In this document: one piece after another, positions 1-58,115 of the stretch | Position numbering within the stretch: position 1 is the stretch's first letter | How the letters are laid out: every line of letters starts with the position of its first letter | Virus record (IMG/VR): IMGVR_UViG_3300025806_000029 | Span: 1-58,115 of that record | Direction: 5' to 3' (one strand) | DNA length: 58,115 nt | DNA from: a virus | Lineage: Duplodnaviria; Caudoviricetes | The notes under the pieces: model-generated | Told to the model about the DNA's origin: nothing | Database searches by the model: none | What the model saw: the letters and a program-made list of their open reading frames with translations, nothing else | Position numbers and translations under genes: made by a program

Positions 1-762
1 TTCGGAATGGATCACGCGCCCACCGTCCGTGGTTTTTTCCGTGCCGCGCATAACCGCCCGGAAATATTCCAGCGCCTCGCCATCGGTCAAAGCGCGGGCC
101 GCCATCGCTTTCGCCGCGCCAACAAAAGACCCGAACGATTCCGCGTTTAAACCCAACGCGGTTTCTACCGCTTCGGGGTCCAGTGCTACGCGGTGATCGT
201 GCCGGAATATGTCGGCCTCTTTCTCACTCATTGCAAACGTAAGGGTATTATTGCAAACAACGCGAGTCTGAACGCTGGCGAAAGTGTTAGCATCGCGGCC
301 CGTGTGCCGGACCGTAAACAAGGGGCGGCTAGTCACGGTGTCCCCGTCGCCAATATCGGCGGACAGTCCCGCCTCCAGTTGTACCCATGCCGCCGCGCCG
401 CCGAACAACGCGCCCGCCGTGATAATGTCGTGCCCGTGCTTTGCCCGAATATCGTCGGCGACTTCGAGGATGGCGCGATTTTGCACGGGTTGCCATTGCC
501 CGGCGATGTAAGGGCCGGTCACGTGATTATTGTCGGTGCGCTCTATGTAGAACGAATCCGGAATCGGCGTACCGTCGGTGCGGTGGTTCGGGCGGCACTC
601 AACGTTATAATTTAAACCGGCGGCGGCGGCCCATGTATCTATAGAAGCGCCCGCCTCTACAATCTGCGGGGAGGTCTCGGCGGCGTGCCATGGGGCGGCG
701 TCGCCCGCCCGATATGCCATTGCGATTGTGCCGTCTGCTTGTGTTGCTAATTCGTGGGACAT
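1..762 (-). CDS. DUF932 (TIGR03299-like) protein, allele A, 3'-truncated by window edge
   Basis: Hand translation from ATG 762 gives MSHELATQADG...RVVCNNTL..., open to position 1. The RVVCxNTL motif is typical of DUF932. Confidence 0.8.
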   Translation of the reverse strand, partial: MSHELATQADGTIAMAYRAGDAAPWHAAETSPQIVEAGASIDTWAAAAGLNYNVECRPNHRTDGTPIPDSFYIERTDNNHVTGPYIAGQWQPVQNRAILEVADDIRAKHGHDIITAGALFGGAAAWVQLEAGLSADIGDGDTVTSRPLFTVRHTGRDANTFASVQTRVVCNNTLTFAMSEKEADIFRHDHRVALDPEAVETALGLNAESFGSFVGAAKAMAARALTDGEALEYFRAVMRGTEKTTDGGRVIHSE

Positions 763-788
763 TGGTCTAGTTCTCCATGATAAAAAAA
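1..788. repeat. Diverged direct repeat of 57328-58115 (contig-end redundancy)
   Basis: Colinear and gap-free with offset 57327. Positions 1-99 and 662-788 are identical to the end copy; the middle carries many substitutions. Confidence 0.97.
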
Positions 789-811
789 ACGGGGCGAGAT
801 TACCCCGCCCC
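782..811 (-). terminator. Intrinsic terminator after the 849-1568 gene
   Basis: GGGGCG/CGCCCC stem followed by a U8 tract on the minus strand. Confidence 0.65.
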
Positions 812-845
812 ATTTTATCGCATGTTCTCGCATGTATGTAAAGCG
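812..845 (-). promoter_or_regulatory. Probable DUF932 promoter with tandem CATGCGA boxes
   Basis: TTTACA...TAAAAT on minus strand; tcgcatg at 818 and 828 (10-bp spacing). Confidence 0.5.
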
Positions 846-848
846 GTT

Positions 849-1568
849 TTATTTGATGCGCCCCATGTCGCCCGCGATATGGGCACGCAGGATAGAGCCC
901 GGCGGTAAACTACGCGCGAATCGTTTGTGCTGTTCGGCGTCGGTCTCGGCGGGTTCGGCCCTATTGGATAAACCGCGCCAGTGTAGCGCGACGTTTCCGC
1001 CGCCCGCATAACAGCCGCCCGGGTCGCGGTTGTCGCCCGCCTTTCTTTTCGACGCGCCATGCGCGGTGAAGATCACAAAATAATCACGTTCTGCCCGGGC
1101 GCACAAAGGGCGGCCATTGCCGCAATTCGCACAACTAACGTCGCGCAATTCTGCCGGGCAACGGACGCCCCGCGTTCTGCCGTCTGTCATTACCTTATTA
1201 GACGCGCGGCGGTCCCAATAGTTCGCCGGAACAACGGCAACGGACGCGACCCCGTGGCGGGTTTGTTCTGCCGCGTCGTTTGTCGAGGTCGCGGAATAAT
1301 TAAAAACAGCCTGACCGGGTGCGCCGGTATTTTGTTCAGACCATTTCGGCGGCGGAAAATGCGTGTACAAATAAGCCTGCCCCCGCTTCGGGACACCGGC
1401 CCGCAATGCGGCCTCATATTCTCTGTCTATTTCGGTCGTCGAGGTCGCCGCCGGTTTAAGCGGGCAACTATCCGGGCAAGTGCCGTACATGTCGCCGGGC
1501 GCGGCGCGGTATGTCACAGCAAGCCCTGCGGTTTTTTTAGAGCGGGAGCGTTCAACGGTGTTAAGCAT
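849..1568 (-). CDS. Cys-rich phage early protein (DUF7227/Gp88-like), probably metal or Fe-S binding
   Basis: Motifs KT..., TCPDSCP, YTH, CPA...CANC...LC...FTAHG, GCYA, RAHIAGD. Confidence 0.6.
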   Translation of the reverse strand: MLNTVERSRSKKTAGLAVTYRAAPGDMYGTCPDSCPLKPAATSTTEIDREYEAALRAGVPKRGQAYLYTHFPPPKWSEQNTGAPGQAVFNYSATSTNDAAEQTRHGVASVAVVPANYWDRRASNKVMTDGRTRGVRCPAELRDVSCANCGNGRPLCARAERDYFVIFTAHGASKRKAGDNRDPGGCYAGGGNVALHWRGLSNRAEPAETDAEQHKRFARSLPPGSILRAHIAGDMGRIK

Positions 1569-1755
1569 CGGTCAGCACCTCCCGCACAAAAACGGTGTCC
1601 CGTTCGCCCGGGTGGTCATAACAAAGCCGCGCATATGTCAGCGCCTCGTCAAGCGTGTCGTATTGGCGGGGCATCGGCTTTCCGAGTCGGACAATTTCCC
1701 ACGCGGTCGGACCGGTCGGGTTTTCTAATCGTTTGAATCGAACACTCTTATACAT
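1561..1755 (-). CDS. Hypothetical early protein
   Basis: ORF 1561-1770; GGAG RBS favours ATG at 1755; overlaps the start of the next gene. Confidence 0.6.
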   Translation of the reverse strand: MYKSVRFKRLENPTGPTAWEIVRLGKPMPRQYDTLDEALTYARLCYDHPGERDTVFVREVLTDA

Positions 1756-1770
1756 TTGGTTTCTCTCCAT

Positions 1771-1830
1771 GGTATGGGTTAACTCCCATACCTTAGCGCA
1801 AGAAAAAACCCGGCGTCAATACCGGGTTTA
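1771..1830 (-). promoter_or_regulatory. Terminator hairpin overlapping a sigma70 promoter and palindromic operator
   Basis: AAACCCGG/CCGGGTTT stem plus U tract; TTGACG-N18-TAAGGT; palindrome GGTATGGG-ttaact-CCCATACC at 1771-1792. Confidence 0.6.
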
Positions 1831-1837
1831 ATCTTTT

Positions 1838-1951
1838 TTAATAACCGCGCCGCCGCGTTCGTCGTCGCATTGCACGCGGCGGTTTGGCGTTCGCGTACTT
1901 TTTCCAATCGGGGCCGTATAACAGGCGGCCTAGAATGCTAAAGAGAAACAT
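1838..1951 (-). CDS. 37-aa small protein (not in ORF track)
   Basis: MFLFSILGRLLYGPDWKKYANAKPPRAMRRRTRRRGY; TGATG coupling to the upstream gene. Confidence 0.55.
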   Translation of the reverse strand: MFLFSILGRLLYGPDWKKYANAKPPRAMRRRTRRRGY

Positions 1952-2205
1952 CACGCGGCCTCCGTCTCGGGCAAAACCTTACAGTCCCAAACATACTCGC
2001 TTTGGTTTTCCACCCCGACAAATTCCAAGTCACGATCTTGGCGCAAACCCCAAATGAAATCGGGGTCGCTTTCAGCATCCGGCACAAGGTTTCCATAAAG
2101 ATCAAAGTCCGCTCCAAACCGGTCTTTATCGTGCGGGTCGGACAAGTCTATTTCAGCGACGTGCGTCTCTAAGTTAACTTGCTTGATTTCAATTCTAATC
2201 TTCAT
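1951..2205 (-). CDS. Hypothetical acidic protein
   Basis: ORF 1951-2256; AACCACGGAGA RBS favours ATG at 2205. Confidence 0.65.
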   Translation of the reverse strand: MKIRIEIKQVNLETHVAEIDLSDPHDKDRFGADFDLYGNLVPDAESDPDFIWGLRQDRDLEFVGVENQSEYVWDCKVLPETEAA

Positions 2206-2335
2206 CGCTAAATTTCTCCGTGGTTTTGCGATTGATGCAGGATTGAACGAAAGCAATGCCCGCGAATATCACGAATCCTGTCCACGCGATAATAAGGTAA
2301 TCAACGGCAAAGCTGGTAATGGCGTCATACTCCAT
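2195..2335 (-). CDS. 46-aa single-TM membrane protein (not in ORF track)
   Basis: MEYDAITSFAVDYLIIAWTGFVIFAGIAFVQSC...; GGAGG RBS; its own promoter lies upstream. Confidence 0.55.
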   Translation of the reverse strand: MEYDAITSFAVDYLIIAWTGFVIFAGIAFVQSCINRKTTEKFSDED

Positions 2336-2840
2336 GTCTTAGTTCCTCCGTAAGGTTTATAGACTCGCCGTTTATATGCGACCTTATCGGACATATCAAC
2401 CCCATAATTTCGTCCCAGTCATAGGGCGCTTCGACAAACAGGTCTGGCGGGCAGTCGGTGCCTTCCATCCTAACGTCGATAGCCTTAGACGCGTGGTAGA
2501 CCCGGACGGTATCGGTCTGCTTCGCTTTCGACTGGCGGACCAGTATCCACGCGCTACCGTTCTTGTGCAGGTCCAGCCACGTAACTTGATGCGGCGATAG
2601 CTCCACGGCCCTGCCACCAGTGTGCTTCAATTCGACAAAATGAAAGAGCCCTAGCTCGTCCTGAATTACAACGTCAGGAACCCCGGGCGTCGCCCACGTC
2701 TCCAGCCTCGTCATCGTCAGCTTCCGGCTGCTCTTCGATATCCCCTCCTTCATCGTCTTCCACAAGCCGCTCTCGCGCTTTGCTGCGGTTTGCGGAATTG
2801 TCCGGCTCTTCGGGAGTGATGTCGATGGTAATCGGGGCAT
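2325..2840 (-). CDS. VRR-NUC / PD-(D/E)XK nuclease (Holliday-junction resolvase-like)
   Basis: E...GVPDV...FVELK...LSPHQ..W motif. Confidence 0.8.
   Translation of the reverse strand: MPRLPSTSLPKSRTIPQTAAKRESGLWKTMKEGISKSSRKLTMTRLETWATPGVPDVVIQDELGLFHFVELKHTGGRAVELSPHQVTWLDLHKNGSAWILVRQSKAKQTDTVRVYHASKAIDVRMEGTDCPPDLFVEAPYDWDEIMGLICPIRSHINGESINLTEELRHGV
2371..2399 (-). promoter_or_regulatory. sigma70 promoter inside the 3' end of the nuclease gene
   Basis: TTGATA-N17-TATAAA with a TATGCGA box overlapping the -10. Confidence 0.6.
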
Positions 2841-3336
2841 AGCTTTGTTTTATATCCTCTAAGGCTTTCAGTACTTCGTCTTTGGACATGGAGTCTATCG
2901 ACCCATGACGAATCTCGCTTTTGCTAACGTAGATGTCGCCCTGCGCTTGACCCCGCCGATACTCGGCTTGGACCGCCGCGCTGTACGCGCCATTTTGAAG
3001 TGCCATGTCTCGGATCGTTTGCAGGTCGCGCAGGTGCCGTTGATAGGTGACGCCGAACTTAACGTCTAGCTCGTCCCGGTACGCTCGGATGGCGGCTACA
3101 ACGTGCGGAGAGCGGTCAGGGTTGGTAAGTTCGTACGCCCGGCTATGGGCACTGCTGGCAGGGTAGCCCGCGTTTATGGCGGCCTCCCGGAGCGTTATCT
3201 GACCATCCTTACTGACCAGTTCTTTGACAAACAGTTCCTGCTTGCGGGTCAGGGTGGTCTTGGTGCTGACCTTTTTCCGGCCCCTCGTTTCAACCCAATC
3301 CGGGTCGTCAGATTTGCGGACAGTCTTGCGCGGCAT
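2674..3336 (-). CDS. terS: Terminase small subunit
   Basis: LTRKQELFVKELV...EAAINAGY...AHSRAYEL..NP, the typical TerS N-terminal HTH. Confidence 0.8.
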   Translation of the reverse strand: MPRKTVRKSDDPDWVETRGRKKVSTKTTLTRKQELFVKELVSKDGQITLREAAINAGYPASSAHSRAYELTNPDRSPHVVAAIRAYRDELDVKFGVTYQRHLRDLQTIRDMALQNGAYSAAVQAEYRRGQAQGDIYVSKSEIRHGSIDSMSKDEVLKALEDIKQSYAPITIDITPEEPDNSANRSKARERLVEDDEGGDIEEQPEADDDEAGDVGDARGS

Positions 3337-3385
3337 GGCGGGTATCTTTCAATAGTTAATCCGCACTAGTCTTGCCACAAAACCG

Positions 3386-3608
3386 CCTATATATATAGGG
3401 CCAAAATCAGATTTTTTTCGAAAACAAACTGCTCGCGCGGGTCACGTGGAATATTCCATGGAACACATGGAACAGAATCGGGTACACATGGAACAGACTT
3501 TGTTATTCAATTACAGCGGGTTACTCTTTTCTGTTCCGTTGTTCCACGTGTTCCACGCTAAAAATTTTTTTTTCAGAAAAAAATAATTTCAGCCCTATAT
3601 ATATAGGG
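3386..3608. other. Origin-like (or packaging) site with inverted iterons
   Basis: Bounded by CCTATATATATAGG palindromes; (CA)TGGAACA x3 on the left faces TGTTCC(A) x3 on the right; flanking A/T tracts; non-coding. Confidence 0.6.
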
Positions 3609-3740
3609 AGAACTAAAACTGATCTCTGAGAAGAACCGTGGGCCGTGATTGGTGGTCTCTAGCTAGCTAGCTTCGGCATCGTTTTAACTCCAACCTGTTA
3701 AGAGGCCCGTGGGCCGTGATTAGTGGTTACTGATTAGTGG

Positions 3741-4142
3741 TTAAGCTGCGTTCTCGTTCTTTTCTATCCAGTACGCGACATCCTCTTCAATGTCGCTAGC
3801 TGTCTGGTCCATCCATTCTTCGTGGTCTGGATGGTCTGGACCCATGTCGCCTTTTTTCATCGGCTTGATGGTTCGGCCTTTACAGAAGAACAACCCTATC
3901 GGGGTTGGCCTCTCTTCCGGCGTGGCTTGGTAGGTGAAGCCGCCCAGCGGGCCGCAGTTTAGCGTTTCGCTCGGGCCGTACATTACCATGACGGCGACGC
4001 CGTTCTTGGTGGCTTGGCCCCCGCTGTTTGACGCCGCGTCTTTGATAGCGGTGATCGGGTCGCGGGCCTTGGCCCAGCCTCCGTAGCTCCCGCCTGTAAT
4101 GGCAAAGAAGGTACGTCCGTTTTTAAGTGTGTGGTCTGTCAT
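3741..4142 (-). CDS. Hypothetical early protein
   Basis: 133-aa ORF with AACCATGGAG RBS. Confidence 0.7.
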   Translation of the reverse strand: MTDHTLKNGRTFFAITGGSYGGWAKARDPITAIKDAASNSGGQATKNGVAVMVMYGPSETLNCGPLGGFTYQATPEERPTPIGLFFCKGRTIKPMKKGDMGPDHPDHEEWMDQTASDIEEDVAYWIEKNENAA

Positions 4143-4241
4143 TGAGTTACTCCATGGTTAATGGTCCACGGGTCACTCAACAGGTTGGTTTCTTATTTAC
4201 AATGAGAAAGAGCCGGGCGCTTTTGTGCCTCTTTATTATGT

Positions 4242-4290
4242 ATTATAATAAAGCATCTTATCCCATATGTACATGCGACATAGTGTCGCA
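4242..4290 (-). promoter_or_regulatory. Promoter with TGCGACA-tag-TGTCGCA palindrome
   Basis: Palindrome at 4274-4290, TCCCATA at 4261, TATAAT-like -10 at 4242-4250. Confidence 0.55.
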
Positions 4291-4309
4291 CCCTAAGTCA
4301 CTGATTTCA

Positions 4310-4453
4310 TTACGTTTTACCTGATCTTAGGTGCCTAAGATAATCATACATTTTTTTCGAGAGTCCGCACTTTTCGCAAGTCGGGAATTTTTTGCCGTAC
4401 CGGTCGGACACTTCTCGACCGGTGAAACCGCAGGGCGTTTTTTCTGCTTCCAT
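4310..4453 (-). CDS. 47-aa small Cys-containing protein (not in ORF track)
   Basis: MEAEKTPCGF...CEKCG...; GAAAGGT RBS. Confidence 0.45.
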   Translation of the reverse strand: MEAEKTPCGFTGREVSDRYGKKFPTCEKCGLSKKMYDYLRHLRSGKT

Positions 4454-4578
4454 AAATCTACCTTTCTTTTCGAGGGAATAATGCCTGCCACCACATGGCG
4501 GGAGGGAACATGTAAAAGACGCGCCAAATTTCGTCCCAAGTGTGGAACTGAGAACGCCGACGGCGGCTTATAAGCCCG

Positions 4579-5118
4579 TTACTCATTTTCCGGTTTCCAT
4601 TTGTTGGGGTTGACGTTCATCGTCCAGTTGAAAGCTAGGGTCATGCGTTCGTCGGGAGCCGCGGGCACCGAATGCCGCAGCGAGGACGGTAAGGTGAGGA
4701 CGTGGCCTCTGAGGTTGTTAAAAACAACGTCGCCCGCGAATATATGACTGGGGCCAAAATATATTATCGTGGCGTAATCCGTCCCTTCGGCAACGTGGGC
4801 GTGTTCGGTCACGCTTTCTCCCGGCTTTAAAAGGTTACCCCAAGCGTCAAGGATGTTAATGCCGGTAAAATTAGGCTCGTTAAATATATTCGACGACAGA
4901 AGTTGCTCCCCGAACATTCCGACATATTCGTGGAAAACCGGATCGTTGTTAAAGTGCCTGAAGTCGGTCATCTGGCCTCTTACGTTTGTGACGTAATCCA
5001 TTGGTCCGACGCCCTCGCGGATAGCTCTTTCAAAATGTTGAAGATGGGGCTCTGATGGAACGTAAGCTCGAACTACCTCGGTAGGCGCGTTGATCCAGTG
5101 CTTTTCAATAACTTCCAT
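4579..5118 (-). CDS. Putative 2OG-Fe(II) oxygenase (TIGR02466-like)
   Basis: WGN...HAH...LRHSVP...RMTLAFN; AGGAGG RBS before ATG 5118. Confidence 0.75.
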   Translation of the reverse strand: MEVIEKHWINAPTEVVRAYVPSEPHLQHFERAIREGVGPMDYVTNVRGQMTDFRHFNNDPVFHEYVGMFGEQLLSSNIFNEPNFTGINILDAWGNLLKPGESVTEHAHVAEGTDYATIIYFGPSHIFAGDVVFNNLRGHVLTLPSSLRHSVPAAPDERMTLAFNWTMNVNPNKWKPENE

Positions 5119-5119
5119 T

Positions 5120-5308
5120 TTACCTCCTGTAGAGTTGAGGGGAGGGCCAGTAAGTAAACCCTCCCCCCGATAGTGCGGTTGCAGCCTTAACCTCCAAATG
5201 CGCCAACGACACGGCGGGAACCCGGGGTTTTGACGGACGTTTAATCCGCAGGACTGCTTCATCGCTTTCGCACCGCTCGGCGAAAGCTGAGTATGTGGGC
5301 TCCTCCAA
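5120..5308 (-). CDS. Hypothetical protein
   Basis: 62-aa ORF filling the gap exactly between its neighbours. Confidence 0.4.
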   Translation of the reverse strand: MEEPTYSAFAERCESDEAVLRIKRPSKPRVPAVSLAHLEVKAATALSGGGFTYWPSPQLYRR

Positions 5309-5309
5309 A

Positions 5310-5642
5310 TTAAAAGCGAGGGGCGGCTCGGTAATCGTCTAGCACCTCAACGTCCTGTTCCCGAAGAGCGGGCTTTTCCCTTTCGTGCCGGTGCTGCTCG
5401 TCCAGCCAAGCCGCATATTCGGCCTCTCGCCGATAAAACTTCTCTTCCTCCCACGCGCACTTCGCGCAAATGTAGAATGGAAATTCCCCGGTAATCGGAT
5501 CAGGATTTTCGTACCACCGGCTCTCTGCTTTCGAGGCTGCCGCCCCGCAGTTTTCGCAGTGCGTGTCGAGTTGACCCTTACTGCTTCGCCCTTTGATAGG
5601 GGCTAAATCGTAGCCCCAGCCAATGTTTAAACGACTAGGCAT
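5310..5642 (-). CDS. Zn-finger hypothetical protein
   Basis: CENC...CAKC; GGAGA RBS before ATG 5642. Confidence 0.6.
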   Translation of the reverse strand: MPSRLNIGWGYDLAPIKGRSSKGQLDTHCENCGAAASKAESRWYENPDPITGEFPFYICAKCAWEEEKFYRREAEYAAWLDEQHRHEREKPALREQDVEVLDDYRAAPRF

Positions 5643-5650
5643 GTCTTCTC

Positions 5651-5839
5651 CTATATAACCCATTCAACCTTTGAACATTTCTGTTCCAGTTCCGTGGCCC
5701 GTGAACGGAGGCGCTCGGCCTCTGCTTCGTCGCCACCGGTCCATTCTTCGTCTGCTGCACGTTCGCGCAGCTTACGGACTAGATACTCGTTCGTTACGAG
5801 GGCCAGCCCGAGGATGTCTGCCGCACTTCTATTCGACAT
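5651..5839 (-). CDS. Hypothetical protein
   Basis: 3' part of ORF 5651-6058; likely start MSNRS overlapping the upstream gene's end. Confidence 0.5.
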   Translation of the reverse strand: MSNRSAADILGLALVTNEYLVRKLRERAADEEWTGGDEAEAERLRSRATELEQKCSKVEWVI

Positions 5840-6110
5840 ATTCCACCAACCAATCGTTTTTATCGTTTGTTGCATCGCAGGCGCTGCACTGGAGCGCTGA
5901 CCACGCGAAGTGATATACCTCGGTCCACGCGCCGCAGTCCGGGCAGTATATTTTTTTAGGCTTCTTACCGGCCCGGGTATAGCGGTTGACGTTCGTAAAT
6001 TTCTTCGGCTCTTTTTCCAGAAACTCGGAGATCGCTTCGCCGCGCTTATCGTCGTCAAACGATAAAACGCGGTTTAGCATCTTCCGCCAAAAACGAAGCG
6101 GGTCCATCAT
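5829..6110 (-). CDS. Zn-ribbon protein
   Basis: IYCPDC...VYHFAWSALQCSAC. Confidence 0.7.
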   Translation of the reverse strand: MMDPLRFWRKMLNRVLSFDDDKRGEAISEFLEKEPKKFTNVNRYTRAGKKPKKIYCPDCGAWTEVYHFAWSALQCSACDATNDKNDWLVEYVE

Positions 6111-6346
6111 TTGCGCCCCCGCAGCCTGTCAAGCTCATCAGAGGCCGGTGGGAGACTTTCCGCCGGTGCAATTTCGGCGACGTGGTAGAGCGTTTCCATC
6201 TTCTGGGATATGAGCGACTCAATTACCTGCCGACGGCTAAGTTTGATAATCCCGGTTTTAATCTCAAGGTTGGTGCGGATTTCGTCTAGCATTTCTACTG
6301 TCGCCTTGGGCAGAACAATCGTTGTTCCCGCATATTTCTTGTCCAT
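6107..6346 (-). CDS. Putative ribbon-helix-helix DNA-binding regulator
   Basis: TTIVLPKATVEMLDEI...LSRRQVIESLI pattern; has its own promoter and operator. Confidence 0.55.
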   Translation of the reverse strand: MDKKYAGTTIVLPKATVEMLDEIRTNLEIKTGIIKLSRRQVIESLISQKMETLYHVAEIAPAESLPPASDELDRLRGRK

Positions 6347-6370
6347 AATAATCTCCGTGGTTAATTGAGG

Positions 6371-6405
6371 TATGGGACATTACTGGACATCCGCAACCCG
6401 GTCAA
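6371..6405 (-). promoter_or_regulatory. sigma70 promoter with TATGGGA box
   Basis: TTGACC-N17-TAATGT; box at 6371-6377. Confidence 0.6.
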
Positions 6406-6415
6406 CAGAAAACGA

Positions 6416-6982
6416 CTAAAACGGAATCCAATTAAAATTTATGACTCGCCGGTACGGCACGTCGGTCGCGGTCCAAGATCCGTGGCGCACGAAGGCGGGG
6501 AAGGTAACCAGCCGATTAGCCACGGCGTCTACTTTTTTTCCGCCTTCAAACTCGGTAGGACCGTCGCACGTGTCTAGGTACAGAATACCGGTCACGCATA
6601 TATCTTCCCGATGAGTGTCTGTATGAAACCCGCCGAAAAAAGAAGTTTCCCCGGAGTACGTCAACAAATTTACTTTAGCGCGAACTAAAATAAAGGGGTC
6701 AATTTCTTGTAAAACCGGCGCAATAATTTTTGCAGGCTGCGGACAGTCTTCCCGCGCCCGGTCTCCTAGCTGACCCATAACATCAAACGGTATTTCTAGC
6801 GGCTCATGTTGGTATAAAACGTGAGAAAACTGGTTGTTTCGTAAGTGAATTTCTGGACCGAGTTCCGCGACGTTTGAAAGGTGAAAACCCCACGGAAATC
6901 CACCGCCCGGATGAAGGGCGCTTTTTAAATCAAAGAAAACCTCGTCATTCAAAAAGTTTTCAAAGATTTTAATCTCCGTCAT
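6416..6982 (-). CDS. 2OG-Fe(II) oxygenase
   Basis: FHTD...YLDTCDGPT...NRLVTFP...RHGS...RRVINFNW. Confidence 0.8.
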   Translation of the reverse strand: MTEIKIFENFLNDEVFFDLKSALHPGGGFPWGFHLSNVAELGPEIHLRNNQFSHVLYQHEPLEIPFDVMGQLGDRAREDCPQPAKIIAPVLQEIDPFILVRAKVNLLTYSGETSFFGGFHTDTHREDICVTGILYLDTCDGPTEFEGGKKVDAVANRLVTFPAFVRHGSWTATDVPYRRVINFNWIPF

Positions 6983-7775
6983 TTTTATCGACTATTTGCT
7001 CTTTCGTAAAAAGGGCGACGTTCCCTGCGATTGATCTGCGGTCCCGTTCCGGCTGCTGGTCAGAGTTGATTGTTTCCTTGTAAGGATAGACCATGTGGTT
7101 GAGCCAATGCGGGAATATAACGAACCGGCCCGGCTGCGGGTCCATGGTCATCACTTTCGAGGTTCTAAATTCAGCGTGTGAGGTTTGAAGCGTTGGACCG
7201 TTAACAAAGGTCAGGCAGCCGTCCAGTTGCCGAGAAGCGCTCTTCAGGTTAACTGCTTCCGAGTTACGCATATTTTCCGGCACTCGCGTCCAGTAAACAA
7301 AGCTTAAACCAGCAGCGGTGCGTTTGCCGTGATCGTGAATTGGGTTGTAGTCACCGGGCAGACTGTCAACCACCCAAGCTTCGTAGCAGTTCGCCGCGAC
7401 GTAAGGACAGTTAGGGTCTTCTTGCGAGGCGTAGAACTGCTGAACGTACTGCATAGCCATGGACTCGGCGACCCCGTAAACACCGTGAAACGGGTCGCAG
7501 TAATCTTTGTCGAGATATATCTGCTCGCCTTCGTTGATTTGACCAACCAGTTGGTCTGAGAAATCTACCTGCTCCTTTTGAAGCTTTATCTCATCGATTT
7601 CATGGTTAACTCCTTGGTTAAACCAAAAAGGTAATGTGGTCTCCAACACAAAAAAATCGATAATCGAATGTGCTTTTAAGTCGGCAGAAAAATTACCCTT
7701 GTAGTTGCGATGCGCCTGTCCGACGTCGCGCCTAACCACCTTCCGTTCGTCAGCGGATGCTTGAGCCCTATCCAT
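6969..7775 (-). CDS. 2OG-Fe(II) oxygenase (TIGR02466-like)
   Basis: GDYNPIHDH...IFPHWLNHMVYP...RRSIAGN. Confidence 0.8.
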   Translation of the reverse strand: MDRAQASADERKVVRRDVGQAHRNYKGNFSADLKAHSIIDFFVLETTLPFWFNQGVNHEIDEIKLQKEQVDFSDQLVGQINEGEQIYLDKDYCDPFHGVYGVAESMAMQYVQQFYASQEDPNCPYVAANCYEAWVVDSLPGDYNPIHDHGKRTAAGLSFVYWTRVPENMRNSEAVNLKSASRQLDGCLTFVNGPTLQTSHAEFRTSKVMTMDPQPGRFVIFPHWLNHMVYPYKETINSDQQPERDRRSIAGNVALFTKEQIVDKNDGD

Positions 7776-8520
7776 CGTTTTGTTCTCCCATGTCTTTTTC
7801 GTAGCATTCTAAAAAAAGGTTTTTAGCCGTACCAGCGCCAGCGAAAACTGTTTCAAATTCTCGGTCCAAATCTGCGGCGTAGTTCGAAGCGAGAGACAGG
7901 ACTGCCTGAGTTGTCACTACCTTTGCAATCTCCTCCGCGGTGTCGGGCTCTTCCGGGAAATCAAGCGTAAGTGCTTCGATTAACCTCCTTGCCCAATAAG
8001 CCTGTACTGATTCGTGCAGGCTTAACTTCACATCGTCTATAAAGTTTTGAAAATACGGTCCAGACAGGTCCAAGGGGTCGTGCGGCTCGACCTTTACCTC
8101 GTCTCGAAAATCTCTCAAACGTATGACGTTGTCGAGAGGCACGGCATCGTTGTCTTCTTGGTTGGCAACATGAATCGCCATCAAGGCTCTTTGGAGTTTA
8201 AGGTCTGATATCTTTAAAATGTTTTCTTCACGCGGAAGCGGCATTGTCCCAAACCTAAAGGCTAGCTCTTCCGCTTTTTGCCCTATCAAATCCCGAACGC
8301 GGAAGCGGTCCTCTTCGTTTATAAGTGGAAAAGGGTAGCTCGTTGTGCCGTAAACGGCATGAAAGAGCCCGGCAAGCGCAATGTCGAAAGGTTGGTCATC
8401 CCTAAGCAGAATGTTGTACGTCCCCACAAGGTGGTCATACAGGGACTGTTCGCCGTGAGAATGTTCCTTACACCCCAACTCGTCTAAAAAACCAAACAGT
8501 TTTTTTTCTGTTTTCCCCAT
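7768..8520 (-). CDS. DUF6817-like (HD-fold-like) protein with C-terminal extension
   Basis: HS...LYDHLVGT...AGLFHAVYGT...VRDLIGQKAEELA..F. Confidence 0.7.
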   Translation of the reverse strand: MGKTEKKLFGFLDELGCKEHSHGEQSLYDHLVGTYNILLRDDQPFDIALAGLFHAVYGTTSYPFPLINEEDRFRVRDLIGQKAEELAFRFGTMPLPREENILKISDLKLQRALMAIHVANQEDNDAVPLDNVIRLRDFRDEVKVEPHDPLDLSGPYFQNFIDDVKLSLHESVQAYWARRLIEALTLDFPEEPDTAEEIAKVVTTQAVLSLASNYAADLDREFETVFAGAGTAKNLFLECYEKDMGEQNDG

Positions 8521-8525
8521 CACAG

Positions 8526-8678
8526 TCACTCCATGTCAACAGTGTCGCTGGCCCACACCGCCTCCTCTTGAATAGGCTCGTGGTCCGCGGGCCGGTCTGC
8601 GTAGATCACGGCCATTACTTTTTTAAGCTCTCCTTCTGCATCAATAATCGTTATCGGCAGCCTCGTTTTTACAGTCAC
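8526..8678 (-). CDS. 50-aa hypothetical protein (not in ORF track)
   Basis: GTG start overlapping the upstream TGA; GAGGTG RBS. Confidence 0.45.
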   Translation of the reverse strand: MTVKTRLPITIIDAEGELKKVMAVIYADRPADHEPIQEEAVWASDTVDME

Positions 8679-8887
8679 TTCTTCACCTCTTTTATGTCGT
8701 CTGCGTCAGGATAATCTCGACGCACGTCTTCAATATTTTCGTACATCGATTCGTAAAGCGTCTCTTGACCCTCGCCGTAGCAACTTGGGCACAGGCTGCG
8801 TATTTCCAGCGTCTCGCTGGCTTGTCGGGCTAGCTGGCCGAAACCGTCGCACTCTCGGCAGCGAACGGTTACCTCAAACGGCGGCAT
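8675..8887 (-). CDS. DnaJ-type Zn-finger small protein
   Basis: CRECDGFG...CPSCYGEG. Confidence 0.7.
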   Translation of the reverse strand: MPPFEVTVRCRECDGFGQLARQASETLEIRSLCPSCYGEGQETLYESMYENIEDVRRDYPDADDIKEVKK

Positions 8888-8943
8888 TAGCCGAAAACGA
8901 CGCGGAAAAAATTCTGAAGAAAAATAGTGATAAGCTGTTCCAT
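8887..8943 (-). CDS. 18-aa hydrophobic mini-protein
   Basis: MEQLITIFLQNFFRVVFG; AGGAGG RBS; TAATG coupling to the next gene. Confidence 0.45.
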   Translation of the reverse strand: MEQLITIFLQNFFRVVFG

Positions 8944-8952
8944 GTCTTCCTC

Positions 8953-10089
8953 CTATTTAAATGCGGGCCCGGTTACCCACCCCACGAGGGAGTGTCTGGT
9001 GCCCTTAGTTACGGGGGTTACTTCATGCAGCGCATAGCTTGGAAAGAAAGTGATAGCGCCTTGGTCGCGCTCTATCCGCTTAGGGTCAGGACTATCGTGT
9101 ATAAGCAAGTCGCCCCCTTCGTAGCTTTGCGGCGGGGATAATTGAACACTAAAACTTAACTTTCGATGCTCCAAAGTTTTAGGGTCAGAACTGGACCCGT
9201 CTACGTGTTTTCCGTAAAACCCGCCGTCGCCACAATAAGTGGTGAATTGAAGAGATTGAATATTACAAAGGTCGAAACAAAAAAAACTTTCGTTAGTTTC
9301 AAGGACTTCCCCGCACAACAACTCAAACAACCAATGGTTTTTTTCGTTGCTTGAATAGAGGAACTGAGTCGTTGAGGTTCGAACATTGTGGTTGACGCTT
9401 CCGTTTCCGTTTCCCACGGCGGCGTCTTGGGGCAGAGAAGCGCGGTCCTCTTGAAGACAAGAAGAGATGATTTCCTCGCATTGAGTAGCGCTTAAAACCC
9501 CTCTTTTTTGACTGATAAAAGCAGTTGAGGTAGAGGATAAAGCCCAACTAAAAGTCCTTTGTTCGGGAGGCTCTTCTTCTAAAGCCTCTTCCTCTAAAGC
9601 CTCTTCTTCTTTAAACGCAATTACGCACTCAAAATGCCAGTCTTGCGGTACAGGACTCCTTTTATACGTAAACTCGTCGTTAAAAAAAATTGCGGTGCCG
9701 GGCCGCATAAGTATTTGTCCGCCGTGTTCGGTTTCTATTATCCAGTCCGTCCAGACGCCAGAGCAGTGGCTGGCAAGACAGACTTTAAGCCAGTACAGCT
9801 TTCCCTCCTTCGAGGATCGCGGTCTCTTATCGGCGGGGTTTTCAGAACCGTACAAAAAACATTCAGTCGAAACGACCGAAAGAGCCTTCGGCTTCTCCGA
9901 AAAGAGTGTTTTTCCCAACTTTTCCGCGGCCTGCTCAGCGTACGGCAAAACTTCAGGAGCGTTCAATATTTGAGGAGATCGCATTTCCGCGTTACCACCC
10001 CCAGACACAGACAAAAGCTGGCGAACAAGGTTTCCGCGCTCATCACTTTTGATGAGTTCCTGCATTTCAATTATAATAGCCTCGGTCAT
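8953..10089 (-). CDS. Prolyl-4-hydroxylase-like 2OG-Fe(II) oxygenase with extra N-terminal domain
   Basis: C-terminal YGKHVD...RKLSFSVQLS...YEGGDL...FPSYALHEVTPVTKGTRHSLVGW; (EEEAL)n linker. Confidence 0.85.
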   Translation of the reverse strand: MTEAIIIEMQELIKSDERGNLVRQLLSVSGGGNAEMRSPQILNAPEVLPYAEQAAEKLGKTLFSEKPKALSVVSTECFLYGSENPADKRPRSSKEGKLYWLKVCLASHCSGVWTDWIIETEHGGQILMRPGTAIFFNDEFTYKRSPVPQDWHFECVIAFKEEEALEEEALEEEPPEQRTFSWALSSTSTAFISQKRGVLSATQCEEIISSCLQEDRASLPQDAAVGNGNGSVNHNVRTSTTQFLYSSNEKNHWLFELLCGEVLETNESFFCFDLCNIQSLQFTTYCGDGGFYGKHVDGSSSDPKTLEHRKLSFSVQLSPPQSYEGGDLLIHDSPDPKRIERDQGAITFFPSYALHEVTPVTKGTRHSLVGWVTGPAFK

Positions 10090-10289
10090 TCGTCCGGCTT
10101 TCCGGGTTCGATGCTGACGTTTAGTACGGCCAGCTTTGCCGCCATTCGCCCGTGATCCAAGATCATTTTGCGGACCATCTTGCGCGGTAGACCGACGTTT
10201 TTTGAACGACCTTTTTGCGAGATAGCAGCAAGCTCGTGGTATTCGTCTTCACTTGTGTAGAGCTTCATCCTCTTTGAATCCTCTTCCAA
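10086..10289 (-). CDS. Hypothetical protein
   Basis: 67-aa ORF overlapping both neighbours. Confidence 0.55.
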   Translation of the reverse strand: MEEDSKRMKLYTSEDEYHELAAISQKGRSKNVGLPRKMVRKMILDHGRMAAKLAVLNVSIEPGKPDE

Positions 10290-10447
10290 GCAGCCCGGAG
10301 AGCCTCGGCTTTAAGAAAACTTTCAGGGTCTTTCAGCCCCCCGTGATCCTGTAGGCGCTCGGCCTCCGTGCGTACCGCCTTATCGACCCACCTCAAGGCG
10401 GTGGACCAGTCTTGGACCTCTTCCGTTGCGTTTAAGTAGTCGCTCAT
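10265..10447 (-). CDS. Hypothetical protein
   Basis: 60-aa ORF with AACCAAGGAG RBS; first gene after its promoter. Confidence 0.65.
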   Translation of the reverse strand: MSDYLNATEEVQDWSTALRWVDKAVRTEAERLQDHGGLKDPESFLKAEALRAAWKRIQRG

Positions 10448-10474
10448 ATCAATCTCCTTGGTTAAAGATTACCC

Positions 10475-10503
10475 CTTATAAACTCCCATACAAAGACCGT
10501 CAA
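10475..10503 (-). promoter_or_regulatory. sigma70 promoter with TATGGGA box in the spacer
   Basis: TTGACG-N17-TATAAG. Confidence 0.75.
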
Positions 10504-10504
10504 C

Positions 10505-10587
10505 AAAAAAAACGCCCTCGCACAGATGGGACGGTGCGAGGGCGCTTCAACCACGGAGAGACGGTCAAGAACTACACTCCTTAACCT
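10505..10587 (-). ncRNA. Candidate trans-acting sRNA with anti-RBS seed
   Basis: Promoter TTGACT-N17-TACCCT (10594-10622); 5' hairpin; unpaired UCUCUCCGUGGUU; terminator CGCCCUCGCAC/GUGCGAGGGCG plus U8. Confidence 0.6.
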
Positions 10588-10618
10588 CGATAAAGGGTAT
10601 GCGAGAACCTCGCGTGAG

Positions 10619-10840
10619 TCAATTACTAAGTCCGCCAAAAATTTCGGAGTCTTTACACTCGGGGCAAATGAACATGCCTTTTTCAACAACCCTTATCTCT
10701 AGGCAAGTCAGGCATCTTCGACGCTCGTGTGTGCCCCTCTCTATCTGGGTATCTTTAAGTCTTTTTTGTTTTTCGGCTGAGACCATTTGTAAAACACGTG
10801 CTGGTTTATTTGAACTACGCGGGATTTTGTTGACGCCCAA
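10619..10840 (-). CDS. Small Zn-finger protein
   Basis: RRCLTC...FICPECK. Confidence 0.55.
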   Translation of the reverse strand: MGVNKIPRSSNKPARVLQMVSAEKQKRLKDTQIERGTHERRRCLTCLEIRVVEKGMFICPECKDSEIFGGLSN

Positions 10841-11190
10841 CTAGGTAGCACATAGTCGGCATGATAGAAAGTTGAACCCTCGGTAGGGTCCATAATCGTA
10901 CGGGACAAAACCAGTTCCGCGATCCGTGTGGCGCGAAGCTTGGCCGCCCTGTCGCGCATAATGTCGCTCTTGCCGTCGCAGTAAAAGGAGAACTGGCATT
11001 TGTGGCGAACGGGCGCACCTGACCGGTAAAGCGGTCCTTGCTTAACTACGCTACAAACGTCGTTCGGGAAACGTCGGTCTTCGACACGGTTCATAATGAC
11101 CGCCGCGACGGCCACTTGGCCGACGGTAGGTTCTCCCCGTGCCTCGAAATACACCGCGGTAGCAAGGCACAACAAGGCCGCGGAAAGCAT
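10741..11190 (-). CDS. Cell wall hydrolase, SleB/Hydrolase_2 family
   Basis: CLATAVYFEARGE...VIMNRV...FP...CQFSFYCDG...FYHADYV.P.W...I..H.FY. Confidence 0.92.
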   Translation of the reverse strand: MLSAALLCLATAVYFEARGEPTVGQVAVAAVIMNRVEDRRFPNDVCSVVKQGPLYRSGAPVRHKCQFSFYCDGKSDIMRDRAAKLRATRIAELVLSRTIMDPTEGSTFYHADYVLPSWASTKSRVVQINQHVFYKWSQPKNKKDLKIPR

Positions 11191-11324
11191 TACCTGCCTT
11201 GCCCGCGATACTTTTTAAAGTTCCGCTTCTTGTGCTTGTTCTTGGGCCGTGAAAGATGGCTAGCGCCTATGGCCGTCCGTTTCTTAATCGGCTTATCGCG
11301 AAAATCTGCTACGACCTTAGCCAT
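11190..11324 (-). CDS. 44-aa basic protein ending KKYRGQGR (not in ORF track)
   Basis: MAKVVADF...KNKHKKRNFKKYRGQGR; coupled to both neighbours; C-terminal motif recurrent in marine phages. Confidence 0.7.
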   Translation of the reverse strand: MAKVVADFRDKPIKKRTAIGASHLSRPKNKHKKRNFKKYRGQGR

Positions 11325-11496
11325 CCAAAATCACCCGTGAAGCTTCCATCGGGTAGCTTTTCCGAAAGGCTTCGGATTCGGCAATGTGTATCTGAAGCTG
11401 ACCGCTGATACTGCGGCCCTCTTTTTGAGATCGCTGCTTTACGTCTTGGTAAGTTTGGATCGGCACAAGAATGCTTTTCCACTTAGTCGTGTCCAT
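11317..11496 (-). CDS. 59-aa RHH/Arc-like DNA-binding protein (not in ORF track)
   Basis: MDTTKWKSILVPIQTYQDVKQRSQKEGRSISGQL; AAGGAG RBS; own promoter. Confidence 0.65.
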   Translation of the reverse strand: MDTTKWKSILVPIQTYQDVKQRSQKEGRSISGQLQIHIAESEAFRKSYPMEASRVILDG

Positions 11497-11517
11497 GTCT
11501 AAGCTCCTTTTGAACTG

Positions 11518-11552
11518 TACGGGAACATATAAGAGTTCCTGCGGTTATGCAA
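11518..11552 (-). promoter_or_regulatory. sigma70 promoter with operator-like box
   Basis: TTGCAT-N17-TATGTT; TACGGGA variant box at 11518. Confidence 0.55.
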
Positions 11553-11553
11553 C

Positions 11554-11590
11554 AAAAAACCCCGCCGGAGAGGTCAATAACCGGCGGGGT
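11554..11590 (-). terminator. Intrinsic terminator after polA
   Basis: ACCCCGCCGG/CCGGCGGGGT stem plus U tract. Confidence 0.8.
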
Positions 11591-11621
11591 AAGTTTGCGG
11601 AGGTAACAAGCGGAGAAGGGA

Positions 11622-13514
11622 TCACTCCGCTTCGCCCCAGCTAGCGCCAATCTCAATGTCGCATCGACTGGGGACGTCCAAGTCTATCGCATTTGTCATT
11701 AGGTTTGCAATAGATTGTGCCTCTTCCTTTCCTGTAACAGAAACCGCTAGCTCATCGTGAATCTGAATAAGCGGAATCTTTCCGGTCCGGTACACGTCCA
11801 CCATGGCCTGCTTCGTCATGTCCGCCGCGGACGCCTGAATAAGCCGGTTGAGCGCCTTGTAGGTGTAGGCTCGCTTCAGCCGAGTGGTTTGACCGTACTG
11901 GCGCACCGCCTCGTGATACGGCAGTGCCTTGTTCATCTCAAACGAGTCGGGCTCCCACAGGTCAAAGCGACACTTACGACCCTTTAAGGAGCGGATAGCA
12001 CCAAAACTCCCCTTGTCGTTAAGGCGGTCTGTCACGCCTCTCATCAGCATTTTCACAAAGGGGACGCGTTGGTGATATTGGTTTATAAGCTCCTTCGCCT
12101 CTTCTAGCGGGATGTCTAACTGGTCTGCCATCTTCTTAGCACCCATGCCGTACATCATGCCGAGGTTGATCGTTTTCGCCTGCTTACGACTGATCTGAGC
12201 CATATCGGCGACCATAGTGTGAAAGTCCATTGTCGGGTCGTTGCGATAGCCGTCCACGAACTCTTCGACGCCGCGCAGGGGAAGACTGCGGCTTTTACCA
12301 AACACTGAGGCATAGTGGACCAAGATCCGTGGTTCCTGTTGCGAGAAATCAATTGAGGCCCACTTTTCGCCCTCTTCCGGCAAAAACAGACTACGGATCA
12401 TCGGCCCTAGTTCAGGGTCTCGCGCAGGGATTTGCTGAAGGTTTGGGTTATTCATCGATATGCGACCCGAGACCGTGCCTCCGTCGTCGGACCGAATCTG
12501 GTTTATGTGACCGTGGATGCGACCATCGTCTCCGACGTGCTTCATAATGCTGCTGATAAACGTACCCTGAATCTTGTTCAAGGCCCGTGCATCGACAACC
12601 ATCTTAGCCAGAGGGTGTTCGTGTGCGGTTAAAAACGCTTTCGTAAAGCTGGGAGCGCCGGTCGCCGTCCTTGGATACGACACCGAAAGTTTATCAAAGG
12701 CGTCCGCCAGACTTTTGGCTGCCCAAATTTCAACGTGATTTCCAACCAGTTTTTTAATTTCCCTGACGACGTTCTTTTCCCGACGGATCAGGGCGTCTCT
12801 CGTTTTTGCCGCAGCATCCAAGTCCACCCGCACTCCTCGCGAGGTCATGTCTACTAAGCAAGGGAGAAGGGCTAGTTCCAGATCAACAATTTCTTGCAGC
12901 CCCTCCTGCCCTACCTTTACCTTGAAAAAGTTCCAGAGTTCCAAGGTCAATTCAGCGTCCGTCTGGGCATAGGGCCCGACGTGCATGGCGGGGAGCTTCC
13001 ACATCTCAGCCTTCGGGTCTAGCCCAAACTCTCTCGCCGCAGCGATAAGGTCTTTCTCCGACTTAACCTTATCCAGATAGTCATAGGCGACAGAGTTAAG
13101 CGAGAACGAACGACGGTTCTCGTCAAGCAGGCTAGCGACCACCATCGTGTCGATGATGCGACCGTTGACCTCAATACCGTGCGCCCGGAGCCAGCCCACG
13201 TCGTATTGGGCGTTATGAAAAACCTTGTCTGCATTGGTGGCGCAGACTTTCTTCATCCAGTTCTCAACCAGCCGACGGTCTAGATTACCTCCTCCGGTGT
13301 GGCCTATAGGGTAGTAAGCGCACCAACCGTCTACCGCGACCGCGTATCCGACGACCTCGCCGTTGTTAACGGGCCAGCCGGGGCCGCGTTTCATAAGGTC
13401 CGGGTCACGTGTTTCAAGATCGATTGCGATTTGCTTAGCGCCCGACAAGTCCGGAAACTCCGACGGTGGAACCCACTCGCTATCCGGCGCAAACATAGCC
13501 ATCTGTAAACTCAT
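11622..13514 (-). CDS. polA: DNA polymerase family A with 3'-5' exonuclease, no 5' nuclease
   Basis: ExoI DLET, HNAQYD; TVSGRIS..NPNLQQIP; motif A DFSQQEPR; motif B KTINLGMMYG; motif C QIHDEL. Confidence 0.97.
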   Translation of the reverse strand: MSLQMAMFAPDSEWVPPSEFPDLSGAKQIAIDLETRDPDLMKRGPGWPVNNGEVVGYAVAVDGWCAYYPIGHTGGGNLDRRLVENWMKKVCATNADKVFHNAQYDVGWLRAHGIEVNGRIIDTMVVASLLDENRRSFSLNSVAYDYLDKVKSEKDLIAAAREFGLDPKAEMWKLPAMHVGPYAQTDAELTLELWNFFKVKVGQEGLQEIVDLELALLPCLVDMTSRGVRVDLDAAAKTRDALIRREKNVVREIKKLVGNHVEIWAAKSLADAFDKLSVSYPRTATGAPSFTKAFLTAHEHPLAKMVVDARALNKIQGTFISSIMKHVGDDGRIHGHINQIRSDDGGTVSGRISMNNPNLQQIPARDPELGPMIRSLFLPEEGEKWASIDFSQQEPRILVHYASVFGKSRSLPLRGVEEFVDGYRNDPTMDFHTMVADMAQISRKQAKTINLGMMYGMGAKKMADQLDIPLEEAKELINQYHQRVPFVKMLMRGVTDRLNDKGSFGAIRSLKGRKCRFDLWEPDSFEMNKALPYHEAVRQYGQTTRLKRAYTYKALNRLIQASAADMTKQAMVDVYRTGKIPLIQIHDELAVSVTGKEEAQSIANLMTNAIDLDVPSRCDIEIGASWGEAE

Positions 13515-13744
13515 TTTTCTCTCCGGGGGCGACGCTGTACCCTTTTTCGTTGAACGCGAACTTTCGGCTTTACTGTCTCGTCTCGGGGTATTCGTCTACG
13601 CACGGCTTTCAAAAGATCTTCGGAGATAATCATTGCAGTGCTTGTTGAAATAGGCACCAAGAAATCGATGCCTTTGGTTTTATCAATTACCCGAAACTGA
13701 ATGGGCTCTTCGGGACTCGTGTCGTAAGGAATTATTAACGTCAA
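13511..13744 (-). CDS. Hypothetical protein
   Basis: 77-aa ORF with 4-nt overlaps on both sides. Confidence 0.55.
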   Translation of the reverse strand: MTLIIPYDTSPEEPIQFRVIDKTKGIDFLVPISTSTAMIISEDLLKAVRRRIPRDETVKPKVRVQRKRVQRRPRREK

Positions 13745-15318
13745 AACGAGTAGGCCTCCTTTGATGATTCCGGCGCAACGAGAAAGAGGTTTTCCTTCGT
13801 ACGGGTGACTCCAACGTAAAAAGTCCGGTGCAGGTCGTTACTGCCCGCCACGTCCCTTGCTGCCTCACGAAGAGCGGCATAGCTACAGTCCGTGTACAAG
13901 ACCACGTTTCGGGCCTCTCCGCCCTTAGCTCCGTGGATTGTTGAAACGGTAATCCGAGGTTTTTGCGACAAATCTTCTCCTCGCCGCTCAGCCGCTTGAA
14001 GGTAAACAAGCTGGTTCTCTGGCGCTTTTGTCAGGACCGCGGGCCACGGTTCGTCTTTCGAAACCATAAGACCCTGTGCCTCGACCAGTTCATTATAGTC
14101 GATTTCGTCGTCGTCTTCGACATTAGGTAGTGTTTTAAAGCCCCTCCGAACCCCGTGGCCGACGTCAAGAAATGAGTACATCTTTCGCGCCTCCGAACCC
14201 GCCACCTGTTCTCCTCGCTGTAAGGCCTTCCAACAAAGAACCGCATCAATCAGCTTCTGGCTAAACCGCGTCTTGCCGTGCTTAGTGTCAAATAGGTAAC
14301 CGGAAGACCGCAGCAAATTAATTGCGTTCTCCAGCATGTAATTGCACTGGCCGAGAACGAGCCAGTCACCATCGGCCATGTCATTCAGTATCGACTCGAT
14401 ACCGTTAATGTACTGCACGGAGCCTTCAATACCCTGCGGCTGGTATACCTTGGGGAGCCGCCCTTCTACCCGCGAAACGACATTCTCGGCAAGGGCGTGG
14501 ACCTTTCGCGGAATCCGCCAGCTTGTCGCCAAAACCTCGGACGCCCCTTCAAGCCCTAAGAACTGCTCAACATCCGCCCCAGCCCATCGGAATATGGCCT
14601 GATCGTCATCCCCCGCCACAATTACGCGGTTAGCGGTTTTCTCGGCGATCTTATTGACGACGTGCCACTGAATTTTGGATAAATCCTGCGCCTCGTCAAC
14701 GAAGACTGTATCAAAGGTCGGGCAGGTACTGTCTGCCAGTTCAAGAAACAGCAGGAGCATATCCGTAAAATCAAACCGGCGTTCTCCAGACTTGTAGTCC
14801 TCGTAAGCTCGGCTGAGGTAATCGACCAGCGGCCAAGGTTGGTTATTGGTAATCCCCCACTCCTCGTACGCCTGTCGCAATGGGATCTCTTTGACCTTCG
14901 CCATATTTATCAGGCCCATGACCGTTTCCTTGTTCGGCAGGGCGACCCCAAAGTTTTCGGAGTCGGGGTCGGTCGCGGTCGCTTCAAACTCAAAGCCGGT
15001 CAACGCTGAGATGTCCCGCCAGTTCTCCGTGTCCATTAGCTGGTCAAACTTTATACCGCTGTGCATAAAACAGAAACTGTGAAGCGTCCGAAAATAAGGC
15101 AGGTCGTCGGGGCCCATGTTAAGTCGTTCTAGCGCCCTGTCGCGAGCCTCGTAGGCCGCCTTCTTAGTAAACCCAAAATAGCCGATGCGTCCGGGGGCTA
15201 CACCGCTATCAATAAGGTCGGCAACCATGTTTATCAAATGAGTAGTCTTGCCCGTTCCGGGGGGTCCGAACACGCGTAAAAATTTAGAAGGGGATGTCAT
15301 CCATCTCTCCAGTGGCAA
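13741..15318 (-). CDS. UvrD/Rep-like SF1A helicase
   Basis: GPPGTGKT, RTLHS, VDEAQD, GDDDQAIF, STIHGAKGGE, YVGVTR. Confidence 0.93.
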   Translation of the reverse strand: MPLERWMTSPSKFLRVFGPPGTGKTTHLINMVADLIDSGVAPGRIGYFGFTKKAAYEARDRALERLNMGPDDLPYFRTLHSFCFMHSGIKFDQLMDTENWRDISALTGFEFEATATDPDSENFGVALPNKETVMGLINMAKVKEIPLRQAYEEWGITNNQPWPLVDYLSRAYEDYKSGERRFDFTDMLLLFLELADSTCPTFDTVFVDEAQDLSKIQWHVVNKIAEKTANRVIVAGDDDQAIFRWAGADVEQFLGLEGASEVLATSWRIPRKVHALAENVVSRVEGRLPKVYQPQGIEGSVQYINGIESILNDMADGDWLVLGQCNYMLENAINLLRSSGYLFDTKHGKTRFSQKLIDAVLCWKALQRGEQVAGSEARKMYSFLDVGHGVRRGFKTLPNVEDDDEIDYNELVEAQGLMVSKDEPWPAVLTKAPENQLVYLQAAERRGEDLSQKPRITVSTIHGAKGGEARNVVLYTDCSYAALREAARDVAGSNDLHRTFYVGVTRTKENLFLVAPESSKEAYSF

Positions 15319-16816
15319 CGGGCGATAAGACCGCGGCTGGTTGAACCGAGAACGCAGGGATTTTGTAGACGCTCACTGTTTCACTGCTTACGCGAAGTTT
15401 TGAAGCCTCTCCGCCAATTTCGCGGAGCCTTTGCGCCAACTTGTGGCGCTTATACTCAAAAAACTTATTTCGTTGCAAGAAACTTTCGAGGTCGCGAAGC
15501 CGAAGATAGGTAACCGAACTGGTTTCATCGGTCCACGGCTTGCCGAGATGTATCTCGTCCCGAGACTGTGCCGTCTGATGGTTGATGCAGAAATCGCGAA
15601 GATATTCGTAAAAGATACCTCTGGTCGATTCTTCCTCCGCTACCGGAATAACTGCGGCGCTGTTGTCGCGAAGCTCTCCCAGCAGGGCCGCGATCCGTGA
15701 TTCCCACGTGTTCTTCGTGGACGACGGCGGCAGGAAGTTTATCTGCTCCATACACGCTTTCTGAAAGGCGGGCTGCGATAAGAGGCCATCACTATCCAGT
15801 TCGATTGGCACCCCGTTCACGTCTAGAAACCAGACCGGGGGCTGGCTATCGTACTTACGCAAGTTTGCCATCGCTGCCGACGCCGCGCCGCCGACGCCGA
15901 ACTTCCGGGTCAGGCACGTGGGCCGGTCGCAGTACGAGTTTATCGGCGCGTCATTGCACTTGTAGGCGTAGTCTTTCTTTTTCAACTGATTGACGACTAT
16001 ACCGATTTCCGTCAACCCAAGCGGCGGGTTCAGATAAGACATGTTCCACTGCATCAACTCCGTTTCCCAGCTATCCGGGTACGCCTTCTGCAAGTAGACC
16101 CCGATGTTAAACAAGCCGTTGTTTCGGCCACCCTCCGAGATTTTTTGGGGTAGCAGGGTTTGTAGGCACGGCGGGCCGTCCACCAAAAAGTCTTTCTTCT
16201 CGGTCACCGAAAGCGCGGTAACCTGCTCCGGGGTCTGGCCGCGCTCTTCGCAAAGAGCAAGAAACTCCTCCAAAGTCGCGGCGCTTCCATCAACATTAAA
16301 AGCGTGGCGTAGGCTATCTTCGTGCCCGAAATACGGCAGATTAATTGCCGAACCTACGTCGCCGCGCTCTACGTTGATAACCTCCTGCTTTGGGAATATC
16401 TCCGCATCGCCCCACCCCATCGCCGCTGCAATTTTTCGCAACGCTTCTCGCATCTTGGATGCGGGCATCCACTCTTTACAAAAAAGATAGCAGTGCGCTC
16501 CGCCGCTTTTTGAGCGGTCCACGATTAGCGGCAGCTTCTTCTCTTCGAAAAAATCAATCAGCTTTTTGTGGTCGAGGGGGTACTTGTCGATGTCAATGCA
16601 CCCAAACCGCACGTTCGATTCCGCGTTCAGCAGAAAGACCCCGATACTTGTTTCCCCATCCAGATGACCGCGGTATTGCTCCTCGGTCAGCGGCTCTCTT
16701 TTCGTTTGATATGACGCTTCGTTCTTTCCCGAACCATTGACGGCTTTGGGCACCATTTCCAAATATACGGAATCGAGGCCTGAAAAGAACGACGCAAATT
16801 TCTTTACGTGTTCCAT
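15284..16816 (-). CDS. AEP-superfamily primase with PriCT-like domain
   Basis: CIDID, RSKSGGAHCY, PPC...EGGRNNGLF; no P-loop helicase domain. Confidence 0.85.
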   Translation of the reverse strand: MEHVKKFASFFSGLDSVYLEMVPKAVNGSGKNEASYQTKREPLTEEQYRGHLDGETSIGVFLLNAESNVRFGCIDIDKYPLDHKKLIDFFEEKKLPLIVDRSKSGGAHCYLFCKEWMPASKMREALRKIAAAMGWGDAEIFPKQEVINVERGDVGSAINLPYFGHEDSLRHAFNVDGSAATLEEFLALCEERGQTPEQVTALSVTEKKDFLVDGPPCLQTLLPQKISEGGRNNGLFNIGVYLQKAYPDSWETELMQWNMSYLNPPLGLTEIGIVVNQLKKKDYAYKCNDAPINSYCDRPTCLTRKFGVGGAASAAMANLRKYDSQPPVWFLDVNGVPIELDSDGLLSQPAFQKACMEQINFLPPSSTKNTWESRIAALLGELRDNSAAVIPVAEEESTRGIFYEYLRDFCINHQTAQSRDEIHLGKPWTDETSSVTYLRLRDLESFLQRNKFFEYKRHKLAQRLREIGGEASKLRVSSETVSVYKIPAFSVQPAAVLSPVATGEMDDIPF

Positions 16817-16825
16817 GGCTGTCCT

Positions 16826-16858
16826 AAAAGGGGCGACCCGAAGGCCGCCCCGTATTTT
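16826..16858 (-). terminator. Hairpin/terminator between SSB and primase genes
   Basis: GGGGCG/CGCCCC-type stem with short U tract. Confidence 0.6.
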
Positions 16859-17637
16859 TAAAAGGGAATGTCGCTAGAAGCGGAAGGCGTATCGCCCTCG
16901 TGCTTGACGACCACGTCACCGCTCATCACGGTATCGTGAAAATCCTTTGCGCGAGCAAAGAGACCCTGCGAGTCGATCAAGCCTTCCCGGCTAATTTCCC
17001 AGCCATGCCACGAGCCTTTACTATTCTCTTCCGAGATAGTCTTCAGTTCGTACACGTAGGCGTAGCGTGGTGGAGAAAAGACGTTACCGTTCGCCCCCTT
17101 CTCCTGCGCCGCGGCAGCCATAGAGTTCCACTTACGCGACTTCTTCAACTGAGTTGATTTCATCGCAATAAGCGCGGTCTCCGCGGTCCCGTCTTCACCA
17201 ATTACCAGAACAAAATGCTGGTGAGTTTCTTCGATATAGTCACCGTCACCGCCGACAACGTACTCCTTGTTGTCCTCGGATGACCGCTCCGTCTTCGGTA
17301 ACGCGTCGTTGGGCGTATAGATATTCAGCGGAGCGCCGGAGCCTTGGCCGCGAGGAGCCCACTGAATAAAACGCTTCTGGTAGGCGCACGGGACAACCCG
17401 GATGCCTTCTTTGCCCTTGTACACTTGTCCGGAAACGGTGTTGTACAAGTCGCCCTTTCGAGCGTCTTCACGCTCGTCCAAGATCGGATCAAGCCCGCTC
17501 AATATCTTAATGAACGGTAGCGCAAGATCGTCCTGCGTCAGGTTTTCAAGACCCGAACCAGACTCGGCCTCAAACATGGACAAGAGATCGTTTGTTGCGA
17601 CCTCCTGCTTCTTCTTCGTAGCAACCGTATTCGCCAT
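16858..17637 (-). CDS. Putative single-stranded DNA-binding protein
   Basis: DLALPFIKIL...MKSTQLKKSRKWN...GSWHGW; DIPF C-terminal tail; located in the replication module. Confidence 0.7.
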   Translation of the reverse strand: MANTVATKKKQEVATNDLLSMFEAESGSGLENLTQDDLALPFIKILSGLDPILDEREDARKGDLYNTVSGQVYKGKEGIRVVPCAYQKRFIQWAPRGQGSGAPLNIYTPNDALPKTERSSEDNKEYVVGGDGDYIEETHQHFVLVIGEDGTAETALIAMKSTQLKKSRKWNSMAAAAQEKGANGNVFSPPRYAYVYELKTISEENSKGSWHGWEISREGLIDSQGLFARAKDFHDTVMSGDVVVKHEGDTPSASSDIPF

Positions 17638-17639
17638 AG

Positions 17640-18227
17640 TTATTTACCTCCTTTTATGACTGCGCGTTGACCTACCCAAGCTCCGAAAAGATCGGTAGGA
17701 AATTCGTCCCCATTCTCGACACGCTCTTTTACAAACGCTCGTAGCGTCGAGGGGTGAACTTCAGTTTTGGCTTCGGCGACGTAACCTTTTTGTTCGGCCA
17801 TGTCAAAAAACGCCTGCGCCTTGTTGTCTTCGTTTTGACCGAAGCTGCATGAGACAGTGTTCTTGATGATGTCACCGTAGCCGTTTTGCCTCAACCACTC
17901 ATAGACTTGCGGGCGGTCGTCCCTTCGGGGTTGAGCAGAGTAAGTCTGCTTCACCGAAAGTTCGGAGCCGTCGTCAAGCTTGAACGACTGAAGACCGAGT
18001 TCTGAAAACAAAGACGGCATTGCTTCGTCAGTAAGCCTGCGAAGTTCTGCTTTTTGATTTTTCAGATTTTGCTCGGTGGCTTCAATTTCTTGTTCTTGAA
18101 GCCTGATTTGACGAGCGCATTCTGATACGCTAGCCAAAGCATTTTGACCTATCCGTTCAACAGAAGAGGACTTCTCTTCTTCGTGCTGTTCTTCAAGGGC
18201 GTTGAGGATGTCAAACTTTTCGTTCAC
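17640..18227 (-). CDS. Conserved replication-module coiled-coil protein
   Basis: WLRQNGYGDIIKN...VHPSTLRAFVKE; GTG start with AAGGAG RBS. Confidence 0.75.
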   Translation of the reverse strand: MNEKFDILNALEEQHEEEKSSSVERIGQNALASVSECARQIRLQEQEIEATEQNLKNQKAELRRLTDEAMPSLFSELGLQSFKLDDGSELSVKQTYSAQPRRDDRPQVYEWLRQNGYGDIIKNTVSCSFGQNEDNKAQAFFDMAEQKGYVAEAKTEVHPSTLRAFVKERVENGDEFPTDLFGAWVGQRAVIKGGK

Positions 18228-18270
18228 AGTTTTCTCCTTTCGTGTTTCGTGATACGACCCCGTTTCCGGG

Positions 18271-18312
18271 GTTGACTGGTCCTATGTACTCGCTTAATTT
18301 CCCATAGTCAAC
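18271..18312. promoter_or_regulatory. Overlapping divergent promoters
   Basis: Plus: TTGACT-N17-TAATTT. Minus: TTGACT at 18306-18311. TCCCATA box at 18300. Confidence 0.6.
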
Positions 18313-18322
18313 AGGAAAAAAC

Positions 18323-19768
18323 ATGACCTACTCTTTTCAGACAGAACCCTTTGCTCACCAGCTTACCGCCCTGCAAGATTCGTGGTCCGCGGACTATCAC
18401 GCGCTCTTCATGGAGATGGGCACGGGCAAGTCAAAGGTGATTGTCGATACCATGGGCAAGCTTTTCGAGTCCGGCAAAATAAATGCGGCGCTGGTCGTAG
18501 CACCAAAGGGTGTCTATGACAACTGGGTTCAGAAAGAGATACCGGCGCACCTGCCAGAGCGCATCGCTCGAAAGGTTGTCCGCTGGCGGCCCGCCAAGAC
18601 AAAGTCTTTTGAAGAAGAGCTTTATGATCTGGTGGTTAACCCGTTCGACGGTCTGAAGGTATTTGTCGTTAACGTCGAAGCGTTTAGCAGTGGCCGAGGT
18701 GCCGAGGCGGCGTACGTGTTTTTAGAACAGAACCCGGACAACCTGATGGTTGTAGACGAATCGACTACGATCAAGAACCGCAAGGCGATGCGGACAAAGA
18801 ACGTGGTCAAGGCTCGACAGATATCCAAATATCGCCGCATCCTTACCGGTTCGCCTATCACAAAGAGCCCGATGGATTTGTTCGCGCAGTGTGAGTTTCT
18901 GGACCCGTCGGCTTTAGGTATTCGGTCGTACTACGCTTTTCAGAACCGCTACGCCATTATCCAGCGACGGCAAATGGGCCACAAGTCTTTTCAGGAGATA
19001 GTGGGATACCGGCGCTTGAACGAATTGTCGGAAAAGCTGGACGACTTTGCTACGCGAACCTTGAAGAAAGACTGCCTTGATTTGCCGGATAAGCTGTACA
19101 TCCGTCGCCAGATTCCGCTGAGCGCTGAGCAGAAAAAAGTTTACGACCAGATGAAAAAGCTGGCGCTCGCCGCCTTGAACGACAAGTCTGTAGCTACTAC
19201 GCAAAGCGTCCTGACACAGATCATGCGTCTTCAGCAGATTTGCTGCGGGTTTTTTCAGCCGGACGACAAGCCCGTTGAAGACATCGACAACGGCAGGTTT
19301 CAAGAACTGCTCGACGTTCTGGAAGACGCGCAAGGCAAAGTCATAATTTGGGCGACGTTTACGCATAGCCTCCGCAAGATCCGTGATGCGATATCCGAGG
19401 GCCACGGTCCGCGTTCCGTGGCTACTTATTACGGAGAGACGCCGCAGGATGAACGGCAGGAAATTGTAAACCGGTTCCAAGACCCGGACGACGAGCTACG
19501 TTTCTTTGTCGGTCAGCCGCGGACCGGGGGATACGGCATCACGCTAACGGAGGCGACCACCGTAGTTTATTTCTCCAACAGCTACGATCTTGAGATACGA
19601 CTACAGTCCGAAGACCGCGCCCATCGAATCGGTCAGAACAAGCCTGTGACGTATATTGACCTCGTGTGCCCCGACACGGTAGACGAAAAGATCCTACAGG
19701 CCCTAGAAGACAAAAACATACTGGCTGGTAAGGTTCTTGGGGAAGAGGTTAAAGGCTGGTTAAAATGA
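18323..19768 (+). CDS. SNF2-family helicase
   Basis: MEMGTGKS, VDES, LTGSP, GGYGITLT, QSEDRAHRIGQ. Confidence 0.95.
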   Translation: MTYSFQTEPFAHQLTALQDSWSADYHALFMEMGTGKSKVIVDTMGKLFESGKINAALVVAPKGVYDNWVQKEIPAHLPERIARKVVRWRPAKTKSFEEELYDLVVNPFDGLKVFVVNVEAFSSGRGAEAAYVFLEQNPDNLMVVDESTTIKNRKAMRTKNVVKARQISKYRRILTGSPITKSPMDLFAQCEFLDPSALGIRSYYAFQNRYAIIQRRQMGHKSFQEIVGYRRLNELSEKLDDFATRTLKKDCLDLPDKLYIRRQIPLSAEQKKVYDQMKKLALAALNDKSVATTQSVLTQIMRLQQICCGFFQPDDKPVEDIDNGRFQELLDVLEDAQGKVIIWATFTHSLRKIRDAISEGHGPRSVATYYGETPQDERQEIVNRFQDPDDELRFFVGQPRTGGYGITLTEATTVVYFSNSYDLEIRLQSEDRAHRIGQNKPVTYIDLVCPDTVDEKILQALEDKNILAGKVLGEEVKGWLK

Positions 19769-19798
19769 TATACAGTACGATATATCCAAGTTTACTCT

Positions 19799-20251
19799 CT
19801 AAGCGCTTAGGCCTTTGCTGTAGCCGACGCCTTTGACGTAGGTCAAAACCTCGCCCCGCGGCTTGTCCGCTATGCTGCAATGCACCCAACCGGAGTTCGG
19901 GTTTCCGGGCATGTAGCATTCCAAGATAAGCTGGTCAAAATCAAGGTTGTCTTGAATCCACTCAGCTAGCGCCAAGTTGTCAACGCTTGGTACTTCAAAG
20001 TCCGCCGCCTGCCCTTTTGCATGTTGGGACTTTCGACTGCTCCCGATTGCTTCACAAAGCTCCGGTGACCGGTATCCGGACGACGGCGAGAACGCGACCC
20101 CGTAATGCTCGCGAACAGGTTCCAATATATCTCTGCACACTTTTTCTAAATAAGCCATTTGAAAAGCGTCAGGAGTGTTTTCAATTCCTAGACGGGCGGC
20201 GGTCTGGCTCTTAACAAGTTCGCGCAGTGTAAAGTGTTCGGACAGATTCAT
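19799..20251 (-). CDS. Peptidase M15A endolysin
   Basis: LSEHFTLREL, SGYRS, SQHAKGQAAD, FDQLILE, WVHCS. Confidence 0.92.
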   Translation of the reverse strand: MNLSEHFTLRELVKSQTAARLGIENTPDAFQMAYLEKVCRDILEPVREHYGVAFSPSSGYRSPELCEAIGSSRKSQHAKGQAADFEVPSVDNLALAEWIQDNLDFDQLILECYMPGNPNSGWVHCSIADKPRGEVLTYVKGVGYSKGLSA

Positions 20252-20910
20252 TATTTTCTTCCGTAAAGAGACCCGATTCCATTTTGCAGAGGGACCGCAC
20301 CTCCGCGAGCGTAAAGACCCGCTTGACCGGCAATTCCACCAGTAACATCAACCCCGGTTTCTTCTTCAACGGCACCCGTAAGCCCTGTTACGTCCGATAA
20401 AGCGGAAAGTCCCTGAGACGCAATTACGCCACCCAACGGGCCCAAGCCTAATACGCTCGTTGCGAGACCAATCGGAGAAGGGTCAATTAAACCGGCAAAC
20501 GCCTGACCGGGAGTGACCCCGAAAGTTTCAGAAAAACTGGCGTTGCTCTCCACAGGGCTGGCGGGATCGACAAAACCGGGGTTTTCTACGTCTTCTAAGC
20601 CGATAAAACCGGTCGAAAAATCCGTTGTCTCACCCGGCCCTTCCTTGCCGGGGCTTCCCCACCCTTCAAAACCGGCTCGGCCCGCCGCCGACTGAGCCTC
20701 CGCCGCTTCTGCCGCTTCTGCGGCGTTAGCGTCGGCTTCGTCTTGAGCCTCTTGGCTAGTCGCTTCGCCCTCGTCAACGCCTTCGCCTCCGCCGCCTCCG
20801 CCGCCTCCGCCGTCGCCGCCAAAGCACCACCGGAATTGATCCTGCCACTCGCCACTTACGTGGTGACGGCTTTTCTTATATGCTTTTTCAAGTAGCCAGA
20901 GCGCGTCCAT
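20251..20910 (-). CDS. Gly/Ala/acidic low-complexity virion-like protein
   Basis: Likely start MDALW at 20910; WCFGGDG(n) tract; YARGGAV near the C-terminus. Confidence 0.7.
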   Translation of the reverse strand: MDALWLLEKAYKKSRHHVSGEWQDQFRWCFGGDGGGGGGGGGEGVDEGEATSQEAQDEADANAAEAAEAAEAQSAAGRAGFEGWGSPGKEGPGETTDFSTGFIGLEDVENPGFVDPASPVESNASFSETFGVTPGQAFAGLIDPSPIGLATSVLGLGPLGGVIASQGLSALSDVTGLTGAVEEETGVDVTGGIAGQAGLYARGGAVPLQNGIGSLYGRK

Positions 20911-21367
20911 TTTCTTTTCTCTTCTGTATGAGTTTGAATACACCCGGCGTCCAACGCGCATGACCGCCTTTAGCAGGCCGCCGCCAAAGAGCGCCGTCTT
21001 TAGGGTAAAGATGAAGATACCTGTCTGTCAAATCGTCTTGAACTTTACGAGCTATTTTTGCGGCGTTACTGAACGGAGCAACAAAATCGATGACCCACAA
21101 AGTGCCTTCCCCGCAATCCGTGGCCCAGTCGCTAGGCTGGAGCTTTCTCGTGCCGTCAAGATAACCCTGCTGCGCGACGTCGGTCAGAAACGTGTGCGAG
21201 TACAGGCCTTCTATTGCCCCAACGTCGTTGTAAAACAGTACCATACGTTTGTTTCTCAGAGCAGGAAAGACAAGCCGCTCAAGATCCTTCAGGTAAAAGT
21301 TTCGATGAAGCTCGGACTCCAGAAGCAAGTCTATGGCGTCACAGAAAGACTTCCTGTCTTGGAACAT
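20888..21367 (-). CDS. HlyC/CyaC-family toxin-activating lysine acyltransferase homologue
   Basis: S-E-L-H-R (catalytic Ser/His), P-A-L, DW...G.LWVIDFVAPF signature; 159 aa. Confidence 0.85.
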   Translation of the reverse strand: MFQDRKSFCDAIDLLLESELHRNFYLKDLERLVFPALRNKRMVLFYNDVGAIEGLYSHTFLTDVAQQGYLDGTRKLQPSDWATDCGEGTLWVIDFVAPFSNAAKIARKVQDDLTDRYLHLYPKDGALWRRPAKGGHARWTPGVFKLIQKRKENGRALAT

Positions 21368-24300
21368 TAGCCCACGTTCCTACCTGCGCCCAGTATTGGG
21401 TCATTCGGGAACAACGTCGCCAAGCCTTGCCGCTGTTTTGGATTAGCTTGGCCCGTGGGCCGCGGAGCGGGGGCCGGGGCTGCCTCGGTAAGGCGCTGAG
21501 CCAAGGGCTTGAACTGCGGAACTTGGACCGAAGATTGAGGTCCGGGTACGGGCTGCGTGTTTGATCGTCCCGAAAATCCGGGCCTGCGAAGGGCACCACT
21601 TCGGGGAGACTCGGGAAGAGGAGAACCTCTTTCCTCGGATTCGTTAGCTTCTCTGAGAACCGCTTCCGTTCCGTAAACGAGCCCCCGCTTAGTCGGCCCA
21701 ATGATACCAGCCCGCTTCATCTGGTCTGCAAAAACCCGTAAGAACCCGCTAGGGGTCTTTTTGTCTTGTGCGGAGTCCCGCATCACTTTTGTAAAAACCG
21801 CAAGCTCTTTAGGGTCTTGAAAGAGCATTACAAGTCCGTCAAAAGCCCTAGCTGCTTTCGCATCAATAAGAACTTGTTGAGCCAAGTCTGCACCGTAACC
21901 GGGGATTTGTATGGACCCGCCGCCGCCAAGAAAAGGCGCTATTTTTGAAATAGCTTTTTGAAACGCACCCCCCATGAGAACACCAAAGGTTCGAGCGCCC
22001 TTTCTTGCTAGGACACTGTCTCCGCCTATGTCGGCCAAACCTTCTTTAGATAAGTCGCGCTGTAGCTTCATCAAGCCGTCAAAGGATCGCCCAACGCCTT
22101 CAAACTCTTGGGAACTGATAACGCCGCTATCCTTCATCCACTCCATAAGGGAGGGCATTCTTACCTCGGCTCCCGGCGTTTGAGGGGGCTCAAAAAGAGT
22201 TGCGTACAACGCCTGATAGTCTCCCCCGGCATCACTTGAAAACTTAGCCTTGTCTTTAGCGTAGTCGAAAACAAGGCTTTTAAGTCCTTTTCGAGCATCC
22301 CCTACTAAGGCCTCGGCAAGCCGTCGAGCGTCGGACTCGCCATAACTCTCAAGGTTTATTCCAAGCTCTTTAGATAATCGGTCTACACCTATACCTGTTT
22401 TTTTTGCTTCTTCAATCAAGGCCCGTGGGTCTTGCTCGGCCCTTTTTTGCATGTCCGTAATGGGGTCGAGCATTTCGTCCCAAGCAAGCCTTCTGTCTTT
22501 AGTTTTTTGACCATCAATACCTTTAATTAAAACCTGCAAAAAGTTTACGTCGTTACCGCCTCTGGCAAACTGTGACCAGACCTTTTGCTGGTCGGTTATA
22601 ATGTCGTCCAGTTGGTGAGACACAGTATTTCGATCAATGTCTACGTTAAGGGCGGCCAAATCCTCTAACTGTTTTTTCAGACCCGGGGCAAGATTTAAAA
22701 CGTCTTTTCGTTTGTTCAGTATTTCTTCAATCACCTTGCTTGGAATAATTCTTAGGTTTTCGCCTTCTTCTATTCGGCCCTCGTCTATCAACATTTTACG
22801 AAGTGTCGGGTTCAGCGCCGCACTAGCCGCTTTTGTTTTTACAATGGCCCCAAAAACTAAGTTGTCCACGAGAGCGTCTATGCTGGGAGGAACCTCGACG
22901 CCTTCTGGAGCGCCTGCCGCAATCTCGCTTGCTTCGTCAGCGGTCACGCCCGCAGGAACATTACTTCCTCCGGGAAGAAACTCTGTGTCCGGCAAAGAGG
23001 GGTTTTCTTCAAACTTTCCCGCCAGCCGAAGTTCTTCCATTCGTAGCGCGGTTTCGTCGCCAAGAGTTCTAAACTTCCGCATCAAAACATCTACGGGGGC
23101 CTTAACGCCTTGGCTATCCGTCGCCGCAATGTCTTTGAGGACGCCGCGTTGAAACACGTTCTTTCGCGCCTTGTAGTAAGACCGGGCAAGGCTAAAGGCG
23201 CTGGCAAGCTGCTCAGAAGTCATGTCGATGCCTTCGCGCTCTAGTCCTTCAACCATCATGCCTTCCTCTAGCTCAGAAGCCAGCCTACTGTCAAACAAAG
23301 CTGTTTGGTCGTCGTTTTTGCGGGAGTTAGCTAAAAGTTGGCTTCGAAGATTTTTAAGCGTTTGATAGTCGTAACCGTCGGGTATGTCATCGGGCGACGC
23401 CCCGTTTTTAATTTGGTCTTCTAGTTTTAAAAGCGAGCGCTTAGTCTCAAGAGCATCGGTCACGTTTGAATATGCGGGCGTGACTCCATCCGCCTCGGAC
23501 AAACGCATTGCGTCGGCTCGAACTCCTTTAGCGATAGCCTCGTCCAAGATTGCAATTTTTTGTTCCAGTGAACCTGCGTCGTCAACTCTTTGGTTGTACG
23601 CGTCAAAAATAACACCGTTGGGACCGGCAAGCCTTGACGACTGGTCAGAAAGATTGTCTTGAGCTTTTACCAGCAACTCTTGTTGCGTAACCTGACCAAG
23701 TTGAACCTGCTTCCAGTCGTCATATTCTTTTCCAACCCGCTTTATCAGCGATACTGCGGCATTAGCTTCGGGAGAAAGAATAATTTGAGCTTCGTCTTTT
23801 GGAAGCCCTAAACCGTCAAGGTCAAAAACCGGGCCCTCTTCAAGGTCAAATTTTATTTTGTGGTCTTTTATGCCGTCGTACAGTCGATCTGCCGTCGCTT
23901 TTGTATTGTTATAGATTTGATCGTAGGCCTGAGAAACTCTTTCGGCCAACTGCTTAAAATCAAGATCGTCGCCTTGAACCTGTTTAAAGGCTTCTTGTAT
24001 CTTCCCAACGCGGTCAAACACGGTGTTAACAAGGTTTTGAGTTTGCGCGGCGGCCAAAACCTCCGAGGCAAGACGATACCCTTCGCTAGTTCCGGTGTCG
24101 AAACCACTAAGCATATTCAAGAGTCCACGCGCCTGAATGTTAACGGCACCTTGAGTCTGCGCGTCAAAGTCCACGCCAGCCTTTTCTAGCTGCTGTACTA
24201 TTGAGTTTAAAACAGGGTTCTTGCGTATTTCTCGAAAAGCCCTCGCAGAAGCCTCCGGATCTGTCTCGTCCGATGCAATCTTTAAAAGGTTTTCTAAAAA

Positions 24301-25653
24301 CGCGTCAACCTCTTCGGGGCTTTCCATTCCCGCCTCTAGCTGATCCGCAGTAATGCGGGCACCCGCCAACTTCCGCTTGCTTTGATAAAAGGTAGAGAAA
24401 GCTTTCATTCTATCTCGTAAGTTTGGCTTGTCTCTTCCCGCTTCTTTCGCAGCCTGTTCAGCAAGAGGCGCAAGCTCGTTCTTAGTTTTGCCCGCAAAAG
24501 AACTTATGGCGGTAAGAAGAAGCTTAGACGGCACGAGATTAGCGCCAACCGCCAAGGCTGTCGGGGCTGCTACTTCGCCCGCTAGCTGCGCGGCGGTGGA
24601 GCCCGGAGCTTGCTTTGCTGCAATTGCACTTCCTGCAACGCTCAGACCCCCAACAGTCAGTTCTCCTGCGCCAGCAGCAATAGGGGTTTTCCGGTATGAT
24701 TTGCCTACGCCGCCAACTAAATTTTCAAACCCCCGAAGAAACCGCTCAGATCGACCTAGCGTCAAATTAGCGCCCGCCGCCGCCGGAAGCTCGGAGAGAG
24801 CTTTCTGATGCAGCGCAAACCCAAGGTCTATTCCTTTCTTGCCGATGGCATAAGGAAGAATCGCGCCCTCTACAACTCCAGCGGTAGTTTGAGCCGCACG
24901 GACCTTTGCAAAGTCATAGGGGTTGTAAGGCTCTCTTTCGCCAAAAAGGGCCTTTCTGAACTGCTCACCCGCAAAGCCGCTAACTATTCCGCCACCTATC
25001 GTTGTGGCAACCGGCACCGCCACTCTGGCAAGGGCGCTAAAAGGCGATGTTCCCGGTATCATTCGTGCGCCTTTAGCCCCGGCCCGCGCCCCGGCGTACA
25101 TACCGGAAGCGGCCATAAACGATTTGGGAGCCTCAATAGCTAGCTGTTCAAAAAAACCACGGTCTTGCACGTTAGAAAAGAGCTTAATAATTTCGCGGTC
25201 GCCCAGCTTGCGTTCTTCGGGAGGCAATCCCTTATACCCCGGTATTCTTTCGAAGATAGGAGCCGTGCCGTCTTGCAAAGAGCTATAAGTAAACAAACCT
25301 TGAAAAGGCTCCTTACCTTCGGCCTCAAGCGCCACTTGTTGCGCTAAAACACCGGGCGCGGCTGTGCCATATTCTGAAAAGGCGCTATCAATGTCGCCAA
25401 TTTTGAATTGATAGGCGCTTTGTCTAAAGACATCCGGGGTAATGTCCGGTCCGCCAAAAGCAAGTTCCGTAGCATCTAGACCCGAAAACCCGGGATCAAT
25501 GTATTCATAAGGCTCCGCTTGGTTCGTGGACGGCGGGCGAATAGTCACCATTAAGCGTCCCTGATCGTCAAACTGATCTGCGGGAGCCTGCTGCGCCGGA
25601 GCCTCAATAACGGGATCATCCGGGAACAGGGGCTCTGAAATTACCTCTACCAC
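21367..25653 (-). CDS. Large internal virion (ejection) protein
   Basis: 1428 aa, helical, with Gly/Ala hydrophobic segments; last of three large genes after the tail genes. Confidence 0.7.
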   Translation of the reverse strand: MVEVISEPLFPDDPVIEAPAQQAPADQFDDQGRLMVTIRPPSTNQAEPYEYIDPGFSGLDATELAFGGPDITPDVFRQSAYQFKIGDIDSAFSEYGTAAPGVLAQQVALEAEGKEPFQGLFTYSSLQDGTAPIFERIPGYKGLPPEERKLGDREIIKLFSNVQDRGFFEQLAIEAPKSFMAASGMYAGARAGAKGARMIPGTSPFSALARVAVPVATTIGGGIVSGFAGEQFRKALFGEREPYNPYDFAKVRAAQTTAGVVEGAILPYAIGKKGIDLGFALHQKALSELPAAAGANLTLGRSERFLRGFENLVGGVGKSYRKTPIAAGAGELTVGGLSVAGSAIAAKQAPGSTAAQLAGEVAAPTALAVGANLVPSKLLLTAISSFAGKTKNELAPLAEQAAKEAGRDKPNLRDRMKAFSTFYQSKRKLAGARITADQLEAGMESPEEVDAFLENLLKIASDETDPEASARAFREIRKNPVLNSIVQQLEKAGVDFDAQTQGAVNIQARGLLNMLSGFDTGTSEGYRLASEVLAAAQTQNLVNTVFDRVGKIQEAFKQVQGDDLDFKQLAERVSQAYDQIYNNTKATADRLYDGIKDHKIKFDLEEGPVFDLDGLGLPKDEAQIILSPEANAAVSLIKRVGKEYDDWKQVQLGQVTQQELLVKAQDNLSDQSSRLAGPNGVIFDAYNQRVDDAGSLEQKIAILDEAIAKGVRADAMRLSEADGVTPAYSNVTDALETKRSLLKLEDQIKNGASPDDIPDGYDYQTLKNLRSQLLANSRKNDDQTALFDSRLASELEEGMMVEGLEREGIDMTSEQLASAFSLARSYYKARKNVFQRGVLKDIAATDSQGVKAPVDVLMRKFRTLGDETALRMEELRLAGKFEENPSLPDTEFLPGGSNVPAGVTADEASEIAAGAPEGVEVPPSIDALVDNLVFGAIVKTKAASAALNPTLRKMLIDEGRIEEGENLRIIPSKVIEEILNKRKDVLNLAPGLKKQLEDLAALNVDIDRNTVSHQLDDIITDQQKVWSQFARGGNDVNFLQVLIKGIDGQKTKDRRLAWDEMLDPITDMQKRAEQDPRALIEEAKKTGIGVDRLSKELGINLESYGESDARRLAEALVGDARKGLKSLVFDYAKDKAKFSSDAGGDYQALYATLFEPPQTPGAEVRMPSLMEWMKDSGVISSQEFEGVGRSFDGLMKLQRDLSKEGLADIGGDSVLARKGARTFGVLMGGAFQKAISKIAPFLGGGGSIQIPGYGADLAQQVLIDAKAARAFDGLVMLFQDPKELAVFTKVMRDSAQDKKTPSGFLRVFADQMKRAGIIGPTKRGLVYGTEAVLREANESEERGSPLPESPRSGALRRPGFSGRSNTQPVPGPQSSVQVPQFKPLAQRLTEAAPAPAPRPTGQANPKQRQGLATLFPNDPILGAGRNVG

Positions 25654-25668
25654 AACAACCTCCTGTTT

Positions 25669-28600
25669 CTAATTGGCTTGTTTCAGATCGATATAATCCG
25701 AAATGTAGGTGTAGTCGTTAATCAGTGCCGTAGCTAACCGAAGTCCCTTGGTCATCTCCGCAATGTCCGCGGGCTTACTTATCTTACCGCTGGTTATCTG
25801 ATCTACCGCAGCATCTCGGCTAGTCCGCAATCCCGCAACCAACGCATTGATTCGATCTTTATACATCGTGGCGTTCGTAAACGGATTTTTAACCCCCGGT
25901 ATAAGTTTGGCAAACCGCTCTTGAATCTGCACGTTGTCTCTGCCCGGAGTCATGTCCAAGAAAGCTCTGAGGGCGGAATTAGAAAGCGCTTGAGCAATAG
26001 CGCCGCCAGAAGCCACCTCTTTAGAGAAAGTATACCCGGCGGTGGGAGCGGAAATATAGTTCGCTGCCTGACCCAAAAACCCTTCGGTTCCTATCGCAGA
26101 ATAAATAGCGTCTCCGATTTTGGCCTTTTCTTGAGGAGATTGATTTTCCCCCGCCTTGTACCTTTCAAGAACGCTAAGGCTGGTTCTGTCGGCCAAAGCT
26201 CTTTCGAGCCTTTTTCGTTTGTCATCTGGGCTTGCGGTTTTATAGAAGTCCGCTTCTCTTCGCGCGTTAATAGTTGCGACAACGTAATTGTCTATGTCAC
26301 CGCGGGCGCGCTCCCGCTCAAGGATCGCATCTTCAATTTCAGGCGATAAATACCCCGTCTGTTGAATAACGGTATCCCCCGTAGACGGGTTGTATACGCT
26401 TTTGCCCCGGTAAACTTCCGCCAGCATCGACTTGACGCGATTATCTTGCAGTTCGTCCAGCTTACCTTTGCCGAAGGCCTGTATTTTGGTCATGTTTTGA
26501 CCTTGAACCTGAACTTTTTGGTTAAGAAGCGCAGGTAACGCGGCGTCTGGGTTTTTATACAAAGCTACTTCTTTGCTCAAAGCGTCGAGCTTTGCCGCCT
26601 GCCCTTTAATTAAAGCAAGGTCTTCATTTACCTTGGTTGCGCGTTCCTGCAAGGCTATCTTTTCGTCAGTTTGAGCGTTTACGATTTTGTTCTGAAGCGC
26701 TTGAGCCTCTAGGCGTTTTTCTTGAAGAAGCGTCTGAGTTTTCGCCTTGGCTGCTTGAAGTTTATCCTGTTGAGCAAAGGCGGACTTCTGCGTCTTTTCG
26801 TCAAACTTCTGAGTTTCCCGCATCTTTTTAAGGTCTTCAACGGTCTGCGCCTGCATTCCAAAAACGTTGTACGTGTGTTTGAGACCCATTTCGTCCAAGC
26901 GGTTTGCTTTTTCGTCTTCCCGGTTAGCGTCGTTAATCGTGTCCTGATACACCGCAAAATCTTTAGCAATTTTATTGTCTAGGTTTTTTTTCTCCACGTC
27001 CGTCAAGAACTGTCGGCTAGCCTCTTGCGCTGCGTTAAAGTTGTCAAAACGGGCCTTTATCTGCGCTAAGCGTGCGTCTCTATCTGCTTTAGTTTCGGTA
27101 ATCTTCATCTGGTTTTTAAACTTTTGCGAGATATCTCTAAAGCTCTGTGCCGCTTCGCTAGCGGCGGTTTGAGCCGAAAGCTTACTCTTGAAGACAAACT
27201 CTTTTTCTGCGGTCAAAGCCTTTTCTGCCGCCGATAAGGCCGCAAGGTTTCTGGCCTGCTTGCCGGAAGCTTCCTGTGCGCTAATTTTTGCTTGGTTGCC
27301 AAGGATATCTGCCCCGGTCAAAGACTCTGAAAGCTGCGACAGTGCGGACTGACCGGGCTTGGGGGCTTGAGCAAAAGCCGAACCTGCTTTCGCAAGATCA
27401 CTGTAGAACTGTAACATGCGGCTGTCCTGTACCGCTTCTTCGTCCCGTCCAAGTAACTCATTGTATATGTCCTGACGTGCTTTAAGCTCCCCGGCAAGGG
27501 TAGTGTTTAAAGCAGCCGCTTTGCCACCGGTAAGCGACGGCATCTGACTTGGCACTGTACTGGAGCTTGACGCGGTCAAAGACGCCGAAGGTTTACCCCC
27601 AAACGTAGGAACCGTAGGAACCTTGGGCATATTGAAAGGAACCGCTCCGGCGTTTTTAAAGCGGAGGACTTCTCCGCCTTGGCTAAAATTTACGGGGGGC
27701 ACTCCCCCTTCCGGAGGTGGGGGTGCTGCCATCTGCATTATGCCACCGGCCATGTCGCCCGAGACCGGTACGTTCATAGTGTCCTGCGCCATCGGGCCAA
27801 TACCACCAGTATCGACCTCGGTTTCCACGGCACCTTGAGCGCCCATCAGGAGCATGAGCGGCTGCACCATCGCCAGAACGGAATCCGGTGTCGCTGCGGC
27901 ATCTTCCGGGCCTACAACCCCTGCCAGTTCTTCGCGGCGCTCCTCTTCCGTGGCCCGTGTTCCGCGGACCGCGTCCATCATACCTTCAAGCGACTCCGCC
28001 TGTTCCGGGTCGCCAAAGTTGTTGGCTGCACCCTGCATAATGGCTACCACTTCCGGGTCCATTTGCGAGGCGATACCGGCAGTGTCCATAGATCCGAGGT
28101 CCGCGGGCGACGGAGCGCCCATCGCGGCCATCGGTTCGGCAGGCATGGCACCCTGTTCCATGGCCGCGGCCATCGGCTCACCACCCATTTGCAACCGCGT
28201 AAACGGCGGGGCTTCGGGCATTTCTTCCATAACGCCGGGCGGGGGCCGAGGTATCAGCATCTGGTCGCCCGCCTCGTTCTCCCGATAGCTATCATAATCT
28301 TCCTTAAACCTTCCCATGTCCCTCTCGGTGAAACCCTCCGGCTGCATCGGAGGAAGGCTTTCCGGGCTCTCGCCGTATCCCGGCGGGAAGTATTCCTGCA
28401 TCGGGACTTCCGACGTAACCTTAAAGCCTTCGTTAATCATCGCGGCCATGTTCGGGTACATCTTCGCAATGTCGGAAAGATCTTGGGTGTTTCCCCGAAC
28501 GTAAGCGGCAACGTCTTCCTTGGAGCCGCGCATCGACTCAACAAGACCTTGGAAAATGGCCCGTACGTCACCCGGCACCTCGCCCCCCTCGGCCATCGGC

Positions 28601-28719
28601 ACAACGCCTCGGCCCATCAGGATATCTTTCTGAGTGACCTTGCCATCTCCGCTAAGATCAGGGAACGCTGCTCCGCCTTTAGCAAACATCTGACGGCCCA
28701 TTACACTTCTGTTCATCAT
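25669..28719 (-). CDS. Internal virion protein, coiled-coil
   Basis: 1016 aa; Met/Pro-rich N-terminus with repeated xxGG motifs; FPDLSGDGKVTQKD loop. Confidence 0.7.
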   Translation of the reverse strand: MMNRSVMGRQMFAKGGAAFPDLSGDGKVTQKDILMGRGVVPMAEGGEVPGDVRAIFQGLVESMRGSKEDVAAYVRGNTQDLSDIAKMYPNMAAMINEGFKVTSEVPMQEYFPPGYGESPESLPPMQPEGFTERDMGRFKEDYDSYRENEAGDQMLIPRPPPGVMEEMPEAPPFTRLQMGGEPMAAAMEQGAMPAEPMAAMGAPSPADLGSMDTAGIASQMDPEVVAIMQGAANNFGDPEQAESLEGMMDAVRGTRATEEERREELAGVVGPEDAAATPDSVLAMVQPLMLLMGAQGAVETEVDTGGIGPMAQDTMNVPVSGDMAGGIMQMAAPPPPEGGVPPVNFSQGGEVLRFKNAGAVPFNMPKVPTVPTFGGKPSASLTASSSSTVPSQMPSLTGGKAAALNTTLAGELKARQDIYNELLGRDEEAVQDSRMLQFYSDLAKAGSAFAQAPKPGQSALSQLSESLTGADILGNQAKISAQEASGKQARNLAALSAAEKALTAEKEFVFKSKLSAQTAASEAAQSFRDISQKFKNQMKITETKADRDARLAQIKARFDNFNAAQEASRQFLTDVEKKNLDNKIAKDFAVYQDTINDANREDEKANRLDEMGLKHTYNVFGMQAQTVEDLKKMRETQKFDEKTQKSAFAQQDKLQAAKAKTQTLLQEKRLEAQALQNKIVNAQTDEKIALQERATKVNEDLALIKGQAAKLDALSKEVALYKNPDAALPALLNQKVQVQGQNMTKIQAFGKGKLDELQDNRVKSMLAEVYRGKSVYNPSTGDTVIQQTGYLSPEIEDAILERERARGDIDNYVVATINARREADFYKTASPDDKRKRLERALADRTSLSVLERYKAGENQSPQEKAKIGDAIYSAIGTEGFLGQAANYISAPTAGYTFSKEVASGGAIAQALSNSALRAFLDMTPGRDNVQIQERFAKLIPGVKNPFTNATMYKDRINALVAGLRTSRDAAVDQITSGKISKPADIAEMTKGLRLATALINDYTYISDYIDLKQAN

Positions 28720-29714
28720 CCGAATAATCCTGCTTTGTTAGCTCCGGCAACCGTACTACCGACGGCAGTGAGTCCGCCGACAAGTTGCTGGAAGGGCGAA
28801 GCCTGTGGCACGGAGGCTCCCGTCAAAGACTGCTGCGTTGTCGGTGCGCCTTTGTAAATATCGCTCAAGAAACCAATACGCTGGAAGGGCTCGTAAGCCT
28901 CTTCTATCGCACTTTTACGGCTAGCGTCTAGTGTCTGCTGGTCAAGCTGACGTTGTCTCTCACCAAGATCAAACCCGAAGCCGGTTTCTTTCTGACCAAG
29001 GTTCTGGAACACTTCGCCCACGCCCGCTTCGCGCAAGCCGAGATTACTAAACGCTTCGCCCTGACCCAGAGCCGTTCGAGCCAAGGTTTCCCCCGCCCCA
29101 ATGTTCAGGGCTCCAATTCCTTGCCCCGCGCTTAGCTCACGAGCCCGCTGAGCAGAAAGCTGCTGCTGGGCGTTTAGGAAGTTCTGCGCCTGCGCTTGTG
29201 CAAGGGCACTTGCCCGGTTCCTGTCGATTTCTCTTTCGGCAATCTCAGCGCGGCTACCACCAAACGCGCCTGCGCCCGTAGCCTGTCCCCGCACTTGGTT
29301 CTGCTGAATATCAAAGCTGCGGTTGATCTCGTCGGCAACGGCCTGCTGGAACGGGTTCATATACTGAGCAATACCCTCGCCCGTGGCGGCACCCGCGCCG
29401 CTCTGCATAAGCGCTGTTCCTGCCTGCACTCCGCCCGATATCAAAGGCTCTGCCAAACCAAACGACGCGGCAGCCGGGGCTCTCGCCTCGCCAAGAAGTC
29501 CGGCGGCGCGGTCTAGATAAGCCTCGTAACCACCTATCCCCGTTATGGCACGGTCTTGCGCCACCCTTTGAAGGTCTGAGAAGTCGGCTACTTGATAGTC
29601 GGGGAGGTCAACCGGAGTCCCGGAAAGCTCTTGGGCGTCTTTGAGAAGGGCCAGCTTAATGGCCTCAATTTCCGGAGCTTCCCGGACTATTTGCTCTGTA
29701 ACAGTAGTAGCCAT
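28716..29714 (-). CDS. DNA transfer/pilot-like ejection protein
   Basis: YMNPFQQAV...AGAFGGSR; Gln/Ala/Gly-rich. Confidence 0.7.
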   Translation of the reverse strand: MATTVTEQIVREAPEIEAIKLALLKDAQELSGTPVDLPDYQVADFSDLQRVAQDRAITGIGGYEAYLDRAAGLLGEARAPAAASFGLAEPLISGGVQAGTALMQSGAGAATGEGIAQYMNPFQQAVADEINRSFDIQQNQVRGQATGAGAFGGSRAEIAEREIDRNRASALAQAQAQNFLNAQQQLSAQRARELSAGQGIGALNIGAGETLARTALGQGEAFSNLGLREAGVGEVFQNLGQKETGFGFDLGERQRQLDQQTLDASRKSAIEEAYEPFQRIGFLSDIYKGAPTTQQSLTGASVPQASPFQQLVGGLTAVGSTVAGANKAGLFG

Positions 29715-31591
29715 TACGCCATCCTCGCGCCGCGGGCTTCAAGATTCCGCATTACACCGTACATGTTGTTTATACCTTGCTGCAAATCTCCGTTTCCGGC
29801 ACCCTTTACAGCGTTCGTCGTAAAGATGAACTCCCCGGGCATGACCAAAGCTTTTACGCTGTCTTTGCCGGGAATACCTTCGTTGGGCATTATGCCGCCT
29901 GTCCGCCTCGGGAACACTTCACCGCCGTCCGCCGCCGCAAGTTGGGCACCGAATAGCTCAGGGAAGCGGTTGCGAAGACTCTGATTAAATCCTTGAGAGC
30001 CGAGAGCCACAGGTACGCGGGTTTGCCTTGGAGACGTCACTCTAGGAGTAAGGGCCCCCGGAGGTAACCGGTTAGCCGCGACCAACGCCTCACGCTCCTC
30101 GGGGCTAATCCTTGGGATCAGATTCGGCTCTTCCATTTCAGGGACTTCCATTAAAGAGGGAAGTGCCGCTGCTCCGGCTATGCCGCCAGCGAGCAGGAGA
30201 CCTCGGTTCTTACCAAAGAAACCGGGCTGCGCGTCTGCAACCTGTTTTGTAGCGGCAGCAATGGCCCGATTTTGAACTTCAGCCAAGGGCAATGTCGGAT
30301 TTGCGGCTTTAATTCTTGGGGCTAGTTTGCTAGCGATTTCGTTAGCTGCAACCGCCTGTTGGGCGGAGGTTTGGGTTTCTGCTCCAGAAAGGAAGCCTAC
30401 CGGGTCGTCAAAAGCCTCAGTTACCGACTTAGTCGTCTCAGGGAAGTTCCGTCCAAAGAAGCCGGTGGTTTCAGGAGTGGTGTCAGACCCCAGCGCACTG
30501 GGTGCGGCGTCTGAGAAAGATCCCGCTCTAAACACACCCGTTGAGTCGTCATAGTAATCGGGCGCGGGCGCGGGAGGTGCGCCTGTAGCGCTCGTCCTTA
30601 CCAAGAGGTCTGGCGCTTCCGTTGGAGCGGCGGTAGGCGTCACAGGGGAACCGGAAAGAGGCTTCGTTGCAAAATCGGTTCCAAAGGTTGTGTCAAACGC
30701 TTCTGCGCTTGGTTGTAGCGCAGCGCCTAAGCCGTCTGAACTGGCGGTCGTAAAGAAGTCAGAAGTTTTATCGAAATCAGCCGTAAGGTCTTGTAGTCCG
30801 CTGGTAGGGGACGTCGAGCCGCCGAGTAACCGATTGACGGAGGGGCCTGCTACCTTACCAAGGGCCGCGCCGCCCGCGCCCATCGCGCCGCCAAGCAGGA
30901 TGTCTTCCATGTCACCGCCACCTACCGCGCTGCGCGCCATGCCGCCAAGTGCGCCTGACGCTACGCTGCCAATAGAGGGCGCAATCCCCGCGGTAGCCCC
31001 GCCAATAGCTGCGCTAAACAAGGCGTCTTTTACACTTCCGCCGCCAACCAAAGTACCAATACCGCTGGAGATAGCGCCCGCTGCAATGGCGCTTAGGCCT
31101 AGACCAGCAGGCCCAAGAAGCGCGGCCCCCGCGATGGTAATAATTGTCGGAGCGGCTTTTTTAAGAAACTTGCCGACGCTCTTGACGGCTTTCTTTATGC
31201 CTCGGAAAATGCTTTTGAAGAAAAACTCCAAAGCCCCGGTTTCGGGGTTGATGGCGTTAGAGCCGTCACCGACAATATAGCGCTCCGGATCTTCAACGCC
31301 CATGTCTCGTAGATGACCAAGAATGGACTCTTTGAGTTCCGGCATCTTGTCCAGAAGAGGCTTTGGTACAACCAGTTCGCCGGTCTCAACGTGGGCTAGC
31401 GCGTCGTCTCCAAAGCGGCCCATCTCCTCCATCCGCGCACGGATAGCTCCGAGATCAGCAATGCCTCCGACATCTCCGATACTCTTTTCGTATGCTTCAA
31501 TCTCGGCGTTATAGGCTCTAGTCTCGTCGTCGTTCAGCGCAAAACTACCAAGACCGGAGGCGGCAGAGCTAATACTCATGTTTTTTCTCAC
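29714..31591 (-). CDS. Internal virion protein with amphipathic and Gly-rich hydrophobic segments
   Basis: GRFGDDALAHVETGE...NPETGALEF; FFKSIFRGIKK; C-terminal GKDSVKALVMPGEFIFT. Confidence 0.7.
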   Translation of the reverse strand: MRKNMSISSAASGLGSFALNDDETRAYNAEIEAYEKSIGDVGGIADLGAIRARMEEMGRFGDDALAHVETGELVVPKPLLDKMPELKESILGHLRDMGVEDPERYIVGDGSNAINPETGALEFFFKSIFRGIKKAVKSVGKFLKKAAPTIITIAGAALLGPAGLGLSAIAAGAISSGIGTLVGGGSVKDALFSAAIGGATAGIAPSIGSVASGALGGMARSAVGGGDMEDILLGGAMGAGGAALGKVAGPSVNRLLGGSTSPTSGLQDLTADFDKTSDFFTTASSDGLGAALQPSAEAFDTTFGTDFATKPLSGSPVTPTAAPTEAPDLLVRTSATGAPPAPAPDYYDDSTGVFRAGSFSDAAPSALGSDTTPETTGFFGRNFPETTKSVTEAFDDPVGFLSGAETQTSAQQAVAANEIASKLAPRIKAANPTLPLAEVQNRAIAAATKQVADAQPGFFGKNRGLLLAGGIAGAAALPSLMEVPEMEEPNLIPRISPEEREALVAANRLPPGALTPRVTSPRQTRVPVALGSQGFNQSLRNRFPELFGAQLAAADGGEVFPRRTGGIMPNEGIPGKDSVKALVMPGEFIFTTNAVKGAGNGDLQQGINNMYGVMRNLEARGARMA

Positions 31592-31809
31592 GTTTCGCCG
31601 CTAATTGCTTGCGGCATTGTCACACATATTACTGCATCCTGACGCTCGTTTCCAGTCCAAGGATTACCGCAGTCCGGGCAGTTTCCTTCAGGGTACGAGG
31701 CTATTTCATCGGCGGTATCTACAATATTGCCGCACGTGACGCATTTCACGGTTTGTGTGGCCGTAGACGGTAGCCAACGACCGCCATCAGGCATGACTAT
31801 AATGCTCAT
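31588..31809 (-). CDS. Small Zn-finger protein
   Basis: CVTC...CPDC. Confidence 0.65.
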   Translation of the reverse strand: MSIIVMPDGGRWLPSTATQTVKCVTCGNIVDTADEIASYPEGNCPDCGNPWTGNERQDAVICVTMPQAISGET

Positions 31810-32105
31810 TATGTTACCACCGTAACAGACCCAAGGCCGCTTGCGGCGGACACGCCACTTGGGTGGGGGTTAAAAGACCGGCTAATTTTAACAAAGCCGT
31901 TCGACTCAAAGAGAGCGCCTACCTCTAATCCGCTATCGTTGTTAGGTAGGTTCGTCATCACGAAGGTCGTTGCGCGGCCCTCTCCCGGTTGCTGGGTCTG
32001 CTCTACAAAAAAACTAAAGGCTCGTATAGTGTCCGCAAAGTAAGTCTGGCGATACTCCGCGGGCGGGATCGAAAACTGCGGCGGAACAAGCGCTCTACCG
32101 GTCAT
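31809..32105 (-). CDS. Small tail-associated protein
   Basis: Translationally coupled within the tail operon. Confidence 0.6.
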   Translation of the reverse strand: MTGRALVPPQFSIPPAEYRQTYFADTIRAFSFFVEQTQQPGEGRATTFVMTNLPNNDSGLEVGALFESNGFVKISRSFNPHPSGVSAASGLGSVTVVT

Positions 32106-33922
32106 CGTCTACCGTCCTGTCGTATGTCAACGCGGGGCGAACCAAGTCGCCACGTTACGCCTGTGTTAACGGATTCTATTCTAAGCCCTAAGCCGCGCCC
32201 TCGAATACGTACATGGTTTTGAGTTTCGTCTGCTGTGACGGTTGAGGTGTAACTTTGAGTAAAACCAGTTCCCGGAAAATCTTCCGCCTTCAAGGTAAAC
32301 GTAACCTCCTTGGAGGCGGTGTCCGGCGTTGTAAGAAAACTAATGTCAGGCAAAAGCCTGCGAATAAAGCCGAATTTTTCACCTTCTGAAATGTCTATAG
32401 GGCTAGATTCAATGTGCGCGGAAAGGGCTGACCCGTCGTCATCGGCTCCTATTTCATGGTTGAACAAGTACTGTTCGTTTGAGCTAGCGGCTAACGGATG
32501 AGTCCTAAGCCCGCGATCCAACCAAGCAGAGCGGTCAAGGTTTCCAAAATACCAAACTTTCTCATCATAGTTAAAGATAACGTACTTGTCATTTTCATCT
32601 GAATCCGCAGAAGGGTAAAACCAAACTACTTCTCCAAACTCTGAGTTCACCCCCGCAAAAACTTTGTCGGACTGTGCTTCATTAAAATTGTCAAAAACAG
32701 TGTCTCTAACGGTACATGGGAGGTCTTGAACCTGACCGTCGTAAACATAGAACCTGTTTTGGCCCATCCAAAAAACGGAGTCGTTGACTGCGACGGCTGC
32801 CTTAGAACCCATTATTGTAGTTCCCGCCGAAAGCTGGTTAATACCGAAAGTAAACGGCGGACCAATAAACTGCATGGAATGCACCGACACATCCGTAAAA
32901 ACCAATATCTCGCGACGAGTTTCAACTGCTTGAATTATTTCAGATCCGGAGCCTACGATTAAATCGCCCGCCGTGTTTGTAGCAGTGGGTTCCCACGTCG
33001 TAGCGCTTTCTTGGCTTGAGAACCGAATAAGAAGTTTATCTTGAGCCGTAGCTCCTATTGGGTTGCAACCAAACGCAATAACATGTCGATCCCTGTCTGA
33101 TACTAAAATTTGACGAGCAACAACGGGAGCGTTTGAATCAAGGCTATTTAAATCAACTGCTCTTGAACTGGTTCCTAAAGTTCTGTCCCAGAAGTAAACA
33201 CGAGTGTCTCGAACATTAAGCAGCAGGTCTTCGCCAAAGTTGTCTTGGCTCCAAAGACGTATATCAATCCCGCCCGCTGTTTCCGTCGCTGCCGACCCCC
33301 AAGTTCCACGGCCCCAAGTTCCCGCACCCCAACCTGTCCCCGGAACCACCGCGTTCGTTCCTACGTTTATCTGATACGCTGCGGTCACGGACGCGCCCCC
33401 GTTACTTGTATCCGATGCGTTTGCGACAACGTCTACGGTAATTGTAAAGGTATCCGTGGAGGGCGTTGTTTTTACTTCATACTCTTTGTTGAGAACGGTG
33501 GCGGTAATGTTTCCCCCTAGAGAAACCGCACCGCTAAAAGTAACAAAGTCCCCAACAAGAGCGCCATGCGAGTTATCAGTAACCGTAACTGTTGCGGAAC
33601 CATTGGAAGCTGAAAACGTGGCGGACCCCGTAGTTGTCTTTCTTAAAGGCGTTATGTCTTTAAAAGACCCACCCTCTTCAATATAAAACTTCAAATGCGT
33701 TCCAACGCCCAAAAACCTAGTGCCGTCTACGGCTCTCCAAGAGTGAAGGGAACGAGCCGTTCCGATAAAAGTGTTTAAGGAAGCTTTTTCCCACCCGCCT
33801 ATTTTTTCAGGGAAACCAAACCGGAACCTAATCTTGTCGCAGTCGTTCCAGCCGCCCTCGTTTGTGTAAGACGTGACCTCCGTATTTATACCGGGTTTAA
33901 ACTGGAGTTTACTTAAAGGCAT
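32102..33922 (-). CDS. Tail tubular/nozzle (P22 gp10 / T7 gp12-like) protein
   Basis: 606 aa, beta-propeller-like; KIGGW, IRFSSQE, C-terminal WRLG.PR.DIRQDGRR. Confidence 0.75.
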   Translation of the reverse strand: MPLSKLQFKPGINTEVTSYTNEGGWNDCDKIRFRFGFPEKIGGWEKASLNTFIGTARSLHSWRAVDGTRFLGVGTHLKFYIEEGGSFKDITPLRKTTTGSATFSASNGSATVTVTDNSHGALVGDFVTFSGAVSLGGNITATVLNKEYEVKTTPSTDTFTITVDVVANASDTSNGGASVTAAYQINVGTNAVVPGTGWGAGTWGRGTWGSAATETAGGIDIRLWSQDNFGEDLLLNVRDTRVYFWDRTLGTSSRAVDLNSLDSNAPVVARQILVSDRDRHVIAFGCNPIGATAQDKLLIRFSSQESATTWEPTATNTAGDLIVGSGSEIIQAVETRREILVFTDVSVHSMQFIGPPFTFGINQLSAGTTIMGSKAAVAVNDSVFWMGQNRFYVYDGQVQDLPCTVRDTVFDNFNEAQSDKVFAGVNSEFGEVVWFYPSADSDENDKYVIFNYDEKVWYFGNLDRSAWLDRGLRTHPLAASSNEQYLFNHEIGADDDGSALSAHIESSPIDISEGEKFGFIRRLLPDISFLTTPDTASKEVTFTLKAEDFPGTGFTQSYTSTVTADETQNHVRIRGRGLGLRIESVNTGVTWRLGSPRVDIRQDGRR

Positions 33923-34211
33923 TTTTTGACTCTTCTTTTGGAAGGCTTACGGTAAGCCCCAGCATGGTGTCATTAGTACAAAACACTTTCCCGTCCGGGC
34001 TAAAAAACAAGGTAAAAGTTTTTTGTCCTGCAAACAGATAAAGAGCGTGGCCTACATTATTTACCCCTAAAAATACCACGGATTCACCCTGCTCTTGTGC
34101 AAGTGTTTTAACACTTTCCCACCCCGTAAGACATACAGGTTCGGCACTGACGCTAAACGGCCATAGACAAAAGCCTAGGACCGCCAAAAAATAATTTACC
34201 GCTTTAACCAC
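33909..34211 (-). CDS. Small secreted protein
   Basis: Signal peptide ending VSA; two mature-region Cys. Confidence 0.6.
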   Translation of the reverse strand: MVKAVNYFLAVLGFCLWPFSVSAEPVCLTGWESVKTLAQEQGESVVFLGVNNVGHALYLFAGQKTFTLFFSPDGKVFCTNDTMLGLTVSLPKEESKNAFK

Positions 34212-34995
34212 CTTCTCCTAGAAGCTCCATGCCCTTGGCGGACCAAGCTCCTCTATATGTATATGTTTCGGGGTCTGCTGCGGAACGCCACCGACCGTAT
34301 TGACCCGTCTCTTCAAAAATTGCGTCAAGCTCCGCGCCGGTTAAATCTGTTCTCTGCTTTCTTACATCGGAGTAAAGAACGGGAAGGGAGTACCTGTTTC
34401 CTGTTCCGGGGTCTACAAAAAGAGAACACACCGCGTCAGGGAGGGCTTCGTACTGTTCAAAGCGCCCCTTTAAAGTTGTTGCAACCGTGTCGTAGTTGAA
34501 AGCAGAGCCTTTCTGCATCGCAGAAAAGTTGCCCGTTCCCGCTAAATAAACGTCTACGCCGTCAACCTCTATTTCCGTCCGAAGCCTGTCATGGTTGTCG
34601 GTAGCGGTATTTTCTAAGGAAATACCCACAACAATACCGTCATACGATCCCGTATCTAATAGCTGCCGATACCCGCGGTAGCGAGGCGCAATTATTCCGA
34701 CGTCCACCCTTACTTCAAACCCTTCTCGAATAGGCTGCATGTCCTCCGCATAAGAAACCGGCCATGAAGTTGTGCTGTACTCAAAATCTCGCACATTGCT
34801 TTTTAACCAAGAAACTATAGCGTCGGCAGCGGTTTTCTGAGAAAGCTCTTTTTCAGAAGCGTTTGAAAACTTGCTCTCCAGCCACGTTTCTGTGGAATAT
34901 ACGGCTGTAATGTTGTGGGTTGTATTAGAAAGCCAATTCCACAAAGCGTACGTACTGTTAATTCCACCTGAATAAGGAATGAGTATATTAGCCAT
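34204..34995 (-). CDS. PP-loop (adenine nucleotide alpha-hydrolase, QueC-like) protein
   Basis: N-terminal ILIPYSGGINST. Confidence 0.6.
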   Translation of the reverse strand: MANILIPYSGGINSTYALWNWLSNTTHNITAVYSTETWLESKFSNASEKELSQKTAADAIVSWLKSNVRDFEYSTTSWPVSYAEDMQPIREGFEVRVDVGIIAPRYRGYRQLLDTGSYDGIVVGISLENTATDNHDRLRTEIEVDGVDVYLAGTGNFSAMQKGSAFNYDTVATTLKGRFEQYEALPDAVCSLFVDPGTGNRYSLPVLYSDVRKQRTDLTGAELDAIFEETGQYGRWRSAADPETYTYRGAWSAKGMELLGEGG

Positions 34996-34998
34996 AAT

Positions 34999-35712
34999 CT
35001 ACGCCGTCTGCCCTTGAACAGTTCCTTGGTTAGTCACCGTCACCGTCCGACTGTTCTTGCGAACAGCGAAACCCGCCGCGCCTCCAGCGCCACCCGACCC
35101 CGCGGGCGAAAGTATACCGCAGCCGTTGGGATCGGAGGGTACGGTGCCGGACGAACCCGACGCACCCGCTTGGCCGAACCCGCCTTGAGCCCCGGCTGAT
35201 CCGTTACTGCCAAAACGAGCTTGGCCCATCATGGTACACTGAACGCCTTTACCGTCATCAATCCCACGTCGCCTAGAGCCTGCGGTGCCACCGCCGCCAC
35301 CGCCGCCACCGCCCGAGCGAACCGTGCCCTGCGAACCTACCGCCACAGCATAGGTACCCGTTGCGGGGGTGCTTGTGTTAAAGTGAATAGCGTCTCCGCC
35401 CGCGGAGCCCGCTTGGCCCGTACCGCCCGTGGCCCCCGTATATCCGGTGACCGTCCCGTTTACCGTTACTGTAAGCGGAGAAGCTGCGTTAATCGCCCCG
35501 GTTTGAAGGGCCGGGTTTGTCATTGTGGCGGTAACTTCTACGCCAGAATTTACCGTAACAAAAATAGGCGTATCGTCAGAGCCCGCGCTATAGCCATTCT
35601 GGGCCGCCACGGTAGCGATGTTATAGTTTGAAGTGTTTCCCGATATCGTAAGGTTCAAGTCGAGCTTCTGGTGCCCGCCCTGAACTATCGGCATTAATTC
35701 TCCAGTTCCCAT
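34999..35712 (-). CDS. Gly-rich receptor-binding tail fibre tip (gp38 adhesin-like)
   Basis: Poly-Gly tracts, G.GG.AG.A motifs; follows the fibre gene. Confidence 0.65.
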   Translation of the reverse strand: MGTGELMPIVQGGHQKLDLNLTISGNTSNYNIATVAAQNGYSAGSDDTPIFVTVNSGVEVTATMTNPALQTGAINAASPLTVTVNGTVTGYTGATGGTGQAGSAGGDAIHFNTSTPATGTYAVAVGSQGTVRSGGGGGGGGGTAGSRRRGIDDGKGVQCTMMGQARFGSNGSAGAQGGFGQAGASGSSGTVPSDPNGCGILSPAGSGGAGGAAGFAVRKNSRTVTVTNQGTVQGQTA

Positions 35713-35724
35713 TACGCATTTCCT

Positions 35725-36771
35725 TTATTGCAGTGCTTTAACCGTTAATAGAGAGAAGGTGGAGGAACCGTCATTTACTCGTGTGATGTAGAAGAAAAAC
35801 TCGTGGCCGTTAGTCGTAGTTATACTGTCACCGTCAACTAAAGTGTATCCGGAAGTTGTGATAGTTCCAGCGGAGGCGTTATTTTTGTACAGAAGGACCA
35901 TAGTAGCGTTTTTTGCAGGCACCGCCAGCGTGTGAGCCCCACCATTTACGGCCTGCTGAAAGTTTCCGTCGTCCACATCAGGGGTGTACGTCCCGGAGCT
36001 TTTTGTCCCCGCATCGTGAATTGCGGCGCTAAAACCCGCTGTCAATTCGTCGGCGGTATCGGCCTTGAGTGTGTCGGCATCAAAAGCTTGAACATCACTC
36101 CCAATCGCCACGCCCATTGAAGTTCTAGCGGTCGAACCCGATTCCGCAACAAAGTTGGTGCCGTCACCTACAATAAAATTTCCGTCGGTTACGGCAAGAC
36201 CCGCAACATCAGCTAGCTGAGCGTCAAAAGCCTGAACATCACTCCCAATCGCCAACCCGAGGTTCGTGCGGGCGGCAGACGCCGTAGAACCACCCGTTCC
36301 ACCGTCGGCTATCGCAAGATCCGTAATCCCGGTTACTGTGCCGCCCGTTATAGCGACACTGTCAAACAGATCAGAGACGGCTGCGCCTGACCCCGCGCCG
36401 TCAGCATAAATAATCTTTGTCGCACCGTTTGGAACCGTCGCGTTCGACCCCGTGCCTTGACTGAATACCGCGCTTTGGCCGCTGCCGTTTCGAACAAAGT
36501 AAAGCTTGTCCTGATCGTTAGGGCTGATTGTAACGGTGTTTGTTCCTGTTGGGCTGCCGCCTAAAACTAGAACCTTAAACATACCGTCAGAAAGAGTACC
36601 GTCGCTAGTTGTTAGCGTATGACTCGTGCCGCTAAGGGTGACAGACCCTACGCCATTGAGCGTTCGGTCTATAATGTCCATGTTCAGGTTCGTGGTGTCG
36701 CCCCACGTACCGGACTGGTCACCCGTGGCCGGTTTCTCTATACCGGTATTTGCTGTATAAGTAGATACCAT
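35725..36771 (-). CDS. Tail fibre protein
   Basis: TGDQSGTWGDTTN.N N-terminus; LAIADGGTG...ARTNLGLAIGSDVQA repeats. Confidence 0.8.
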   Translation of the reverse strand: MVSTYTANTGIEKPATGDQSGTWGDTTNLNMDIIDRTLNGVGSVTLSGTSHTLTTSDGTLSDGMFKVLVLGGSPTGTNTVTISPNDQDKLYFVRNGSGQSAVFSQGTGSNATVPNGATKIIYADGAGSGAAVSDLFDSVAITGGTVTGITDLAIADGGTGGSTASAARTNLGLAIGSDVQAFDAQLADVAGLAVTDGNFIVGDGTNFVAESGSTARTSMGVAIGSDVQAFDADTLKADTADELTAGFSAAIHDAGTKSSGTYTPDVDDGNFQQAVNGGAHTLAVPAKNATMVLLYKNNASAGTITTSGYTLVDGDSITTTNGHEFFFYITRVNDGSSTFSLLTVKALQ

Positions 36772-36783
36772 TCTTCTATCCTT

Positions 36784-37632
36784 TTACGCGGCTATTTCTT
36801 CCCACGTAGCTGTCTGATCCGGTGTTATAGCGCTATAAGAAGCTGTCTGATCCGGTGCTATTATACTCCAAACAGTTACAATTCCAACAGAACTTATTGC
36901 CTCCGCCCCTGTCGGGGAAATGATCGCTCCGCCGGTTGCAACCACCGTTCCGACGGCGGTGGTTGCGGACAGCCCTGTTTGGGGCACTTCAGCGTTACCT
37001 ACGGCGGTAGCCGTTCCAACGGCGGTCGTTCCGGCAACCCCTGTAACGTCTACGGTCTTACCAAAGACAATAAGGGGACTACCTACGCCGCCTGTCCCGG
37101 CAACCCCTGAGACAGACACAGTAAAATCAAAGTTTATGGTGGGGCTGCCTACCGCGCCCGTGCCTGCGGAGCCGGTAGCCGCCACAACAAAATCAGTTGT
37201 GACAGTTTCATCACCGACCCCGGTGGTCGCGGAAAGTCCGCTTAGAAGTACGGTGTTTGCGTCGCCCCAAGGACCGGAACCCCACGTTCCGCGGCCCCAG
37301 CCCTGTAGAGCTTCCGTCGCCACCACGGTTTCATCGCCAACTGCGGTGGTGCCTGCGGACCCTGAAACGCCGAAAACAAACTGCGTTGCTAACGTGACGC
37401 TGCCCACACCGCCCGTTCCCGAAACACCGGAAACAGCCAGAACTTGGTCAGTTACAAAGCTTAATACGTCGTCGGTGGTGCCCCAAGGATCATCGCCCCA
37501 CGCTTGACGACCCCAACCCGTATCGTGGCCCACAGAGGCAGTGGCCGAAACACCGGAAACTACTACGGGAGACGGCTGGCCCCACGGACCTTGCCCCCAG
37601 CCTGCCCGACCCCAGCCTGATAAACCAGACAT
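36784..37632 (-). CDS. Tail-associated beta-rich protein with GWG repeats
   Basis: GWGRxxWGxxPWG x3; VSGV..T..VG repeats. Confidence 0.65.
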   Translation of the reverse strand: MSGLSGWGRAGWGQGPWGQPSPVVVSGVSATASVGHDTGWGRQAWGDDPWGTTDDVLSFVTDQVLAVSGVSGTGGVGSVTLATQFVFGVSGSAGTTAVGDETVVATEALQGWGRGTWGSGPWGDANTVLLSGLSATTGVGDETVTTDFVVAATGSAGTGAVGSPTINFDFTVSVSGVAGTGGVGSPLIVFGKTVDVTGVAGTTAVGTATAVGNAEVPQTGLSATTAVGTVVATGGAIISPTGAEAISSVGIVTVWSIIAPDQTASYSAITPDQTATWEEIAA

Positions 37633-37645
37633 GTCGGGTTTACCG

Positions 37646-38077
37646 CTAAGCTATACGAATGATGGCGTCAGTGGCGTTCGCCGTAGGAAACTGAATCGTA
37701 AAGTCTCCGGCAGAAGAGCTTTTATCGCCGCCAAAAGCCAGAATAAGAACGGAGGGGTCACCAGTGGCGGTTTCGTTAAAAATCATAGCCCCGTTTGCGG
37801 TGATGGTGGCAGAGCTAAAAGTAAGGTCTGCAAAGTCACCAATCGCGGTTGTACTGCTTGCCACCGGGGTAACTGAAGTCAAGGTGCCACCTTTCGCAGT
37901 GTAACCTGTTCCGCTGACCTCGTTTGAGGTTGTATACGCGGTGGTCGCCGCGCCTAAGGACGCCGAGCTAGTGTAAAGCGCCAGCTTAAAGGTGTTTCCG
38001 GTAGACGCCGTAAAATTATGCACACCTTTCAGGATCTCCACCTTGAAAGACGTACACATTGCTTGAGAGATTGCCAT
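37646..38077 (-). CDS. Tail structural protein
   Basis: SFK..IL...H.F...FKLALYT...GYTAKG...FGGDK...FTIQFP. Confidence 0.7.
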   Translation of the reverse strand: MAISQAMCTSFKVEILKGVHNFTASTGNTFKLALYTSSASLGAATTAYTTSNEVSGTGYTAKGGTLTSVTPVASSTTAIGDFADLTFSSATITANGAMIFNETATGDPSVLILAFGGDKSSSAGDFTIQFPTANATDAIIRIA

Positions 38078-38078
38078 C

Positions 38079-38372
38079 TCAAAGTCTCCTTATTAATTCA
38101 GCCAGTTCAGGGTGGCCTGCATCGTTCAAAGCGTTAAAGACTGTCGTCCTATCGCTATTTATAGCTTCTCGCATGTAAAAACTCAATATTTTCTCTAGCT
38201 GTTCCTTAAAAGCAAAGGCTTGGTCTCTTATAACAGGAGGAGCATCCATAGAAACGCGCATAACCTTGTCCGCGCACCGCGAGGCTACTTCTTCCGGAGT
38301 ATGGCCCCTAAACTGCGTTGTGTGGACCGCAACCTTGTAGTCCGGTGCAATCTCTAAACCCGCTTGAAGCAT
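38079..38372 (-). CDS. Conserved hypothetical protein
   Basis: Coupled ORF; GHTPEE...APPVIRDQA.AF. Confidence 0.7.
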   Translation of the reverse strand: MLQAGLEIAPDYKVAVHTTQFRGHTPEEVASRCADKVMRVSMDAPPVIRDQAFAFKEQLEKILSFYMREAINSDRTTVFNALNDAGHPELAELIRRL

Positions 38373-39019
38373 TATGTTCTTTCCTTGTTAGGCAAACCTT
38401 TTCGATACGCGTCATTGTTCTCTCTCGCTTCCGCAAGATCTTTAAGGCGCATTAAGGCTTCTTCAAACCGTTTTTCGTACATGGCAAGCACATCCTGCTC
38501 ACCTTTCATATATATGTAGGCTTCAACCAAAGAGCCAAACAAAATAGCGTTGGGAGCATTAATGCTTAGGAACGTCGTTCCTGATTCCGCTCCGGCGGTC
38601 AGGCTAGCGGGCCTGTAATAGTAATGAAGCTCCACTGAGTACCCGGAGTCTGGTGTCGGCGCTATCAAAAAGTTTGAATCATCAAACAAGGCGTAAAACT
38701 CGGGCTCGCCGGTTAAAGAAGAGTTCGGCCAATACTCCTGCAAAAAATTCACGTCTTTTTGCAGGAGGAATTTTTTTGAGCTAGATACTTCAATAGACAA
38801 CGAGAACGAGGCTAAAAAATCTGGCGGGGCCTGCAAAAACCTGTTTGACGTGGTCATAGAGGCGCTGACGTTCTTTCTAAAGTTTTCAAGATCAACAAGC
38901 TTAAAAATACGCTCTTCTGCGGCCCGAATAAAAACGGGCAGGTTTGTCACGAAGCTTGTTTCCGTGTTTTCTGAAAAGTCCTGTATTGCTGTTTTTAGTT
39001 GTGCGAACGTAAAACTCAT
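38372..39019 (-). CDS. Head-tail adaptor / tail tubular A-like protein
   Basis: L..AIQDF.E...FIRAAEERI...G.P.FYA...IAPTPD...LFGSLVEA. Confidence 0.75.
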   Translation of the reverse strand: MSFTFAQLKTAIQDFSENTETSFVTNLPVFIRAAEERIFKLVDLENFRKNVSASMTTSNRFLQAPPDFLASFSLSIEVSSSKKFLLQKDVNFLQEYWPNSSLTGEPEFYALFDDSNFLIAPTPDSGYSVELHYYYRPASLTAGAESGTTFLSINAPNAILFGSLVEAYIYMKGEQDVLAMYEKRFEEALMRLKDLAEARENNDAYRKGLPNKERT

Positions 39020-39318
39020 GCCGTCACCACTGTCACTATACCGGTAGAAGACACCGCTTTAGTGTCCCGAAGACCTTGCGGAAAAGAAGCACCGCCAACA
39101 AAAACAGTTTGAGGCTCAACGCGGTCTGGGCGCGGGTTGAAGAGGGACTCTGCGTCAGAGACTTCTTTAAACGGCCCTAGTTGAGGGTGCTTCGGTTCAA
39201 ACTCGTCCTTACCGACAAGCGCACCCGTCCACTCGCGGCGCATGTCCTGATACCGATACCGAAAACCGGACCGGTCCGATATTGCATAAGAATTTTTGCC
39301 CGTTGCGTGTTTAGCCAT
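39016..39318 (-). CDS. Conserved hypothetical virion-region protein
   Basis: AISDRSGFRY.Y...EWTG...EPKHPQL...PRPD. Confidence 0.7.
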   Translation of the reverse strand: MAKHATGKNSYAISDRSGFRYRYQDMRREWTGALVGKDEFEPKHPQLGPFKEVSDAESLFNPRPDRVEPQTVFVGGASFPQGLRDTKAVSSTGIVTVVTA

Positions 39319-39320
39319 GC

Positions 39321-40223
39321 CTACCTACCGAAATAATTGTGGCTAGGCGATATTTGAAAGGATGAGCGGTCTCTGTCCTCCTGCATAGCTCTCTGCATTT
39401 CCTCTTCATAAACGGCCTTGAGTAGGTTCGTTTTTTCTGGAGAAAATTTAATCGACAGGTAGTACGACAAGCCCGCAGATACGCAGGGATAAAACCGAAA
39501 GGGCACCTCTAAAGTATTCGTCTGAGTGTCCGCGTCGTCTAACCGCGTCAAGCGGTCAAAAACTAGCTCGTACGTAGAGCTAGAATCCGGTGTGGGCCAC
39601 AACCGAACTTTCGGGGTAATCAATCGGTCAACATAAAACTGAACAGGGCGACCGGTAGATCTTTTGCTGGTGAGGCCTAAGTAAGCGTCTCGACCAATCC
39701 GAGTAATTTGAAGATCGGATTGGTTGCTTTCTCCGCTGTTTTGTCGAATTGCGGCGGATAATATATCTATAGATGCCTGAACATCTTCTAGCGAAACAAT
39801 AGATGAGACCGTGGCGGTAGCTCCCGTAGTGCCCCCTGTTATGGTCTCGGTTGCTGCGAATGTTCCGGAGGGGATTGTTATCGCGACAACTGTGGCGGAG
39901 TTTACATTCGTGATAAAAGCCGTGGCCGAGCTAGTGCCTCCGGTTATGGCTTCACCGTCTTGAAAACCCGTTGTGCTATTAACTGTCATGGTTAAGGTGC
40001 CGACCGGATAGTCAGCCACCCCGTTAGCGAGCGCCACCGTTTTCTGTTCTATTGTCCACCGATTAATGCCTCGGTTAGCCCACTCTGCAAAAAGCAGGTT
40101 AAGCGACCTCTTCGCCGTGCGAAGGTCGTAACCTGTCCGAGCCTCAAGCCCGCAGCGTTCGAACGCCTCTTCGATATGCTCGTTTACGTCGAGTTCGAAG
40201 TTTTTGCTAGAGGAAACTGTCAC
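39321..40223 (-). CDS. Adaptor/connector protein with inserted beta domain
   Basis: IEEAFERCG...ARRS-like LNLL..EWANRG...LWPTPD; Thr/Gly-rich insert. Confidence 0.7.
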   Translation of the reverse strand: MTVSSSKNFELDVNEHIEEAFERCGLEARTGYDLRTAKRSLNLLFAEWANRGINRWTIEQKTVALANGVADYPVGTLTMTVNSTTGFQDGEAITGGTSSATAFITNVNSATVVAITIPSGTFAATETITGGTTGATATVSSIVSLEDVQASIDILSAAIRQNSGESNQSDLQITRIGRDAYLGLTSKRSTGRPVQFYVDRLITPKVRLWPTPDSSSTYELVFDRLTRLDDADTQTNTLEVPFRFYPCVSAGLSYYLSIKFSPEKTNLLKAVYEEEMQRAMQEDRDRSSFQISPSHNYFGR

Positions 40224-40227
40224 CTAA

Positions 40228-40368
40228 CTACTTCCGCTTTTTGACCATTCCGCCGCCGCGCATACGCTTCGGACCTTTTTTGACCATTCCGCCGCCGCGC
40301 ATCTTCTTAACCATTCCGCCGCCGCGCATCTTCTTAACCGGTTTTTTCTTACGAGGTTTCATTGCCAT
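40228..40368 (-). CDS. 46-aa highly basic repeat peptide (not in ORF track)
   Basis: MAMKPRKKKPVKK(MRGGGMVKK)x3-type repeats; AGGAG RBS; near-tandem DNA repeats at 40244-40338. Confidence 0.75.
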   Translation of the reverse strand: MAMKPRKKKPVKKMRGGGMVKKMRGGGMVKKGPKRMRGGGMVKKRK

Positions 40369-40912
40369 TGTTCAATCTCCTGTATAAGTCTTCTCTGTGG
40401 GCATATAGACCCGTGTTTTCAAAAGCTTCGAAGCTCCTGTCGTAATAACCCAAGGGTTTTAGGGCTTCTGACCTTTCATGCAAAGCCTTTAGACGTTGCA
40501 CAAAAATGATAGCATATTTTTGGTCTACCAAAGGAGAAAAAGAACCGTCGTCTATTAAATCGTCCGGATCGTCGTCCGGATGAAACCCCATAACCCAAAT
40601 ATCTTGCTGTATTAGAATACCGTCCGAAATAGCTTCGTTAAGATCGTGCAAAAAGTCTTCAAACTCTTCAGGGTTTTTTCGATAAGACAAGTCAATGACC
40701 ATGACCACGTCAAACCGGTCGTCAAAGCCCGCGATTGTCTGGTACAGAGAAAGGTTGTCGTCCTCCGTTTTAAACACAAACCCAATTTTGTCCTCGTCCC
40801 ACGCTTTCTTGGCATACGGACAGGCTGGAAGGTTGTTAAAAAACGGAGAGGGGGACTCAAGCGTATGCCTAGACCACTCCCGAAGTTCTTGTTTTATCTG
40901 CTGTTCTAACAT
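40349..40912 (-). CDS. DUF1415-like protein
   Basis: NLPACPYAKKAW...MGFHP...FVQRL..L...SE.L...GYY. Confidence 0.6.
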   Translation of the reverse strand: MLEQQIKQELREWSRHTLESPSPFFNNLPACPYAKKAWDEDKIGFVFKTEDDNLSLYQTIAGFDDRFDVVMVIDLSYRKNPEEFEDFLHDLNEAISDGILIQQDIWVMGFHPDDDPDDLIDDGSFSPLVDQKYAIIFVQRLKALHERSEALKPLGYYDRSFEAFENTGLYAHREDLYRRLNNGNETS

Positions 40913-40913
40913 G

Positions 40914-41252
40914 TCAAGTGTATAGCGTTCTTTTCCGGCGATTAGACATTACCGCGCCGCAGCCTTTGTTAAGCTTACGGTACGGCGCTCCAACAACTAC
41001 TCCACCCGCAGCCGCTCGTGCAACTTTTGCAGCTTTTGTATTAGAAACAACAGTTTTGCCGCGAGAACCGCCCTGCTTTTTCTTACGAGCCGTAGAGGCA
41101 CGCTGAGACTTAGACAGAGAAGACGCTTTAGCTCTTGGTAAGCACCGGTCAGGGTTTTTCTTATCTTTAGACGTCCCGCACTTACCCGCGATTTTACCGC
41201 TGCTATCAATCCGAACCCAATCTTCATCTAACCACTCCTTTAATTTACCCAT
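40914..41252 (-). CDS. Small basic conserved protein
   Basis: LKEWLDEDWV...CG...CLP; Lys/Arg-rich. Confidence 0.7.
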   Translation of the reverse strand: MGKLKEWLDEDWVRIDSSGKIAGKCGTSKDKKNPDRCLPRAKASSLSKSQRASTARKKKQGGSRGKTVVSNTKAAKVARAAAGGVVVGAPYRKLNKGCGAVMSNRRKRTLYT

Positions 41253-41489
41253 CTAACGGCCTTTCCGCTTCCCGCCCTTAGATTTTTTTGCGTAGTTGGG
41301 GTCTTTACAATACTTAGAAGCTGCGAGGTTTGCATAAGCCGACGGGTATGTATCAAACGTGCGCTTTGCCCATGCTTTTCCTTCAGGGCAAATCTTGCTC
41401 CCCTTGCTTTTAGAGGAGACAGAGCCGCCCTTTCTAAAATAGGTTAGCTTAGGCTTACTGGCCTTTGGGCCTGTTCGAACTTTTGTCAT
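41253..41489 (-). CDS. Small basic protein with YPSAYAN motif
   Basis: AKRTFDTYPSAYAN. Confidence 0.7.
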   Translation of the reverse strand: MTKVRTGPKASKPKLTYFRKGGSVSSKSKGSKICPEGKAWAKRTFDTYPSAYANLAASKYCKDPNYAKKSKGGKRKGR

Positions 41490-41685
41490 CTACCCTCACA
41501 ATCTTACGTGATTCAATAAACTGCTCCCACAAGGGTTTTATCATGTGGTAATTTTGATCTACTTTTAAAGCCGTTCGTTCTGTTCGCTTGTCCACGTCAA
41601 TCAACGTCAAAGACTGCCACGCAAAGAAGCCAAGAAGGGCGCTTACCACACCCGCCGCAATAACGCCAATAATGGTTTTTTCCAT
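41455..41685 (-). CDS. Small membrane protein
   Basis: N-terminal TM helix. Confidence 0.6.
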   Translation of the reverse strand: MEKTIIGVIAAGVVSALLGFFAWQSLTLIDVDKRTERTALKVDQNYHMIKPLWEQFIESRKIVRVDDKSSNRPKGQ

Positions 41686-41689
41686 TAGT

Positions 41690-41989
41690 TTAGCACTTCC
41701 ATCTTCTGCGAGCCTGACGAATACGCGAGTTTGGATCGTTTCGCGTTTTAGCCGAGCTTTTTTTTAACTGACCCGCCGACCTCGCACAGTAACTTTTACG
41801 TCGTTTAGCGGCGGCACTACCTTTTTTAACTTTACCAGTCACAGCGGTTTTTAGCTTAGAACCCGGATTAGCTTTTTGATAACGGCGAACGCCCGCCTTA
41901 GTCATTCCGGCTCCCGAAGCGGTTTTTCGGTAGTTTGCGGATTTGCCCTTAGTGGTACGTCGAATAGCTTTTTCTTTCTTTCGAGCCAT
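41690..41989 (-). CDS. Small basic protein (DUF6321-like)
   Basis: GMTKAGV..Y...NPGSKLK...RRKSYCARS...RWKC. Confidence 0.75.
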   Translation of the reverse strand: MARKKEKAIRRTTKGKSANYRKTASGAGMTKAGVRRYQKANPGSKLKTAVTGKVKKGSAAAKRRKSYCARSAGQLKKSSAKTRNDPNSRIRQARRRWKC

Positions 41990-42186
41990 CAGTGAAGCGT
42001 CCCGTTAAATTCTTCAAAATCTAAAGGACTTTCTAAAATAGACTCTAACGCGTGGATAAACACACCAGCCTGCTCCGGAGAGCTAAAGCCGCTAAATTTA
42101 ACGAAAATATCCGGGGTAGGGGAATCTTCTATCGCAATGTAGTAAGTGCCGGAAAAGCCAAATTCTCCCAAGCGAAACCCGGCCAT
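41989..42186 (-). CDS. Hypothetical protein
   Basis: 65-aa ORF coupled to the downstream gene. Confidence 0.55.
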   Translation of the reverse strand: MAGFRLGEFGFSGTYYIAIEDSPTPDIFVKFSGFSSPEQAGVFIHALESILESPLDFEEFNGTLH

Positions 42187-42192
42187 AACACC

Positions 42193-42801
42193 CTACCCTT
42201 CGTAAAACACCGTTAAAGAAGAAAGAGCGGTTTGCGTGTACGTTACAAAACCACCGTCTTTAAACAAGATGCCGTCGTCAGGTATATCCGGATACTGCGT
42301 AGTATTGGCGGAGGCCACCGTGTTAAACTGCATCCTTATGCCGCCTGTTCCGGAGCCTTCTCTAAAAGTAATCGTACCAGCCGATCCCGTGTTAACGGCA
42401 TAGATACCCCGAAGGCGCATACGGCCTTGATACATTGGAGCAGCAACAGAGGTTCCGGAACCCGCGCTCACATCACCCGCAGGGTTGCCGACTGCGGCGA
42501 TTTGAGTAACCGTCGCAAAAAACTTACTTCCCGTTGCCGTGTCCGAGTCTACGCCGGAAATAGTTTCTGTTTGAGCAGCGTTTTGCTCGTCTGTTCCGGT
42601 TACCGTAAACGAAATCCCGGAATCGTCTCCTGCGCTGAGAATGGTGACGTTTCTAGGTTCGTCAAAAGTAACGGAACCGCCGCCAGCCAAAGCGCCTCCA
42701 ATGACTAAATTGGCGTTATTGCCAACGGCTGCCGCCGTCGAGATGCCATCCGGATCTGCGGTGGCGGCCTCTACGAGGACTGATTGAATATCAGACGCCA
42801 T
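42193..42801 (-). CDS. Virion structural protein
   Basis: Beta-rich; FTVTGTD...ETISG; IPDDGILF. Confidence 0.65.
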   Translation of the reverse strand: MASDIQSVLVEAATADPDGISTAAAVGNNANLVIGGALAGGGSVTFDEPRNVTILSAGDDSGISFTVTGTDEQNAAQTETISGVDSDTATGSKFFATVTQIAAVGNPAGDVSAGSGTSVAAPMYQGRMRLRGIYAVNTGSAGTITFREGSGTGGIRMQFNTVASANTTQYPDIPDDGILFKDGGFVTYTQTALSSLTVFYEG

Positions 42802-42855
42802 GAAAAGCTCCTTAAAAGTTTGGTGTTACATCAGAATAAGCCACAACCTTTTTTC

Positions 42856-43338
42856 TTAGGCCGTGGGCGAGTCTGAAGAAATACCAAAGAATTTTAGGGA
42901 CAACTGACCGCCCGCTCCGGCGGTTCCGGATATTACAACTTCAACCTCGTCGGCTGTTTCGGTTGCGGCGGTGGTAGCACCACCGGACATCCCCAAAACA
43001 CCATTACACGGGAAGAAGCCTTTAAACCCGGCAGCGTTGATGGCCTCAGAAATGCCGTCCACAAAGCCGTCGGTGTCCGCATCCGTACCCACGTCAACAA
43101 GATTGACGGCATTTGCAGCGGCGGTAACAACCGTAATAGCGACCCCCATAGGGATAAAATTAGAGGGAATGCCGATGGCGGATTCTTTATGCGTAGTACC
43201 CGTAGCCGCGATATCAATCGTTGCCGTGTACGTGGAAAGGGTCATCTCGTTAGTAAGACCCCCCGTCGCTGAATTTTTAATAATTGATTTAAAACCGTTT
43301 TCGGAACGGACGGGACCATTAAAAGTCGTGTTAGCCAT
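42856..43338 (-). CDS. Capsid decoration/fibre-like protein
   Basis: MANTTFNGPVRS N-terminus, immediately after the MCP gene. Confidence 0.65.
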   Translation of the reverse strand: MANTTFNGPVRSENGFKSIIKNSATGGLTNEMTLSTYTATIDIAATGTTHKESAIGIPSNFIPMGVAITVVTAAANAVNLVDVGTDADTDGFVDGISEAINAAGFKGFFPCNGVLGMSGGATTAATETADEVEVVISGTAGAGGQLSLKFFGISSDSPTA

Positions 43339-43404
43339 GAGTGTCTCCTGTCGGGGCTAGTGTCAGTCGCCCATTGCGACTGTCAGGGATGCAAAATTAT
43401 AGAA

Positions 43405-43435
43405 TAAAAAAGGGCGGCTGTGAAGCCGCCCTTTT
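43405..43435 (-). terminator. Intrinsic terminator after major capsid gene
   Basis: AAAAGGGCGGC/GCCGCCCTTTT stem plus U tract. Confidence 0.85.
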
Positions 43436-43451
43436 CGTTAGGTTAAAAACC

Positions 43452-44357
43452 TTATGCGCCCGGCGTACCGAAAACGCAGCGCCAGTCGGAAACACCGAAG
43501 GAGTAACGCTCACGCGCTTTAAAGCGCATGTTACCCGTATCGAAGTCGCCTTCCATGGCGGTTTTGAGCGGCGAACGGTTAAAGAATTTAAACCCGTTCG
43601 GAGCATCCGTTTTAATGAAAAAAGCATCCGTATCAGTGAGGAAGTGGTTAACCACCGCACCTTCCGGAAGCATTCCCATGGAACGAACTGCGTTGGTGTC
43701 GTTATCAGCGGTCCCGCTACGCAGGTTACTGTTAATGACACGTTCCGCAATGAACTGAAGCTCTTTTGGAATAATGAGCTTCGTTCCGCGAACCGCAATC
43801 TTGAGACCACGCTCATCAGTCAGGCCAGCAACATCGATCAGCATCTGCTCCAACGAAGTCTCGTTGAGGTCCGAAGCTGTTGAAAGCTGGTTACGCTGAT
43901 TGCCCGAAATCGAAGGGTGCGCGGAAGAGCAAAGTGCTGCTCCGTCACCAACCGGGTTATCGGTTGAGAAGGCATTGTTAAGAATGCCCGCGGCCTTGAT
44001 CTGCTTGGTCTGAGCCATCGAACGAGCCAGAGCCTTTGTGTAACGGCTTGCAAGCCGGTCATAAAGGTTGTCTTCGATAGCCTCTTCCGTAATCGAAAAG
44101 GCCAGCGCAATCGTTTCGTGCGTGTAACGAGCAGTATACGTTTCCTGCGCGTCATCGAACGAAATTGCACCACCCTCGTTTTTCACGGGAGCAGTCGAGA
44201 AGCCGCCGAGCATCACTTCTTCTTCGAAGGCACGGTCCGAGGACTCTTCTTCAAAGATTTCCGAATGCTCGTTCTCATAGCGGTCGTATTCCAAGCCGAA
44301 GAGAGCATTAAGGCCGGGCTCAAGCTCTTTCGCCAGTTGGGCTCTAGAAATAGCCAT
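43452..44357 (-). CDS. Major capsid protein
   Basis: MAISRAQLAKELEPGLNALFG...FKARERYSFG.SDWR; position after scaffold; strong terminator follows. Confidence 0.9.
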   Translation of the reverse strand: MAISRAQLAKELEPGLNALFGLEYDRYENEHSEIFEEESSDRAFEEEVMLGGFSTAPVKNEGGAISFDDAQETYTARYTHETIALAFSITEEAIEDNLYDRLASRYTKALARSMAQTKQIKAAGILNNAFSTDNPVGDGAALCSSAHPSISGNQRNQLSTASDLNETSLEQMLIDVAGLTDERGLKIAVRGTKLIIPKELQFIAERVINSNLRSGTADNDTNAVRSMGMLPEGAVVNHFLTDTDAFFIKTDAPNGFKFFNRSPLKTAMEGDFDTGNMRFKARERYSFGVSDWRCVFGTPGA

Positions 44358-44370
44358 TTATCAGCCCTCC

Positions 44371-45021
44371 TTAAATGCCGGTGGAATCAGCAGTGGTTTG
44401 AGAATCAAACCTCCGTGACCCAGCGTTAAAGTGAGCGTTCAGGCGCACGATCAACGGAATACCTGCCGCCGCGAAATCACTGTTGGCTTCATCATCCATG
44501 ATGCCAACAATACGAAGCGGAAGGGTAGCCGTCGTAGCAATCGAAGCAACGCTGAGCGCACCATTAGCCCGTCCGGTTGAAGTTGAACCGGTTCGAGCCG
44601 AGGTTCCAAGAGAGGCGTTCGCAAAAACCGCGGCCAAAGCCGTGGCACGGTCTGTGAGAGTCGCGTCACTTGCAACCTTAAACAACTGGTTTGGGTTGTC
44701 GGCAACGAGAGCCTTGACAGGTACAGTCGTGTCAACGCTAACAGAGCCGGAACCGGGCCAGTAGTTAAGGAAGGTAGTTTTCTTCGTCACCGAGTCTACG
44801 TACTCAACACCCATCAGAACGCCAAGCGCCTGAGTAGTACCACCACTGGTGGCACCAGCTTGGTCAATCACGCCAGCAGCGAGAGGGACACAAATGGAGC
44901 CATTAAAAATGGCATTGGTGTTATTTGACGCAATTTCATAGGTCGTAAGACCCGTAGAGTTTGCGCCGGAGCCGACTAGACCGATAGGGCGAAGACCGTA
45001 GGCAGTTTCCTGATTTGCCAT
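44371..45021 (-). CDS. Minor capsid/cement-like protein
   Basis: MAN....YGLRP; directly upstream of MCP. Confidence 0.65.
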   Translation of the reverse strand: MANQETAYGLRPIGLVGSGANSTGLTTYEIASNNTNAIFNGSICVPLAAGVIDQAGATSGGTTQALGVLMGVEYVDSVTKKTTFLNYWPGSGSVSVDTTVPVKALVADNPNQLFKVASDATLTDRATALAAVFANASLGTSARTGSTSTGRANGALSVASIATTATLPLRIVGIMDDEANSDFAAAGIPLIVRLNAHFNAGSRRFDSQTTADSTGI

Positions 45022-45046
45022 TTTAGGTTTCTCCTAAAGGAGGTGG

Positions 45047-45535
45047 TCAATCTTTCTTTGAGCCACCAAAGGTTACACGAGATTGACGATCAGGTTGGTT
45101 GATCGTCATCGTTGAATGTGCATTCTCGCGCATCATATCGTGGTCAACCGCTTGCATCTGGTCTGAGTTCCTTTGACGGAAATAGGCAGTCCGTTCTGCA
45201 ACGGTTTCTTCCGGTATACGAGCAAGAAGCAATCCTCCAACGCCAAAAACGCCTTCGTATTTACCCGTGTCAATAGTCGGTGCTTCAAAATCGGGATAAT
45301 CGTCCTGTCGAACAAGTTCCCAACCTTCGCGAAGTTTCGCGCTGATGTTCTTGCGGTCGTCAAAACCACGAGTTTCAGCCCTAATCCAACGATGCTTGAA
45401 GCCATCCGGTGCGGGTGGCGCGTCTAACATTGAGGGTGGAGCCCACGGCTTACGCCTAGCCTGAGAACTCCGGTCTTTGTTTGCGCGGGAAGTGCGGTTA
45501 ACCGAAGTACCTTTTTCAATCTGTTCTTCGCTCAT
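45047..45535 (-). CDS. Conserved head-module protein
   Basis: W.PP..L.APP..DGFKHRWIR...REGWELV...GGLLLARIP. Confidence 0.7.
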   Translation of the reverse strand: MSEEQIEKGTSVNRTSRANKDRSSQARRKPWAPPSMLDAPPAPDGFKHRWIRAETRGFDDRKNISAKLREGWELVRQDDYPDFEAPTIDTGKYEGVFGVGGLLLARIPEETVAERTAYFRQRNSDQMQAVDHDMMRENAHSTMTINQPDRQSRVTFGGSKKD

Positions 45536-45539
45536 GTCC

Positions 45540-46421
45540 TTACTCCTTCACGTATTTCGCGTATTCTTCTAGCGGCACACCCAATTTTTTAGCCATTGTG
45601 ACTTGGGTAGGGGTGAGAGTTACCCTTCTCTTGCTGCGCCCAGACGCGGATCTGTTAACAGAAGCAACCGTCTGAGCGGGTCGTTTACTTCTGGCTCCGT
45701 TATTAAACTTATGGGGAAAAGCTTCCGCCATGCGTTTGTCAAGCTCACTATAGTAATCATCGCCCGCGGGGTCAAACCCTTCATCTTCGATGAGTTGCTT
45801 GTGTATTCCGAAAGCGGCGTACGTCATTGTCTCGTCAGAGCCAAACCATTCGCGGTCCGCGGCCCACGCTTCTGCTTTAGGGTCAGGCCGACGCTGGGCC
45901 TGCTGCGGTTGGGCTTGCTGACGTTGAGCTTGCTGAGCCTCCATCGCGGCTCTTTGGGATTCTGCGTTGCGTTGCGCCTGTGCCGCCCGGTCCGCTTGAA
46001 TTGCCAGCCCTGTTATTTTGCGCTGAGACTCTACGATCTGGGCGCTGTCTCCAATCTCAATAGCGTTCTTCAGGTCGTTTTCTGCGGACTGAAGCTCACT
46101 TTGAACGCGACCACTGAACTCGTTTACATAACCGCTGTCTAAAGCATCTACGCGCTGTTTCAGTGTCTGTGCTTCCGTCTGAACTTGCGTTGCGTAGCGG
46201 ATCGCTTCCTCACGATCACGCTCCGCTTGACGCATTTTCTTCGTAAGCTGGTTAATCCTTTTTTGGGTAGAGTTCTCGGCCTTGTCGAACTGGTCCGCAG
46301 ACTCTTCGACCTCTGCCTCCGAGGCACCGACCGACACTCCGGAGTCGGCGGTCTCTTCGACCTCTACCGTAAATTCTTCGTTTTCAGTCTCTTCGACCAT
46401 ATCAAGTTGCTCATCTGCCAT
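45540..46421 (-). CDS. Capsid scaffolding protein
   Basis: Acidic coiled coil; QKRINQLT; C-terminal AKKLGVPLEEYAK. Confidence 0.75.
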   Translation of the reverse strand: MADEQLDMVEETENEEFTVEVEETADSGVSVGASEAEVEESADQFDKAENSTQKRINQLTKKMRQAERDREEAIRYATQVQTEAQTLKQRVDALDSGYVNEFSGRVQSELQSAENDLKNAIEIGDSAQIVESQRKITGLAIQADRAAQAQRNAESQRAAMEAQQAQRQQAQPQQAQRRPDPKAEAWAADREWFGSDETMTYAAFGIHKQLIEDEGFDPAGDDYYSELDKRMAEAFPHKFNNGARSKRPAQTVASVNRSASGRSKRRVTLTPTQVTMAKKLGVPLEEYAKYVKE

Positions 46422-46430
46422 AACGGCCTC

Positions 46431-46883
46431 CTACATATGTAAAACGTCTTCGGGATCAGAAATCGTGGCTAAGACCTCGTCATCATTTAAGATGCGAACC
46501 TCTCCACCGTCGATCTTGAACCGAGAACCAGCGTACCGGGCGAACATCACCCAATCTTTTTCCTCGCACCACGGACCGTCGAACTTATCCGGATCTTGGT
46601 AGGCCAAGGGCCCTACCTTTAGAACATATCCAACTTGAGTGGCTATCTGGTTCTCTTCTACAACCTGATCCGGAAGTAAAATCCCACCCTCTGTTTTCCC
46701 CTTCCCCCTGTAAGGAAGAACAATAAGACGCCACCCTGTTGGGGCTGGAATGCGGTCTAAGAGAGACTGAGAGATAAGTTCGGGATCTAGTACACGGTCT
46801 TCTGGTTTTACATATGCCGCGGCTATCTTCGCGGCCTCCTCGCCAACCGATTTAAGGTCAGCGACTGCTGGGCTAGTCATCAT
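46431..46883 (-). CDS. groES: Co-chaperonin GroES-like
   Basis: PTGWRLIV...KTEGGILLP...VLKVGP...FARYAGS...ILNDDEVLA. Confidence 0.9.
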   Translation of the reverse strand: MMTSPAVADLKSVGEEAAKIAAAYVKPEDRVLDPELISQSLLDRIPAPTGWRLIVLPYRGKGKTEGGILLPDQVVEENQIATQVGYVLKVGPLAYQDPDKFDGPWCEEKDWVMFARYAGSRFKIDGGEVRILNDDEVLATISDPEDVLHM

Positions 46884-47070
46884 TTCGCTCCTGTTTTTCT
46901 AGCAGGCTCTTGAGTTCCTGTTCAATAAACTCAAGGGCACTTAATTCGCCCATGAGTTCGCGGTAATGCTCCATGTTTTTCACGCTGTTAAACTGCAACG
47001 CGTCCAAGACAACAGAGCGTCTTTCTTTTATCAAACGAAAGGTTGCCTCCGCAAGATAAATCTCATTCAT
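46873..47070 (-). CDS. Conserved hypothetical protein
   Basis: VKNMEHYRELMG; typical small gene between portal and GroES. Confidence 0.65.
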   Translation of the reverse strand: MNEIYLAEATFRLIKERRSVVLDALQFNSVKNMEHYRELMGELSALEFIEQELKSLLEKQERNDD

Positions 47071-47078
47071 TCTTATAA

Positions 47079-47567
47079 TTATCCGTTTTTAGAGGAGACG
47101 CGAGCGTGAGCCTTGCTCATCGCCCTGTTACCGAACCAAAAAGCTATAATCGCGCTAAATATGGCCTGAGTCTCTTCGTCCCAGATTGCCAACATTCCGG
47201 CGCTCAAGTCCATGCCTTCCGTGGTTACCATCGTGTACAGCGTGACGCCCTTGATCGTCGCGAAAAGCGTAAAGAAGGCGTAAGTAAGGACAGGGCGCAC
47301 AGACCCCCGAAGAGCGTTGACAAACCCTCCCGCATCAATAGCTCTATCATGCGCGTAAAGTCCTTTCGTCTCTTCTATTTCTGCTTGAGCGTCTAGCTCT
47401 TTGACCTTGAGTTCCGAAAGCTGAGACGCGTACGTAGCTTTCGCTTCCAGCATCGCTAGCTCTTGCTTGTTTGCCTGCTGTTGCTTGAAGTAGCCTAAGA
47501 CCTCTGGAACGATAGACGTTCCAAAACCTAGCAGTGTTCCAAGTAAGCTTATCATTCTTGTCTCCAA
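47079..47567 (-). CDS. Holin-like membrane protein (3TM type)
   Basis: N-terminal hydrophobic segment; RGSVRPVLTY; IIAFWFGNR. Confidence 0.7.
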   Translation of the reverse strand: METRMISLLGTLLGFGTSIVPEVLGYFKQQQANKQELAMLEAKATYASQLSELKVKELDAQAEIEETKGLYAHDRAIDAGGFVNALRGSVRPVLTYAFFTLFATIKGVTLYTMVTTEGMDLSAGMLAIWDEETQAIFSAIIAFWFGNRAMSKAHARVSSKNG

Positions 47568-47603
47568 AAGATGCGAGGTTATACGACATATTAACCAGTA
47601 AAG

Positions 47604-47936
47604 CTAGTCTTCTAGAGGAGGAACAAAATGGATCTCTCCAGCCTCTTGATCGACGTAGGCCGTTCGAACACTCATGTCTTTTTGTAACTGGCTTTTTTTT
47701 CGGTGTATCCGGGCAGGCTTTTTTCGGCCCGGGTTTACTCTTTTTGCTTCTTTTTTTGCGTCAAAAAGAAACGCCTTTCCCATGTCGTCTAGGGCAACAA
47801 CATCTACCGGGGAATGCGGCGAGACAGGTGTGAAGACGTGAAAACCTTTCTCTACAAGAAACTGCATGAGGTATAGCTCACAAGACGTTCCGTCTATGTG
47901 GCTATTTCGCCATCCTTTCTTCAAAGGAGGCTTCAA
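47604..47936 (-). CDS. PD-(D/E)XK endonuclease-like protein
   Basis: G..CE...GFHVF.P...PVDVVA...FDAK. Confidence 0.65.
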   Translation of the reverse strand: MKPPLKKGWRNSHIDGTSCELYLMQFLVEKGFHVFTPVSPHSPVDVVALDDMGKAFLFDAKKEAKRVNPGRKKPARIHRKKSQLQKDMSVRTAYVDQEAGEIHFVPPLED

Positions 47937-47939
47937 GGG

Positions 47940-48230
47940 TTATTTCTTTTTAGACATGAACGCTGCTGCGCCAAAATATGCGCTAACAACCCCCGCCATC
48001 CCTATGTAGAAAAGGCTAAAAAGGTCCGCCAAGGCTTTTATCCTTGAGTCTGGAAAGACGGGGAGAAAAACAAGGGCGGTAAAAACAAGCATGGAGATAA
48101 GGGCGATCCACGCCATCTGTCGTTGCGAGTCCTGCTTATCTATTTTGCTTGCAGCGGTTGCCGACGCAACCTCCTGCTCCGACAAGACTCCATCGCCGTC
48201 CGTGTCGATCTTGCGCTTGGCGGGGGCCAT
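47940..48230 (-). CDS. Two-TM membrane protein with EF-hand-like loop
   Basis: DTDGDGVLSEQE followed by two TM helices. Confidence 0.65.
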   Translation of the reverse strand: MAPAKRKIDTDGDGVLSEQEVASATAASKIDKQDSQRQMAWIALISMLVFTALVFLPVFPDSRIKALADLFSLFYIGMAGVVSAYFGAAAFMSKKK

Positions 48231-48421
48231 TAGCAGGACAGGTAGCTGCCGCCACGTTTAGCGGCACCCATGCCGCGGGCCGTGGCTTTTTTCATGGAAG
48301 TCGGGACTTTAACGTCCTGACTTTTACCGTACGGAATACGACCCTGACCTTTAATGTCGGCGTACTCTACGGCTTTCGGGGCCGCCCCCGGCTTGTTCGT
48401 TACAATCTTTACGGCAGCCAT
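48230..48421 (-). CDS. Small basic protein
   Basis: C-terminal ARGMGAAKRGG. Confidence 0.65.
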   Translation of the reverse strand: MAAVKIVTNKPGAAPKAVEYADIKGQGRIPYGKSQDVKVPTSMKKATARGMGAAKRGGSYLSC

Positions 48422-48423
48422 TA

Positions 48424-50877
48424 CTATCTCCTGTTATTACGTTGTTTAACAATTTCACGTTCCATAGCGGAATTTATACGAGCCGCAGTCTGCGACTCTT
48501 GGCTCTGAAGCCTTTGGTTAAACTGCTGGTTCCGCATCTCCATACCCGCCTGATCTAGGTCCAACTTGGCTTTGTCGATAGCCGCGTCGTTCTCTTCAGA
48601 CTGCGCCCGTATTTTAAGCTCCTGTTCTTTAAGCTGAACAAGCGGATCAGGGCCCTGACCCTCGTTAGAGACTTGCTGGCTAAGCTGCTTGAGCGCCTGC
48701 ATACCCTGCGCGATGATCTGAGCAGTTAGCGCCTCGACCTGTAGCATCTGCTCCTCCGACAAAGGCTGCCCCTGCTGGGCATTAACCTGTTGCAGGTATT
48801 GCACCATGGCCTGCTCAGATGCTTCAATCTTCACATGTTCCATGATGTGCTTTTGAAGAGTGACCGCAATAGTAGGGGCGGACGCGATCATGGGCGTCGA
48901 ACCAAATACCATGTGCGCCATGATGTGCGCTTGGTGGTCCTGACCCTCAAAAGCTTTCAGCGGCATCATGTCCAACGAGTTAATGTTTTCCTGCGCCGGG
49001 TCTATCGGCTTCTGCTCGTCTTCGGGAATACGTCGGAGAATCTTGTCCGTGTCCTTGACGCCCAAAGCGTCGTACATGTCCCGAAGAACCTCGTACATGT
49101 TGTGCATCTCGGGAGCGGCTTGAGCAAGCTGAAGCTTAGTCTGAGCCAGCGCGATACGCTGCGCCTGACTAAACACGTTCGGGTCTGAGACCGGAAGAAC
49201 GTCTACGCGCTCGTCAAAGTCCGCAGCCATAATGTTTACGTCTTCGCCCTCCACAGCATAGGGATAGCGCTGCGGTAAGTAATCCGACATGACACGAGCC
49301 AGTATCCTGAACTCCTGCCGCATGGCGTAGTGCAGCCTCTTATGGACTGCCGACATAACGCGAGAGCCTTGCTCCAGAAGCGCGATTGTCGTTCCAACGG
49401 CAGCCTGCTGGTTGCCGTCGCCAACCTTCATGTCTGTGGTGGTGGCGAACCGACGGCCCGCGTCAACGACAAACCCAAGAAGCTGGAACAAAGTTGTGTC
49501 CGGACCCTTAAAGGGTAGCGGCATAAGGCTGTCAGAAAGTCGGCCACCGGGCGCATCAACGTCACGAAACTCACCGGGCTGTAGTGGTTCGTCATCGTCC
49601 CTGATCCTCATACCGCGGGCCTTGAACCCAGCAGGGAGATTAGAGAGAGTGCCCGCATCGATAAGCTGGCGGAGCGCCGCGGTGGCCGTTCTTGACAGGC
49701 CACCTATGGTATGGATTAAACCAAGACCGTAGAAGCCAAATCCGGGAAGAAACTTGTAGTGAACGAAGTATTGTATCTTTTGACGGAGTTCGTCGTCCTC
49801 ACGGTAATTGCGTCGGATGGAGAGAATCTGACCGTTGTCTATGGAAATCGTGACGACATAGGGAACTTTAATTCCCGTGGCATCTCCATCTTCGTCAAGA
49901 TCCTCATAGCCTTCTAAATCAAGGTCAACGTGGCACTCTAACAAAGTGCAGTCGTAATCGTTGTTCGAGGGAGAAACCCCGTCAATGCGGTCTATCTCAT
50001 TCTGTACGCTGTTGTCTTCGGATTGTCCCGGTATCACGGGTATGTCTCGGTAGAACCCCGCGACCTGTAATTTACGAAGGTCGTTGAGCGAAGTCTTCAC
50101 AACCTGACTTATGTTCGGGCAGGTTTGCAGGTCTGAAGTGTCGTACGGAACAACAAGGTTTTCCGCAGGCACAAAACGACTTACCGCACGGCCCTGCATC
50201 TCGTCATAGTACACCTTCTTAAAGGTGGAGCCCGCCAGCGGCAGGTAGAACAGCATCTGATCCAGTTCCGGCGTGTACTCTTCCATCACGTTCGTGATGT
50301 AGTAATTCATAAACTGTTCGACTCGATGCGCCTGACGGGTCGTCTCCCCCGTCTCTCTGCCTATAACCGCGGACCGGACCGGACCGCGAGCCGGGAGAAG
50401 CTCGTTAAAAGCCTGCGCCTGAAACTGTGTAGCCGCCTCCGCCAAAAGCGGGTGCGTAACCCCGGTCGCGCCGCGAAACGGTTGCGTTCTTTCTTCGTAT
50501 GAAAATCCCAGAAGCTCCAAACCGTCAGCATAAGCATCTTCCCACTCCTGCCTGCTCGCTCGATTCCCCTCGTACTCGTCCAGTAACGACCCCGACAACG
50601 AACCTAGCTCCGAGTCGGACATGCCCTCAGCAAGGTTGCCGTAGAAATCGCCCACGTCCATCTCATCGTCTTGCGGGTCAAAATCTACAACAGTGTTTTC
50701 GCCCTCTTCGTAGATTTCAATGTCTTCGGGTATCTCTTCCGAAACCATTTCCATTACGTCGTTGTCCATCGAACCCGGAAGCTCGACTTCAATCTCAGCG
50801 GCGAGATCTTCTTCGTCTAATTGCGACGGGACACTGCTGTCCATAAGACCGGCCACGGGCCGCGGTTCTCTTGCCAT
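48424..50877 (-). CDS. Portal protein
   Basis: 817 aa; HPLLAEA..QFQAQA..EL; LPLAGSTFKKVYYD; GFYGLGL; DAGTLSNLP. Confidence 0.88.
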   Translation of the reverse strand: MAREPRPVAGLMDSSVPSQLDEEDLAAEIEVELPGSMDNDVMEMVSEEIPEDIEIYEEGENTVVDFDPQDDEMDVGDFYGNLAEGMSDSELGSLSGSLLDEYEGNRASRQEWEDAYADGLELLGFSYEERTQPFRGATGVTHPLLAEAATQFQAQAFNELLPARGPVRSAVIGRETGETTRQAHRVEQFMNYYITNVMEEYTPELDQMLFYLPLAGSTFKKVYYDEMQGRAVSRFVPAENLVVPYDTSDLQTCPNISQVVKTSLNDLRKLQVAGFYRDIPVIPGQSEDNSVQNEIDRIDGVSPSNNDYDCTLLECHVDLDLEGYEDLDEDGDATGIKVPYVVTISIDNGQILSIRRNYREDDELRQKIQYFVHYKFLPGFGFYGLGLIHTIGGLSRTATAALRQLIDAGTLSNLPAGFKARGMRIRDDDEPLQPGEFRDVDAPGGRLSDSLMPLPFKGPDTTLFQLLGFVVDAGRRFATTTDMKVGDGNQQAAVGTTIALLEQGSRVMSAVHKRLHYAMRQEFRILARVMSDYLPQRYPYAVEGEDVNIMAADFDERVDVLPVSDPNVFSQAQRIALAQTKLQLAQAAPEMHNMYEVLRDMYDALGVKDTDKILRRIPEDEQKPIDPAQENINSLDMMPLKAFEGQDHQAHIMAHMVFGSTPMIASAPTIAVTLQKHIMEHVKIEASEQAMVQYLQQVNAQQGQPLSEEQMLQVEALTAQIIAQGMQALKQLSQQVSNEGQGPDPLVQLKEQELKIRAQSEENDAAIDKAKLDLDQAGMEMRNQQFNQRLQSQESQTAARINSAMEREIVKQRNNRR

Positions 50878-50947
50878 GGATCACGTACCTTCTATAATTT
50901 CTTAATATTAGACGTGTTTTAGTAAAATAACACCCTTTTTCACGGCC

Positions 50948-51493
50948 CTACTTTTTCAGGAGCGGGTTGTCAAGCGCCCTTTGCAGTGTTTTCTGCATTC
51001 GGGACTCCAGCACATCCAGCTTCGTGTCGATAGAACTTATCTTACTGTCAAACCTTTCCTGCGCCGAAGATATTATATCACGAATTGTCTTTTCCGACTG
51101 ACGAAGAGCTTTTCGGGTTTCTTGATCCAAAGATCTGGATCGCTTGTCTACATCGGACATGCTCGTGTGCAGGTCAGAAGCCTCGGACCGCGTGTCAACC
51201 TTAATATCTCTCACGATCTCGTGCATCTCGTTCACACGCTCCTTTAATCCGCCCATTTCGTCCCGGAAAAGCGTAATCTCGTCATTGATCTTTGTCTCAA
51301 TGACCAGCAGTCGCCTGTCAAAACCCGTCATGTCCGGAGATTTGTACTTTTGTATCTGAGACTTCATGTTCTCGTAGTCTTTGTAGACTTCAAAAGCACC
51401 GTACAGTCCGCCGATTAGCGTCGAAAAGCCAAGAGCCGCAGCTACCATGCGTCCGCCGCGGAACTTCAGCCCTGCAAATTCTATTTCTGCCAT
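50948..51493 (-). CDS. TM-anchored coiled-coil protein
   Basis: N-terminal TM helix, long heptad region, C-terminal ALDNPL. Confidence 0.7.
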   Translation of the reverse strand: MAEIEFAGLKFRGGRMVAAALGFSTLIGGLYGAFEVYKDYENMKSQIQKYKSPDMTGFDRRLLVIETKINDEITLFRDEMGGLKERVNEMHEIVRDIKVDTRSEASDLHTSMSDVDKRSRSLDQETRKALRQSEKTIRDIISSAQERFDSKISSIDTKLDVLESRMQKTLQRALDNPLLKK

Positions 51494-52782
51494 TACTTAC
51501 TCCATTGAAGCTGAACAAAAGCCTCGTGGGCTCCGTTTGCATTGCCAAAAACAACATAGTCTTGGACCGGGTTGGACATCGGGGGCCCGTCCGGAACCGC
51601 CGCACCTGTAAAAAACCCTTGAACGTCCGGAATCTCTGTTCCGGTCACAAGCTTCGGTGAAATCATCCCCATCGCGACGATGGTCGTTGTCTGCGACGCG
51701 GCAGAATACCTCTGAGACGGAGCTATCTTGGCTACCGTCTTCTCGGCGGCCTCTTTGCGCTTCTCTTGCTGCCTCTCCGGCGCGGGCTGTTCCTGTTCCT
51801 GCGGCTCTGGTTCGGCTTCCGGCTCGGGCTGGGCCTCGGGCTCCTGCTCCTGCGGCTCGGGCTCGACTGCTTCGGGTTGTTCTTGCGGCTGTTCTTCCTG
51901 TTCTTCCGGCTCTGGCTCCTGCGGTTCTGGCTCGGCTTCCGGCTCTGGCTCCATCTCAGCCTCTATCCGCGCCTCTGCCATCTGTTCCTCCTGCCGTTCC
52001 GGCTCTGGTGCAGAATCGACCGGCGCAATTTCGACGGGTTCGATGGCTTCCACCACAGGCTCGGCGGCAGGAGGTCCGAGGTCCGCGACAACCGGGGCGG
52101 GTGCCGCGTTTACTTCGACCTGCGGAATGCTGCCTACGATTTCCGGCGGAGGTTCCGCGGCCAACGTATCGTTGAACGCTATCTGATCCAGTATCTGCTG
52201 CTCGACCACCGCCTGAAACAGGAGGCTCACGCTCGGATCAGAAAACTTGGGACCGAACGCGCCGCTGTGAAAGCCAGCGTCGATTCCAAAAAGTTCCAAC
52301 TGACCGGTCAGTGACGTGTAGTCATTCTCCAGTATCTGGTCAGAAAACGTAAACTCCCGCGTTCCGCTAAAGTCCAGTTCGACCTGATGCTCAAACTTCT
52401 CAACAACGCTTGCCGCCTCCAGAAAAACCAGCGTGGCACGAAAGATGTCGCGGCAGTCGCTGCCCTGAGTAAGGCTGGTGCAAGTAGACAGTACCGCGTT
52501 TGACGGGTGAGATGTCACGTCAATCGACGTGTTCGCCGTAAACCCCGCCTGTATCTCTGCTTCGGTCAGCGGCACATCAAAGTTACTCGTATACGTAGTC
52601 CCACCGTTCGACGCATTGCCGGTGCAAAACTCGCCAGCGCTACACCCCCGTTGACTAGAGGTAGCCGTCCCGCCCGTCACCGTAAACTCGGACATCGCCG
52701 GAGCCAAGTTGTCCGTCGTTTCCTGACAAAAAGCTGGAGAAGACAACGCACCAAGGGCAAGAAGGGTTGCAAGCCAGCGCAT
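51493..52782 (-). CDS. Secreted protein with Glu/Pro/Gln-rich linker
   Basis: Signal peptide; Cys-containing beta domain; (EPE/QE)n tract. Confidence 0.7.
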   Translation of the reverse strand: MRWLATLLALGALSSPAFCQETTDNLAPAMSEFTVTGGTATSSQRGCSAGEFCTGNASNGGTTYTSNFDVPLTEAEIQAGFTANTSIDVTSHPSNAVLSTCTSLTQGSDCRDIFRATLVFLEAASVVEKFEHQVELDFSGTREFTFSDQILENDYTSLTGQLELFGIDAGFHSGAFGPKFSDPSVSLLFQAVVEQQILDQIAFNDTLAAEPPPEIVGSIPQVEVNAAPAPVVADLGPPAAEPVVEAIEPVEIAPVDSAPEPERQEEQMAEARIEAEMEPEPEAEPEPQEPEPEEQEEQPQEQPEAVEPEPQEQEPEAQPEPEAEPEPQEQEQPAPERQQEKRKEAAEKTVAKIAPSQRYSAASQTTTIVAMGMISPKLVTGTEIPDVQGFFTGAAVPDGPPMSNPVQDYVVFGNANGAHEAFVQLQWSK

Positions 52783-53318
52783 CAGTCCGCGTATTCTATA
52801 AAGTCGTCGTTCTCTTCGACAACGGGTGCGGTCTTCTTAACCGACAGGGCCGCAGCCTGCTTTGCCGCGACACGGATCAGGGAGCCCTCCGGGGACTGGT
52901 CAGGGTTCGCGAGCCACGATTCCTTGGCCGCGTCGCCGATCTTGCCCATATACGGACACGGAGTCCCGGCCATCCACAAACCGTCAAACACCCGCACCTC
53001 CTGACACAAAATAGAGATGCCCGCCACCTTCAGCCCCATGCCAAAAACGCTACGCGCAAGCTTGATGCGCTCGCAGTTCAGGTCGCGGACCGTGGTGCCT
53101 CCTGAAAGCCCCAAAAAACCCGTCTGAACGGCAGCGCTCTGTCCCGTCTGGCACACGTCCGAATTGTTCACAACAATAGAAGGGCTCGACGCAGTCGGCG
53201 GCGTCTTGTCAATAACGGTGGAGCTACTGACCGTGGCACTCGTTACAGTGTCCGCGGCCCACGAAGCAGGAGAAAAAACAACCAGCAGCGCAGTCAGAAT
53301 AAGTCCGCGCCTAAACAT
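52782..53318 (-). CDS. Secreted Cys-containing protein
   Basis: Signal peptide ending SWA; PPTA.SP...C...D.NCERIK...C...AGTPCP. Confidence 0.75.
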   Translation of the reverse strand: MFRRGLILTALLVVFSPASWAADTVTSATVSSSTVIDKTPPTASSPSIVVNNSDVCQTGQSAAVQTGFLGLSGGTTVRDLNCERIKLARSVFGMGLKVAGISILCQEVRVFDGLWMAGTPCPYMGKIGDAAKESWLANPDQSPEGSLIRVAAKQAAALSVKKTAPVVEENDDFIEYAD

Positions 53319-54053
53319 TTAACCCTGCGACATTACGGACTGCATAAATACGCCAAGTCCGTTTGACGGAGAGGAAATCTCGTTCGCAGGTCCGCGGGCC
53401 ATGATCCGGTTTACCTGCTCTACGACCTTCGGGTCAGCACTCTGCATCAGCGACGCAAAGTCGCCGGGTACGCCCGCCTGCTTCAAGAGCCGTGATCCGA
53501 GGGCCGCGGACCGCGGGTCTACGTACGGGACGACTTTGCTGATTGTTACGCTTTTCTCTATGCCCATAGGCTGTTCAACCTCTCCGCCGTCTTCAAAAGG
53601 AATGGTGTAGCTTACGCGTCCGCCGTACTCGTCAGGCATATCAGAGCCTTCAGGCATGTCACGGTAATACCCCTCGAACCGAGGGCCGTCTTTCATCTGG
53701 TAGTAGCCGCTGTACTCCGGCGACTGAATGCCGCGAGCGGAATAAGTTTCACGGTCCGGGGCTCCATAGCGCTGAAGCTCTTCCGGGAAATCAACGCTGC
53801 CGCGGTAATAGCTGCCTGAAGCCGCGCCACCAAAAGTATCGCCTCCGGGAGACGTTACATCGACGCCAATCTTCCCGTAGTAGTTTTGATTGCTGATGTC
53901 CAAAAGAACGTCGCCTTCAGGCAAATCGACGGATGGGGTGCGACCCGTTTGTCGGCCTTCCACAAAAACGCGCGGGCGGACGCCGTACCCGGCAATTCCA
54001 AAGCTGTATCCCTCCGGGGCCCCTGCGCCTAAATCAACTTTCGAATCCGCCAT
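53319..54053 (-). CDS. Hypothetical protein with beta-strand-rich N-terminal domain
   Basis: 244 aa; Gly/Tyr alternating strands; FEDGGEV motif. Confidence 0.65.
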   Translation of the reverse strand: MADSKVDLGAGAPEGYSFGIAGYGVRPRVFVEGRQTGRTPSVDLPEGDVLLDISNQNYYGKIGVDVTSPGGDTFGGAASGSYYRGSVDFPEELQRYGAPDRETYSARGIQSPEYSGYYQMKDGPRFEGYYRDMPEGSDMPDEYGGRVSYTIPFEDGGEVEQPMGIEKSVTISKVVPYVDPRSAALGSRLLKQAGVPGDFASLMQSADPKVVEQVNRIMARGPANEISSPSNGLGVFMQSVMSQG

Positions 54054-54064
54054 GCCGTCCTGTC

Positions 54065-55525
54065 TCAGTAATACGCGTGGACACGTTGACTGGTTTCAGT
54101 GTCTTCCCAGTCGTCCGACGGCAACTGAATAAAGTTGCCCTGACGGTAACGCATCAACGCCTGTGTCATGCTATCTACCAAGTCATCATATTCCCCGTTA
54201 GGAAAAGCTGCAACTTCTTCTATCATCTCGTCCGCGAACACCTCGTCGGGGGCCCAGACCATTCCAGCCTCGAAAAGCGGCGACACAGAATGCACCCGCG
54301 TGACTTTGTCCGCCCCCTTCGACGGCGTGTAGTTCACAACAGGAATGCCAATCTGTCGTAATTCCTGCGTCAACGGCATACCGCTCGCCTTCGCCTCGAC
54401 AATTACCGTATCCGGCTCCCAGTAGCCGTACTGGTCGTACGCCTGCTCCTTCAGTTCAGGAAAATCCCACCGGCCCTTCTTACTGTCCAGCAGGATAAGG
54501 TTCGGGGGGCCCCCTTCCTGCGGATAAAACACACCCCACGTCGTTATCGCGCTAAAGTCCGCAGTCTCCCGCTTACTGAACGCCGTGTCATAACTCTGGA
54601 TGACGTACTGCAACTGCGGGACAACTTCTTTCTCCCACTTCTTCCACCACTCACGCGGGATAATCGCGTTCTCTTCGCCCGTCGGGTTCTGCTGATACTG
54701 AGCGTTCCACTTGGACGGTGGAATAGAAGCCTTGACCGCGGTCAGATCCTCAAGAGACCAGTATTGAGGCCAGCACGGCTCGTCATTATCAAATATCGCA
54801 GGTAGCTCCACAACTTCCCACTGATCTGCTAGCGGATCTTTAGCCATAGAACGAAGTAACTGACCCGTCATATCCTTCTCAGACCACCGGGTCTGAACCA
54901 AAACTATCGACCCACCCGGCTGGAGCCTCTGTCGGGGGCCCCCGGTGTACCATTCCCACGCATCGTCAAAACCACTGTTCGACATCGCCGTCTGTTCCGA
55001 GTGCGGGTCATCAATGACCACCAAATCACCACCGCGACCCGCCAAGTTCGAGCCAACGCCCACGGCGTAGTACATACCGCCCTTGTTCGTGTCCCAGCGA
55101 CCCGACGCTTTACTGTCAACAGCAAGCGCAACCTCGGGAAACACCTCCTTGTATTCGTCCGTCTCAATGAGGTTCTTGACCTTTCGACCGAAGTTCACCG
55201 CAAGCTCGGTCGTATGCGTCGCTTGAATGATCTTCATCCGCGGATCACGGCCCATCATCCACGCAGGGAACAAATAACTCGCGAACTCCGACTTCGTATG
55301 ACGAGGGGCCATGTTAATTATTAAGCGCTTTAACTCGCCCGTCGCCACACGTTCAAACTTATCTGCAATAATCTTGTGATGCCGACCCGCAATGAAGTCG
55401 GGCCACATCGCACGGACAAAAGTTAAAAAATCGTTTTGGCATTTTTCGTTTTTCTCAAGCTGCGCTAACCGCAGTTCAAGTTTCAGTCGTTTTGATTCTG
55501 CTTCGGGCGTCATTGCGTTAGACAT
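54065..55525 (-). CDS. terL: Terminase large subunit
   Basis: MAPRHTKS, GRGGDLVVIDDP, TRW, QSYDTA, VEAKASG, YDDLVDS. Confidence 0.95.
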   Translation of the reverse strand: MSNAMTPEAESKRLKLELRLAQLEKNEKCQNDFLTFVRAMWPDFIAGRHHKIIADKFERVATGELKRLIINMAPRHTKSEFASYLFPAWMMGRDPRMKIIQATHTTELAVNFGRKVKNLIETDEYKEVFPEVALAVDSKASGRWDTNKGGMYYAVGVGSNLAGRGGDLVVIDDPHSEQTAMSNSGFDDAWEWYTGGPRQRLQPGGSIVLVQTRWSEKDMTGQLLRSMAKDPLADQWEVVELPAIFDNDEPCWPQYWSLEDLTAVKASIPPSKWNAQYQQNPTGEENAIIPREWWKKWEKEVVPQLQYVIQSYDTAFSKRETADFSAITTWGVFYPQEGGPPNLILLDSKKGRWDFPELKEQAYDQYGYWEPDTVIVEAKASGMPLTQELRQIGIPVVNYTPSKGADKVTRVHSVSPLFEAGMVWAPDEVFADEMIEEVAAFPNGEYDDLVDSMTQALMRYRQGNFIQLPSDDWEDTETSQRVHAYY

Positions 55526-55545
55526 CCTATAGGGGCCCCTAGAAA

Positions 55546-55561
55546 TGTTTCACGTGAAACA
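55546..55561. promoter_or_regulatory. parS: Canonical parS site (ParB/Spo0J binding palindrome)
   Basis: Exact 16-bp TGTTTCACGTGAAACA. Confidence 0.8.
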
Positions 55562-56018
55562 TATGGGACGGTTCTTATCTTATCAAGTCATATCAAAATA
55601 TCACGTATTCTATGTCAAAAACATGGTCTTACACCCGTGTCCCCCGGTCGCGCCGGTCGCGGGCGGCGGCGGGCCGGGCCGGGTGCCGTGATCCATGGAA
55701 ATTGACCCGATATCCCGGGGCCCCGGGGCGCTTTTTGCGGCGCTCTATCTCGCACCTGCGAACGGCCCGGACCCCGCGGAAATATGGGATTTATCGGTTC
55801 CCAGGATACCGCGCCGCACAACGGCCCGCGTTCGGCGGTGCAATATGCGTGAAATCCCGTCCGGGCTGGGCGGCGCGGCGGGCGTCACCAGTGAGCGGCG
55901 GATTCGGGGCGGGGTCCGGGGTCCGGGGCGGACAGATCGCGGCCCGCGGGCCGCGGTAGACGGTGCGCGGTACGTTTCAGGCAGGGCGCGGGCGGCGGGC
56001 CGGGGCAAGGTTAACGCA

Positions 56019-56049
56019 CAAAAAAAACCCCGGGGCGGAACCCCGGGGC
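56019..56049 (-). terminator. Intrinsic terminator ending the early gene block
   Basis: CCCCGGGG stems plus long U tract. Confidence 0.75.
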
Positions 56050-56071
56050 GTCGTGTGCGGATCGGATCTGA

Positions 56072-56263
56072 TCAGCTATGCGTGTACCCGTCGGACTCGA
56101 TACCCAGCCATATCCCGCACCACTGAACCATGATGCAATCGTCACACGGCAGGCGCTGGGCGGTGCGCCGCCATGCCAGATAGGACGGCTTAGGGTATTT
56201 GTACCAATCCCGATGGTAGACGCTGAGCAGGGCGACGCGCTGGGCTCTCGTGAGCGGGCGCAC
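56072..56263 (-). CDS. Small conserved phage protein ending GIExDGYTHS
   Basis: GTG start with GGGAG RBS; ...WCGIWLGIESDGYTHS. Confidence 0.65.
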   Translation of the reverse strand: MRPLTRAQRVALLSVYHRDWYKYPKPSYLAWRRTAQRLPCDDCIMVQWCGIWLGIESDGYTHS

Positions 56264-56352
56264 TAGCAATCTCTCCCGAGCTCTGCCGCGACCCAAGCGA
56301 TGACAAGCGCGCCGCCGCCCGACAACGCCAGTATCACCCATTCGCCGAACAT
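56263..56352 (-). CDS. 29-aa hydrophobic mini-protein
   Basis: MFGEWVILALSGGGALVIAWVAAELGRDC; 1-nt overlaps at both ends. Confidence 0.45.
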   Translation of the reverse strand: MFGEWVILALSGGGALVIAWVAAELGRDC

Positions 56353-56840
56353 CAAATCAGGTCCACCGTAACGACCAGATCGTCACGGATCACTGACCGG
56401 GCGCTTTCGGCGGCGGCATCGGCAACGCGGTCTTCGATCTCCGCCCAGATCGCGTTGCCGTCGATTTCCCCGGCGGCTTCCGATGCGGCTTCCTCGGCGG
56501 TGTCGCGGACGCGGTACTCGATTTCGGCCCATATCGCGTCGCCGTCGATTTCTGAGTCGGAGAACGCGACACTCTCGGCGACGCGCAGGGCGACACGCTC
56601 GGCGATGCCCGATATTAGCGCGACCAGTTCGGTGCCCGGGCTATTCGCGAGGTCGGCAAGTGCCCTGCGGGCAGAATCCCGCTCGTCGGTGATCTGGGCA
56701 AGGTGCGCCTCAATTTCCGCGACGGTGCCGGTGCCGAATCCGGCGATGGTAAACTCTGCCCGGCCCGCCTTGTCGGATTCCAGTTCGGTTGTCACGGTCC
56801 GGAGCAGGTCGGTGGTGCTGGTGTCATGTTCGTCTTGCAT
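56352..56840 (-). CDS. Acidic early protein with internal duplication
   Basis: GGAG RBS before ATG 56840; EIDGxAIWAEIExRV x2. Confidence 0.7.
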   Translation of the reverse strand: MQDEHDTSTTDLLRTVTTELESDKAGRAEFTIAGFGTGTVAEIEAHLAQITDERDSARRALADLANSPGTELVALISGIAERVALRVAESVAFSDSEIDGDAIWAEIEYRVRDTAEEAASEAAGEIDGNAIWAEIEDRVADAAAESARSVIRDDLVVTVDLI

Positions 56841-56878
56841 AGTATTCTCCATTTGGTCGGGCGGAATTGCCCGGAAGT

Positions 56879-56938
56879 GTTCTCGCATATCGTCGCATAT
56901 ATCGCAACAACAAAAAGGGGCGGCCCGAAAGCCGCCCC
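56879..56938 (-). promoter_or_regulatory. Terminator followed by promoter region with tandem TATGCGA boxes
   Basis: GGGGCGGC/GCCGCCCC hairpin at 56917-56938; tcgcata at 56883 and 56893. Confidence 0.6.
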
Positions 56939-56961
56939 GTTGTCGCTTATGTCGCCGCGCT

Positions 56962-58089
56962 TTACGCGGTCATCAATTCCAGCGCGGCTTTATGTGCGCG
57001 GGATTTCAGCGCGCCGCCCGTGCCATCGCCGAACAGATTAGACGCGACGTTGTGCGCGGTGCCGCGATTTTTCACGGGCCGCTGGTCTGCCAGCCATGTC
57101 ACGGTGTTGAGTGCGCCCCAAACGGTGCCGCGCGTTGTCGCCAGATCGTGCCCGGGGTTGATACCATCGGCGGGCGGGGCCGTGATATCTTCCGGCAGTC
57201 CGGCGGCGACGTTGCGGGCGATAGCATCAAGGCGGGCCGAGACATACCGCGCCGCCTCGCTTTCATCCTCTTTGCCTATCGCCACAAAGTCTTGGCCGGT
57301 GTAGTAGGCGAAGGCCTTTCGGACCCCTTCGGAATGGATCACGCGCCCACCGTCCGTGGTTTTTTCCGTGCCGCGCATAACCGCCCGGAAATATTCCAGC
57401 GCCTCGCCATCGGTCAAAGCGCGGGCGGCCATGGCTTTAGCCGAACTAACAAAAGACCCGAAGGATTCCGCGTTTAAACCCAGCGCGGTTTCGACGGCTT
57501 CGGGGTCCAGTGCTACGCGGTGGTCGTGCCGGAATATGTCGGCCTCTTTCTCGGAAAGCGCCTTAGCTAGGGTGTTCCGGCAAACGACGCGCTCCATCAC
57601 GCGGGCGAATGTGTTAGCGTCGCGGCCAGTGTGCCGGACAACAAAAAGCGGGCGCGAGGCTATCGCATCGCCGGGGCCTACTTCCTCCATATGGCCGGTT
57701 TCTAGTTGAACCCAAGAGGATTCGCCGCCGAACAACGCTCCCGCCGTTATAATGTCGTGCCCATGTTTGGCGCGGATATCATCGGCGACTTCAAGGATGG
57801 CGCGATTCTGTACCGGTTGCCATTGCCCGGCGATGTAAGGGCCGGTCACGTGGTTGTTGTCGGTCCGCTCTATATAAAACGAATCCGGAATTGCGGTGCC
57901 GTCGGTGCGGTGGTTCGGTCGGCACTCGACGGTGTAGTTTAAACCGGCGGCGTCGGCCCATGTGTCGATTGATGCGCCCGCCTCTACTATCTGCGGGGAG
58001 GTCTCGGCGGCGTGCCATGGGGCGGCGTCGCCCGCCCGATATGCCATTGCGATTGTGCCGTCTGCTTGTGTTGCTAATTCGTGGGACAT
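56962..58089 (-). CDS. DUF932 (TIGR03299-like) protein, allele B, complete
   Basis: PWH...AGLNY.V...QPVQN...TAGALFGG...RVVCRNTL...GTVWGALNTVT...D. Confidence 0.85.
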   Translation of the reverse strand: MSHELATQADGTIAMAYRAGDAAPWHAAETSPQIVEAGASIDTWADAAGLNYTVECRPNHRTDGTAIPDSFYIERTDNNHVTGPYIAGQWQPVQNRAILEVADDIRAKHGHDIITAGALFGGESSWVQLETGHMEEVGPGDAIASRPLFVVRHTGRDANTFARVMERVVCRNTLAKALSEKEADIFRHDHRVALDPEAVETALGLNAESFGSFVSSAKAMAARALTDGEALEYFRAVMRGTEKTTDGGRVIHSEGVRKAFAYYTGQDFVAIGKEDESEAARYVSARLDAIARNVAAGLPEDITAPPADGINPGHDLATTRGTVWGALNTVTWLADQRPVKNRGTAHNVASNLFGDGTGGALKSRAHKAALELMTA

Positions 58090-58115
58090 TGGTCTAGTTC
58101 TCCATGATAAAAAAA
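57328..58115. repeat. Diverged direct repeat of 1-788
   Basis: See 1-788. Confidence 0.97.

Follow-up and report, generated by a model that had tools for sequence, protein, structure and literature searches.

Most of what is known about regulation by phage-encoded small RNAs comes from a handful of temperate coliphages and a single vibriophage, and host genes are the usual target. The c4 antisense RNA of phages P1 and P7, an immunity RNA with a role in lysogeny, is cut from the same operon transcript as its target and controls one operon (ant). RsaE and RoxS are host-encoded RNAs of Firmicutes that present UCCC motifs in loops, and in regulation of the icaR type an anti-Shine-Dalgarno (anti-SD) motif in a 3' untranslated region (3' UTR) pairs with the ribosome binding site (RBS) of its own transcript. 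RegA of T4 is a protein that acts at RBSs to shut off the translation of a group of early phage mRNAs.

The locus analyzed here lies in an IMG/VR viral contig of 58,115 bp that is rated complete (the window, by which we mean this whole stretch of DNA). It consists of a noncoding unit with an unpaired stretch, the seed, that is complementary to extended RBSs of the same phage. Like RsaE and RoxS, it would set an unpaired C/U-rich motif against the SD region of many mRNAs; in contrast to T4 RegA, repression here would be the work of an RNA, and a defined SD extension would distinguish the targets. It resembles c4, which is described as a short phage RNA with short complementary blocks whose pairing with the RBS region blocks translation (PMC12197685). 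RNA and target change together in c4 as well, so that related phages differ in specificity. The unit differs from c4 in having its own predicted promoter and several predicted target RBSs at which the pairing covers the SD core, in a genome with no integrase seen, and in having no Rfam match. VpdS of phage VP882 and PreS/LPR1 of lambda, two further small RNAs of phages, likewise end in an intrinsic terminator and regulate mRNAs through base pairing (PMC12197685; bioRxiv 10.1101/2024.10.31.621285). These RNAs are reported to act mainly on host genes or host small RNAs and to depend on Hfq, whereas the predicted targets of the window unit are RBSs of its own phage with a lineage-specific extension.

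Nearly all genes of the window are carried by the minus strand, including, in this order along it, those assigned with Pfam to terminase (55513..54065), portal (50877..48424), AEP primase (16816..15284), UvrD-like helicase (15300..13741), and family A DNA polymerase (13514..11622). A simple, crude caller written for the analysis supplied the gene starts. A Pfam scan of ten large window proteins found no RNA polymerase among them, and no integrase was seen in the genome. The ends of the window overlap with 86% identity (1-788 against 57328-58115), so the genome is probably circularly permuted, with the DUF932 gene present twice. Judged by the polymerase, the closest cultured phages are DSL-LC04 and the pelagiphages HTVC023P and HTVC027P, at an identity of only 48-57%, and megablast of window positions 9500-13500 against cultured phages gave no match. 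For the related HTVC027P, the early genes are reported to be all of unknown function and the phage to rely on the RNA polymerase of its host (PMC12753301).

The original prediction had proposed a minus-strand unit made of a promoter, a 5' hairpin, an unpaired seed, and an 11-bp terminator followed by U8, and we confirmed this anatomy at 10622..10505. The promoter-like element P1 (10594..10622, minus strand) comprises TTGACT (10622..10617), a 17-nt spacer, and TACCCT (10599..10594), from which the RNA is predicted to start near 10588. P1 matches the sigma-70 consensus at only 8 of 12 positions and is for this reason missing from the listing of a sigma-70 consensus scan. Its TTGACT overlaps the TGA stop codon (10621..10619) of a 73-aa zinc-ribbon ORF. 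The layout TTGACN-N17 followed by TACCCT, TAGGTT, CATATT, or TAGGTT recurs in clades A to D of the related loci, respectively, and promoter-like hexamers with a spacing of 16-18 nt are found at the same place in clades A to D and in the more distant classes E, F, and G. The -35 hexamer of clade C sits 7 nt past the stop codon, so its conservation does not come from coding constraint. The operator box that had been proposed within the P1 spacer amounts to just a 5-bp inverted repeat, retained in the closest clade (A) only.

Downstream of P1 on the same strand, a 9-bp hairpin (10563..10586) is formed by GGUUAAGGA (10586..10578) and UUCUUGACC (10571..10563) around a 6-nt loop. The unpaired seed GUCUCUCCGUGGUUGA (10547..10562) stands between this hairpin and the terminator; within it, the core UCUCCGUGGUU (10559..10549) complements the RBS motif. 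The intrinsic terminator (10505..10546) has a GC-rich stem of 11 bp and an 11-nt loop, with CGCCCUCGCAC and GUGCGAGGGCG as its core (10544..10513), and ends in T8, or U8 in the RNA (10512..10505). The same terminator also closes the upstream polymerase/hydrolase operon. The fold of 10590..10497 has an energy of -43.2 kcal/mol (z = -5.06), with an equally stable fold in 0 of 200 shuffles, and the seed is unpaired in the fold of the 88-nt terminated form. One base past the terminator begins a second promoter, P2 (10445..10503 with its RBS and ATG, minus strand), with TTGACG at 10503..10498, a 17-nt spacer, and TATAAG at 10480..10475.

The sole ORF in the unit is of 22 aa and starts with TTG. Translation from the AAGGAG in the hairpin and this TTG fails as an alternative on comparison with relatives: L002 has neither the TTG start nor the same frame, the seed of clade B is followed by 2 additional nt, and the AAGGAG itself reads AAGAAG or AAGGAT in relatives. 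A reading of the motif as an RBS of the plus strand was also rejected, there being no start codon within range and no plus-strand ORF after the motif. No Rfam family was found at gathering scores in the window or in seven related loci, and a permissive scan of 10350-10750 gave chance-level matches only, with c4 not among them. The RsaE model scored 17.3 bits against a threshold of 79, so the unit is not a member of that family.

Two RBSs of the window read AACCACGGAGA, the exact complement of the core UCUCCGUGGUU, and with G:U pairs or one mismatch the core also fits three or four further RBSs; these sites are all situated in the downstream gene block. The motif AACCAYGGAG occurs exactly four times in the window, both strands taken together. 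Three copies are on the gene strand, each 6-10 nt ahead of an ATG (2216-2225, 4150-4159, and 6353-6362), and the fourth, on the opposite strand at 10549-10558, is the seed. When up to one mismatch is allowed there are 14 matches, compared to 6.48 ± 2.55 in shuffles, of which 1 in 100 reached 14. The target sites named in the original prediction were found in their places.

The candidate target genes and their RBSs are all on the minus strand. The nearest is a 60-aa gene (ATG at 10447) whose RBS AACCAAGGAGA (10463..10453) has one central G/A mismatch with the seed and a duplex energy of -16.1, or -19.5 with a longer seed. Perfect 11-nt matches to AACCACGGAGA are found at the RBS of an 84-aa gene (2205..1951; RBS 2215..2225; -20.3) and at that of a 79-aa gene (6346..6107; RBS 6352..6362), where 13 pairs form with G:U included (-21.6). 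The 79-aa gene is the first after a promoter TTGACC-N17-TAATGT, and its orthologue tops the target ranking in three relatives (G003, G001, and L144). A 133-aa gene (4142..3741) has the RBS AACCAUGGAG(U) (4149..4159), with 10 pairs including one G:U (-19.8); ACCAYGGAG is retained in 11 of 14 orthologous leaders, the other three (L132, L133, and L141) carrying AAAAGGAG or GGAAGGAG instead. The RBS ACCAUGGAGAGA (1762..1773) of a 64-aa gene (1755..1561) forms 12 pairs, one of them G:U (-22.0), and this leader, GTTAACCCATACCAYGGAGA, is retained in relatives even where the following gene differs. The DUF932 gene, with the RBS CAUGGAGA (772..779), is a weak candidate with 8 pairs (-15.2); its clade D orthologue reads AUCAAUGGAGA, which fits the seed of clade D (-18.4).

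The RBSs of the cassette upstream of the unit that were read show no extension, the 59-aa gene having AAAAGGAG and the hydrolase GCAAGGCAGG. Further upstream, two RBSs fit the seed in part: that of the helicase gene, CCACUGGAGAGA (15304..15315), is a candidate with a 1-nt bulge (-20.9) and reads AACCACCGGAGAG in the clade B orthologue, and that of the polymerase gene has a duplex energy of -18.3. All six RBS-positioned CCANGGAG sites fall within 10463..1762, which bears out the proposal that late-gene RBSs lack the extension. Of the five motif genes, four come first after a promoter-like site or an intergenic region, and one is internal; to call the target genes early is a guess made from gene order. 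The site AACCAAGGAG at 7619..7610 was dropped as a target, as only a 5-codon ORF follows it, inside a 268-aa oxygenase gene. A putative repressor had been counted among the targets, but scans with Pfam and PHROGs showed no repressor-like domain in the six RBS-bearing target genes. A domain scan that took in nine further ORFs of the window and the zinc-ribbon protein of clade C gave helix-turn-helix matches for the latter only.

How far such matches exceed chance depends on the measure. Perfect complementarity to some start region is found for 39 of the gene-strand 11-mers, and the seed alone reaches two start regions. The raw duplex energy of the seed is unexceptional: among 450 16-mers that contain CTCC, at least 15 surpass it, and since it is GC-rich windows that win, this ranking is not specific. 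Among 1,000 shuffles retaining CUCC and composition, 0.2% equal the seed, and with the longer seed 1.75% of 400 CUCC-keeping shuffles do as well in the window. The case from the window sequence alone is suggestive and short of compelling.

Homologous units are present in the close relatives L002, L084 (G003), L128, L093 (G001), L094 (G002), and L144. In an alignment of five sequences from clades A and B the core columns are invariant (11/11), compared to 10 of the 34 that separate the -10 hexamer from the seed, and this is so although the neighboring zinc-ribbon protein is only 56-61% identical across these contigs, which speaks for selection on the seed. The hairpin stem of clade A survives through register shifts (L002 and L084), a different 6-bp hairpin takes its place in clade B, and the terminator stem is kept with G-U changes. 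Orthologous genes lead the target ranking in the window genome (G000), G003, G001, and L144; in G001 two of five orthologous RBSs have drifted from the motif while the seed is intact. A terminator-anchored scan of metagenomes gave four contigs with one new variant (L128), in which the seed is unchanged. DNA contigs from three of four runs span the unit (X7, 9578-12171; X15, 10029-11737; X19, 10132-10753) with 0 differing letters, and being identical to the window they add no new variants; the pieces listed for the fourth, X17, end at 10438, and none spans the unit. One IMG/VR match to a 17-nt seed pattern (L083) was discarded as a chance match in an unrelated coding region.

A natural control is provided by L132, a distant genome with the span from polymerase to DUF932 and a copy of the 133-aa gene at 88% nucleotide identity, in which that gene has an ordinary AAAAGGAG RBS; within its 12 kb both the extended motif and the unit are absent. 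A simple scan downstream of the polymerase in HTVC023P and DSL-LC04 likewise showed no such unit or RBS flavor. All that DSL-LC04 has is an anti-SD-like UCUCCUC in its polymerase 3' UTR.

The same architecture recurs in at least seven seed classes among related uncultivated phage contigs, with hairpin and terminator sequences that vary from class to class; the seed is unpaired in the folds of the relatives' units too, and every clade has a terminator. Clade C comprises G004 and three nearly identical contigs. Its unit comes after a GcrA-like zinc-ribbon gene, which may point to an alphaproteobacterial host, and consists of TTGACA-N17-CATATT, another hairpin, unpaired UUCUCCAAGGUUGUUGAG, another terminator, and U8. 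The unit of clade D (G005) follows a hydrolase gene and has TTGACG-N17-TAGGTT, a hairpin, unpaired GUUCUCCAUUGUUAAAGCC, and a terminator. Both clades retain UCUCC-NN-(G/U)GUU though their hairpin and terminator sequences are unrelated. The clade D core UCUCCAUUGUU is the exact complement of AACAAUGGAGA, the RBS flavor of G005, which as AACAAUGGAG has two exact sites alongside AACAACGGAG, all RBS positioned.

Seed and RBS thus come in matched flavors: GUGG with CCAC/CCAU in the window clade, AUUG with CAAU, GUAG with CUAC/UUAC, and UCCCGUAG with CUACGGGAG. This is the covariation that had been asked of related genomes, where the two change together across classes, clade C excepted; flavors are matched in four classes and discordant in one. 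When a start region is counted if it can form 10 or more contiguous pairs with the 11-nt core, the GUGG core of clades A and B scores 5/89 in the window (G000), 5/60 in G003, 3/62 in G001, 3/36 in G004, and 0/81 in G005. The AUUG core of clade D has 3/81 in its own genome (G005) and none elsewhere (0/89, 0/60, 0/62, and 0/36 in G000, G003, G001, and G004), and the AAGG core of clade C has 1/62 in G001 and none in G000 (0/89), G003 (0/60), G004 (0/36), or G005 (0/81). With 400 CUCC-keeping shuffles for each, the fit to a clade's own start regions beats 98.25% in A, 100% in B, 99.75% in C, and 100% in D.

The wider group, with polymerases about 70% identical, contains many loci with a CCCATA-box promoter, a hairpin, (U)CUCCGUAGUUGA, and a terminator, and its RBSs are of the form (C/U)UACGGAG, such as UUUAACUACGGAGG. 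RBS-like GGAG sites were classed by the preceding 4-mer. The 16 sequences of seed class GUAG have 268 such sites (CTAC 23, TTAC 9, CCAC 0, CCAT 0), and the five of class GUGG have 213 (CTAC 1, TTAC 3, CCAC 9, CCAT 7). A further class, with seed UUCCCGUAG, has GGGAG as its SD. Where YYCCCGTAG is the only one of two seeds on the gene strand (18 sequences, a set that includes the window through coding-region matches), there are 24 CTACGGGAG RBSs and 1 YTACGGAG RBS; where CTCCGTAG is the only one (28 sequences), the numbers are 0 and 39. The 36 sequences with neither seed have 0 and 6, and the two with both have 0 and 0. When 9-mers are matched with G:U allowed, the seeds fit RBSs of their own class at 18/181 (E), 10/87 (G), 24/243 (F), 23/213 (A and B), 3/99 (D), and 0/53 (C). 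The F seed has no match outside its own class in this matrix. The GUGG seed also fits E-class RBSs (20/181, G:U allowed), since G pairs with U, and specificity is therefore asymmetric.

Clade C is discordant: in its four contigs the seed is UCUCCAAGGUU (AAGG) and the RBSs are still CCAC, CCAT, or CCAA, so that the center of the seed places AA opposite AC, AU, or AA and matching 9-mers number 0/53. The strong fit of this seed, made by its flanks, is to another of its own RBSs, CUCAACAACC-gau-GGAGA, with 10+5 pairs and an energy of -25.1. In the polymerase tree A/B, C, and D are sister groups and F falls in at least two separate clades, so several concerted switches are needed. Loci within one class are kin, and their counts are therefore not independent events; a fair tally is about three concerted seed/RBS switches and one discordant switch. 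Since the unit and its target block are neighbors, recombination might also transfer both at once.

Taken with its conservation, this comparison indicates that the unit is real and noncoding and that its seed co-evolves with a private RBS extension. We consider it likely that the unit is a regulatory RNA of small size, with these private extended RBSs as its pairing partners, and that it most probably blocks their translation. A host-type promoter would give an RNA of about 80-85 nt that begins at the foot of the 5' hairpin and is ended by the strong intrinsic terminator, and the sequence of the unit would also form the 3' end of transcripts coming from the polymerase/hydrolase operon. The unpaired stretch, through its core UCUCCGUGGUU, would pair with the private SD extension (AACC-AY-GGAGA) that appears to mark the RBSs of a gene subset in the downstream block, with DUF932 and the helicase as weaker sites. 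This pairing of seed and extended RBS is the best-supported mechanistic step. The duplex covers the GGAG core, and blocked ribosome binding is thus to be expected, by which the target block would be turned down as the RNA accumulates. Production of the RNA, action in trans, repression, and timing are presumed in this scheme, and the putative RNA may depend on Hfq. Of the small RNA regulon in the original prediction, with one seed against a shared extended RBS, the central idea of pairing is thus upheld by the covariation, and its repressor target is not, for lack of such a domain.

Three features favor action in trans: the predicted promoter of the unit is conserved, its terminator is strong, and each genome has several RBSs that match. 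A leader or insulator acting in cis would instead fold its seed onto the next, or a later, private RBS of the same read-through RNA, with the genes translated from their own promoter only. In clades A and C the minimum-energy fold of the read-through RNA does pair the seed with the RBS downstream, but that of clade B lacks this pairing; the downstream RBS keeps the AACC..GGAGA flanks around an irregular center in clades A, B, and C, whereas that of clade D (GAAAGGAGAAC) has no extension. With 11 GC-rich pairs and U8, the terminator is strong and read-through should be rare, and the unit has a dedicated, conserved promoter-like element. Moreover, if it acted in cis, a single seed could not serve the 3-6 RBSs that match it. 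Such a leader is easier to accommodate in the E, F, and G classes, as the unit there lies directly before the RBS of the next gene with no second promoter between it and the terminator, and in these classes a terminated leader is equally possible. Overall, we regard a role in cis as unlikely.

Seed and RBS motif are the same duplex in DNA, so their covariation would also be compatible with AAC(C/U/A)AYGGAG being the binding site of a phage protein, the seed an inverted copy, and all copies drifting with the specificity of that protein; other operator-like boxes (CCCATAC) are indeed repeated at promoters in the group. The motif lacks dyad symmetry, however, and its sense copies all stand at SD distance from a start codon, with GGAG included, while the lone inverted copy is always in an unpaired stretch with a hairpin on one side and a terminator on the other. 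The clade C pairing uses a 2-nt bulge and clade-specific flanks, and F-class seeds place UUCCC opposite GGGAG, a wobble in RNA and a mismatch in DNA. The fixed RBS placement of the sense copies, the RNA setting in which the inverted copy is found, the clade C pairing, and the wobbles together make a DNA operator highly improbable. The unit could finally be an ordinary 3' UTR and terminator in which an anti-SD-like stretch is conserved for some other reason (for instance as part of the terminator, as a site for a chaperone or an RNase, or to pair with host mRNA) and fits the RBSs incidentally. Single 11-nt matches to start regions are indeed common by chance, the polymerase 3' UTR of the window and of relatives also contains CU-rich anti-SD stretches, and the raw duplex energy is unremarkable. 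Such an origin leaves unexplained, however, why seed and RBS flavors switched jointly in several lineages and why the seed alone among the 11-mers meets two start regions, and we consider it very unlikely.

We found no description of such a system in the literature that we searched on phage small RNAs against SD regions or early genes, on HTVC023P, or on the motifs. Two published accounts of the group are without the terms sRNA, small RNA, and noncoding; one is also without terminator, Shine-Dalgarno, and ribosome binding, and another also without intergenic.

For the small regulatory RNA that we favor, comparative sequence alone would point to control of a phage's own gene set through a private RBS code, and unusual RBS "dialects" in phage genomes can signal RNA regulators. 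If the matched natural flavors behave as predicted, they would form a set of orthogonal riboregulator pairs. A wider and rather doubtful proposal is that the SD extension serves as a lineage-specific address label for a gene block, the co-evolving small RNA as its master switch, and the orthogonal flavors as what decides which co-infecting relative is silenced, making up a code of RNA heteroimmunity or competition among lytic aquatic phages. Such a code, if true, would be comparable to c4 of P1 and P7 but would extend to many RBSs, with GUGG, AUUG, GUAG, and CCCGUAG as its flavors. The contigs that carry the units come from marine and freshwater samples, and their phages are uncultivated.

We observed a palindrome, GTATGGG-N6-CCCATAC, on the minus strand in the promoter and leader region of the 64-aa gene (1791..1772), and half-sites of it, also on the minus strand, at 10491..10483, 6376..6369 and 10603..10596, located in the spacer of the promoter that follows the terminator of the small-RNA element and close to two other promoters. 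Relatives carry (A/T)TCCCATA(C/T) immediately 3' of the -35 box of the small-RNA promoter. The pattern resembles an operator for a phage transcription factor.

Upstream of the element lies an ORF for a 73-aa zinc-ribbon protein (10840..10619, minus strand), which aligns with the C-terminal portion of a protein of 107 aa (L123 10970-11290) from clade C, the relatives with a discordant seed centre (AAGG). At its N-terminus the clade C protein resembles HTH domains (HTH_7, E = 3.6e-5) and, weakly, GcrA (E = 0.0036), and these sequence matches hint at a host among the alphaproteobacteria. In clade C itself the 5' hairpin of the unit (11320-11360 in L123, genome G004) is an anti-Shine-Dalgarno/Shine-Dalgarno (anti-SD/SD) pair, CUUCUCC..GGAGAG, so that the clade C RNA contains two UCUCC copies.

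A second anti-SD-like stretch, ACCUCCGC, is present in the polymerase 3' UTR (within 11604..11554, minus strand), directly followed on its 3' side by the polymerase terminator with U6 (11589..11560, minus strand). Its counterpart in the polymerase 3' UTR of the relatives L026, L030, L032, L038, L041, L042, L044, L046, L050, L065 and L077 is (U)UCCUCCC, and this stretch may be a second conserved element.

The DUF932 leader (840..760, minus strand) is attenuator-like, with a promoter-like sequence, TTTACA-N17-GATAAA, directly followed by a terminator-like 14-bp hairpin with U8 (816..786, minus strand) and then by the RBS. The two ends of the window (1-788 and 57328-58115) are 86.2% identical over 789 nt, so that DUF932 is present in two diverged copies, each with its RBS and the hairpin in front of it. 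This similarity reflects one of two situations, a circular genome whose assembly ran across strain variants or a terminal repeat that has diverged.

Two inverted repeats lie at the 133-aa gene, one of 26 nt (85%) on both sides of it (3690-3715 and 4163-4188) and an AT-rich one of 66 nt (76% complementary) in the gap after it (3386-3451 and 3542-3607). Because the otherwise distant L132, whose 12 kb lack the element, has this gene at 88% nucleotide identity, the gene may be a mobile cassette or adjoin an origin. Within the same "early" block, a label guessed from gene order, a 220-aa ORF (2674..3336, minus strand) gave a sub-threshold match to a terminase small subunit (Terminase_2, E = 6.6e-5, 24.0 bits, below the 26.1 cutoff); going by this sequence match, early-type genes would thus not make up the whole of the block. 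In the structural region, the Rfam Mu-gpT-DE RNA motif was found on the minus strand at 43336-43388 (66.8 bits, threshold 49), between ORFs of 301 aa and 160 aa.
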